Positions 1-32,000 of a stretch of DNA of 32,000 nucleotides are shown here, piece after piece. The stretch is from assembly GCA_003559395.1 (NCBI GenBank), contig PWLL01000008.1, positions 1 to 32,000 of the forward strand. Direction: 5' to 3'. Position numbers and translations under genes: made by a program. How positions within the stretch are numbered: position 1 is the first letter of the stretch; every line of letters starts with the position of its first letter. The notes beneath the pieces are model-generated. The model did no database searches. It worked only from the letters and a program-made list of their open reading frames with translations, and was not told the DNA's origin. Origin of the DNA: Candidatus Iainarchaeum sp. (GTDB lineage Archaea > Iainarchaeota > Iainarchaeia > Iainarchaeales > CSSED10-239).

Positions 1-9
1 CACCTCCTT
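1..9 (-). promoter_or_regulatory. Shine-Dalgarno (minus strand AAGGAGGTG) for another minus-strand gene that starts just off the left edge
   Basis: Plus-strand CACCTCCTT at 1-9 is the reverse complement of AAGGAGGTG. It lies 20 nt downstream of the stop of the 30..506 gene. No start codon is visible inside the window. Confidence 0.4.
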
Positions 10-29
10 AATTTCACAAAGCTATACTT

Positions 30-506
30 TTACGTAGCCACCTTAAAACTGCTAATATAAGGTGTTTCTTTGCTTGTCTCGTCGTGCTGAAATATCACGA
101 TACTGGTTGGCGTTGGCGGGCTGCCAGCCTCTTGGCCAGTCTCAGGGTCGATAAATTTTACACGTTGGTCGATAAATCGTATCTCATATGCCTGCATCGC
201 ATATCGATGCCAGTATTCGGTGCTGGTCCGTGACGGTATAAGCATCACCGCCAAACAACCGCCACGGCTTTCCTGGTAAGCCTTTTTCGTCCATTTAATC
301 AGACTTCCCCTGCTGTAAGGCGGATTAACAAAAACCCTTTCACTCTGCCAGCTCTGCGCCAGACCATCTTCTTTTTTGGTGTAGTATTTAGTGCATTTGG
401 CATTTTTTTCTGTAGCTGCCGCGTCTAATGTGAAGTTAAACTCTTTATTTAAACGATTAAAGAGCCAGTCTGGTGTACGCCACTCGTCGTTAGCCATCGT
501 TATCAT
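30..506 (-). CDS. Phage Dam-family DNA N6-adenine methyltransferase (orphan; no cognate nuclease seen)
   Basis: 158-codon ORF. Motifs in order: WRTPDWLF, FTLDAAA, catalytic NPPY (nt 315-326), MLIPSRTSTEYW, RVKF. This order is typical of the small phage Dam family (Pfam Dam-like). The in-frame ATG at 497 has better SD spacing (GAAAGGGA) and may be the true start. Confidence 0.85.
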   Translation of the reverse strand: MITMANDEWRTPDWLFNRLNKEFNFTLDAAATEKNAKCTKYYTKKEDGLAQSWQSERVFVNPPYSRGSLIKWTKKAYQESRGGCLAVMLIPSRTSTEYWHRYAMQAYEIRFIDQRVKFIDPETGQEAGSPPTPTSIVIFQHDETSKETPYISSFKVAT

Positions 507-660
507 TCCCTTTCAAACTTTCTCCGGTCGCCTCTCCTGTTCCACCACACTCCTCGCAGGGTACCTTATCCGTTATTGGTTCATCGCCATTATAATAATA
601 TCCCTTCGGATTCAACATGATAAAAGTGTATCCTTTGCCATCACAATATTTACATTTCAT
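490..660 (-). CDS. Small DnaJ-type zinc-finger protein (two CxxCxGxG motifs)
   Basis: Contains CKYCDGKG and CEECGGTG, the repeat motif of the DnaJ cysteine-rich domain. The ORF-track start at 687 is a GTG. The ATG at 660 is preceded by GGGTGGGA about 10 nt upstream and leaves no overlap with the upstream gene (stop 684), so 490..660 (56 aa) is preferred. Confidence 0.6.
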   Translation of the reverse strand: MKCKYCDGKGYTFIMLNPKGYYYNGDEPITDKVPCEECGGTGEATGESLKGNDNDG

Positions 661-683
661 ATATTCCGCTTCCCACCCCTGTT

Positions 684-1034
684 TCACGTAATTAACCCGC
701 TGGATATTAATATAGTTTCGCCACCGAATTTTTCTTGCTTTAATACATACCTTTCTTTGTACTCATGCCCCGCGCTAATTAATTGACGTACAAGATGCCG
801 TGCTGACACGCCGGCAGAATCACTGCCGCTCTTATAATGTACTTGAAAGCCATCTTCTTTGGCAGCCTTAATTGCTACATGATTAGAACCCGGGTTAATC
901 CCCAGTTCAATTGTTTGAGGCTTGCCCAATAACCTCATAGCTGGGGCCGAAATATAGAAACCTGGATTATATTCTGTGATCTTAAAATAAACCTTTGGCC
1001 TTTGATAAAACGCAAATCCTTTCATCTCGCGCAT
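684..1034 (-). CDS. Hypothetical early protein (116 aa)
   Basis: ATG preceded by AAGGAGGG with 7-nt spacing. No motif I can name with confidence; a weak AbrB/SpoVT-like impression only. Confidence 0.6.
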   Translation of the reverse strand: MREMKGFAFYQRPKVYFKITEYNPGFYISAPAMRLLGKPQTIELGINPGSNHVAIKAAKEDGFQVHYKSGSDSAGVSARHLVRQLISAGHEYKERYVLKQEKFGGETILISSGLIT

Positions 1035-1207
1035 TTTATTGCCCTCCTTAGTTTTTTACTTTCCCCTCAAAATATTTCCCTCGACCACCACAATAAAGCC
1101 TTGCTTGCACGACCACGGGGATGGCCGGTTGCAGATAATGCCTAATTATGGGGGATTCACCTACCTTTCGTTTTTTTGTTTTTTTTAGTGGCAGCCGAGG
1201 AAAATCG

Positions 1208-1498
1208 TTATGCAAACTTCTCGGTGAAGGAACCACACAATCTATGGAAAGCTCGCTGAACCTCTTCTTCATCTTGAGCTGTGAGTTTTTTGGTTTGATC
1301 GTTTTCGTATTCTATGTTCTGCCTGCGTTTGCGACCCCCCTGGCGTTCGTTAGACGAAAGACCCTGATAGTTGCGCCATGAACAGATCGCCGAACGTGTT
1401 ACCCCGAGCTCCTTTGCTATTTCCATGTCAGACAGACCTTTAAGATATAGCTTGAACCGTTGATTATGTTCCACAACAGTGAGTTTTCTGCCTCTCAT
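1208..1498 (-). CDS. Helix-turn-helix DNA-binding protein (sigma-70 region 4 / HTH_23-like)
   Basis: GLSDMEIAKELGVTRSAICSWR is a classical HTH. The first ATG of the ORF (1519) overlaps a TATAAT hexamer. The ATG at 1498 has GGTGGTGA 7-8 nt upstream and is the likelier start. Confidence 0.65.
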   Translation of the reverse strand: MRGRKLTVVEHNQRFKLYLKGLSDMEIAKELGVTRSAICSWRNYQGLSSNERQGGRKRRQNIEYENDQTKKLTAQDEEEVQRAFHRLCGSFTEKFA

Positions 1499-1524
1499 AA
1501 GAACATCACCACCTAACATTATAC

Positions 1525-1649
1525 TTGATAATTATGGACAATCTGCCAAATTTTGCATTAAAGGGTAAAAAAATAAGTCTTAAATTTGACATCGTGATTG
1601 ATTATTATGGTTAAGTTTCCAAATTTTGCTGAGGAGATAAAAAAATAAG
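1525..1649. repeat. Two imperfect direct repeat units of about 52 nt (1525-1577 and 1598-1649, period 73 nt) in an intergenic region
   Basis: Both units read TTGAT(A/T)ATTATGG..CCAAATTTTGC..N9-10..AAAAAAATAAG on the plus strand. CCAAATTTTGC is at 1546-1556 and 1619-1629. AAAAAAATAAG is at 1567-1577 and 1639-1649. Confidence 0.6.
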
Positions 1650-1665
1650 CCCTGCTCATCAACTA

Positions 1666-2397
1666 TTACCAATCAAGCAGATCGGCATCAATATCTACAA
1701 GCATCGTATCTTTATCCCATAGCTTTATCGGGTGTCTACAAACATCAGTCTTGCCGTTAATAGCATGTAATTCCTCATATGCGTTTTTCGACGTTATTTT
1801 TGCATTAGACGTTACGTTAAAAGACACCTTGTGATTATTTCCTCGTTCAATTGTCATGATTTTGTCCTGCTTGTCAATAATTAAATCCACATAATCTATA
1901 TTATGGTCGCGTAATATCCTTGTCGTCTCTGAGGAGAACCTCATATCATATACCTGCAAATAAGAGTCAAATAAACGCTGATAAGAAACAGAAAGATAAT
2001 TTTGCTTCGAGTTAATGCGGGAGCGGGCGGATGGTCTTATCTTTGATAAACGCGATTTTGTTTTGGCGTCTTTCTTATCGTGTTTATTTTTGCCGTCCAG
2101 GAACTTCTTACATTTTTTACAGGTTATTTCACTTGCTCGATCAAAACTCGTTATTTCTACAGGGATTTTTAAGCGTTTGATCCTAACGAATTGTTGTCCA
2201 TTGTCTTGTTCGGTCAAGCTGCGCATTAATCCGCAGGCTGGTTTATATCCAACAAACCCATCCTGCTTCACGCCAATATGTGTTCCATGAGTCGCAGGAT
2301 GTTTCATCATGACCAATTCGCTGTCAAGCTCAGTCTCAGTCCCTTCTGGTTCACGGTTAAATAAGTCTTTAATAAAACTAATAAAAACGGTAATCAT
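1666..2397 (-). CDS. Hypothetical early protein (243 aa), Lys/Arg-rich central segment
   Basis: Long ORF in the operon frame pattern with GAGGGGG immediately upstream of the ATG. No recognisable motif. Confidence 0.6.
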   Translation of the reverse strand: MITVFISFIKDLFNREPEGTETELDSELVMMKHPATHGTHIGVKQDGFVGYKPACGLMRSLTEQDNGQQFVRIKRLKIPVEITSFDRASEITCKKCKKFLDGKNKHDKKDAKTKSRLSKIRPSARSRINSKQNYLSVSYQRLFDSYLQVYDMRFSSETTRILRDHNIDYVDLIIDKQDKIMTIERGNNHKVSFNVTSNAKITSKNAYEELHAINGKTDVCRHPIKLWDKDTMLVDIDADLLDW

Positions 2398-2411
2398 CCC
2401 CCTCGCTTTTT

Positions 2412-2792
2412 TTAAAAAGGAAGCTCATCTTCATCTTGATCCGCATACGCGTTTCCCTCGCTGGCATTACTATCCTTCGGCCAGTCTAGGAAACGGACGT
2501 TATCAGCGTTCACCTTGACCCTGGACCTTTTACCTTCATCCGTCTCCCACCGGTCCTGCTGTAGACTCCCGGATATCGCTACAAGCCGCCCTTTGCCCAG
2601 ATGATTATCGCAGGTTTCGGCCAGCTTACGCCAGACAACGATATCAAAGAAGTCTACTTCCTTTTCTCCTGCCTGGTTTTTATATGGTCGTTCAACAGCC
2701 AGAGAAAAGTTAGCTACGGCATGACCACCTGGAGTATATCGTAACTTAGGATCTGCAGTCAGCCTGCCAATAAGAACAACTGTATTCAACAT
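2412..2792 (-). CDS. ssb: Single-stranded DNA-binding protein
   Basis: MLNTVVLIGRLTADPKLRYTPGG...FSLAV...DFFDIVVWRKLAE is a canonical OB-fold SSB N-terminus. The acidic C-terminal tip is DEDELPF. The ATG at 2792 has AAGGTGG 7 nt upstream; the ORF-track start at 2804 is a GTG. Confidence 0.9.
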   Translation of the reverse strand: MLNTVVLIGRLTADPKLRYTPGGHAVANFSLAVERPYKNQAGEKEVDFFDIVVWRKLAETCDNHLGKGRLVAISGSLQQDRWETDEGKRSRVKVNADNVRFLDWPKDSNASEGNAYADQDEDELPF

Positions 2793-2812
2793 GTTCAACA
2801 CCACCTTGTTTT

Positions 2813-3514
2813 CTAGTGAACGTAAACCGGTATCCCTGTAAGTTCCTGTACTTCTTTCTTGAATCTAACAGGGTCAGCATTACTCACACTCAAATGAACT
2901 AAATGTATCTGTTCCACCCTGCTTAGATCATTGGCCCTCAAGAACTCCTTTGCTGTTTCCAGCCCCATATGCGTCTTTATTACCCGGCTTTTATATGCCC
3001 TGTCTATCACCCCTTCCTTTACGTTTTCCATAAGAATATCGCGGCTGTAGTTCGTTTCCAGCAGAAGGAAGGTAAGCCCTTCAAAAGTATACCTGCTGTA
3101 CATACTATCGGTAATATATATACCCTTATCGCCGTACTTACTCGCCAGCAGGAACCCCACACTACCCGGTATGTGCTGGGTTGGGAACGGGAGGACGGCC
3201 CACGAACCCACTACCACCTCCTGCATAGGCTTTAAAACGCGTTTCCTATGGCCGTCCAACCCTAACCCTTCCCATGTCTCTTCCGTGGCGTAGGTGTCTA
3301 TCCCGGCCCGCAAAACCTTATCTGCTGACTTAGTATGATCTCCGTGTCCGTGAGTCAGGAGACAGGCTGCCACTTCTGACAGCCTGAAGTTAAGTTTCTC
3401 CTTAATCTCCTGAATTCGTATTCCTGCGTCCAGCAGGAGAACAGTTTCTCCATCAGAGAGCCAGACGGCATTCCCCTCACTCCCGCTGGAGAGGACCTTG
3501 ATTTCAACTGTCAT
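2813..3514 (-). CDS. Metallo-beta-lactamase-fold hydrolase (phage recombination-module type)
   Basis: HGHGDH (HxHxDH) motif, with D and H residues downstream. Start overlaps the RecT stop (TAATG). It sits between recT and ssb, as in many Firmicutes phages. Confidence 0.8.
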   Translation of the reverse strand: MTVEIKVLSSGSEGNAVWLSDGETVLLLDAGIRIQEIKEKLNFRLSEVAACLLTHGHGDHTKSADKVLRAGIDTYATEETWEGLGLDGHRKRVLKPMQEVVVGSWAVLPFPTQHIPGSVGFLLASKYGDKGIYITDSMYSRYTFEGLTFLLLETNYSRDILMENVKEGVIDRAYKSRVIKTHMGLETAKEFLRANDLSRVEQIHLVHLSVSNADPVRFKKEVQELTGIPVYVH

Positions 3515-4365
3515 TAAAAGTCAGGCTCCATAGTAGACTGCGCACCCGTCGCTGTGGCTTCGGGTTCAGGAGTTGGTTCTGGCTCTGGCTTTTCTTGCTC
3601 TTCGTTTACGCTATTGGTTTCTTCGTACTCAACATCTATAGTTTCGGCGTTGGCCTCGGCGTCTATCTCTTCCTGTACTGCACTTTCTTCGTTAAAGTCC
3701 TCGTCTTTGGTAAGGGCAGCTGTCATTTCGGTGGAGAGATACCCGTAGGTGCCAAGCAATCTTCTCATACAGGTTTTCATAGCCATCTGATCAAAGTTTG
3801 TATGCCATGCACTGGATTTACTCTTATATGAAGCGCTATACCTTTTTGCGTGTGCAACAATCTCTTCCTTTGTCATATATAACGTCTTTGAAAACCCGTT
3901 CAGAAGTTCCATATAAGCGAAATATCCCTGCGCCTGGTCGCTTTCGGGTTCTCCTTCAAAACTAATCTCGCCGGTAAGAAGGTCTTTCTTTATTTCTACT
4001 CCTTCAGGGACTATATCCGCGTTCAGATGTCGATACTGACCGGTCCGCATGGCAAGCTGTATATACCCTTTGTATCCACACTGGAACTGTGGCTTACCCT
4101 TGTATGGCACGATATAAGCGAATCCTAGCTGTTTATTGATTGGCAGTTTTAGTGTGGCCGCCTTGAGTGCTTCCATAACCACCTCGCCAGGGTCACACTG
4201 CTGCAAGTAATTATCGGAACTATACAGATCAATTACCGAGGCAACGAAGGCCCCCTTGTTTTCATCCAGAGCGTTTTCAAACTGACGTTGAACACTATCA
4301 GCATTTAATACTTTCTTGAGCTTATTAATCCGCTTTTTTGCCAGTGCCGGTGCATTTTTAGCCAT
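3514..4365 (-). CDS. recT: RecT-family single-strand annealing protein with a long acidic C-terminal tail
   Basis: FVASVIDLY...QCDP.SV..AL..AA.L.LPINK.LG.AYIVPY...QFQ.GYKGYIQLAMRTGQY matches the RecT core pattern. The last 70 aa or so are Glu/Pro-rich and end in MEPDF. Confidence 0.85.
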   Translation of the reverse strand: MAKNAPALAKKRINKLKKVLNADSVQRQFENALDENKGAFVASVIDLYSSDNYLQQCDPGEVVMEALKAATLKLPINKQLGFAYIVPYKGKPQFQCGYKGYIQLAMRTGQYRHLNADIVPEGVEIKKDLLTGEISFEGEPESDQAQGYFAYMELLNGFSKTLYMTKEEIVAHAKRYSASYKSKSSAWHTNFDQMAMKTCMRRLLGTYGYLSTEMTAALTKDEDFNEESAVQEEIDAEANAETIDVEYEETNSVNEEQEKPEPEPTPEPEATATGAQSTMEPDF

Positions 4366-4367
4366 GG

Positions 4368-6332
4368 TTAAACAGCCTCCTCATTGGATATTTCTTGTCT
4401 TTCCACTCTTAACTCCTTATCGTCCTCGCTTACCACCAGATGTATCTGCTGTCCGGTGGTCGGGATAATATCCGTAACACTCTCTGAGTTATCAATCCAG
4501 ATCGGCGGGTGGAACCCATAGTGTTCAGCAAGGGTCTCTATAATATCCAGGCCCACATTAATCTTACCCCCATTGTTAAGGTTTGTATTATATGGAACCC
4601 CTTCGTAGGTGGTCTCACAACAGGGTTTTAGGCCACCGTTCACCTGTTCTTCAAAGAGCTTGAATTTTGCCAGCCGGAATTTGGAGTTAATCTTCTCATT
4701 CAGCATCTGTACTTTAGTCCGGGTAAACTCTTCCAACAGATACATTTGACGTTCCAGTTTCTCATACTCTTTGGCCAGTTTTTCTTCTTTCGTTTGCAGT
4801 TCTTCAATGCGCTTTTTGCCGATCTCATACTGCTCAATGCGGGCCAACAGCATTTCAAATTTTTCAATTTCTTTTTCGTATGACTGAATATCCTGCTGGA
4901 TAGGTTCCTTATCCACCTGGGTTCCTGACTTCAGACTCTCAATTTCTGCTTGTATCGCTTCCTTTTCAGCCAGCTTTTCCTGGTATTCAGAGTCGCTTTC
5001 TATACTGCTTTCTTCTTTCTGTATAGCTTCCAGTTCAGATTGAGCCTGGGCCAGCGTTTCATTATGGAGCAAGAGCCTTTCATTGTTGGCTGCTATGTCG
5101 GCCTCGGTTGTCTTTTTTTGTCCTTTGAGTTCTGCTATCTGAGCTTTAAGGGATTTACCTTCTGTGTTAATTTTTTCTAGCTTTTCTGATTTTTTGAGAT
5201 TAAACTTCTTTTCCGCTTTAGCAATCTGCTCTTGTGGTAGCTGCTGGCCACAGGTGGGGCAGGCGCCTTCACTATCGAAATTTTCGTTAGCCTTTGCCAT
5301 GAATTCTTTTCGCAGAGCGTCACACTGACTTTCCAACCGTTCTATTTTCCGGTCATGTTCGGCCAGTTCACTATTGAGTTTCCTGTTTTCGTAATTCAGA
5401 GTTTCTATGTTATCCTGAACTTTTCTGATCTCGACCTTCTTTTTCATAGCCAGCCCAGAAAAACGCTCATAGCGTGCGTTTTTGATAGCCAAAAGCTCCG
5501 AATCTACCTGTTGGAGCTTATTGTTCATTTCGGACATACCACCATCGGAGCTGATGGCCGCAAGTTCATTATTTTTTTCCTGAATCTTGTCTTTGCGGTA
5601 ACGTATCTTTCTGCGGATAGAGTCTTCATCTAGATCCTGGGGATCATCCGGCAGTGATTGATTCACTTCGTCGATCCGAACCGGGATCCGGTCTAACTCT
5701 TGGTTGATTTTTTTCTGTTGGGATTTGATAACTTTGCGATGTTCTTCAATGCTGCGTTCGGATAGGATATCTTGTAGGTCGGATAGGTCGTTGTTAGAGG
5801 CGATAACTTCTTCATCTGATACATTGCCACAGACATCTAGCAACGTCTCGCGGCGTTCCTCCCAGTGGATCTGCTCATTAAAGTAGGTAGGATTGGTGAG
5901 CAGTTTGAAAATATCTTCGTCTGCAATCTTGTCAATCTTAGCCGTGTATTCTGCCTTGTTGACCGGTACACCATTAATGAAATGGTCAGTGGTATGGCCG
6001 GAAAATGTCTTTTGGGCCGATCCACGTTTTTTAACCCATTTCTCTTTATATATCTTCCGGAGTTCAACCTTCTTGCCATTTGCAAGCTCAAGAGTCATTT
6101 CGGCTTCGTGCTCTAGGCCGTGCAGGGATTCTCCGTTTTCTTTGAGTGTTTTGATCTCAAACTGGGTCTGGTCCTGGCTGTCCTTGTCGAATAAAATCCA
6201 GGTAAAGGCATCATTTAATGTTGTTTTCCCGGTTTCGTTATCACCGTAGATTTTAATATCCCGGCCCTGTAAATCTAGTTCAAAAGACTCTAGCCCCTTA
6301 AAATGTCGTAACCTCAATCTTAACAACTGCAT
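4368..6332 (-). CDS. SbcC/Rad50-like AAA ATPase with coiled coil and CxxC zinc hook
   Basis: Walker A GDNETGKTT (nt 6219-6245). A coiled-coil region of about 400 aa is interrupted by CPTCGQQL (nt 5250-5261). C-terminal PIWIDNSESV is Walker B/D-loop-like. AAGAGGTG SD upstream. Confidence 0.8.
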   Translation of the reverse strand: MQLLRLRLRHFKGLESFELDLQGRDIKIYGDNETGKTTLNDAFTWILFDKDSQDQTQFEIKTLKENGESLHGLEHEAEMTLELANGKKVELRKIYKEKWVKKRGSAQKTFSGHTTDHFINGVPVNKAEYTAKIDKIADEDIFKLLTNPTYFNEQIHWEERRETLLDVCGNVSDEEVIASNNDLSDLQDILSERSIEEHRKVIKSQQKKINQELDRIPVRIDEVNQSLPDDPQDLDEDSIRRKIRYRKDKIQEKNNELAAISSDGGMSEMNNKLQQVDSELLAIKNARYERFSGLAMKKKVEIRKVQDNIETLNYENRKLNSELAEHDRKIERLESQCDALRKEFMAKANENFDSEGACPTCGQQLPQEQIAKAEKKFNLKKSEKLEKINTEGKSLKAQIAELKGQKKTTEADIAANNERLLLHNETLAQAQSELEAIQKEESSIESDSEYQEKLAEKEAIQAEIESLKSGTQVDKEPIQQDIQSYEKEIEKFEMLLARIEQYEIGKKRIEELQTKEEKLAKEYEKLERQMYLLEEFTRTKVQMLNEKINSKFRLAKFKLFEEQVNGGLKPCCETTYEGVPYNTNLNNGGKINVGLDIIETLAEHYGFHPPIWIDNSESVTDIIPTTGQQIHLVVSEDDKELRVERQEISNEEAV

Positions 6333-6347
6333 TTCGACACCTCTTTG

Positions 6348-6356
6348 TGGTATAAT
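6348..6356 (+). promoter_or_regulatory. Extended -10 promoter-like element TGGTATAAT on the plus (antisense) strand
   Basis: Exact TGnTATAAT at 6348-6356 on the plus strand. No properly spaced -35. It lies about 25 nt upstream of a plus-strand-oriented hairpin plus T-run. Confidence 0.3.
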
Positions 6357-6374
6357 AAAACCAAATATACTCTT

Positions 6375-6578
6375 CTACGCGCCCGTCTTAGCGGGCGTTT
6401 TTTCTTTTCCCATCTCCTGCCCTACCATTTTCAACGCTATCTTCGCTTCCGTTTCAATAATTTTCAGAGTTGCTGATGTTCCATTCTCCTTCTCTTCGAT
6501 ATCCTTCCTGGCCAGTCTCTGAATGTCTTTTAGACTTCCTTCGATAAGCCATAAGCTCACGGTAACGCCTCCTCTCAT
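6375..6578 (-). CDS. Small hypothetical helical protein (61-67 aa)
   Basis: The amino-acid composition looks protein-like (LKDIQRLARKDIEEKENG...). GAGGAGG is followed 7 nt later by an in-frame GTG at 6560, the likelier start. It overlaps 6454..6669 in another frame, so only one of the two may be real. Confidence 0.4.
   Translation of the reverse strand: MRGGVTVSLWLIEGSLKDIQRLARKDIEEKENGTSATLKIIETEAKIALKMVGQEMGKEKTPAKTGA
6380..6403 (+). terminator. Intrinsic-terminator-like hairpin oriented for the plus strand
   Basis: CGCCCG (6380-6385), 6-nt loop, CGGGCG (6392-6397), followed by TTTTTTCTTTT on the plus strand. On the minus-strand RNA the stem is preceded by an A-run and not followed by U's. 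Confidence 0.45.
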
Positions 6579-6669
6579 CCTGGACAGTCATCATAGCGAG
6601 TTTGGTGGTTACTGTGGCAAGAAGTATCTGTACAGCCCGTGTTGCAATTATTGTCCAGTCCCAGCCCAT
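6454..6669 (-). CDS. Small hypothetical protein with N-terminal hydrophobic helix
   Basis: ATG with GAGGAGG 10 nt upstream. The N-terminus WDWTIIATRAVQILLATVTTKLAMM is TM-like. The Arg-rich C-terminal half looks like out-of-frame translation of 6375..6578. Confidence 0.35.
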   Translation of the reverse strand: MGWDWTIIATRAVQILLATVTTKLAMMTVQDERRRYRELMAYRRKSKRHSETGQEGYRREGEWNISNSENY

Positions 6670-6884
6670 ACCGCTTTTGCCTCCTCATAACAGTCGGCGT
6701 GGTAAGCTCCATCGTAGTCGGTGTAAATTGCTTCGTCGTGCTGTTCAATGTAATCCCCGCACCACTCGCACTCTTCCAGATCGGGCTCTTTCATGCAAAT
6801 ACAGGGAGAGATCGGAAGCCCATCTTCTAACCCGACGTCATGACCGCAGTCTGGACATATAAAGTTACGATAGACTTCACTCAC
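6648..6884 (-). CDS. Cys-rich zinc-ribbon-like small protein
   Basis: CPDC...CIC...CEWC...H..C pattern. AAAGGAGG upstream. The GTG at 6884 has the best spacing; the ORF track gives 6893. Confidence 0.55.
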   Translation of the reverse strand: MSEVYRNFICPDCGHDVGLEDGLPISPCICMKEPDLEECEWCGDYIEQHDEAIYTDYDGAYHADCYEEAKAVWAGTGQ

Positions 6885-7050
6885 TATCAACACCTCCTTT
6901 CTTATCCTTATATATCTCGACGTATCTGCTCAAGATGGTGTCTATGGCCTCTGACGGAAAACACTTCTCTTTCTCTGCAATTTGAGAAATGTTTTCATGA
7001 ACACTTTTTTTAATGTTTACCTGAACGAATCTCGGTGGCATCCCGGCCAT
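6877..7050 (-). CDS. Small ribbon-helix-helix-like protein
   Basis: The ATG at 7050 follows AAAGGAGG by 6-7 nt; the ORF-track start at 7068 is a TTG. RFVQVNIKK (beta strand) followed by two predicted helices resembles the Arc/CopG fold. This is a pattern-level call only. Confidence 0.45.
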   Translation of the reverse strand: MAGMPPRFVQVNIKKSVHENISQIAEKEKCFPSEAIDTILSRYVEIYKDKKGGVDSE

Positions 7051-7081
7051 CGGTGCTCCTCCTTTCAATTCAGTAGATTTT

Positions 7082-7312
7082 TTATTGTTTACGCCGTAAC
7101 CTATCCTTAAAAAAAACTTCTTCTATTGGTAGGTTGAATATATCAGCTATTTTTTTTGCTTCTGATAGAGTAAACTCAGCTTGGTTCGTTTCTTTTCTGC
7201 TATAAGTTTGTTTGACTATGCCGAGCTTCTTGGCCATTTCATCTTGCACTATTGAGCGTTCAATACGCAGCGCTCGTAGTCTATTGGTATTAATTTCAAC
7301 CAACGCATTCAA
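7082..7312 (-). CDS. XRE-family (Cro/CI-type) HTH transcriptional regulator, first gene of the early operon
   Basis: LRALRIERSIVQDEMAKKLGIVKQTYSRKETNQAEFTLSEAKKIADIFNLPIEEVF is a typical HTH_3 domain. The start is a TTG (7312 or 7303) after AAAGGAG. Confidence 0.8.
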   Translation of the reverse strand: MNALVEINTNRLRALRIERSIVQDEMAKKLGIVKQTYSRKETNQAEFTLSEAKKIADIFNLPIEEVFFKDRLRRKQ

Positions 7313-7334
7313 CTCCTTTCTGTTAATTTGTTAT

Positions 7335-7363
7335 ATTATAGTATAAAAACACTATGAAGTCAA
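7335..7363 (-). promoter_or_regulatory. Near-consensus sigma-A/sigma-70 promoter driving the early (leftward) operon
   Basis: The minus strand reads TTGACT (7358-7363), a 17-nt spacer, then TATAAT (7335-7340). This is about 25 nt upstream of the SD of the XRE gene. Confidence 0.65.
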
Positions 7364-7440
7364 GGCTTTTTTTAACTAAATTAAATAATATATGGTTTAG
7401 ATCATGGTTTGTGTTAATCAGGATCGTATCATATGCTCCT

Positions 7441-7500
7441 AAAAGACAAAAGACAACCCCAAAAAACAAAAGATAACCCTAAAAGTCAAACAAAAAAACC
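7441..7500. repeat. Three tandem 20-nt A-tract repeats
   Basis: AAAAGACAAAAGACAACCCC / AAAAAACAAAAGATAACCCT / AAAAGTCAAACAAAAAAACC. Units 1 and 2 match at 17/20; units 1 and 3 match at 14/20. The A-runs recur at about 10-nt average phasing. Confidence 0.6.
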
Positions 7501-7522
7501 GCCAGTCATATAAACTGGCGGC
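7492..7522 (-). terminator. Rho-independent terminator ending the late operon
   Basis: The minus-strand RNA reads CCGCCAGU-UUAUAUG-ACUGGCGG, an 8-bp stem (7499-7506 / 7514-7521), followed by UUUUUUU (7492-7498). Confidence 0.8.
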
Positions 7523-7640
7523 CACAAATCAAAATATCCATTCTAAGGGGTCTGACAGACGATTTAAGAAGTGTTGGTATGATATACCAGGCCCCTACTA
7601 TAAAACTGCGATATTACCCCGGTTTTGTGGGCCGGTTTTA

Positions 7641-8447
7641 TCACTTTTTGAATCTGCCGGTGATATTCTTAAATGTTACCCACAACTCCATTATTTTTTC
7701 AATAGAATTCATTAAAACGTCTTTTTTTACTGGTATCGGGATAAAGTTTTCAAGAAGTTTATAGGCAACTCCTGCCATACCGAGTACCAGATTCCGTTTC
7801 GCTTCTCCGCCACCTTCTTCTGGACCTGCTTGTTCTGCTAACTCAACCCATTTCTCTATTTTATCAGACAATTTTCTGACGCCATCTAGTATAGAAGGAA
7901 GAGAAGTGAGGATTTGGGTAATCTGGGTAACCTTAGCTAACATGTTTATGTCCTCCTTGTTTTCTTGTATGGGTTCCGGCGCAAGGTCTAACAGATTGCG
8001 TTCGGTCATAATACTTACCAGTTTTCTTGCATACTCAGGATCGGTTGCATATCCTGCTCTCTGTAGTTCCTCTGCAAACTCCACCGGATCGGATATCTCC
8101 CAGAGTTTACTGTATCTCTTGTTTCTTTTCAAAAACCGTTTATGATCCTCAATACTTTCCTGATAGTTGTTATATTTACGAAATCGTTCATCTTTTACCA
8201 GAACTCTTTCGCCATTTATATATTCGTGGGTATCAATTACCACATACTCGTGCTCAGAACTGTTATGCCATTTGATACCGAAAAGGTTATGACTATACTC
8301 ACCTGTATATTTATCCGTAGGAACATATCGACCCCATCCGGTCTCAAGGGCCGCCTTTGCAATAATCACCGCCGCAGGAATTCCGTGCTCACTTTGGATA
8401 TCAAGAGCAGGTTTTTTCACCCTTTTTATAAAATTGTTAGCGACCAA
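7641..8447 (-). CDS. Endolysin with N-terminal glucosaminidase (FlgJ/LytD-like) domain and an unrecognised roughly 100-aa C-terminal module
   Basis: GIPAAVIIAKAALETGWG...NLFGIK......F.KY.....SIEDH..FL....RY...........A..L..AGYATDP.YA.KL matches the mannosyl-glycoprotein endo-beta-N-acetylglucosaminidase pattern. It is the last gene before the terminator. No LysM, SH3 or other wall-binding repeat is visible. Confidence 0.8.
   Translation of the reverse strand: MVANNFIKRVKKPALDIQSEHGIPAAVIIAKAALETGWGRYVPTDKYTGEYSHNLFGIKWHNSSEHEYVVIDTHEYINGERVLVKDERFRKYNNYQESIEDHKRFLKRNKRYSKLWEISDPVEFAEELQRAGYATDPEYARKLVSIMTERNLLDLAPEPIQENKEDINMLAKVTQITQILTSLPSILDGVRKLSDKIEKWVELAEQAGPEEGGGEAKRNLVLGMAGVAYKLLENFIPIPVKKDVLMNSIEKIMELWVTFKNITGRFKK
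7941..7958 (-). promoter_or_regulatory. Strong internal in-frame SD plus ATG at the domain boundary of the endolysin gene
   Basis: The minus strand reads AAGGAGG (7952-7958), ACATAAAC, then ATG (7941-7943). The ATG is codon 169 of the endolysin frame, so a 100-aa C-terminal product (7641..7943) could be made independently. Confidence 0.4.
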
Positions 8448-8462
8448 TAAACAAACCCTCCT

Positions 8463-8879
8463 TTAACGCAGATTACTAATTACCAATTGTATGATCCCCA
8501 GAACAACCATGCACGCCGACAATCCTATTCCCAACCATTTAGCGAGTTCTTTTTTGATTTCTTTTTCCATTTCGTTCATGTTTTTTATTGTATTGGCCTC
8601 TCTTTCCATCATAGTTGTATATATTTCTTTGAAACCTTTCTCCACCTTTTCCTTCAATCGATCATGAGCCGCCCAGGTAGAAAGTTTTTCTTTTTGTAGC
8701 GCCGACTTATGTAGCCCCGCTTTTATTTCTTTAATATCCGTTCTCATTTCTGCAATTATCTCGTCCAACAATTCGCGTCTTGTTTCGTCTTTTGCTCTCC
8801 ATTCTGAAATTGTTCTGATTATGCCATCCATTTGTTCTACAGTATTTTTTAGTTTGTTGTGTTCTGGACAGCGCTCCAA
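8463..8879 (-). CDS. Tail-anchored coiled-coil membrane protein; holin or lysis-accessory candidate by position
   Basis: TTG start with GGGGAGGG about 7 nt upstream. About 110 aa of charged helical sequence is followed by a single C-terminal TM (WLGIGLSACMVVLGIIQLVISNL). It lies immediately upstream of the endolysin. Confidence 0.5.
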   Translation of the reverse strand: MERCPEHNKLKNTVEQMDGIIRTISEWRAKDETRRELLDEIIAEMRTDIKEIKAGLHKSALQKEKLSTWAAHDRLKEKVEKGFKEIYTTMMEREANTIKNMNEMEKEIKKELAKWLGIGLSACMVVLGIIQLVISNLR

Positions 8880-8901
8880 TCATAACCCTCCCCAAGCATA
8901 A

Positions 8902-8948
8902 ACACTCCTGGGCTCCGGTTGGATCTGGTTATCGGAGCCCAGGAGTGT
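8902..8948 (-). promoter_or_regulatory. Perfect 16-bp inverted repeat (hairpin) between the giant gene and the lysis cassette
   Basis: ACACTCCTGGGCTCCG (8902-8917) and CGGAGCCCAGGAGTGT (8933-8948) are exact reverse complements around a 15-nt loop. The structure begins 3 nt after the stop codon (8951-8953). Only UUU follows on the minus-strand RNA, so it is not a classical terminator. Confidence 0.7.
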
Positions 8949-8950
8949 CT

Positions 8951-11900
8951 CTATTCTGCAAAAAGCATCAATGCTCTTTGCACCGATTCATCAGTAACGT
9001 AAGGTCGAGCCTCGCCGCTTCTTTGCGCTCCGGTAGCATCTACTCCGAGTTGTATCAGTATATTAGCATAGTGTTCCGCTTCTTCCCGGTCGCCGCGATC
9101 TACCGCGTTCCACAGATTCCCGTAATATTCAGTACGCAGTTTAGATACCGCCTGTTTTTCCTGTTCGGCAGGATCCAGGCCATTAAGTACAGCAGCTTCA
9201 TCTAACTGTTGTTTGAGACGTAACAGCTGACTGCCTGGTGCTATCTGCTGGTATGTTCTCTGCCACCAGCTCGGGTCTACCCTGGCGCGCCAGAGGTCCT
9301 CATATCCCTTCTGGGCCTGCCACCAACCCATCCCACGACGCATAGGCATTGTAAAAGCAAAGTTATTACCACGCAGGGAGAAGGGTACGAACTTCTCGTA
9401 GACCGCCCTTACTCTTTCGTCCATCTCCTGGTAGAAAGGCATATCTCCTTCTCGCCAGGGCATAGGCCAACCGCCCGGTCCGGCTTGAGTTCCGGTCGTT
9501 TGTTCTAAGGCAGTTCTTACTACCGGACTAAACTTTGAACCAAACAGGTATGTTATAGGATCATCGAAATACCGTAGTATCTCTCTGGCCTGTTTACCTG
9601 GAGCTGCGTAGTACCTTCGTTCATCATCGGGATCGTAAGTACCAATAATCTTTCGCGCAGCATGGATTATTGGTGTAACGTCTATATCTGTTCTTCTTCC
9701 AGGTTCATTCTCCCAGGCCCAGCGTCCGGTTAGTGCTCTGTTGGCGATATTAATTGCTGCTAACATACTGATCAACATTGATATCCAGTATCGGGCACCA
9801 AATTTGCGCACAACAGGGTCCTTGTTCTTTTTAAATGGAAGGTTCTCATATAGCGTTCTACCGAAGATCCGCATATTAGTATAGGTATAATCAGGAGATA
9901 GCCACAATAATTTCATTGCCTGTCTTACTCGCGGGGTAGCCCAGAAATGAGATTCCCATTCCTGACCGCCGAAAGCATCGTTTACCATCCTTGCCACTTC
10001 TTCTTTTATCTCTCGTATTTTCTGTGGCGAAGCATCTTTAGCGTTCACTTTCTGATCAGAAAGTGCTTCTTTAGCCCATTCGTAATAGGTGATAGCTTTA
10101 AGACCAGCATAATATTCATTCCACAGCTTTCTATCATACCACTCATTAGCCTGCCGCATTTTACGCACCAGACTTCCGGCACCAGGAATTTTTCTGGTGT
10201 GAGCTTCTAATTTTCGCAGGTCCTGGTTTATGCGGCGCATATGAGCATCAGGTATGGGATCGAATACTACACCGTGCATTATAGCATCCCTGAGTGCTTC
10301 CGGGGATCCACTTATCAGGTCTAATCCCAGTTGATGGGTCCTGCGAATAACAGCAGACTCATCAACTTCTTTAACCTCTTCTCCTACTGTAAAGAATCCG
10401 CGTAGGGGTTGAGTTATTTTTGCCAATGCGGCCTGCGCACTCTCGGTAAGATTCCAGAAGTGAAAACCGCTCAACTTTAAAGACAGACCTTTTGCATACG
10501 CGTTGAAAGCCTCTATAATCTGTAGCGGTTTCCAATGGAAAGGCTGTTCAAAGACCTGTTTGGTAATTTTATATGCCTCCGGGTCAACCGCAGCCTTACC
10601 TTCCCATAGTATTGTAGTGCCGTCTCTGGCCTGTCTCGCGTAGTATTTATTTATAGCCGGATGATCAACAAGCGGCCAGTGTGGAGGAGCCTGATTACTC
10701 TTTTGAATTATCGGTTCGCCTTCATCATTAGCGATTTTAGTTAATTCGTGGACGAAGGCCCTGTTAAGCGCACCCTTCCAGTTCAGTTCGTGCCAGAGAT
10801 AGTGCAGTTCTGCTATGTTCTGGGTGCGCGGAACCAAACCTGCCTCCACAGCATCTTCCAGTGTAGGGATGGTTCTCTGCATAGCACTCGGAACGCGTTT
10901 AGTCCATCTGTAAGCAAACTCTTTAATTCGCTTAGGTTTGTTCTCATAAAAGTGCAGCAGATAATCTTCAAGGTATGTTACATACTCTTCATCACCAACA
11001 ACCTCACGCATAAAACGGTTCAGGTCCTGTCTTGCTTTTTCCTGAAAGTACCTATACTCCGCTAATGCCTGCCGCATTTCAGGGGTAAGTTCTTCTTGTA
11101 TTTCTTCAGCGGTTTTGCCAGTCCTGATATTTTTAACTTCTTCAACGGCAGCACCCATATCCTCAAGCTGTTCTTCGGTAAACCGTGCTGACCAATCTAT
11201 CTTCCTATAGCCAGCCTCGATCTGCCGTAACCTGAACAACCTAGACCAAGATTTAATGATCGTTTTTACATTATCCTTATAATCATCAGTTAGATACTCG
11301 CTGGGGAGCAAACGCTCAACTTCCTCAATAGGCCGTATCGCAGAAACATCTATCTTCCTTTTCATTTCATGCCGTTTCTGAATGATGTCCTGTATCTTCT
11401 GATGTAAGTCAGGGTTCTGCCTGATCTGCATGTCGAGGCCCTGCGCTACATCTGGTGCTAAATTGCGAGCCATTTCAGTGTTGAGGAGATACATTGTATA
11501 GAAGTCGGCCATTAATTCGGTATGTTTGTTCCGGTATCTGTCCAGTTCGCCCTCTTCCGGCGGTCTTACCTGTTTAGCAACCGCCTTTAACTGTTCCCTT
11601 AACTCCATCTCTCCAACTTCAAGATCCGGGAACCGTTCTTTAATGCTGGAAGGATATTGGTTGTTATTTATCCTGTAATCAATTACATGAGCTACTTCAT
11701 GGCCGAGAGTTTCAAGGTTAGTAACATCTCTGGTCTCAATACGCTCGTCACCACCAATATCAGTGAACCGTGCAGCTGCCTTAGTCCGAAGTCCAGTGTA
11801 CCTCGCTGGAGCCGCAAGTTCTGCGGCCAAAGAAAAGACCTCGACCATGAATTCATCAGGTACGGGGTCAATGTCCAGCCGTTCTTCTATGCGGTACATC

Positions 11901-14900
11901 TCTTCTATCGGCTCGGAATCGGGTGGAAGCATCTTAACTATATTCAAATTATGTTTGGTTAAGTCTTGAAGTGTCGGGAGTGCTCTTTCTCCTACCGGAA
12001 CGAAGTATCTAGTATTGTACTGGATAATTTCACTGATTAACCCTGCGTCAAGAAGTTGCTGGCGGTTAGTTGTGAGATCCGGTCCAGCATCCTTCTTGAG
12101 TTCTATACGATAATCACCGGAGACAGTGCTTCTTTGTAATATCCAACTATTATCAAGCATAGCTTTCCAATTCTTATCAACAATTCTACTTGGTACTGTG
12201 CTAATATCGATCTCCTCTAAATCACGACTAGCACCGAGACGTTCAAGGACATTATCGATCTCTTTCTCACTTATAACTCTGCCGAGGATGGTTTCTCCCT
12301 CTTCGGTGAGAGCACGTTTAACTTCGATCTTGCTTGTAGGTAGTTTATCCCAGATATCAAGCAGGGCTCCGGTTATCATGTGAACTGTCTCTTCTTCATA
12401 CTCTGGTAGTTCAGCAACCTGTTCATCCCAAAGCTGACGCGCAACATCTTCTGCTGTCATATCAGGATCTGCTGGTTCTTTAATGGTGTTTTCATCTTCG
12501 TAGCGGGGGGAGAGGCCGGCTCTATCAATCCCCTTATTTATTGCCTCTTTTGTTTTCTCGATACCCAGACGCCTAACAGTATTCCTGGCATCTTCTATTG
12601 CTCGTAGTTCGTTGCTGCCATCTCCCAACTTAGCCCCTGATTTTCCTTCGGTAACTATATACGCCATCTGACCGGAACGGCCTGGATGAACGAAGGCGTC
12701 TATATCCTCAAATCCTTCAATCTCTACCTCTTTGCCATCCACGGCGACAAACTCTTTTCCATCATGTACGAAGTATACATCTTCTTCTACCGTTATTATC
12801 TCCCAGGTGCTCTCGCGAAACTGGTCTTTTTCAAGAGGTCTCCCTCGTCCGGGCCTCTGGTCGATTAAGCGTACCATCTCAACCACTTCACCAGACTTCT
12901 TGGTACGGGTGCCTGCTTCTACCGCAAGAACAATGTTTTTAGATCGTTGGTTTTGGAAGTAACCTATATGTCGTTCAAGAAAGGCGGGGCCTCCGTCTCG
13001 GAAGTCTGCACGAGTATGGTCGAATGTTATGGGATATACCTTATTCTTGACATTGAGCTTAATGTACCGAGTATCAGCAGCATCGTCTCTCTCTACTACG
13101 GATCGATCTTCGACAGCCTCGGTAATATCTGCGTGTAGGTTTTCAGTGCCCTTGTCTACTTCTCCGGCCTCTTCTGCTCGCCCATAGACCTCATTATGTT
13201 CTACCTCGAAGGCTTCAAAGACCTGGTTCTGTAAGTGTGGCTCTAACCCTAATATTCTGTTAAGGAATTTCTTGGTATCTCTCAGCTCATCAGTATCTTT
13301 AAGGTTGCCTTCATCTGTAAGAATGTCGTCTTTTATGCCCATTCTTTCTGATATAGTAGATAACCCTTCGTCAATAAACTCATACTCATCATTGGAAAGG
13401 TTAATATACATTTGCATCAGAGCATCTCTCGCAAAAGGACTGCTCAGATCGTCCTCATTATGGAACAATCCAGAACTCTCAGCCCCACGCTCCCCGCGCG
13501 ATAGTGCCCCAAACTCATTAAGACGTTGAGCAACGGTTGAGAGGAACCGTTTTTCACCTTTGAGGTTAGTAGTAACCAAAATGTATTCCGGAGGTTGTTT
13601 TTGGAATGAACGGTGAGTCCGTCCAAACCCCTGGAATACCTCTTTAACGTCCCAGCTTGGCTCTAAGAGATAATGTCTTCTTAATCTTTGGTTCTTGAAA
13701 TTTAAACCCGCATGATAGTCAACACCGGTATTGCCGATCTTGCTGAACAGCAGTATATGCTTTTCGTCGTCAAGAAAACGCCTAACCTCTTCCTGGACAT
13801 ACCCTGTTCCTCTGGTGTCTATATATTTGTTACCTTCCTCATCCTCCAAGACGCGTTCTTTGCGTCCTGTTATTTCAGAGACTCTATCTTTACCAAAAGA
13901 GTCTACCAACATATCAATCGGTGACTTAGGAAGCCTTACACCGCCCAGGTGAGCAAGCAATTCGTTCTTTAAGCGTACTGCTTCAGGGTCTTTCACCGTA
14001 TTGCCTTCGCTATCACGAACGGGTGTCCATACCGTTCTTGTCTTTCCGTCCTCTGTGGTAATTTTTACGGGTTCGTATTTCGTTGTCGGAAAGGCGCGTT
14101 CTACATAATCCATAATCATACTGGTTGGAGATACGTTAAAGTCCTGCAAAGACATATCAGGATCAGTACGGATACGCTGTAACTCTCTGCCCATAGAGGC
14201 TTCTCCTGTTTTATCTACCTGGATAACCGGAGCGTAACCCTGTTCTAAATCTTTCTCAATGCTCTCTATGAGAGTTGGCATTTTCATGGCTGTAAGCAGA
14301 TCGCTCCAAAATCGCTGGTAAGTACCGTAAAACTGTGATTTTGCGGCCCTTTTTGCCTGGGGTGATTCCCCCGCCCCTGTTGATTCCATAGCCGCGGACA
14401 TGTTTTGAAAGAGGATCTGCCACGCTTCAGCAGCCACGTTATACTGCTGTATTTGTTCTTCTGTCAGCCGGTGTTCTGTGTGGTCATATTCAATTCCTTC
14501 GTAGCTGATCTGTCGAGAAAGGTAAGCACCTTTTTGTTTGGAGTCGCGGGCAATAAGCTCCATACCGCCTAACCCGCTTGCGGATATCTGTTCAACGAAA
14601 TCCTCCATGCTGGCAAAAGGTGTTCCCTCGCCCCACAGGCCAAGGCGTTCAGCATAGGCAAGCGTTTCTGGGTCGTCAAATGCTGTAGCTGACGAATACT
14701 CTATTCGTGCTTCCGGGAAGGCCTCTTGTAATCGCAGACCGGCCATGGCCTGTAGGCTAGGTTCTTTCTCAATTCCAGAAGCGTTCTGCATCTTATGTGA
14801 TTCGTCAAAGACAATTACCCCGTCGAAATCATCGTCAAGCCATTCCATAAGCTGTTCTAAACGTGTTTGTTCCCCTTCGGGCACAATCCTTCGTGTTCCA

Positions 14901-17900
14901 TATCCATCACCGGCTGGCTCAACACTATATCCTCCGCGTATCATTGAATATGTTGTATAGAATATGCCATGATCAGGGTCCAGTTCATCGTTTTTGCTAT
15001 AATCATTCTGGGCATAAAGTATATCTTCTGACATATGTTCAGGATCGTGCTGGCCAACATCGCGTATATCCCTTTTGGCGGCCTCGTGCATATCACCCCA
15101 ACTGGCACTAATCCATACCGCTTTATCTCGACCCTGGCGGAGATTATCCAGTATTATAGCTGCTATAGTACGCCCCTTACCGGTACCTGTGCCATCACCG
15201 ATCATGTGTCCCTGCCTCACCCCAGAGGGGAGCATTTTCTGGTGAGATTGACCGGCATACACCACGGCTTCTAGCTGTGATTCGCTTATATCACCGGATT
15301 CTATTAGTTCTTTTGGCAAGTCTGGAGCATAGGTTATGTCTGGCGGTTCTGAGTCTGCCATAGCAGCCGTTTCCGATATCTGCGCCGGATGTTCCTTTGC
15401 TCCCTCTACCTTCAGTTTGGATGGCTTATACTTGCCTGTAAAAATATTATCGCTTAGTTTTCCTCTTCTCTCGTCCTCTCGCTGCTCGACTCTGAGAGTG
15501 CTATCAGTTCGGTCAGGCTCGTTACCCGATTCGAGCTTATCAGGATCGCCAGGTCCTCTAACAGCCGGATGGCGGCTTCCCTTGGGTTTTGGTCTTGCAT
15601 CATCCTGAGAAGGTCCCGTCGGTTCCCCAGGTCGAGGTGCTTCAACAGGAGGTTCAACCTCTGGGACGGGCTCATCAGGTCTAACATCTGGAACGTCTCG
15701 GACAGGTTCATCTCTCTCATCCCCAGGGCGAACGGCCACGTCGGGCCGGGTCTCAGGTTCATCCCGAGGTGGAGCAGGTTCACCAGGTACAGTTCGGATA
15801 CCGGGTCGCTCTTCGGATGGTAATCTATCAGGTTCTTCTGGTACGCCTGGTTCAGGATCTGGAGGGCTAACTGGTTCTCTGGGATCAGGTTCAACTGATA
15901 TATGTTTGCGATCTTCTTTCACTCCCCTCAACATGGGCACGGCCTGTCGTACATCTTTGACCTGCCCCGTTACTGGTGTTTCTGTAGTTGGACCATCCTT
16001 ATCAATAACGACAAGCTGAACACCAAAAGAAGTTCCGTATTTACGATACTCGCTGCCGTCTATCCCTATATTAGCCCTAACATTGTACCTTTCCTGTATA
16101 TCCTCCCACCATTCTCTGTGCGCGGGTTTATCAAGTGCCATCCCTTCACCCAGGATAGCTACCAACCTGCCATCATCACGAAGGAGTTTAAGAGCTTCCT
16201 CCATATGGCTTCGAACATTACGGGTATCTCTAACGCCCTCTAATCTACCTGCAGTCGACGAAAACGGGGGGTTCATAACCACAAGGGAAGGCGGTTCTAT
16301 TTTATCATGAAGTATTGCGTGTAAGTGCTCTGCATTTTCAGTATACACCGCATCGAATCCCATTTCACGCAATATATTAGCGCGGCGGTCGGATAATTCG
16401 TTGACCATAACCTGCTGGACTTGCATGCCCTTTGGGAAAACAGCCAGCCCGCCGATTCCTGCACTGGGTTCTAATACTATATCCTGCTTCATTATAGAGG
16501 CTGCCCAGTTAGCCAGGTAAGCAATGTTCGGCGGAGTAGAGAACTGCTGGAACTCTACACCCTCACCGGTGCGTTTGGTTTGAGTAGGAATCTTATCTAA
16601 AATATCTTCCTGGATTCGATTCAAGACTTTTACTGCATGGGTATAATCTATATTCCTGTGTGTTGGAAACCTGCCTGGGTGTGAAAGTATATATTTATTA
16701 ATACCTAGCTCCATAGCATCATAAGCGTCTTTAGGGGTATATACTCCTTCGGCCTGTGTTCCCTGGTAAGCGGTATCTGCTATAGCGAAAAGGTCACGCC
16801 AACTAAACGAACGGCCTTTTTCTAGCATATCATGAACACGACCAGCAATATCTGTTTCTGGTAAGCGAGCTTTTGCTTTAGTGGGGTCTGTTGTTGGTTC
16901 ATCGTCAGGCTTAATACGCAAGTCCTCTATAGCTGGCCTGCCGGTAGCTTCTTGTGTGAGTACAAACCGCTGTGCATCTTCGAGTGAACGGTGGTGTCCT
17001 ATAACCTGTAACGGTCTCTTGAAATCATCCCCTGGGGTTTCGGCACGCAACCGGAAAGGTGTATCTGCTATCTTAGTGTCAGTGGTATCTCTATCCCTTA
17101 CATCAACTATACTCCAGGGGGTGCCTGGCAGAGTCCATATTTTGCCACCGAGAACAGGATCAGGAACCTCTGTCCATTCTTCTGTGTCGGCTGGTTCTTC
17201 TGGTTCGAAAGCATCCTTAAAGCGCTCTCTTAATTCTTCTAATTGCCGTTTTTCATCTAAACTAGCCACCCTATCCGCTCTCAGCTTTTCGTCAAGAGCT
17301 TCCATGATCATATCGGCTTGATCAAAAAGCCCCTGGCGAAGAAGTTGCTCGTTCAGTTCTTGCATACTGCCAATATTTAAAAGAGCATCTGTCTCTGGTA
17401 CGTCTGCAAGTTGTGGATCTCTAGTTACATCTACACTCTGCATAATCCTCTCGTGTTCTGCTTCGCTATCTATACGAAGATCCTTAAACCGTTCAAATTC
17501 CTGCGGGGTAATGTGCTTTAAAACCTCTGTGCGGAATTCTTCCGGGTCCTGCATTTCGTACATGGCTGTTCCTTCAAGCAGATCGATTATTACACTGGCA
17601 TCACCATAAAGCCATATAAGTTTTTCGCCGGTCCACTTAATAGCTTCGTAATCATCTTCCAATACCTCTGATAGTACCCAGCGGTTAAGCGGAAGAGATA
17701 CATCCGGTGCATGATCGCCAGTAAGCGGGAATTCCGTCATAACAGGTTTAGGACCGGGAACGATTTCAGATACAGACGCAACAGTGGGTTCCTCTTCTTC
17801 CACCGGAGCTTCTTCTACCATAGTCAACCTGCCAGGACTAACACTTTCAACCCTTTCAACAGGACGACCAGCAACCATCGATATCTGGTCAACATGAACG

Positions 17901-19897
17901 CTAACCATAGTACCTAAACCCTCATAATCAATAACACTTCTTACGGTACCAGTCAACTCTTCTCCTTCTGGAGTGGTCCATGATACGCGGTCTTCTCGTT
18001 TGAATGTAGGTGCTTCAACAGGTTCTTCCGGGGGTATCTCTTCTAACCGTTGTTCCAGATCGTCTATCATCTGGTAATCCCTCTGAACAGCTCCTACCCC
18101 ACCAATCACAGGCGTTCCTGCTGCTTCTGCTTGTTCTGCCTGTTGAAGTTTTTCTTCAAGGCGTTGTTTAATTTGTCCTATATCTTCTGGAGTTAAATCT
18201 TCCAGAGGCTTATCTACTGATATGGTATGGAATGGTGAATCCTCAACCACTTCAGGAGGTTCTACCGTGGGAGCGTCAGGCATAGGTGCAGAAGGTGTTT
18301 CTACAGTAAGACCTTGCGGCCCCTCAACTATACGGAAAGGCCCTGTCGGTCCTGTTGATATGGCCGGAGTAGGTATTTCCATAGTAGTCGGGATAGTAGG
18401 TTGTACCTGTTGCGGCATATCAGGAGCAGTCGGTACCCCATAAGGCGCCGCTTGAGTAGCCGGCGGCGATATCTCCATACTGGGATCCGGTGTGGTTCCT
18501 GCGGGCCAGGCGAATTGAGTTCTTTGTACCTCTTGTTGTACCCCTTGATCTACCTGCTGGGTTGCCACTTGTTTGGCCTGTGGTGACATATCGCTGCTCT
18601 GGATCATATTATAGGCGGTGTCCCTTGCTATCTGAAGTTCTTTAAACTTTTCAGGATCTCCACTGGGCACATCAGGGTGTAATGTTTTTGCAATATGCCT
18701 ATAGGCACTCTTTATCTGATCCCGTGTTGCCGTCTCTGGCAGTCCCAGTACAGAAAAGGCTCTACTTCTTATCTCCTGCTCCCTTACTACATCACTGCGG
18801 GTGGCTTCTGCTTCCTGTCTTAACCTTTCACGGTAAGCGTTTAGCTTGCGTTCTATGGTCTCAGCATCATCCCCAGGACTTATACCAGCATCCGCAAATA
18901 TCTTTTTCCGGTTATCGCGGGCTGCATGGAATGTTTTATGTACCCGGTTAATCTCTGCCTTATCCTGCGGAGATAGTGCTGCTGTGTTTACCAGTCCGAG
19001 AATAGTAAGGCCAACCACAGAGGAACCCATATCCATAAGATCCAAAGGTTCTCTTTCGTCTGGGGGAGTTAATGCCCTTCTTGTTACCTCAGAAGCGGTT
19101 ACTCCTGCCGGTGCAGAAATTAAGGATCTGGTCAGGCTTTGCGCATATGGATATAACTGATCCGGTACGCTTGTAGGAAGTTCTTGCGCTAATCGCCCGG
19201 CGTAAGGAGCAACAGCACCCATCGCACCACCAAAAGCCAATGAGCTTGCGAAGTCTGCTGCGGTAGGCCGGTGTTCTTCGGGCATACCTTCAAGTTCCAT
19301 TCCTCGTATGCCAGCGAAACGAGCAGCTCCACGGGCCGCACCACTCAATGCCTCGGGCGTCTGTGCTGCTCTAAGCGCAAGTTCAGGAGCATACCTCGCT
19401 CCTGCATACCCCAGGGCCTGTGTTCCGGCCTGGGTAAAAGGTCCCATAAGCTTTAATCGTCCCAACCAACCGGCGGTTGATCCCAGGGTGTGCATGGTCT
19501 GATCGATTCTTTCATCACCAGTTGTAGAATAAGTACCCTGGCGCCTTTCTACTACTCCCGGCTGCATACCATAACTCTCCTGCCAGGCTTCCGAGAACCG
19601 GCTGAGAGCTGCATCTACACCAGGAGCCACCCTTCCTACCCATGTATCTTCATCAGTAAGAAACCTGGTTACAGGTTGTTTAATCTTTTCTATCTCCTGC
19701 ATCAGCAGAGGATTGTGTCCTACCCAGTCTATGGCCCGTTGATATGGAGTAGAAGGTGTGAACCCCGTATCTTCTGCCCACGATGCAATCGCGGCCCCGG
19801 GTGTTTGTGGGGCCGTAGCTTGCGGGTCCTGAGCTTGTGGGCTGGTGGGGGTAGGTTGTTGTTCTTGCCATATATTTGCAAACGGGTTAGTTGCCAT
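8951..19897 (-). CDS. Giant (3648 aa) multidomain polyvalent protein; putative ejected internal virion protein (T7 gp16 position)
   Basis: Uninterrupted 10,947-nt ORF. GGAGG lies 8 nt upstream of the ATG, inside the end of the preceding gene. Motifs read directly:
- TM-like SSVVGLTILGLVNTAAL (aa 291-308)
- J-domain HPD (aa 407-409)
- EPSAGIGG (aa 1143-1150) and NPPF (aa 1209-1212)
- GDGTGTGKGR (K1574)
- DESH (aa 1698-1701)
- GRTHRS (aa 2092-2097)
- HEVAH (aa 2733-2737)
- hydrophobic helix YWISMLISMLAAINIA (about aa 3365-3385). Confidence 0.9.
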   Translation of the reverse strand: MATNPFANIWQEQQPTPTSPQAQDPQATAPQTPGAAIASWAEDTGFTPSTPYQRAIDWVGHNPLLMQEIEKIKQPVTRFLTDEDTWVGRVAPGVDAALSRFSEAWQESYGMQPGVVERRQGTYSTTGDERIDQTMHTLGSTAGWLGRLKLMGPFTQAGTQALGYAGARYAPELALRAAQTPEALSGAARGAARFAGIRGMELEGMPEEHRPTAADFASSLAFGGAMGAVAPYAGRLAQELPTSVPDQLYPYAQSLTRSLISAPAGVTASEVTRRALTPPDEREPLDLMDMGSSVVGLTILGLVNTAALSPQDKAEINRVHKTFHAARDNRKKIFADAGISPGDDAETIERKLNAYRERLRQEAEATRSDVVREQEIRSRAFSVLGLPETATRDQIKSAYRHIAKTLHPDVPSGDPEKFKELQIARDTAYNMIQSSDMSPQAKQVATQQVDQGVQQEVQRTQFAWPAGTTPDPSMEISPPATQAAPYGVPTAPDMPQQVQPTIPTTMEIPTPAISTGPTGPFRIVEGPQGLTVETPSAPMPDAPTVEPPEVVEDSPFHTISVDKPLEDLTPEDIGQIKQRLEEKLQQAEQAEAAGTPVIGGVGAVQRDYQMIDDLEQRLEEIPPEEPVEAPTFKREDRVSWTTPEGEELTGTVRSVIDYEGLGTMVSVHVDQISMVAGRPVERVESVSPGRLTMVEEAPVEEEEPTVASVSEIVPGPKPVMTEFPLTGDHAPDVSLPLNRWVLSEVLEDDYEAIKWTGEKLIWLYGDASVIIDLLEGTAMYEMQDPEEFRTEVLKHITPQEFERFKDLRIDSEAEHERIMQSVDVTRDPQLADVPETDALLNIGSMQELNEQLLRQGLFDQADMIMEALDEKLRADRVASLDEKRQLEELRERFKDAFEPEEPADTEEWTEVPDPVLGGKIWTLPGTPWSIVDVRDRDTTDTKIADTPFRLRAETPGDDFKRPLQVIGHHRSLEDAQRFVLTQEATGRPAIEDLRIKPDDEPTTDPTKAKARLPETDIAGRVHDMLEKGRSFSWRDLFAIADTAYQGTQAEGVYTPKDAYDAMELGINKYILSHPGRFPTHRNIDYTHAVKVLNRIQEDILDKIPTQTKRTGEGVEFQQFSTPPNIAYLANWAASIMKQDIVLEPSAGIGGLAVFPKGMQVQQVMVNELSDRRANILREMGFDAVYTENAEHLHAILHDKIEPPSLVVMNPPFSSTAGRLEGVRDTRNVRSHMEEALKLLRDDGRLVAILGEGMALDKPAHREWWEDIQERYNVRANIGIDGSEYRKYGTSFGVQLVVIDKDGPTTETPVTGQVKDVRQAVPMLRGVKEDRKHISVEPDPREPVSPPDPEPGVPEEPDRLPSEERPGIRTVPGEPAPPRDEPETRPDVAVRPGDERDEPVRDVPDVRPDEPVPEVEPPVEAPRPGEPTGPSQDDARPKPKGSRHPAVRGPGDPDKLESGNEPDRTDSTLRVEQREDERRGKLSDNIFTGKYKPSKLKVEGAKEHPAQISETAAMADSEPPDITYAPDLPKELIESGDISESQLEAVVYAGQSHQKMLPSGVRQGHMIGDGTGTGKGRTIAAIILDNLRQGRDKAVWISASWGDMHEAAKRDIRDVGQHDPEHMSEDILYAQNDYSKNDELDPDHGIFYTTYSMIRGGYSVEPAGDGYGTRRIVPEGEQTRLEQLMEWLDDDFDGVIVFDESHKMQNASGIEKEPSLQAMAGLRLQEAFPEARIEYSSATAFDDPETLAYAERLGLWGEGTPFASMEDFVEQISASGLGGMELIARDSKQKGAYLSRQISYEGIEYDHTEHRLTEEQIQQYNVAAEAWQILFQNMSAAMESTGAGESPQAKRAAKSQFYGTYQRFWSDLLTAMKMPTLIESIEKDLEQGYAPVIQVDKTGEASMGRELQRIRTDPDMSLQDFNVSPTSMIMDYVERAFPTTKYEPVKITTEDGKTRTVWTPVRDSEGNTVKDPEAVRLKNELLAHLGGVRLPKSPIDMLVDSFGKDRVSEITGRKERVLEDEEGNKYIDTRGTGYVQEEVRRFLDDEKHILLFSKIGNTGVDYHAGLNFKNQRLRRHYLLEPSWDVKEVFQGFGRTHRSFQKQPPEYILVTTNLKGEKRFLSTVAQRLNEFGALSRGERGAESSGLFHNEDDLSSPFARDALMQMYINLSNDEYEFIDEGLSTISERMGIKDDILTDEGNLKDTDELRDTKKFLNRILGLEPHLQNQVFEAFEVEHNEVYGRAEEAGEVDKGTENLHADITEAVEDRSVVERDDAADTRYIKLNVKNKVYPITFDHTRADFRDGGPAFLERHIGYFQNQRSKNIVLAVEAGTRTKKSGEVVEMVRLIDQRPGRGRPLEKDQFRESTWEIITVEEDVYFVHDGKEFVAVDGKEVEIEGFEDIDAFVHPGRSGQMAYIVTEGKSGAKLGDGSNELRAIEDARNTVRRLGIEKTKEAINKGIDRAGLSPRYEDENTIKEPADPDMTAEDVARQLWDEQVAELPEYEEETVHMITGALLDIWDKLPTSKIEVKRALTEEGETILGRVISEKEIDNVLERLGASRDLEEIDISTVPSRIVDKNWKAMLDNSWILQRSTVSGDYRIELKKDAGPDLTTNRQQLLDAGLISEIIQYNTRYFVPVGERALPTLQDLTKHNLNIVKMLPPDSEPIEEMYRIEERLDIDPVPDEFMVEVFSLAAELAAPARYTGLRTKAAARFTDIGGDERIETRDVTNLETLGHEVAHVIDYRINNNQYPSSIKERFPDLEVGEMELREQLKAVAKQVRPPEEGELDRYRNKHTELMADFYTMYLLNTEMARNLAPDVAQGLDMQIRQNPDLHQKIQDIIQKRHEMKRKIDVSAIRPIEEVERLLPSEYLTDDYKDNVKTIIKSWSRLFRLRQIEAGYRKIDWSARFTEEQLEDMGAAVEEVKNIRTGKTAEEIQEELTPEMRQALAEYRYFQEKARQDLNRFMREVVGDEEYVTYLEDYLLHFYENKPKRIKEFAYRWTKRVPSAMQRTIPTLEDAVEAGLVPRTQNIAELHYLWHELNWKGALNRAFVHELTKIANDEGEPIIQKSNQAPPHWPLVDHPAINKYYARQARDGTTILWEGKAAVDPEAYKITKQVFEQPFHWKPLQIIEAFNAYAKGLSLKLSGFHFWNLTESAQAALAKITQPLRGFFTVGEEVKEVDESAVIRRTHQLGLDLISGSPEALRDAIMHGVVFDPIPDAHMRRINQDLRKLEAHTRKIPGAGSLVRKMRQANEWYDRKLWNEYYAGLKAITYYEWAKEALSDQKVNAKDASPQKIREIKEEVARMVNDAFGGQEWESHFWATPRVRQAMKLLWLSPDYTYTNMRIFGRTLYENLPFKKNKDPVVRKFGARYWISMLISMLAAINIANRALTGRWAWENEPGRRTDIDVTPIIHAARKIIGTYDPDDERRYYAAPGKQAREILRYFDDPITYLFGSKFSPVVRTALEQTTGTQAGPGGWPMPWREGDMPFYQEMDERVRAVYEKFVPFSLRGNNFAFTMPMRRGMGWWQAQKGYEDLWRARVDPSWWQRTYQQIAPGSQLLRLKQQLDEAAVLNGLDPAEQEKQAVSKLRTEYYGNLWNAVDRGDREEAEHYANILIQLGVDATGAQRSGEARPYVTDESVQRALMLFAE
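11528..11830 (-). other. Zincin-like HExxH metallopeptidase motif region inside the giant protein, aa about 2690-2790
   Basis: LETLGHEVAHVIDY (HEVAH at nt 11687-11701), with a candidate third ligand about 55 aa downstream in KHTELMADFY. The family could not be assigned by eye. Confidence 0.5.
13508..15280 (-). other. Strawberry-notch (Sbno)/DarB-like DExH helicase core inside the giant protein, aa about 1540-2130
   Basis: P-loop GDGTGTGKGR (nt 15170-15199), DESH box in VFDESHKMQN (nt 14795-14806), SSAT, and helicase-C block ILLFSKIGNTGVDYH...FQGFGRTHRSFQ (GRTHRS from nt 13624). A conserved-looking C-terminal extension (HMITGALLDIWDKLP...EGETILGRVI, aa about 2505-2541) carries the unit to about nt 12218. 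Confidence 0.75.
15455..15893 (-). other. Pro/Glu/Asp/Arg-rich low-complexity linker of about 145 aa between the MTase and helicase domains
   Basis: EPDPREPVSPPDPEPGVPEEPDRLPSEERPG...RDEPVRDVPDVRPDEPVPEVEPPVEAPRPGEP. A second Pro/Gln-rich linker follows the J-domain (aa about 434-560). Confidence 0.75.
15992..16543 (-). other. Gamma-class N6-adenine DNA methyltransferase domain inside the giant protein, aa about 1119-1302
   Basis: FSTPP..., motif I VLEPSAGIGG (nt 16448-16471), and motif IV NPPF (nt 16262-16273) 59 aa downstream. The motif I before motif IV order is that of gamma-class amino-MTases. Confidence 0.8.
18599..18760 (-). other. J-domain (DnaJ/Hsp40 N-terminal domain) inside the giant protein, aa about 380-433
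   Basis: AFSVLGLPETATRDQIKSAYRHIAKTLHPDVPSGDPEKFKELQIARDTAYNMIQ matches the helix II - HPD - helix III pattern of canonical J-domains (compare YEILGV...A....IKKAYRKLA.KYHPD......AEEKFKEI.EAYEVL). HPD codons are at nt 18671-18679. Confidence 0.8.
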
Positions 19898-19900
19898 CTT

Positions 19901-22222
19901 TTAACCTCCAATTACACTATATATATCATCGAAGGTGACCCCTGGGGGTAACGCTTCCTCGAATTCATCTCTTATTGCCGGCGAGATAGCTTCCAGGTAA
20001 TAAAGTAGCTCTTCGATATCGTTCAATGTACCATCCCTAACCAAGACTGTTTCCAGGTTAGACGCAATCATATCAGCAGCGAAACCTTCCTGCCCTGCTA
20101 CCTGCGGGACTATATTCGGCAGTATGCTTCTTACATAACTGGCTATCTCTCTATCAGCATCAGGATCGCCTTGCGCCTGGAACGTGAGATCATCATCCAG
20201 TGCCGCTTCTGCGGGTTCCTCAACCGGTGTCATATCTTCTGCCTGCTCGGTTGGTTGCGGAGCCATACCAGGTTCTGGAGTTGGTACCTCTCCAGGTTCG
20301 GTAATCTCTTCCGTTCCCAGAGCTTCGTCAACCAGGTCTACCTGAGGCAATCTATCTTCATAACCTACTGGCCGTTCAAAGGCTTCTTCATGAGTAGGTA
20401 TACCGCGAGTTTCTTGTGGTGGACCGGCTAATGTCGTTGTCGGTCTATCCACCGGGGTAGGCCCTGCTTCTGGCTGAAGGTCCATACCCATTACAGCATC
20501 AACATCGCGTTGTTCTCTTTGTCCTAAGCTCGGATCCTCATCATAAATAGCCGCAAGTATTTCATCAAACGGCACCTGATATGCTTCTTCTGTGGACTGT
20601 TTCTGTGCTTCTGACAGGCCCTCAAGTATGCGGATAACATCGTTTAGTGTGGCGTCCTGATATTGAGTGGTTACCGCAGTAATAATATCATCTACCGCAT
20701 AGGATACGTCCCCTTGATATTCTTCTGGTGCTGCCGGAAGTGGTGTTGCCTCTTCAGGTACCGTCTCTACATCTGGCACGACCTCTTCCTCTGTTATCTC
20801 AGGGGTCAGTCCAGGCATATCTAAAGCCGGATCCGGTTCAAATTCGGGATCCAGTTCAGGAGATACGGCCATTGGGTCTACCTCCGGCTGTGGCTGTGGG
20901 GTAGCTTCGGGAGTTATACCGTATCTTCTAAGGGCATCACCAACCTGCCCGAAATGCTGTCCGGCGCCACCACCCCAGAGTCTTCCCAGCCACGAACCCT
21001 GCTCTTCCCCGACCATCTCTTCGGGAACAGGGGTACCATCTTCATAGACAGGTCCATACTCGGCATGGTTCCAGTACGGGAGCCCGGAAATATCTACTCC
21101 ATCGCCCTCGGGATTCCAGCCAACAAGCTCTTGCAGTTCTTCTGGTGCAAGTACCGGCTGGGCCAGTGGATCTATCATCCCTTCTAGGTACCCGGGATGA
21201 ATCCAGTTACCTTCTTGATCGGAGTGCCATACGTTTCCATCTTCATCTTGATATCTGAATATAGGGCCAAACTGTGGGTGGTCTGTCCCTGTATATACGC
21301 CATCCGCTGGTGGTGGTGCTAATGTCATGGGTTGCGGTCCGAAATCGCCACCAAAAGCTCCCCACTGGTCCTGCGGTGCAAAACCCATACCCATAGTACC
21401 CTGCATGTTTTCATTAATAGTCCGTTCTCTTTCATTTAAAATGTTCTGTAGTTCTACTTGTGCGTTAATAAGATTTGCATTGGCCTGGTCAATAGCTGAC
21501 TGACTAACTCCAGCAGAGATCAGATTGTCACGTTCGACTTCCATAAGGTTAATGTTTTTTTTCATCATATCTGTTTCTAATTCAAGGTGGTTAAGACGAT
21601 GTTGCTGTTCAGCTGGCATTATATTATCGAGATAATATCTATGCTCTCTAAGTCCCAGATCAATTTCTTCTACCTGTCTATCATAAAGCTCCCGATTATG
21701 TGCGTTTAAATCAGCCGCCTGTCTTACATCTAATGACGCTAGTTGATTGTGTAACCGCTGTTGCGCCTGCAATAATGGGCTCATATCCTGAAAGTGTTGT
21801 GTTTCGGCTGCTATCCCCTGTGCTGTGGCGTCCTGCACTCCGGTCAGGGAACGGGTATAATCTGCCTCTGCACCCAGTCCCTCCTGCCGTGCCAGACTTT
21901 CTCCGGTAACCAGCGGAGCATCGACAACACTATGACCGAAAAACTGTTGAAAATAAGCGGGATTAAATGCCTGCTCACCAAACATACCAGGGTCTACATC
22001 AATTCCTGCCCCGGATATCATCTGCTGAACCGGAATATCTTCAAATCCAGTTAAATAACGTGCTTCTTCTTCTAACATTCTATTCCTTAAATCTGCTTCC
22101 TGTAGTGCGCGTTCCGCAAGCTCCTGATCGTCTCTAAATGTTTGCAACTGCATATAACGTCCAAAAGGATCCGCTTGCGCTAATCCGCTTGCGAATCCTC
22201 CAACGCCTGCTCTATAAGGCAT
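19901..22222 (-). CDS. Putative internal virion protein (T7 gp15-like by size and position), 773 aa
   Basis: GGGAGG SD. Gln-rich coiled-coil N-terminal third, very acidic Pro-rich C-terminal half. Its stop is 3 nt from the start of the giant gene. The function call rests on synteny only. Confidence 0.6.
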   Translation of the reverse strand: MPYRAGVGGFASGLAQADPFGRYMQLQTFRDDQELAERALQEADLRNRMLEEEARYLTGFEDIPVQQMISGAGIDVDPGMFGEQAFNPAYFQQFFGHSVVDAPLVTGESLARQEGLGAEADYTRSLTGVQDATAQGIAAETQHFQDMSPLLQAQQRLHNQLASLDVRQAADLNAHNRELYDRQVEEIDLGLREHRYYLDNIMPAEQQHRLNHLELETDMMKKNINLMEVERDNLISAGVSQSAIDQANANLINAQVELQNILNERERTINENMQGTMGMGFAPQDQWGAFGGDFGPQPMTLAPPPADGVYTGTDHPQFGPIFRYQDEDGNVWHSDQEGNWIHPGYLEGMIDPLAQPVLAPEELQELVGWNPEGDGVDISGLPYWNHAEYGPVYEDGTPVPEEMVGEEQGSWLGRLWGGGAGQHFGQVGDALRRYGITPEATPQPQPEVDPMAVSPELDPEFEPDPALDMPGLTPEITEEEVVPDVETVPEEATPLPAAPEEYQGDVSYAVDDIITAVTTQYQDATLNDVIRILEGLSEAQKQSTEEAYQVPFDEILAAIYDEDPSLGQREQRDVDAVMGMDLQPEAGPTPVDRPTTTLAGPPQETRGIPTHEEAFERPVGYEDRLPQVDLVDEALGTEEITEPGEVPTPEPGMAPQPTEQAEDMTPVEEPAEAALDDDLTFQAQGDPDADREIASYVRSILPNIVPQVAGQEGFAADMIASNLETVLVRDGTLNDIEELLYYLEAISPAIRDEFEEALPPGVTFDDIYSVIGG

Positions 22223-22239
22223 TTTCTAACCTCCCTCTA

Positions 22240-22782
22240 TTAGCTCTGCCACGGCCAACCGTGTTCAGAAAAATAATCGATAGCATACGGTGCCGCGGTT
22301 CCTACAGCTTGCCCTATTCCTTGCCACATCTGTCCACTACGCTGCGCATCCATATCCTGTGCGCGTAAAGCTCTGTCCGCTAGTGCTGATTGTCTCTGAA
22401 AATCCTGCTGTTGAAGTCCTGTCGCATATTGCGCCAGGTTGGCCTGGTGCTGCATGGACAGATCACCGGCAGTAGACCTCCTCAAAGCGGCAGCCGGTAG
22501 TTGTCCGAAAAAACCTCTCTGCATGCTTTGGTGGTCTATGTTAGATAGTGTTTGATCCATAGTCCGCTGAAAACCCGGATCTAACGCCTGTTGCGCCCGT
22601 TGATAAGCATCATCCCAGGGGAGTTGTTCTACCTCCTGCTCTTGCGGTTGCTGTGTTGCCTGCGTATCGCTGCTACTACCACCAAATGCCCGCTCTAATA
22701 GGCCGCCCCCTATAGTACCTATAACGCCACCAACAGGGCCGCCTAAAGCTGTGCCTAAAGCCCCTCCGACGGTCTTGAACAT
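22240..22782 (-). CDS. Glycine-zipper membrane-active small virion protein (T7 gp14-like by size and position)
   Basis: The ATG at 22782 follows AAAGGAGG by 9 nt; the ORF-track start at 22791 is a TTG. N-terminus FKTVGGALGTALGGPVGGVIGTIGGGLL is a glycine zipper. The rest is Gln-rich. Confidence 0.6.
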   Translation of the reverse strand: MFKTVGGALGTALGGPVGGVIGTIGGGLLERAFGGSSSDTQATQQPQEQEVEQLPWDDAYQRAQQALDPGFQRTMDQTLSNIDHQSMQRGFFGQLPAAALRRSTAGDLSMQHQANLAQYATGLQQQDFQRQSALADRALRAQDMDAQRSGQMWQGIGQAVGTAAPYAIDYFSEHGWPWQS

Positions 22783-22813
22783 AATATACAACCTCCTTTA
22801 TCCATGGTTCGCT

Positions 22814-23209
22814 TTAAACTATAATACCCTCTGCGTTCACCCAATCGGTACCGTCATACCATATCGGTAGACCTAAGTCGGTGTCGAAATACATCTGATA
22901 ATCACGGGGTTCGGATGGTCTTTCTGCTGTGGGTCCACCGTTTCTCGTTTCTTCTTCAATTATGGCGTCAACTTCATCCTGGGTATAATAATCTTGAAGT
23001 GTGTTGTTTATTTTCTGTTGCGCTCCCTGTGGCGTCTCCGCACCAATATCCCCAGGGTAAACTCTATCGATCCCTCCTGCTGCATGAGACCGTCTGTGAC
23101 GCGGAACTTCCGTATCTTCTATTGAAGCTCTTATGATCTCCGAGAGCTGATCAGAGATCCTCTTATCACCCGACCGGGTTACAATGCGCGGATCGCTTTT
23201 GTTGCTCAT
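22814..23209 (-). CDS. Hypothetical virion protein (131 aa) with C-terminal YFDTDLGLPIWYDGTDWVNAEG motif
   Basis: ATGA overlap with the upstream gene. From memory, the C-terminal motif resembles one seen on phage fibre and depolymerase proteins. Confidence 0.55.
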   Translation of the reverse strand: MSNKSDPRIVTRSGDKRISDQLSEIIRASIEDTEVPRHRRSHAAGGIDRVYPGDIGAETPQGAQQKINNTLQDYYTQDEVDAIIEEETRNGGPTAERPSEPRDYQMYFDTDLGLPIWYDGTDWVNAEGIIV

Positions 23210-25101
23210 ACTGTATCACCCATTTGTTGAACCAAGTTATAATCCAGGGCTATTCCATACAGTGTAGGCATGTTATGCATTCCGGTTACCGGTACTGGAG
23301 AATCTTCGTGCTCCTCTATAACTACTTCAAATCTACTGCCTACAGCATAAGTTTGAAGTCGCGCAGTATAAAGTCGTGCACCACCAGAACCAATCACTAC
23401 CTCTTTAGATTCAACCTCTTCATCATCCGCATATAAAGTAACAATAATCTTATACCCGTCAATGAAAGGGTTCTCCATCGCAACGTATATCCTGCTAACC
23501 TTTTTCTTTCTGAAAGGGTGTCCGAAATGGTATCGCGGAGAACGAATCTTCCATCTGGCCGGATCGTATTCAGGATCTCCTTCTGAGTCTAAACCCTGTT
23601 CAAAAACAATCATATTATTGTCGCTGGCAGCTAAAATATCACCGTTTAAGGTATAGCAAAAATCATTAATATGTATATCAGGGTATAAGGTAAATGAACC
23701 GAGATTGAAATCAAAAACCAGAACATTGTTATTTATACCAGTATCATCATCACAATACGACAGTAAATATCGCTCATGCTTACTATCGAACACCCCGGTT
23801 GCCTGTTCAGGATAAGTAATCTCTTTGATAATACTGGAGACCCTGTTCTTTGCAATATTGTTTATATAATTCTCTCTGGCCTCCATCGCCATAGATACAC
23901 CAATTATATTCGGCGACAGAGCATAAAGACCACCAGGGCCAAACATGGTAATAGAGCTGGTTGTAAGGTGTATCGTATTACTCGATAGTGTCCCTTCTGA
24001 AGTGGGTAGTTTCTCCCAGACAGCATCAATTTCTGGATCTATACCCCTCCAAGACCAGATCGAGTTCTTATAAAAAACTAAAACCGCGTCCATAAAGACC
24101 GCGAGGCCGGTTACTGGTCCATCTGCAGTCGTTGGATACAATACCGAGGTTTCTCTTATAGCTGGCGGATCATTAGGTTCACTGAAATAAAGCGCTGATT
24201 CGTTACCTTCTGCGCCGGCATAAAACATTCTAAAGCTCTTCGGATGGCGTACTGCAAACTTACACGTTTCAACGGGGTGCTCCTCATATTCAAATTGCTC
24301 ATCAGGATCTGTATCAACAAATGGCTCCTCTATATCCGGCTCGTTATAAAACTTATGTTCAATAGGGTCGGTAATCGTATCATAGTCAGGATGTGGTATA
24401 ACATCATGGAAGAGTTGATAGAACTCTTCACCATCAGCTAAAGTCATAAATGGCAGTACCCTCTGATAGTTAGGGTTGGGCATGATCCAGTCTACTCTAT
24501 AACTATCTGGAGGAGCCTCTACCTCTGCAACAGGCGAAGCCTGAGAAATGATCTCTCCTTCTTTAGTGACATAAACATATAAACATTTGTAGGTCCCTGA
24601 CGAAAAGGCGCCGCCACCAATTATCGTTTGAAATTCTACTACTGGAGCTTCCGGTGGTGCTGGTAGAGTATGTCTATCGTAAAAGAGTGTTACCTCCTCA
24701 ACCGTATCACCATCGTATACATACATCTGTTCTTCACCAATAAAGTATAACTTGTCTTGTAGAAAGAAGTATGCAATTCGGTCGTAACCAACGGCATGTA
24801 GCGGTTCAGATTCTTCGGTTTCGAATATATATTCCATTAAGGTTTGATCCGCTACAAAAAGCAGGGATGAAGTACCATCATCCCTCTGCCATTCAAACAC
24901 CTGTGTAATTTTTTCATAGAATCCCTCTTCAAAGAGGACCTGGCTGCTTTTTCTTTTCCTAAGACCGCCGCGTTTACTAAGTTCCACGTTCTCTGCAATC
25001 TGTAGTTCACTGCGATCTAAGTGATCAGGGCTGGCGTCTACGTTAAGGCCACCGGTATAGTTATAATCAACGTGTTGTATCACTCTGCTGGGATCAGGCA
25101 T
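23206..25101 (-). CDS. Putative tail tubular protein B / nozzle (T7 gp12-like), 631 aa
   Basis: N-terminus YTGGLNVDASPDHLDRSELQIAENVELSKRGGLRKRK parallels my recollection of T7 gp12 (LKGGISQQPDILRYPDQGSRQVNGW...GLQKRPP). Its size and its position after a 176-aa protein fit. The similarity was judged by eye only. Confidence 0.5.
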   Translation of the reverse strand: MPDPSRVIQHVDYNYTGGLNVDASPDHLDRSELQIAENVELSKRGGLRKRKSSQVLFEEGFYEKITQVFEWQRDDGTSSLLFVADQTLMEYIFETEESEPLHAVGYDRIAYFFLQDKLYFIGEEQMYVYDGDTVEEVTLFYDRHTLPAPPEAPVVEFQTIIGGGAFSSGTYKCLYVYVTKEGEIISQASPVAEVEAPPDSYRVDWIMPNPNYQRVLPFMTLADGEEFYQLFHDVIPHPDYDTITDPIEHKFYNEPDIEEPFVDTDPDEQFEYEEHPVETCKFAVRHPKSFRMFYAGAEGNESALYFSEPNDPPAIRETSVLYPTTADGPVTGLAVFMDAVLVFYKNSIWSWRGIDPEIDAVWEKLPTSEGTLSSNTIHLTTSSITMFGPGGLYALSPNIIGVSMAMEARENYINNIAKNRVSSIIKEITYPEQATGVFDSKHERYLLSYCDDDTGINNNVLVFDFNLGSFTLYPDIHINDFCYTLNGDILAASDNNMIVFEQGLDSEGDPEYDPARWKIRSPRYHFGHPFRKKKVSRIYVAMENPFIDGYKIIVTLYADDEEVESKEVVIGSGGARLYTARLQTYAVGSRFEVVIEEHEDSPVPVTGMHNMPTLYGIALDYNLVQQMGDTV

Positions 25102-25624
25102 GGCGTACCACCCTTACCTGACTGGGTTTACGTTTTCTGATAAGTGTATTAAATGTACTGGCAGCTAACTCTCTGAACTCGCCTATAAGCCGTACTCCAT
25201 CCGGGCTATGGTCGTCGTCTCTCAGTTTTATAAAACCGCGCATATATGAAACGAGTGCGCTTTTGTATAAAGAGTTAAGATCGATTATATCCGTTAATTT
25301 TTCAATGGATTCCGGCAACTTTCGAGCTGCCACTTTGTATGTTCCGCTTTCTGCAAAACGTATCAGATTATCTTCATACTGCCAGCGGTAATAAGGGTTA
25401 CCGTCCTCATCGACAACATGGATTACGGTTATGGCATCGTTAGGTATGACCGTCCATGCTTCTTCTGACTTATCATAATCTATAGTTACCTCGCCATAAG
25501 CCAGACCCAGCACTCCCATCTGATTAACGCTCTCGTTAATGATCATTACTGCATCGTCATTGTCAATACTGATCGGCAAAAAGTTTTCTGCCTCATCTAC
25601 TATCTTTTGAGCTTGAATAGGCAT
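25094..25624 (-). CDS. Putative tail tubular protein A / adaptor (T7 gp11-like by size and position), 176 aa
   Basis: CAGGAGGTGG SD. 8-nt overlap (ATGCCTGA) with the downstream 631-aa gene. The call rests on synteny and size, with only faint motif similarity. Confidence 0.35.
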   Translation of the reverse strand: MPIQAQKIVDEAENFLPISIDNDDAVMIINESVNQMGVLGLAYGEVTIDYDKSEEAWTVIPNDAITVIHVVDEDGNPYYRWQYEDNLIRFAESGTYKVAARKLPESIEKLTDIIDLNSLYKSALVSYMRGFIKLRDDDHSPDGVRLIGEFRELAASTFNTLIRKRKPSQVRVVRHA

Positions 25625-25649
25625 AAAACCACCTCCTGTTTAGGTTGGT

Positions 25650-26147
25650 TTAATCATCAGGAGAGCAGGGGATCCCCCAGGGGACCTCCTCATAAACCTC
25701 TGTTTCCCATTGAGAATCTCCGACATCTTTTATATCCCAACCCAGCCGGGAACTAACCAGAGTTAAGATGAATTCATTGAGCGTAAATATCCCATCAGGG
25801 TACAGTCTTATATTCTCTACGGTCATTGTCTGCCGTAGTTTCAGAGTATCTCCATGTTCAAGTTCAAGATCGTCTCCATCTATCAAAACTTCTTCGTCGT
25901 TTTCTAATAAACTATAAGGACCGTCGTTTTTAGACATCTCAATCTGTAGTTCTGCTATCGGAGGTATACTTTGCATAGTCCAGGATACATGTCCAAAATC
26001 TATCCTTGCGAAATCCTCAAATACCCCACCCTGTTCATCAGTTAAGGGTATTTCGGTTTCACGCACACCTACAAACGGGGCCACAAGGCCCAGATCCACT
26101 TCCAGAGCGTCAAGTTCACTATATAGCCCTTCGTATTCCCAGTCCAT
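25650..26147 (-). CDS. Hypothetical acidic structural-region protein (165 aa)
   Basis: GAAGGGGG SD. Good coding look. No recognisable motif. Confidence 0.6.
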   Translation of the reverse strand: MDWEYEGLYSELDALEVDLGLVAPFVGVRETEIPLTDEQGGVFEDFARIDFGHVSWTMQSIPPIAELQIEMSKNDGPYSLLENDEEVLIDGDDLELEHGDTLKLRQTMTVENIRLYPDGIFTLNEFILTLVSSRLGWDIKDVGDSQWETEVYEEVPWGIPCSPDD

Positions 26148-26170
26148 GACCTAGAACCCCGCCCCCTTCG

Positions 26171-26398
26171 TTATTCTTCTGGTTGTTCTTCGGACAGTAG
26201 AGCCTCCACTTCTTCTTCCGTTAAAAACTTCTTTTCTTCAGAATCGTAGTACACCGCACCCTGCCAGCCATTATCACCCGATATCGGTGCCTCGCCTACA
26301 ATAAAACCTACCGGATTTTTTGGAACGGTAAAGTTCCAGGTATGTATTTTATATATCCCCGAATGTTCTACCTCTTTACCACGCACTTCTACTGCCAT
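26171..26398 (-). CDS. Hypothetical small structural-region protein (75 aa)
   Basis: The ATG at 26398 follows AAAGGTGG by 11 nt; the ORF-track start at 26413 is a GTG. Confidence 0.5.
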   Translation of the reverse strand: MAVEVRGKEVEHSGIYKIHTWNFTVPKNPVGFIVGEAPISGDNGWQGAVYYDSEEKKFLTEEEVEALLSEEQPEE

Positions 26399-26415
26399 AT
26401 AAAAAAACACCACCT

Positions 26416-28539
26416 TTAAGGATTGGGAGCTATACTAAACTTAAAATCCAGGTGTAACCGGTGTGTGTTCGGTTTGTCAAGTTTAGGGTCGAATGTTACT
26501 CGTCCTACGAAATTATGATCTGAATAGAGTAAGACCTCTCCGATCTCACCCACACCTTCGTCAATATCTAATGTAACTCTAAAGGTCTGTTCATAACTAC
26601 CAGGAGTATAAGTACCGGGAGATACTTCATAAGGTGGATGTAACTCGTCAATGAAACTGCCTAAACGAATATGGTCTTGATCTAGCTCCTGGACAACATT
26701 AGAATCGCCAATAACAACCCGTGGAGTACCTTCAGCCCCAAAGAAAGAGCGTAAAGAATTTCTAGTTCCCATATCAAAATAGGCCGCCGCTGCTGATGAT
26801 GAAATACTATCAATAAACCCAGCATTTCCGACCATCACCGTATAGACAACATCTTCACCTTCTAAGCCACCCCCGGTGATCGTGGCGCTCCATGTTTTTG
26901 TGGGGTTGGTGACCTCTAGGACCCATTCCAATTCTAAACGATGGTACTCTTCCTTAACGAGTGCTGGTTCTACTAACTGCCGCGCTACACATTCCCCGTC
27001 AAACGGTTCAGCCGATTCAAAATCCGAGCTTCTTAATACGACATCATTTATTGTTCCTGTACCCACCCCTTCCTCGAAAGTCCAGGTATAACCCATTTCT
27101 CTGGATTCAACGGTAGGGTTGCCTGCACGCATAATAGAAAGAGCAGGGTATTCGGTATCAGTACTATTCGTGCCATCTGAACCGTCTGCCAGTATGAGTT
27201 GGGAACTGTCAGGACACCACCTCACCCAAGAAAATCTGGTGGAATATCGGTTAGGTCGAATTTGGTGGTTAAATTCTGCATATACTAATTCGTTCCGAGC
27301 TGCACTCTCTGCCAGATCAATCCCATCAATTCGACCGTTGCTACCGATCGCCAGAAACCTATTGTCAGGTGATATATCCATTGTCCTAACTGGTCTTGAA
27401 TATGAATCCGGACTCCAATCAACGAAGATAAAATCCTCAAAACCTGTTGCAGCACTTGCTGGCAGGTCTACTATCTCAAGTTCCCCGGCCTGGCTGCCAT
27501 CATTGTTGCCATACACAAAGTATTGACCATCAGTAGAAAACGCTGTATCTACAACAGCATTAGCCTGGGCACCGAGTTCTGACCTCGTTTCAAATAATAA
27601 TGCCACATTACCATTGTTCATTAACTCTTCTGCATCATATAGTCTAGCAGTACCCCTACTAGCTATCGTCCCTCCACCTCTACCAGATATAGCGTAATAC
27701 AGTCCGTCAGGAGAAACTACCGGTCCATAAGCTGTCGGCCAACATTGATTCGAGGAATAGTGTGCGGTAGGGGTCGTACTGGTATCAAATGCGTCAGCCA
27801 TATCATATATGTTGAGGTACGAAGAAGATGTTGTAAGAAGGTAAGCATCATCTACCGTCCAGGCCACACATCGGATAAGTTCCTCGCTTTCAACATCGGT
27901 AATCGGCGACCAGGAAACCTCTACGAGCTCATTAGCCACAATACTGGCCGCGAAGTCTACTATCATAATATCCTCTGTCGCCGCATGACCACCTAAAGCC
28001 AGGTAATTATCATCATGTGACCAACCAGCACTACTGTATCCAGGCATAGGACTCCAGTCTAACTCGACAAACTCTTCCCACCCTCCGGCCATAGTGGCAT
28101 CTATATCATAAATGTGTATTTCAATGTTTCCCATTTCATAAATAGCTAAGTATTTACCATCATGAGACCATGAAGGCCTCATAATATTGTCATCAATATC
28201 AACATCTATGTCCAGTGTTTGATAGTACCTATGACCAATATGATCGAAGGGGACGGTGTTTTGGGGGGAGAGATTAGACGCTAAGATATCTTCCGCTTCC
28301 GGTATACCATCAGATCTATCCGGCGCGATATCATTTGTGCCAATATAACACGCATTGAAAACCGCATCACTTAATAAGGCAGTACCGTTCGTAAAGTATG
28401 AGTCAAGGTATTCATCTAACAACAGGTTATTAAACTCTCTGGTTTCTACTACTTTTCCATTTCTGGTATCGGTCAGTTTCATCTTCACATGACCAGATAA
28501 GCCAATATTATTAGAAATGCTTATTGACTTTTCACCCAT
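26416..28539 (-). CDS. Fibre/appendage-like protein with an embedded seven-bladed beta-propeller, 707 aa
   Basis: TAGGAGG SD. The N-terminal 115 aa or so and C-terminal 230 aa or so carry fibre-collar-like strands (e.g. VGEIGEVLLYSDHNFVGRVTFDP). The middle carries seven WD40/PD40-like blades. Confidence 0.7.
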   Translation of the reverse strand: MGEKSISISNNIGLSGHVKMKLTDTRNGKVVETREFNNLLLDEYLDSYFTNGTALLSDAVFNACYIGTNDIAPDRSDGIPEAEDILASNLSPQNTVPFDHIGHRYYQTLDIDVDIDDNIMRPSWSHDGKYLAIYEMGNIEIHIYDIDATMAGGWEEFVELDWSPMPGYSSAGWSHDDNYLALGGHAATEDIMIVDFAASIVANELVEVSWSPITDVESEELIRCVAWTVDDAYLLTTSSSYLNIYDMADAFDTSTTPTAHYSSNQCWPTAYGPVVSPDGLYYAISGRGGGTIASRGTARLYDAEELMNNGNVALLFETRSELGAQANAVVDTAFSTDGQYFVYGNNDGSQAGELEIVDLPASAATGFEDFIFVDWSPDSYSRPVRTMDISPDNRFLAIGSNGRIDGIDLAESAARNELVYAEFNHQIRPNRYSTRFSWVRWCPDSSQLILADGSDGTNSTDTEYPALSIMRAGNPTVESREMGYTWTFEEGVGTGTINDVVLRSSDFESAEPFDGECVARQLVEPALVKEEYHRLELEWVLEVTNPTKTWSATITGGGLEGEDVVYTVMVGNAGFIDSISSSAAAAYFDMGTRNSLRSFFGAEGTPRVVIGDSNVVQELDQDHIRLGSFIDELHPPYEVSPGTYTPGSYEQTFRVTLDIDEGVGEIGEVLLYSDHNFVGRVTFDPKLDKPNTHRLHLDFKFSIAPNP
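27130..28188 (-). other. Seven-bladed beta-propeller insertion (aa about 118-470 of the 707-aa protein)
   Basis: Recurring blade signature: WSHDGKYLAI..IHIYD, WSHDDNYLALGG..IMIVD, VAWTVDDAYLLTT..LNIYD, VVSPDGLYYAISG..ARLYD, AFSTDGQYFVYG..LEIVD, MDISPDNRFLAIGS..IDGID, VRWCPDSSQLILA. Confidence 0.7.
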
Positions 28540-28559
28540 AAAAACTTATCCTCCTAAAG

Positions 28560-30566
28560 TTAAATTTCTACATAAAGGATTGCCTCTAATCTGAACTCGC
28601 CAACCTCTGTATGCTCTGTGGCCGCCAGCTGCTGTTTAAAGGCAACATCAAAGGCCATGGTCTGTGTTTCATCTTCGCCATAGACTGTTATTTCGTTATG
28701 ATCGGTCTCTTCATAATCCTGGTGATTTACTGCTACCTGATATGGGGCTGTAAAGGGTAAAAGATCAAACTGTACCTCACCGTTTGCATCTGTAGTACCC
28801 TCAACCGTCTCCTGGAATTGTTGTCCGATAACCGTGACATTAGCATCAGTCACCGTCTGGCCTTCTGGGTTATAGACTGTAATGGTAACCGTGTAGTGAG
28901 CATCCCACCATGCGATATCTTCGATTTCAAATAGCGATATCAGGGTAGTCTCTGCAGGTAACATTGTCTGCACAAAGGCCAGGTCAAATTCAGTCTGATA
29001 GGTTTCTTCTCCGTGGCTAATTAATATGCTGCTATGGTCAGCTTCTCCGTGTGTTTCGTGAGATAAGATAACATCGTAAGCAGTATCATACGGAAGCAGC
29101 GGCAAGATAACTTGACCGTTAGCATCTGTGAAACCTGTTACTTCTTCCTGGTCTCTTTGAGCCAGTACAGTTACTGTAGTATCGGGTACGACAGCTCCCA
29201 GATCATCATATACGGTTATTTCGATATCCATGGTATACATTTCAAGGTATATATCTTCAAGAATCAACTGATTCAACGCAGTTGTATCTTCAAAGAGCAG
29301 ATTCTGGGGCCAGGCGATATCGAATTCTTTGTATCGTGTTTCATCTGCACCGTAAACCAGTATAGTATTAAAATCTGCCTCGCCGTGTTCTGCGTGGGAT
29401 ATCAATACTTGATACTCGGTACTGTAAGGTCTTATAAGGAACGGTATCTGACCGTTGCTATCCGTTATCCCTGCTAACTCTTCCTGGTCTTGTTGCTCCA
29501 CCACAGTCACAAGGGTTTCCGGAACCGGATCCCCCTGATCATCATAAACCGTAATCAGAATATCGTATCGCATATCCTCTAACATGATATCCGAGAGTTC
29601 AAGATCCACTAAACTAATCTCTTCTACTCCAGATATATTCCTACCCAGCCACACCAGACGGCTTGAGATTACATAACGCAGTTCATTGTTGCTATCCCGG
29701 TATGCAACCATTAAATGAAAACCGGTATCGCGGTATGTATATGTTGAAGGGCCAATCGGTATCAGGGCCTGATAGGCTGCAAGCATTCTTTTCTCGCCCG
29801 GTTCAGTCATGCCTACCTCATGTTCAACATCATACCCTTCATCGGCCCTGCGATAATACAGGGTCATCCCATCCTGCGATTGATAGAATAATACAAGGTC
29901 TGTATTTTTATGAAATGTTTCGGATACCATCCATCCTGACCGTTCTTCAAATTGTTCATACCGGTAATTCTCTGGATCGGCATCCAACACCAGCGCAGGA
30001 AACTTACCACTGGCTACATTACGAATTGCAGCACCTTCATACGGGGGTTCTATAATCCATATCTCATGTTGGTCCGTACCAGCAGGAACGAGTTCTACCG
30101 ATGTCACATAATCCCCATTGGAATTAAACCCTATAGTGGGGTTCATACTGCCAGAGGGAGCATAAACTATCTGCACTGGTGGTTGCCAGGTTTGGGTATT
30201 AATATCATACTGAGTGAGCATAATCCTTTGTTGCTCATCGGTATAGATCGTCCATATCCTGCTATAATCTAAGCCTGGTTCACCTAAAGTTGTAGGACCA
30301 TAAGTCGAATGGGTCTCGGCAAATGGCGCCAGTGCACCCTGACTTATTGCGCGCATTAGATCGAGTTCTCCGGTAGAGAAATCAGGCTGAGTTGTTTCTA
30401 TATAATTCCAGGGGTGCATCGCTCCTATAGGATCCCAGGGATTGACAATACAAACGAAGGTCTCACCACGAATAGTAGCGCTAACAGTTGATACTGCGCC
30501 ACCATGTATCACTTTATAACCCGCACCCTCAGTAGCAATATTAACAGTACATGTGATATTGGCCAT
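28560..30566 (-). CDS. Structural/appendage protein with three tandem domains of about 112 aa (CarboxypepD_reg / prealbumin-like impression), 668 aa
   Basis: AGGTGA SD. The N-terminal 317 aa or so are unassigned. A unit then occurs three times containing I(T/E)ITVYD..G..V....VTV........G.TD.NG.......PY...Y.V...H..(H/Y)(G/E)E.D......(H/Y)GE(D/E)E(T). Confidence 0.7.
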   Translation of the reverse strand: MANITCTVNIATEGAGYKVIHGGAVSTVSATIRGETFVCIVNPWDPIGAMHPWNYIETTQPDFSTGELDLMRAISQGALAPFAETHSTYGPTTLGEPGLDYSRIWTIYTDEQQRIMLTQYDINTQTWQPPVQIVYAPSGSMNPTIGFNSNGDYVTSVELVPAGTDQHEIWIIEPPYEGAAIRNVASGKFPALVLDADPENYRYEQFEERSGWMVSETFHKNTDLVLFYQSQDGMTLYYRRADEGYDVEHEVGMTEPGEKRMLAAYQALIPIGPSTYTYRDTGFHLMVAYRDSNNELRYVISSRLVWLGRNISGVEEISLVDLELSDIMLEDMRYDILITVYDDQGDPVPETLVTVVEQQDQEELAGITDSNGQIPFLIRPYSTEYQVLISHAEHGEADFNTILVYGADETRYKEFDIAWPQNLLFEDTTALNQLILEDIYLEMYTMDIEITVYDDLGAVVPDTTVTVLAQRDQEEVTGFTDANGQVILPLLPYDTAYDVILSHETHGEADHSSILISHGEETYQTEFDLAFVQTMLPAETTLISLFEIEDIAWWDAHYTVTITVYNPEGQTVTDANVTVIGQQFQETVEGTTDANGEVQFDLLPFTAPYQVAVNHQDYEETDHNEITVYGEDETQTMAFDVAFKQQLAATEHTEVGEFRLEAILYVEI
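28608..29615 (-). repeat. Three diverged in-frame tandem repeats of 336 nt (112 aa)
   Basis: The ITVYDD / ITVYDD / ITVYNP anchors fall at aa 338, 450 and 562 of the 668-aa protein, giving an exact 112-aa period. Confidence 0.75.
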
Positions 30567-30604
30567 TAATACTCACCTACGCTCATTTCTACACGTTAAG
30601 ATTA

Positions 30605-30955
30605 TCACTCTGCGGCTTCGTGAGAGATTCCTGTATCATCGGCAATAAGAATGTACTGTCCTGAGTTCGTAAAGGTTTCTGGATCTAAATCTTTACCACC
30701 GTATTCTATGCCTCCCGTTTCATCTGCATAGCCTCGCCAACCTTGGACGATTATACCGCCGCCAGAAATGTTAAAAGCAAGGTTCTCGATTGGCCGTATC
30801 AGTCCTTCTACGGGGTCTGTCCAGTTTACGGACTGCCTTGAGTAATACTCATCATCTATTTCGTTACCTTGATCGTCAACCAGTCCGATATAATTAACAA
30901 TACTGCCACCATGATTGGCTATAGCATTGAGATAATCTTCGTTCATACCCGCCAT
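30605..30955 (-). CDS. Small fibre-collar-like protein (116 aa)
   Basis: The ATG at 30955 follows TAGGAGGG by 6 nt; the ORF-track start at 30973 is a GTG. The pattern GGSIVNYIGLVDDQGNE....Y.RQSVNW...........L.FNISGGG.IVQGW.GY resembles small minor-tail/fibre N-terminal domains. From memory only. Confidence 0.55.
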   Translation of the reverse strand: MAGMNEDYLNAIANHGGSIVNYIGLVDDQGNEIDDEYYSRQSVNWTDPVEGLIRPIENLAFNISGGGIIVQGWRGYADETGGIEYGGKDLDPETFTNSGQYILIADDTGISHEAAE

Positions 30956-30974
30956 AATAATCCCTCCTATCACT

Positions 30975-31010
30975 AAAAAAATATAAACCTGGAGCTTGAT
31001 TACCCCAGGC
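30975..31010 (-). terminator. Weak terminator-like hairpin after the LRR gene
   Basis: Minus-strand RNA GCCUGG, 12-nt loop, CCAGGU, then UUAUAUUUUUUU. The stem is only 6 bp including one G-U pair. Confidence 0.3.
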
Positions 31011-31092
31011 TATAAGGACCGGTTACAATAATCTCACATGAATACAGGCAAACAACCTCACCTGACATTCCTGCTCTGTCTATCCGGCATCT

Positions 31093-32000
31093 CTATGGAA
31101 AACCGCCAGGCATGGAAATTGGCTTATTTTTAGGGAATAATCCTGGCCGGAGTCCTCTGATAATGTCAGTAAGAATTGGCTCCTCAGCCGCTTTAAACTC
31201 TTCATGCTCACCATAAATCACAAACCCATCAAACTCTGTTACCATCCGATATTGGTATTCTTCGCCTGCATCTAACTCGGTTATTTCTGCATCAATTGTA
31301 GTTACGCTATTTACATTCTGCGGAGTAGTTGTCTGCCATGTCACGCCCCAATGTAAATAGCCATGAGGGATTTTCGCATACTGAAAATACACACTAACAT
31401 TTGCTCTGTGTCCTAAGTCTGTTATTTCTCCATTTAGAGTAGCAGAAGTTTCACCTACATTAGTTGGTAAGTTTGTTTGAGCGTAAGGTCTATCACCCAG
31501 ATTAGACCAAGTTTCTGCGACTGTATCATATTCATAGCAACCTGCTTCTTTGTTCCCACCCTCTACATCTTCATAGTAGGCTTTTAGTCCGTAGTCCCCG
31601 AGAGTGTCTGTGTGAACCCCTACTGTAACGTCCACTGGCATTATTACTGATGTTAGTGAGTTGTCACCGAATGCATAACCTCCTATAGTTGTAACGCTGT
31701 CTGGGATGGTGAGTGATGATATTGAGTTGGAAGCGAATGCGGAAGTTTCTATCGTGGTTACGCTATCTGGTATTGTGAGTGATGTTAGTGAGTTGTTACG
31801 GAATGCGGAATCTCCTATCGTGGTTACGCTATCTGGTATGGTGAGTGATGATATTGAGTTGTAACGGAATGCCCAATCTCCTATCGTGGTTACGCTATCT
31901 GGTATGGTGAGTGATGTTAGTGAGTTGCTACGGAATGCATCATCTCCTATAGTTGTAACGCTATCTGGTATGGTGAGTGATGTTAGTAAGTTGCTACGGA
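31093..32000 (-). CDS. BspA-type leucine-rich-repeat protein with FN3-like C-terminal domain (5'-partial; continues beyond the window)
   Basis: The ORF-track ATG at 31641 is internal. The same frame stays open to nt 32000 and encodes at least five 22-aa repeats (IPDSVTTIGDSAFRNNSLTSLT), the LRR_5/BspA pattern. The C-terminal part TNVGETSATLNGEITDLGHRANVSVYFQY....TTPQNV.......AEITELDAGEEYQYRMV looks like an FN3-type surface domain. Confidence 0.75.
   Translation of the reverse strand, partial: RSNLLTSLTIPDSVTTIGDDAFRSNSLTSLTIPDSVTTIGDWAFRYNSISSLTIPDSVTTIGDSAFRNNSLTSLTIPDSVTTIETSAFASNSISSLTIPDSVTTIGGYAFGDNSLTSVIMPVDVTVGVHTDTLGDYGLKAYYEDVEGGNKEAGCYEYDTVAETWSNLGDRPYAQTNLPTNVGETSATLNGEITDLGHRANVSVYFQYAKIPHGYLHWGVTWQTTTPQNVNSVTTIDAEITELDAGEEYQYRMVTEFDGFVIYGEHEEFKAAEEPILTDIIRGLRPGLFPKNKPISMPGGFP
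31645..32000 (-). repeat. 66-nt (22-codon) in-frame tandem repeat array, at least 5.4 copies, truncated by the window edge
   Basis: The GAGTGATG anchor recurs at 31711, 31777, 31843, 31909 and 31975, an exact 66-nt period. Confidence 0.85.

Follow-up and report, generated by a model that had tools for sequence, protein, structure and literature searches.

The giant open reading frame (ORF) of the window, the whole 32,000-nucleotide stretch of DNA analyzed here, is probably the gene for the largest internal (ejection) protein in an uncultured short-tailed phage whose adaptor and nozzle are of the SU10/T7/P22 type. The domain plan of the protein, its family, the position of its gene and its depletion in cysteine therefore point to a phage-type polyvalent protein in the slot held by gp16 in phage T7 and by vRNAP in phage N4.

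The ORF and the hairpin that follows it have these coordinates:

8951..19897, minus strand: giant ORF, 3648 aa, without cysteine (open frame and composition)
8903..8947, minus strand: terminator-like hairpin directly past the stop codon of the giant ORF (inverted repeat and predicted fold)

The giant ORF is a real gene. It starts with ATG and contains no internal stop among its 3648 codons, which agrees with the single uninterrupted 10.9-kb ORF claimed in the initial annotation. A GGAGG sequence lies 9 nt 5' of the ATG, and the stop codon of the preceding 773-aa gene is located 3 nt before it. The arms of the hairpin form a perfect inverted repeat of 15 nt, and its predicted fold comprises 18 base pairs (-35.8 kcal/mol). 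An assembly chimera, or several genes joined through sequencing errors, is extremely improbable as the source of this frame. In favor of a chimera, the exact protein was recorded from one NCBI contig only; an exact look-up of the giant protein gave no contig, and the independent Logan assembly covered the upstream genes and not the giant ORF. However, an open frame of 3648 codons is not a chance product, and the composition, even along the whole ORF, also speaks against a chimera. Independent relatives from other samples were found as well: P0024 (3661 aa, Strawberry-notch (Sno) helicase at 1564–2302) has the same plan, P0010 (3984 aa) has a J-domain, a helicase and the C-terminal module, and P0003 (3688 aa) is of similar size. 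Because these relatives share the domain plan, the chimera was rejected.

The ORF closes a cassette of podovirus tail and ejection genes; the genes that precede it are as follows:

25094..25624, minus strand: 176-aa adaptor protein (phmmer match to a 179-aa protein of locus L010, E 3.5e-23)
23206..25101, minus strand: 631-aa nozzle, tail tubular protein B (AF2 model with pLDDT 82.8, and Foldseek)
22814..23209, minus strand: 131-aa protein without cysteine, candidate needle or plug (phrog_20787, virion structural protein)
22240..22791, minus strand: 183-aa protein with a Gly-rich hydrophobic N-terminus, without cysteine, gp14 slot (orthologs in the corresponding place of L010, L011 and L004)
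19901..22222, minus strand: 773-aa protein, Gln-rich helical and then Pro/acidic, without cysteine, gp15 slot by position only

The 179-aa protein of L010 matches Pfam SU10_adaptor. In Foldseek, the 631-aa protein had the beta-propeller nozzle fold (probability 1.00, TM 0.52–0.63, more than 20 PDB entries), and the nozzles of Pa223, SU10 (gp17), T7 (gp12) and P22 (gp10) were matched at E values from 3e-21 to 1e-13. Orthologs of the 131-aa protein are present at the matching position, its C-terminus is similar to tailspike C-termini, and its tail end was the sole match in a PDB search of the concatenated neighbors. No Pfam or PHROGs match was obtained for the 773-aa, 183-aa and 176-aa proteins, and in the other loci no relative of the 773-aa protein could be detected at the corresponding place. 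The upstream series claimed in the initial annotation (176, 631, 131, 180 and 773 aa) was thus recovered, the 183-aa protein being the 180-aa one read from another start. Its placement of the giant ORF in the gene slot of T7 gp16 also stands: the nozzle is structurally assigned, orthology links the 176-aa protein to an SU10-type adaptor, and the giant gene is the last and the largest.

The order of adaptor, nozzle, proteins of about 130 aa, about 150 aa and 400–770 aa, and a large protein recurs in loci L004, L010 and L011. Behind the giant gene come a small gene and a lysozyme gene in L004, and a small gene and an endolysin gene in the window. In phage SU10, the genes after the nozzle and the needle (gp20–24) encode ejection proteins (PMC9509320). 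Fibre genes were also found upstream of the giant ORF; a stand-alone Dam methylase gene is present in the phage, and a recombination module is located just downstream of the giant ORF.

Within the giant protein the following segments were distinguished, from the N- to the C-terminus:

18788..19897, minus strand: N-terminal region, aa 1–370, with a Pro/Gln-rich start and then Gly/Ala-rich amphipathic segments (sequence composition)
18974..19030, minus strand: hydrophobic helix, aa 290–308, MGSSVVGLTILGLVNTAAL (Kyte-Doolittle mean 1.58)
18578..18775, minus strand: J-domain, aa 375–440, HPD at 407 (Pfam DnaJ, PDB and NCBIfam)
16898..18577, minus strand: Pro/Gln linker with an acidic helical stretch and a putative small beta-rich segment, aa 441–1000, no family (composition)
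15938..16897, minus strand: helical N-domain and N6-adenine methylase, aa 1001–1320, motif I at 1143, NPPF at 1209 (PHROG, motifs and plasmid homologs)
15458..15937, minus strand: Pro/acidic linker, aa 1321–1480 (composition)
13142..15394, minus strand: Strawberry-notch-type helicase, aa 1502–2252, AAA_34 and Helicase_C_4, with GTGKGR at 1571 (K1574) and DESH at 1698 (Pfam)
11858..13141, minus strand: post-helicase region, aa 2253–2680, common only to the Sno-bearing relatives P0023 and P0024 (comparison of relatives)
11498..11857, minus strand: zincin-like metallopeptidase region, aa 2681–2800, HEVAH at 2733, E2794 and D2798 (invariant residues)
8954..11497, minus strand: conserved C-terminal all-alpha module, aa 2801–3648, family-defining (relatives and AF2)
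9728..9784, minus strand: hydrophobic helix, aa 3372–3390 (hydropathy)

The domain list of the initial annotation was confirmed by Pfam for DnaJ and for AAA_34 with Helicase_C_4, by PHROG for the methylase and at the level of the motif for the zincin. Every motif claimed was found at its claimed position, and so were both hydrophobic helices. The composition also reproduced the two linkers, one being Pro/Gln-rich at aa 401–600 and the other Pro/acidic at about aa 1320–1480; the coiled coil and the small beta segment of the initial annotation are putative. The N-terminal region (aa 1–370) is shared only with relative P0102.

The proteins related to this one have conserved ends, an N-terminal region and the C-terminal module, with lineage-variable cargo inserted between them. 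Clustered at 50% identity, the relatives recovered by an exhaustive search with the C-terminal module formed at least 1060 protein clusters, and the matches listed lay at the C-terminal end; a word-indexed search with the C-terminal 1000 aa gave one relative, and a single-sequence scan of IMG/VR gave none. The ORF and its C-terminus had no match among cultured phages by megablast and tblastn. Minimal members of about 950 aa consist of the N-terminal region and the C-terminal module, both cargo and zincin being absent, while the larger ones contain inserted cargo that is not common to the members. Cargo of 14 giant relatives comprised SNF2, Eco57I methylase, RadC, ddrB-ParB, GGDEF and MutS_I, a set typical for polyvalent proteins. 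An HExxH...E zincin often precedes the C-terminal module. Most full-length members have a hydrophobic or Gly-rich N-terminus; about 60% of the full-length relatives have a hydrophobic segment in the N-terminal region, where Gly-zipper motifs are enriched, and about 40% have a hydrophobic helix approximately 270–320 residues before the C-terminus.

The C-terminal module, about 850 aa in length with one hydrophobic helix, was modeled by AF2 with pLDDT of 85.6 and pTM of 0.85. Profile search and Foldseek against the PDB returned noise only, and neither Pfam nor PHROG contained a match; the module thus appears new. Neither the module nor the zincin clade matched a Pfam family, any LPD and MPTase models present in Pfam included. 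The matches of the module in BFVD were C-terminal chunks of phage polyvalent proteins, annotated as 'large polyvalent protein associated domain-containing protein'.

Cysteine is absent from the giant, 773-aa, 183-aa and 131-aa proteins (0 in 4735 aa), most other proteins of the window containing 0.3–1.9%. The depletion extends to the family (97 cysteines in 251,399 aa) and to an independent IMG/VR set (0.040% versus 1.12% in neighboring ORFs). Zero cysteine was also found in T7 gp15 and gp16, in five further gp16 homologs and in N4 gp50, gp51 and gp52; this depletion, common to the ejection proteins of T7 and N4, supports an unfolded passage through the tail. Together with the gene position, it indirectly suggests that the giant protein is delivered with the DNA.

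The J-domain is canonical, as proposed in the initial annotation: Pfam DnaJ matched aa 381–425 with 38.4 bits (gathering score 27.8), PDB J-domains matched at E 2e-5, and NCBIfam gave DnaJ and DjlA, the latter spanning aa 352–417. It follows the N-terminal hydrophobic helix at a distance of about 70 residues. In P0102, P0041 and P0010, J-domains with intact HPD were likewise found at aa 300–530, in each of them after Gly-rich or hydrophobic segments, while their remaining cargo differs. None was found in 80 IMG/VR loci, the flanks of which extend 10 kb and truncate long ORFs at the N-terminus. The literature yielded nothing relevant on J-domains of polyvalent proteins or of internal virion proteins, and its location just past a hydrophobic N-terminus appears undescribed for such proteins. 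The canonical domain with HPD is shared with DjlA, Pam18/Tim14, Sec63 and Rki; those proteins are small dedicated co-chaperones, whereas here the J-domain is one module of a 3648-aa protein, with a putative anchoring and a putative role in import. Phages do employ J-domains, as the J-domain protein Rki of phage RB43 demonstrates (PMC3486835).

The assignment of the methylase to the gamma class of N6-adenine enzymes, also made in the initial annotation, rests on PHROG DNA-methyltransferase families matching aa 1101–1310, on the order of motif I (EPSAGIGG) before NPPF and on plasmid homologs annotated as bifunctional SAM methyltransferase/helicase; no Pfam methylase family was significant. The helical region at aa 1001–1100 is conserved with the plasmid homologs. 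Polyvalent proteins as described by Iyer et al. have an LPD36 domain N-terminal to the methylase; here no LPD family was matched in Pfam at E up to 1. The helicase is of the Strawberry-notch type, as had been claimed: AAA_34 (PF13872) covered aa 1502–1820 at E 3e-101 and Helicase_C_4 (PF13871) covered aa 1993–2252 at E 7e-69, with the Walker A (GTGKGR) and DESH motifs in place. As one unit, the methylase–Sno pair matched proteins on 618 plasmids, about half of them conjugative, over 85–91% of aa 1001–2299 at 37–44% identity. No cultured phage in INPHARED was among the matches of the Sno region, and a helicase of the Sno type in a phage looks undescribed.

The giant protein shares with DarB of phage P1 and with the methylase–Sno proteins of conjugative plasmids the fusion of an N6-adenine methylase to an SF2 helicase, but differs from them in embedding this dyad between structural ends. 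DarB is packaged in the head and guards incoming DNA from type I restriction (PMC5512222). Phage P1 was absent from tblastn matches at E 1e-5; DarB is therefore an analogue in function but no close relative.

The residues H2733, E2734, H2737, E2794 and D2798 were 100% conserved in 69 family representatives, so that the zincin described in the initial annotation is upheld at the motif level. The helices of this region were predicted by AF2, while pLDDT of its beta-sheet region was below 50. No peptidase match was found in Pfam, in a PDB profile search or in Foldseek. A peptidase acting on its own chain is more likely than a weapon, and hence the earlier idea of an injected protease tool is not the one we prefer.

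Giant enzyme-bearing proteins at the gp16 slot are known from N4-like phages, where vRNAP is the equivalent of gp16 (PMC10925440). Polyvalent proteins with methylase, helicase and metallopeptidase adjoining virion genes were described by Iyer, Burroughs, Anand, de Souza and Aravind in 2017, who reported helicases of the Strawberry-notch type only 'in a few instances' (PMC5512222). An injected multi-tool protein at this slot is thus of a known kind. Consequently, the novelty claimed for the domain combination in the initial annotation is retained for the J-domain and for a Sno-type helicase in a phage, but not for an enzyme-bearing giant at the gp16 slot or for the association of methylase, helicase and metallopeptidase. 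Like the polyvalent proteins of Iyer et al., the giant protein is one very long chain encoded beside virion genes, it combines a zincin-like metallopeptidase with an adenine methylase–helicase dyad and has disparate cargo between them, and its relatives contain the typical SNF2, RadC, ddrB-ParB, GGDEF and MutS_I cargo; in contrast, a J-domain occurs nowhere in the text of that paper (PMC5512222).

T7 gp16 occupies the same slot after adaptor, nozzle and three smaller proteins, also lacks cysteine, and like the giant protein has hydrophobic regions near each end (PMC8954989 for gp16). The giant protein differs in being nearly three times longer, in its enzymatic cargo and in having no sequence or profile similarity to gp16. 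Also in contrast to gp16, it lacks a lytic transglycosylase (no SLT or lysozyme family in Pfam); this N-terminal domain is, in the gp16 family, phage-specific and not universal. The profile of the C-terminal module against T7 gp16 and a six-member gp16 alignment had an hhalign probability below 1%, and hmmsearch found nothing. Results with hhalign and hmmsearch were also negative for T7 gp15, N4 gp50, gp51 and gp53, gp20 of Bacillus phage Pony and an internal virion protein of Zobellviridae. Matches in BFVD to 'internal virion protein D' were weak (E 0.012–0.07, TM about 0.2). The view, put forward in the initial annotation, of an ejection core protein merged with cargo is therefore supported by the family anatomy, with minimal members of about 950 aa beside cargo-bearing ones, but not by homology to gp16.

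N4 gp50 and DEV gp71 are likewise proteins of approximately 3400–3650 aa, encoded by the last gene of the ejection-protein operon at the gp16 slot. N4 gp50 also lacks cysteine, has one more C-terminal domain behind its metallopeptidase, and has an N-terminal region implicated in injection. It differs in its cargo, RNA polymerase there and J-domain with methylase–helicase here. We failed to match N4 gp50 by tblastn or hhalign, and no RNA polymerase family was found in a Pfam search of the giant protein.

The course of infection that we propose is as follows. The giant protein would be packed in the head and would leave through the tail unfolded, before or together with the DNA. Its hydrophobic segments might then engage the cytoplasmic membrane, a topology that is speculative. 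The J-domain would recruit host DnaK at the exit site, where the 400-kDa chain could be pulled in and refolded; the methylase–helicase would track along the entering DNA, methylating it against restriction as DarB of P1 does, and the zincin may cleave the giant chain into working pieces. It is unlikely that the protein is instead made late and left unpackaged, merely ending the structural operon and acting in the cytoplasm of the producing cell on progeny DNA methylation and the remodeling of replication intermediates. Such a role would accord with the recombination module next to the gene and with the stand-alone Dam methylase, which implies that DNA modification inside the cell does occur. 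However, a cytoplasmic enzyme would hardly be expected to show the family-wide near-total loss of cysteine that proven ejection proteins share; the position of the giant gene after the nozzle and small cysteine-free proteins is conserved, the gene is tightly coupled to the 773-aa gene and followed by the terminator-like hairpin, and the conserved parts of the family are not enzymes. Within the ejection protein that we favor, the C-terminal module could be a domain for encapsidation or head anchoring, like the C-terminal 1400 aa of N4 vRNAP, and not a gp16-like channel former; the 183-aa and 773-aa proteins would then form the channel by themselves, the giant protein being pure cargo. This is a possibility of less than even weight. 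The N4 vRNAP has the same overall plan, with a metallopeptidase and then a further C-terminal domain required for encapsidation (PMC5512222), and the module has no homology to gp16 and a predicted fold resembling a soluble all-alpha bundle with a single hydrophobic helix. On the other hand, it is equally without detectable similarity to N4 gp50, and its weak structural matches were to proteins of the gp16 type and not to vRNAP; moreover, the minimal members of about 950 aa contain no cargo that the module could package, and it must therefore serve some function in its own right.

Regarding the J-domain, it may, with less than even probability, be a built-in import handle: with the N-terminus inserted in the membrane, the adjacent domain would recruit host DnaK at the channel exit, and Hsp70 would ratchet the unfolded 400-kDa chain inward and refold it; the first stretch of DNA might be drawn in as well. 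In eukaryotes, protein import is powered by Pam18 with mtHsp70 and by Sec63 with BiP. A trans-acting effector of host takeover, one that redirects DnaK so as to change the heat-shock response or aid phage replication and has no part in the import or refolding of its own chain, is about as probable. DjlA, Pam18 and Sec63 are membrane-anchored J-proteins, and the layout of the giant protein resembles theirs, which speaks against such an effector. So does the J-domain following Gly-rich or hydrophobic N-terminal segments in P0102, P0041 and P0010: this recurrent placement despite differing cargo suggests a function linked to the membrane-proximal end. The effector is favored by Rki of RB43, the sole characterized phage J-domain protein, which acts in trans (PMC3486835), and by the concept of polyvalent proteins, which permits a separate target for each domain.

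The C-terminal module marks a large uncatalogued family, with at least 1060 clusters and a confidently predicted fold without a match among solved structures, Pfam or PHROGs. Near-zero cysteine could serve as a marker for ejected proteins in uncultured phages. The methylase–Sno unit represents ready-made anti-restriction modules exchanged between phages and plasmids. How short-tailed phages bring their ejection proteins across the envelope, how these proteins refold and what powers them is a standing question, and the recurrent J-domain after a membrane-active N-terminus provides a testable hypothesis of their DnaK-assisted import or refolding. If the J-domain does act as an import handle, this would be the first phage in which Hsp70 of the host serves as the motor that delivers a protein, and the poorly understood translocation of ejection proteins would have an energy source.

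All genes in the window were encoded on the minus strand, arranged as follows in order of transcription.

26416–30566, minus strand: receptor-binding-type proteins of 668 aa (Ig-like and CarboxypepD_reg domains, in three repeats) and 707 aa (WD40-type propeller and tail-fibre C-terminus), the first group, upstream of the adaptor gene
Between these genes and the giant ORF, minus strand: proteins of 165, 176, 631, 131, 183 and 773 aa, in this order
8951–19897, minus strand: the giant ORF, 3648 aa
After the giant ORF, minus strand: a 138-aa protein, then a glucosaminidase endolysin
30–6332, minus strand, after the endolysin: a recombination module (SbcC-like ATPase of 654 aa, RecT, MBL-fold hydrolase, SSB), an HTH protein and a stand-alone Dam methylase (30–506)

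The giant ORF ran from 19897 down to 8951 and consisted of 3648 codons with an ATG start and no internal stops; GGAGG was located 9 nt 5' of the start. The 773-aa gene ends in a stop codon 3 nt ahead of this ATG, which makes both genes translationally coupled. A hairpin immediately 3' of the giant ORF stop codon (8903–8947; perfect 15-nt inverted repeat with arms 8903–8917 and 8933–8947; predicted fold of 18 base pairs, −35.8 kcal/mol), followed by a short U-rich stretch, has the appearance of a terminator for the structural operon. The giant ORF was recorded on one NCBI contig (32.3 kb), and an independent assembly spanned only the upstream genes. The 1.3-kb interval between the endolysin and the SbcC-like gene (6333–7640) contained only small ORFs (40–86 aa) on both strands, among which there might be holin candidates. 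An SbcC-like gene was likewise found downstream of the lysis genes in Bacillus phage Pony. Given the stand-alone Dam, the phage has a second adenine methylase besides that of the giant protein.

The structure of the 631-aa protein, predicted from a 45-sequence alignment (pLDDT 82.8), matched solved podovirus nozzle proteins in Foldseek (E 3e-21 to 1e-13, probability 1.00), including those of Pa223, cyanophage A4, GP4 and VP1, SU10 gp17, T7 gp12 and P22 gp10. Relatives of this nozzle were found on 28–37 kb contigs with SU10-type portal and capsid genes. Because the contig under study had no genes for portal, capsid or terminase, the assignment of an SU10-like head is taken from these relatives. 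In one SU10-like contig (L010), an SU10_adaptor gene was located immediately upstream of the nozzle, and the 176-aa window protein was orthologous to this adaptor (E 3.5e-23). Since orthologs of the 131-aa and 183-aa proteins also occupied the same positions in relatives, the cassette order of adaptor, nozzle, ~130 aa, ~150 aa, 400–770 aa and large protein is conserved. The initial annotation had placed the giant ORF at the position of T7 gp16, and this gene order was correct: adaptor, nozzle and smaller proteins precede it. In T7, the fibre gene follows gp16, whereas in the window the fibre-type genes precede the adaptor; the 707-aa and 668-aa proteins are probably receptor-binding fibres. 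In SU10, the genes that follow those of the nozzle and needle code for gp20–24, which are found in virions but no longer after genome release (PMC9509320). The 131-aa protein (22814–23209) may by its position be a tail needle or plug. Its last ~45 residues resembled the C-terminal tips of solved tailspikes (5w6f, 6nw9) and of Gp49 (9d83) with E about 1e-3, and also matched phrog_20787, 'virion structural protein'.

The motifs named in the initial annotation were all present in the giant protein at the residues given there (HPD at 407, NPPF at 1209, GTGKGR at 1571, DESH at 1698, HEVAH at 2733), and most of its domain assignments were borne out by profile searches. The J-domain scored 38.4 bits in Pfam (threshold 27.8) and matched solved J-domains; it was canonical, with LGL at the end of helix I, a basic helix II, HPD, and KFKEL in helix III. 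The Strawberry-notch (Sno) helicase was recovered by AAA_34 (E 3e-101) and Helicase_C_4 (E 7e-69). The methylase matched PHROG methyltransferase families, with motif I ahead of motif IV, the gamma-class order; no Pfam methylase family was significant for this region. For the zincin and the last 850 residues, no family match was found in any profile library searched. Hydrophobic segments were located at 290–308 and 3372–3390.

A word-indexed protein search with the last 1000 residues returned one relative, and a single-sequence IMG/VR scan none. An exhaustive HMMER search with the C-terminal 1000 aa yielded 1060 relatives at E up to 1e-3, 274 of them below 1e-30; the apparent orphan status in fast searches is thus an artefact of low identity (25–45%). 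The best 150 of the 1060, proteins of 350 to 4333 aa, matched at their C-terminal ends. When the whole giant protein was compared with these 150, the C-terminal module (aa 2801–3648) was common to all and the zincin segment to about 60%, while the cargo was shared with almost none: the Sno helicase with P0023 and P0024, the methylase with P0011, and the N-terminus with the J-domain with P0102. Searching 14 giant relatives against Pfam revealed SNF2 helicase (7), Eco57I-type methylase (4), Sno (3), RadC (3), ddrB-ParB (2), GGDEF (2) and DnaJ (2), as well as MutS_I and HHH, a repertoire which is that of polyvalent proteins (PMC5512222).

An alignment-based IMG/VR scan added 94 relatives, mostly on 35–56 kb contigs, with untruncated members of 869 to 4061 aa. 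In the smallest of these (940–1100 aa), an N-terminal part of 200–330 aa, in many cases with hydrophobic segments, was followed directly by the core of the C-terminal module, with no HExxH; in larger members, the zincin and cargo were located between the two. Among 72 full-length representatives, the first 550 residues included a hydrophobic segment in about 60% and were enriched in Gly-zipper motifs, and roughly 40% had a hydrophobic helix ~270–320 residues from the C-terminus. Both hydrophobic features are present in the giant protein.

In 69 full-length copies, H2733, E2734, H2737, E2794 and D2798 were invariant, as were about 20 more residues across 2950–3525. The former five form a gluzincin signature; the sheet part of this region was poorly predicted by AlphaFold2, and the zincin assignment is made at motif level. 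The AlphaFold2 model of the C-terminal module (42 sequences) was all-alpha and of high confidence (pLDDT 85.6, pTM 0.85). No match to it was found in the PDB by structure (best E 0.28) or by profile search. Predicted viral structures gave 23 matches with E below 1e-3, all C-terminal chunks, from uncultured Caudovirales proteins annotated with a large polyvalent protein associated domain, Cellulophaga phage phi19:3 and Escherichia phage PTXU04; weaker matches were to 'internal virion protein D' of the gp16 family (E 0.012–0.07). Comparing the profile of the module with T7 gp15, with T7 gp16 (as a single sequence and within an alignment of six members) and with N4 gp50, gp51 and gp53 gave no match, and hmmsearch found none in Pony gp20 or in an internal virion protein of Zobellviridae. 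We therefore regard the module as equivalent to gp16 in position, and possibly in function, rather than as a demonstrated homolog. At the same cassette position, L010 encoded a 1813-aa protein (14042–19483) sharing only the zincin segment (E 5e-20, HExxH at 921), with the rest of the module unmatched; thus, the zincin may occur in a wider range of large proteins in the ejection slot than the module does.

J-domains with intact HPD were also found in the relatives P0102 (343–405), P0041 (303–365) and P0010 (461–529), in each case after Gly-rich or hydrophobic segments, and degenerate copies in P0003 and P0095. In P0010, the J-domain was combined with GGDEF, SNF2 and RadC; its position is thus retained even though the accompanying cargo varies. 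A 2017 survey of 131 polyvalent-protein domains (PMC5512222) does not mention the J-domain, and literature searches returned only the stand-alone phage J-protein Rki.

Residues 1001–2299 (helical domain, methylase, linker and Sno helicase) matched proteins on 618 plasmids as one unit (coverage 85–91%, identity 37–44%); 305 of these plasmids were predicted to be conjugative. The best matches were on Methylomonas plasmids, beside traD and topoisomerase III. The top one, a 3236-aa protein of the Methylomonas sp. LL1 plasmid (L097, 22588–32298), is apparently a polyvalent protein of comparable size that belongs to a conjugative element. A Methylomonas Sno protein was cited by Iyer et al. among the few polyvalent proteins with a Sno-type helicase (PMC5512222). 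Among 50,697 cultured phage records, the methylase part was matched in 24 and the Sno part in none. Because phage P1 was absent from the cultured-phage matches to this region, the dyad, which by analogy may work like DarB, is not its close relative.

The giant protein contained no cysteine in 3648 residues. The 773-aa, 183-aa and 131-aa proteins were also Cys-free, giving a run of four consecutive proteins (19901–23209 and 8951–19897) with 4735 residues, in which ~33 cysteines would be expected at the window background of ~0.7%; most other window proteins had 0.3–1.9%. The 150 family representatives had 97 cysteines in 251,399 residues, and 114 had none. In the independent IMG/VR family set, cysteine made up 0.040%, whereas the remaining ORFs at these loci had 1.12%. 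T7 gp15 and gp16, five other gp16 homologs, and N4 gp50, gp51 and gp52 likewise had zero cysteine, as did the first 1781 residues of the Methylomonas plasmid protein (3236 aa). Our interpretation is that cysteine is selected against in proteins which have to pass, unfolded, through a narrow channel and through an oxidising compartment, and we regard the depletion as the strongest indirect evidence here for ejection.

The domain identities, the architecture with conserved ends, the place in the tail and ejection cassette and the cysteine depletion are results of the analysis, whereas the mechanism that follows is inferred. The giant protein would be packed in the head and ejected unfolded. Its N-terminal hydrophobic segment would engage the cytoplasmic membrane, and the J-domain, ~70 residues further on, would recruit DnaK, which would draw in or refold the chain. 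The methylase–helicase would modify incoming DNA against restriction, and the zincin would cleave the polypeptide, a role proposed more generally for polyvalent proteins. A periplasm is not assumed in this scheme, since the host is probably Gram-positive or of a similar lineage, judging from the closest named relatives, which were found in MAGs of Bacillota, Limnochordales and Dehalococcoidales and in podophages of Bacillus.

The initial claim of an unprecedented domain combination held in part. The class itself is known: polyvalent proteins adjoining virion genes, with metallopeptidase and methylase–helicase, have been known since 2017 (PMC5512222), and N4-like phages are an established case of a giant protein with enzymatic function occupying the gp16 slot (PMC10925440). 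The recurrent J-domain and the Sno-type dyad in a phage look new, as does the recognition of a very large Cys-free family whose conserved C-terminal module matches no Pfam or PHROG family and no solved structure. No mention of cysteine was found in a review of ejection proteins (PMC8954989); lack of this residue could offer an easy way of predicting which proteins of uncultured phages are ejected.

Follow-up and report, generated by a model that had tools for sequence, protein, structure and literature searches.

Why does a giant phage protein carry, shortly after a hydrophobic segment near its N-terminus, what appears to be a J-domain, and at which stage of infection would such a module serve the phage? 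The question arose from a sequence-only reading of the window (the whole stretch of 32,000 nucleotides that was analysed), which proposed that a near-textbook J-domain in a putatively ejected protein could recruit host DnaK at the entry site. The feature lies on the minus strand within an uninterrupted 3648-aa ORF (8951–19897(-), including RAFSVLGLPETATRDQIKSAYRHIAKTLHPDVPSGDPEKFKELQIARDTAYNMIQ), which is identical to the 3648-aa protein P0007 of the representative library. A plus-strand reading of 18599–18760 was rejected, as its translation is nonsense and contains a stop. The locus is organised as follows:

19901–25101, minus strand: upstream late genes (773-aa, 183-aa, 131-aa and 631-aa ORFs)
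8951–19897, minus strand: giant ORF, phage polyvalent protein, 3648 aa; ends the late block, with the lysis genes next
19868–19888, minus strand: aromatic/acidic motif NPFANIW, aa 4–10 (by eye)
18968–19525, minus strand: Gly/Ala-rich hydrophobic N-module, aa ~125–310 (GxxxG-like motifs; BLASTP homology)
18974–19030, minus strand: candidate membrane anchor MGSSVVGLTILGLVNTAAL, aa 290–308 (top Kyte-Doolittle peak)
18764–18973, minus strand: helical basic spacer, aa 309–378 (AF2 helices aa 310–336 and 345–384, pLDDT 87–96)
18596–18763, minus strand: J-domain, aa 379–434 (Pfam DnaJ, PDB J-domains, DnaJ alignment, AF2)
18671–18679, minus strand: HPD tripeptide, aa 407–409 (sole HPD in 3648 aa)
18218–18595, minus strand: P/T/Q/A-rich low-complexity linker, aa 435–560 (P24 T16 Q14 of 126 residues)
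15968–16597, minus strand: N6-adenine DNA methyltransferase-like domain, aa ~1101–1310 (PHROG 9133, E 5e-20; PHROG 6263, E 3e-13)
14438–15394, minus strand: Strawberry-notch-type P-loop ATPase (AAA_34), aa 1502–1820 (Pfam PF13872, E 3.4e-101)
13142–13921, minus strand: Strawberry-notch C-terminal helicase domain (Helicase_C_4), aa 1993–2252 (Pfam PF13871, E 7.2e-69)
11501–11701, minus strand: gluzincin-like motif, HEVAH (aa 2733–2737) then ELMAD (aa 2794–2798) (motif conservation)
8954–11950, minus strand: family-defining C-terminal region, aa 2650–3648 (mostly alpha-helical)
8463–8879, minus strand: putative holin-like small protein, hydrophobic helix at its C-terminus; next gene after the giant ORF
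7641–8447, minus strand: endolysin (N-acetylglucosaminidase; Pfam Glucosaminidase, E 1e-34; PHROG endolysin families)

As judged from its sequence, the ORF encodes a phage polyvalent protein, in which the hydrophobic Gly/Ala-rich N-module, the J-domain, the P/T/Q linker, the N6-adenine methyltransferase, the Strawberry-notch-type helicase, an HExxH motif and a conserved, helical C-domain of ~900 aa follow one another. The methyltransferase displays motif I EPSAGIGG (aa 1143–1150) and motif IV NPPF (aa 1209–1212), and PHROG 6263 is annotated as 'DNA methyltransferase'. Within the gluzincin-like motif the residues H, E, H, D and E..AD are invariant among the five family members compared, while the Pfam ATLF match to this region is sub-threshold (17.5 bits, E 0.0035). 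The C-terminal region contains one hydrophobic helix (aa 3372–3390, nt 9728–9784) and is 46–29% identical to those of P0004, P0005, P0006 and P0041; Foldseek comparison of the C-domain model with BFVD retrieved LPD-annotated phage proteins (E down to 1.5e-14). Motifs comparable to NPFANIW were observed by eye in relatives, where they are often duplicated.

The genes surrounding the giant ORF place it at the end of a late operon. Of its upstream neighbours, the 131-aa ORF encodes a virion structural protein, the 631-aa protein is weakly related to the virion structural protein gp15 of Pony and to internal-virion-protein PHROGs, and database searches with the 773-aa ORF returned no match. At the P0041 locus, a homologue of the 183-aa ORF (22240–22791) likewise stands two genes before the giant gene, the intervening ORF being 569 aa long there and 773 aa here. 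The giant gene precedes an endolysin/lysozyme gene, with one or two small ORFs between them, in the window and at L002 and L093, and the position of the holin-like gene matches that of the holins of Pagevirus Pony. The gene order is syntenic with that of Bacillus podophages (Pagevirus). The source is an uncultured tailed phage, probably a podophage of a Bacillota host, the podovirus type being read from synteny only.

The claim of a near-textbook J-domain was borne out by profile and sequence searches. Pfam DnaJ (PF00226) scored 38.4 bits (E 1.3e-9) with the whole protein as query and 44.7 bits (E 1.4e-11) with a 97-aa excerpt, the gathering cut-off being 27.8 bits; the profile was covered at positions 3–51 of 63. 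A phmmer search of PDB sequences gave 41 chains at E<=0.01, all named as J-domain or DnaJ-family proteins, with the Sis1 J-domain as the best match (E 1.3e-7), while phmmer over 1.8 billion proteins returned 493 matches at E<=1e-3, nearly all of the 150 listed having their best match on aa ~380–430. These matches are, by sequence, far beyond chance. The HPD tripeptide is intact exactly where it had been placed, and its columns are invariant in an alignment with 15 canonical DnaJ J-domains. K396, Y399, R400 and F418-K419-E420 are likewise kept, these residues and the HPD corresponding to R22, Y25, K26, F47–E49 and H33–D35 of E. coli DnaJ, respectively. Unlike ordinary bacterial DnaJ, the segment (F381 to I432/Q433, nt 18599–18757) has a loop between HPD and helix III that is shorter by 3–4 aa (3 aa relative to E. 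coli DnaJ) and a 4-aa insertion in helix III, and the canonical helix IV motif (KRxxYD) was not found in the DnaJ alignment. The AF2 model reproduces the order of helix I (its end), helix II (aa 392–406), HPD loop and helix III (aa 419–434), with the helices at pLDDT 75–89; a Foldseek search with the 220-aa model ranked J-domains first without significance (E 0.4). From the sequence matches we conclude that aa 379–434 form a true J-domain of class C (type III).

The distance of about 70 aa between this domain and a strongly hydrophobic segment also held (72 aa from the end of aa 290–308 to F381), whereas the transmembrane character of that segment is borderline. It forms the highest Kyte-Doolittle peak of the whole protein, but its mean is 1.58 over 19 aa and its AF2 helix comprises 12 residues (aa 291–302) at pLDDT 54–77. 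Of its flanks, the upstream one carries a charge of -4 and the downstream one +1. BLASTP related the N-module to P0041 (E 1e-16) and P0106 (E 1e-13), and aa 290–308 align with hydrophobic segments of P0041 (which has an Arg inside it), P0106, L002 and L108. Beyond the J-domain, the first part of the linker (aa 439–462) is modelled as helical.

Relatives of the C-terminal region were found in IMG/VR (177), metagenomes (159) and genomes (9); among about 170 collected, only three carry a J-domain at the same spot, namely P0041 (2438 aa, VHPDV, Pfam DnaJ 36.8 bits; cargo HHH_3), L108 (~1220 aa, AHPDA, 55 bits with a J-domain HMM built in the analysis; no enzymatic cargo) and L002 (2776 aa, FHPEG, Pfam DnaJ 31.0 bits; cargo GGDEF, Eco57I-like methyltransferase and SNF2). 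All four carriers share the order of acidic flank, hydrophobic segment, basic flank, helical spacer (26–72 aa), J-domain and disordered linker, with net charge negative before the hydrophobic segment and positive after it. In the three relatives the J-domain begins 26–43 aa past the last N-terminal hydrophobic segment and is followed by a Pro-rich linker, of P/A/T type in L002 and L108. Because three divergent relatives show this arrangement despite their different cargo, the juxtaposition is no accident of one sequence, and the loop between HPD and helix III, 3 aa shorter in all carriers, argues for a common origin of their J-domains. Furthermore, the lack of enzymatic cargo in L108 indicates that the domain is tied to the scaffold of N-module and C-domain rather than to one enzyme. 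Searches by tblastn of 50,697 GenBank phage records gave no match for the L108 protein or for any of three parts of the giant ORF (the first 700 aa, the helicase region and the last 1349 aa), and no cultured relative emerged.

The domain is nevertheless rare, being present in approximately four of the 50 or so family members whose N-terminus is complete and absent from more than 40 such ORFs, including L023, which has the same Strawberry-notch cargo. In P0106 the J-like segment is degenerate, the motif and the flank charge pattern both being lost, and L002 reads HPE in place of HPD. It follows that the domain is no general requirement for ejection and that the family presumably ejects and folds without it. 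The same sporadic distribution and motif changes, together with the missing helix IV, the altered helix III and the non-significant Foldseek match, would suit a decaying or purely structural helical module, i.e. a domain-shuffling leftover serving as a spacer without Hsp70 interaction. We regard this as very improbable, given that the HPD and KFK/Y-R signature is intact in the window, P0041 and L108 despite ~25% N-terminal identity elsewhere, that no stretch of the N-terminal 460 aa is better conserved than the J region (37–39% identity versus 22–26% in the flanks), and that three proteins score above the curated Pfam cut-off for DnaJ.

The recurrence of the J-domain at the same place in three relatives suggests, short of proof, that host DnaK is enlisted for the giant protein. 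Our tentative preference, held with less than even confidence, is that the domain acts at entry as a membrane-proximal, cis-acting recruiter of DnaK in a virion-delivered polyvalent protein. The protein would be enclosed in the phage head and leave it together with the DNA or before it, whereupon the Gly/Ala-rich N-module would engage the host cytoplasmic membrane. With the last hydrophobic segment oriented acidic side out and basic side in, the J-domain would be placed at the cytoplasmic face, where its HPD loop could trigger ATP hydrolysis in DnaK and lock the chaperone in cis on the neighbouring unfolded P/T/Q linker and the chain beyond. DnaK so locked may favour inward movement and keep the ~3200-aa cargo (methyltransferase, Strawberry-notch helicase, zincin-like region and C-domain) from aggregating during refolding.

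The arrangement of hydrophobic segment, J-domain and linker fits a role before packaging equally well. Late in the previous infection, the J-domain might load DnaK of the producer cell in cis onto the N-module and linker of the newly made 400-kDa protein, keeping the membrane-active module soluble and the chain packaging-competent until capsid entry. The domain is indeed flanked by sequences of the kinds that DnaK binds (hydrophobic stretch, basic residues, then unfolded linker), the cargo-less L108 retains the hydrophobic module beside it, and dispensability in most relatives is what would be expected of a folding aid; additionally, in jumbo phages, free-standing proteins with a DnaJ domain have been predicted to bring in host Hsp70 for folding and assembly (PMC7824862). 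This role is nonetheless rather unlikely in our estimate, as a post-injection role is assumed for the other domains of polyvalent proteins (Iyer et al. 2017, PMC5512222) and it is hard to see what the acidic-out, basic-in asymmetry would be for in a segment that does not enter the membrane. It is, however, compatible with recruitment at entry, the two not being exclusive.

Recruitment of DnaK in cis at entry also has to be set against action in trans, in which a fragment of N-module and J-domain, freed by proteolysis (perhaps by the protein's own HExxH domain), would redirect or sequester DnaK and thereby alter heat-shock regulation or support phage replication. The model for such an effector is Rki of RB43, a phage protein expressed early, whose J-domain mediates binding to DnaK and which stabilises sigma32 (PMC3486835); it has been suggested that polyvalent proteins are cleaved into units by a metallopeptidase of their own (PMC5512222), and the giant ORF has the invariant HExxH...ExxAD motif. 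Yet the ORF is not similar to Rki outside the J-domain, sigma32 control would be inapplicable in the presumed Bacillota host, and the close pairing of the J-domain with hydrophobic segment and linker across four lineages speaks for action in cis or locally. Moreover, the few copies of a 3648-aa protein per virion would be far too few to titrate thousands of DnaK molecules per cell, so that titration, offered earlier as an alternative, appears unlikely and an injected effector in general improbable.

J-domains in polyvalent proteins are mentioned neither in the founding paper (PMC5512222) nor in the literature searched. That the giant protein is packed into the virion and ejected, a premise of the sequence-only reading, is a reasonable assumption in view of its methyltransferase and SF2 helicase pair, as in DarB-type polyvalent proteins (PMC5512222), the LPD matches in BFVD, and its slot as the last late gene before the lysis genes, which is that of the LPD38 gene in Pagevirus Pony. 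Its relative P0106 carries a ddrB-ParB domain, which is specific to phage polyvalent proteins (Iyer et al. 2017, PMC5512222), and gp47 of phi24B, an LPD38-type giant protein of a podophage, was detected in virions by proteomics.

The sequence-only reading had placed a J-domain with an intact HPD tripeptide at nt 18671-18679, and this assignment was confirmed by a Pfam score above the gathering cut-off, by matches to J-domains in the PDB and by alignment. The peptide in question is encoded by the minus strand (plus-strand translation at the same coordinates yields nonsense) and lies within a single ORF of 10,947 nt (8951-19897, minus strand), the 3648-aa product of which is referred to here as the giant protein and displays the features listed below.

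Features of the giant protein (minus strand)
F381 to Q433 (nt 18599-18757, minus strand): J-domain segment
aa 407-409 (nt 18671-18679, minus strand): HPD tripeptide, the sole HPD in 3648 aa
aa 435-560 and aa 1330-1480: proline-rich low-complexity linkers
aa ~1101-1310: N6-adenine methyltransferase-like region (PHROG 9133 and PHROG 6263; motifs EPSAGIGG and NPPF)
aa 1502-1820: Strawberry-notch-type ATPase/helicase, AAA_34 (E 3e-101)
aa 1993-2252: Strawberry-notch Helicase_C_4 (E 7e-69)
aa 2733-2798 (nt 11501-11701, minus strand): HEVAH...ELMAD motif, with 56 aa between its halves
aa ~2800-3648: helical C-terminal region with one hydrophobic helix

The Pfam DnaJ model (PF00226, gathering cut-off 27.8 bits) scored 38.4 bits against the whole protein and 44.7 bits (E 1.4e-11) against a 97-aa excerpt. 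A phmmer search of PDB sequences matched 41 chains, all named as J-domain or DnaJ-family proteins and with Sis1 as the top match (E 1.3e-7), and an exhaustive phmmer search of 1.8 billion representatives returned 493 matches, with the J segment being the best-aligned part in nearly all of the matches listed. Protein searches with the N-terminal 500-720 aa revealed no close relatives besides J-domain matches, and word-indexed searches with aa 1-500 and with an N-terminal alignment (A2) retrieved ordinary DnaJ/CbpA proteins only. When aligned to 15 bacterial DnaJ/CbpA J-domains, the HPD tripeptide coincides with the invariant HPD of these domains and the signature columns L, G, A, I, A, R, A, HPD, E, F, K and A are invariant. 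Furthermore, the basic face of helix II is retained (K396, Y399, R400, H401 and K404) and the conserved start of helix III is present (F418-K419-E420), the roles assigned to these residues being those generally known from the DnaJ-DnaK complex. The alignment also revealed a number of departures: D393 stands in place of R19 of DnaJ, the loop between the HPD and helix III is 3-4 aa shorter than in bacterial DnaJ (3 aa with respect to E. coli DnaJ), helix III carries a 4-aa insertion (IARD) relative to bacterial DnaJ/CbpA, and KRxxYD, the canonical motif of helix IV, is lacking. An AlphaFold2 (AF2) model of aa 251-470 (mean pLDDT 77) displays the helix order of a J-domain, in which helix I forms the end of a 40-residue helix (aa 345-384), helices II (aa 392-406) and III (aa 419-434) are modelled with pLDDT 75-89 and the HPD is located in the loop between them, while an additional helix (aa 439-462) follows helix III. 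In a Foldseek search with this model J-domains were top-ranked at non-significant scores (best match the Sis1 J-domain, E 0.4, TM 0.32); the sequence evidence is decisive for the identity of the domain.

The C-terminal part of the protein belongs to a family that is uncharacterised. Searches with the C-terminal 1088 aa identified the relatives P0004, P0005 and P0006 (46%, 45% and 29% identity, respectively). Two more came from the exhaustive search: P0041, with homology at its two ends (E 1e-16 and 3e-91), and P0106, whose homology covers the N-terminal part and the HExxH region. When five C-region sequences were aligned (A1), the residues H, E, H, D ... E, A, D proved invariant, and searches with this alignment recovered 177 relatives from IMG/VR, 9 from genomes and 159 from metagenomes. 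Their ORF lengths range from ~1100 to >4200 aa, and the context of these loci is phage-like wherever it is visible. More than 60 near-identical IMG/VR contigs, together with contigs binned with Segatella copri and Oribacterium MAGs (L024-L083 and L087-L091), carry ORFs of >4200 aa with the family C-terminal domain. The giant protein belongs to a large and previously unannotated family of giant late phage proteins (>300 loci, with >60 contigs from gut-type samples), the family-wide feature of which is the HExxH motif together with a ~900-aa helical C-terminal region.

The giant protein combines unrelated effector domains in one chain, namely the J-domain, the methyltransferase, AAA_34 with Helicase_C_4, and the HExxH motif. 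HEVAH...ELMAD shows no variation among five family members and is reminiscent of the active site of gluzincins, and the region produced only sub-threshold Pfam matches to the anthrax lethal factor zincin (ATLF, 17.5 bits). The motif may belong to the peptidase by which polyvalent proteins have been proposed to process themselves. Pfam identified no LPD (large polyvalent protein-associated domain) or MPTase domain in the giant protein. The AF2 model of the C-region (pLDDT 61, pTM 0.52) matched 14 BFVD entries at E<=1e-3 by Foldseek, mostly chunks of LPD-containing phage proteins, of which the LPD-annotated ones scored E 1.5e-14 to 1e-4 at TM values of 0.2-0.3. Internal virion and tape-measure proteins matched this model much more weakly, while a Foldseek search of the same model against the PDB yielded nothing significant, and neither the C-domain nor aa 560-1499 had a match when the PDB was searched by sequence and by profile. 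Identity as a tape-measure protein was considered and rejected, given the globular enzyme domains, the position of the gene after the tail-fibre genes and directly before the lysis genes, and BFVD tape-measure matches that were weak only (E 0.02-0.4).

Two further regions of the chain were noted by eye. For the small domain at aa 623-697 (nt 17807-18031, minus strand; FKREDRVSWTTPEGEELTGTVRSV...), the exhaustive search retrieved P0093, a stand-alone protein of 102 aa, at 51% identity; the domain has the look of an SH3/Tudor-like beta domain, with no Pfam match. At the N-terminus, the giant protein carries NPFANIW (window 19868-19888, minus strand), and N-termini in the family (P0041, P0106, P0006, L002:1491- and L108:8714-) bear short acidic-aromatic motifs that are often duplicated, with NIWDLSEYT, DNLFDINRYS, ISEEEFFAP and FxEEDFxP each occurring twice in relatives. 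These motifs could act as a packaging or docking signal.

Every gene in the window is located on the minus strand, along which tail- and virion-like genes are followed by a 773-aa ORF, the giant gene, a holin-like gene and a glucosaminidase endolysin gene, and then by an HTH regulator and SbcC-like, RecT, metallo-beta-lactamase, SSB and Dam genes. The recombination genes display 33-44% identity to those of Aeribacillus phage AP45 and of Bacillus megaterium podophages (Pagevirus). The giant gene occupies a late neighbourhood, between tail/virion genes and holin plus endolysin, as it does at two loci of relatives, L002 (a Gemmatimonadales MAG contig) and L093 (the P0041 locus), where one or two small ORFs separate it from a downstream endolysin/lysozyme gene. 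Additionally, a homologue of the 183-aa ORF of the window lies two genes upstream of the L093 giant gene, i.e. in the same placement as in the window. L108, part of a 39-kb metagenome contig, carries ERF and YqaJ recombination genes downstream. At the right end of the window (~31093-32000, minus strand), BspA-type leucine-rich-repeat-like tandem repeats of ~23 aa (LTSLTIPDSVTTIGDxAFxxNS) were observed in frame with a 182-aa ORF (31093-31641) and in a stretch free of stops (31601-31998), and the ORF exits the window; it may encode a receptor-binding or tail protein. The interval between the endolysin and recombination genes (6332-7641) is gene-poor and AT-richer, with a Cro/CI-like HTH ORF at 7082-7312 and, at 6648-6893, a Cys-rich ORF resembling a zinc ribbon, and is probably the early/late regulatory switch region. 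In the endolysin itself (7641-8447, minus strand), the C-terminus is extended by ~115 aa, in which no cell-wall-binding domain was recognised.

The distribution of the J-domain within the family was assessed with an HMM built from 165 sequences of the exhaustive-search matches, with which every ORF of at least 60-100 aa in all six frames of the 170 collected loci was scanned. Beyond the window, the domain was detected in three family members: L002/L084 (Pfam DnaJ 31.0 bits, aa 349-398, with HPE in place of HPD), P0041 (Pfam DnaJ 36.8 bits, VHPDV) and L108 (55 bits with the J-domain HMM of this analysis, AHPDA). P0106 contains an alignable but degenerate segment, in which NLHQLDE with an insertion replaces the HPD, the basic flank is lost and no Pfam match is obtained. 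A complete N-terminus (with an in-frame stop upstream) was present in 56 family ORFs, corresponding to ~45-50 distinct members once duplicates and short or split ORFs are removed, and the J-domain is missing in more than 40 of these, a census of N-termini contained in the available contigs and 10-kb flanks, outside which the closest relatives (L096-L100 and P0005, 45-47% identity) and the gut cluster (>4200 aa) fall. Locus L023 lacks the J-domain despite encoding the same Strawberry-notch cargo. The scans thus ruled out the J-domain as a general feature of the family. The interpretation offered by the sequence-only reading is supported in part, and the anatomy, with the conservation found for it here, proved to be stronger than could be known from the sequence alone. 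Two unannotated fecal phage contigs with J-domain matches were also inspected, and these encode small ordinary J-proteins.

All four carriers share one placement, in which the last hydrophobic segment of the N-module (the Gly/Ala-rich hydrophobic N-terminal part, aa ~125-310) is followed by a spacer of 26-72 aa, the J-domain and a Pro-rich linker, after which the cargo differs.

Cargo encoded after the linker in the four carriers
Window: methyltransferase and Strawberry-notch helicase
P0041: HHH_3
L002: GGDEF, Eco57I-like methyltransferase and SNF2
L108: none

The J region is the best-conserved part of the N-terminal 460 aa, with 37-39% identity to P0041 and L002 (flanks 22-26%) and 25% to P0106, and the shortened loop between HPD and helix III, which the carriers share, suggests a common origin of their J-domains. 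That the domain is decaying or survives as a structural relic is very improbable for the carriers at large, given the intact signature in three lineages, but such a reading is plausible for P0106 and possibly also for L002. The sporadic distribution points to an accessory improvement rather than to a core part of ejection. With regard to the individual loci, the giant gene of L002 (CBDFJJ010000009.1) is apparently split, consisting of a 2776-aa ORF (L002:1491-9821) with a frameshifted-looking tail and, 180 nt past it, a separate 1013-aa ORF (L002:10001-13042) that represents the family C-domain; the GGDEF diguanylate-cyclase domain that follows its HPE J-like domain is unusual cargo for an injected protein. 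P0106 (L095:201-6647) has the same N-module, a ddrB-ParB domain and a different C-terminal region.

The sequence-only reading had positioned the J-domain after a hydrophobic segment, and this order was upheld: aa 290-308 constitute the highest Kyte-Doolittle peak of the whole giant protein and end 72 aa before the J-domain. As regards the membrane helix implied by that reading, however, the peak value of 1.58 over 19 aa is borderline. AF2 modelled the segment as a 12-residue helix (pLDDT 54-77), equivalent segments in the relatives reach Kyte-Doolittle values of 1.12-1.53, and L108 displays a convincing hydrophobic segment and then KKWWKNQITGRK. The net charges of the upstream and downstream flanks are -4/+1, -2/+1, -1/+2 and -2/+6 in the four carriers, and -4/-2 in P0106, in which the motif is degenerate. 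Judged by the positive-inside charge bias alone, the J-domain would be situated on the cytoplasmic side.

To our knowledge, J-domains have essentially one biochemical job, which is to switch on Hsp70 beside a substrate: the HPD loop triggers ATP hydrolysis by Hsp70, which is thereby clamped onto a nearby unfolded or hydrophobic peptide. In view of the module anatomy, the most economical reading would be that the J-domain, acting in cis and close to the membrane, recruits DnaK to the giant protein of which it is part. Taking packaging, function and topology as predicted, the J-domain would recruit DnaK at entry, being located in the cytoplasm following outside-to-inside insertion of the hydrophobic segment. 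Action at entry is the reading that we favour, if only tentatively, because the asymmetric flank charges agree with an insertion from outside to inside after which the J-domain would face the cytoplasm, because the 130 residues after the J-domain represent an ideal unfolded Hsp70 substrate, because the other domains of polyvalent proteins are thought to work post-delivery, and because L108, being free of cargo, links the J-domain to the scaffold and not to any single enzyme. The chief alternative, which is compatible with action at entry and which we regard as rather unlikely, is a role in the producer cell, where the module would keep the hydrophobic N-module soluble and the chain packaging-competent. 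A more specific form of action at entry, in which the membrane-proximal J-domain of a subset of ejection proteins would turn DnaK into an ATP-driven import ratchet and refolding machine for a protein of up to ~400 kDa that is threaded through the tail channel, is doubtful. If true, it would be the equivalent, in bacterial viruses, of the import motors Pam18-mtHsp70 and Sec63-BiP, and might contribute to the first stage of genome entry. How N4 vRNAP, DarB, phi24B gp47 and other internal proteins of very large size traverse the narrow tail channel and are activated on the host side, and what powers this step, is a question on which a J-domain between a membrane-like module and a disordered linker offers a concrete, mutable handle (HPD to QPD). 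Such a domain would also add chaperone recruitment to the list of polyvalent-protein functions.

Among known systems, membrane-held J-proteins are found in E. coli (DjlA), in mitochondria (Pam18/Tim14) and in the ER (Sec63), where a hydrophobic segment holds the J-domain at the membrane for local activation of Hsp70, in the case of Pam18 and Sec63 at the point where an unfolded chain leaves a channel. DjlA confers membrane localisation on DnaK (PMC3486835). Homology between these proteins and the giant protein is limited to the J-domain, and while they are resident cell proteins that act in trans on many substrates, the J-domain of the giant protein, with its putative membrane insertion, would enter the cell along with the very chain on which it acts in cis.

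Phage-encoded J-proteins are represented by Rki (gene 057w) of the T4-like phage RB43, a soluble early protein of 237 aa that stands alone, has its J-domain at the N-terminus and acts on sigma32; it is a class-C J-protein, its similarity to DnaJ being confined to the J-domain, and its interaction with DnaK is HPD-dependent (PMC3486835). Both Rki and the giant protein carry phage-encoded class-C J-domains, and the similarity between them is seen in the J-domain only, but the J-domain of the giant protein is internal (aa 379-434), lies beside a hydrophobic segment and belongs to a 3648-aa polyvalent protein of the late operon. A takeover of the host in the manner of Rki is improbable for the giant protein, as copy number and the conserved cis arrangement argue against it. 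A query with the J-domain of the giant protein matched 43 GenBank phage records, including those of large phages (Bacillus phages PBC2, Thrax1 and Kirov, Agrobacterium phage Atu_ph07 and cyanophages) with 40-50% identity over ~50 aa. The genes of these large phages are annotated as DnaJ/CbpA-like or hypothetical and the two that were inspected encode small stand-alone proteins, which, unlike the J-domain of the giant protein, lie outside virion or polyvalent proteins. DnaJ-domain proteins of jumbo phages are predicted to recruit host Hsp70 (PMC7824862).

With respect to polyvalent proteins, Iyer et al. 2017 (PMC5512222) describe a methyltransferase and SF2-helicase pair as the hallmark of DarB-type proteins, a few of which have Strawberry-notch-like ATPases, and DarB as a component of the P1 head that protects incoming DNA in cis; the main text makes no mention of DnaJ, J-domain, Hsp70 or DnaK. 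Like the DarB type, the giant protein is a multidomain late protein in which an N6-adenine methyltransferase is fused to an SF2 ATPase and an HExxH region, its helicase being of the Strawberry-notch type, i.e. the rarer one among such methyltransferase-helicase proteins. The ddrB-ParB domain that Pfam finds in P0106 is, according to Iyer et al. 2017, specific to phage polyvalent proteins. No match was obtained by tblastn (E 1e-5) against 50,697 GenBank phage records, P1 included, with the N-terminal 700 aa, the helicase region and the C-terminal 1349 aa as queries (the methyltransferase region itself not being among them), nor by blastn and tblastn with four parts against GenBank phages. The giant gene is also comparable in position to gp20 of Pagevirus Pony (1679 aa, Pfam LPD38), since both are the largest gene of the late block and directly precede the holin (holins in Pony) and endolysin genes. 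Homology to gp20 was rejected (BLASTP E>0.8, hhalign probability 0.3%) and, as sequence or profile similarity was not found, the equivalence is positional only. Similarly, gp47 of phi24B, a 2811-aa LPD38-type podophage protein that is present in virions and proposed to be an ejection protein (2026 preprint), is encoded by the largest gene of its late block. By Pfam, Pony gp20 contains LPD38 only and no DnaJ domain, and no DnaJ domain is among those reported for phi24B gp47 (2026 preprint). P1 DarB and phi24B gp47 are the only precedents for packaging in the virion, by analogy with which the giant protein would be packaged. Full-text literature searches for a J-domain in connection with polyvalent or ejection proteins returned nothing relevant. 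Small stand-alone phage J-proteins, membrane-anchored cellular J-proteins and polyvalent virion proteins are thus each known separately, while the combination of a J-domain with a membrane-like module in a polyvalent protein appears to be new.
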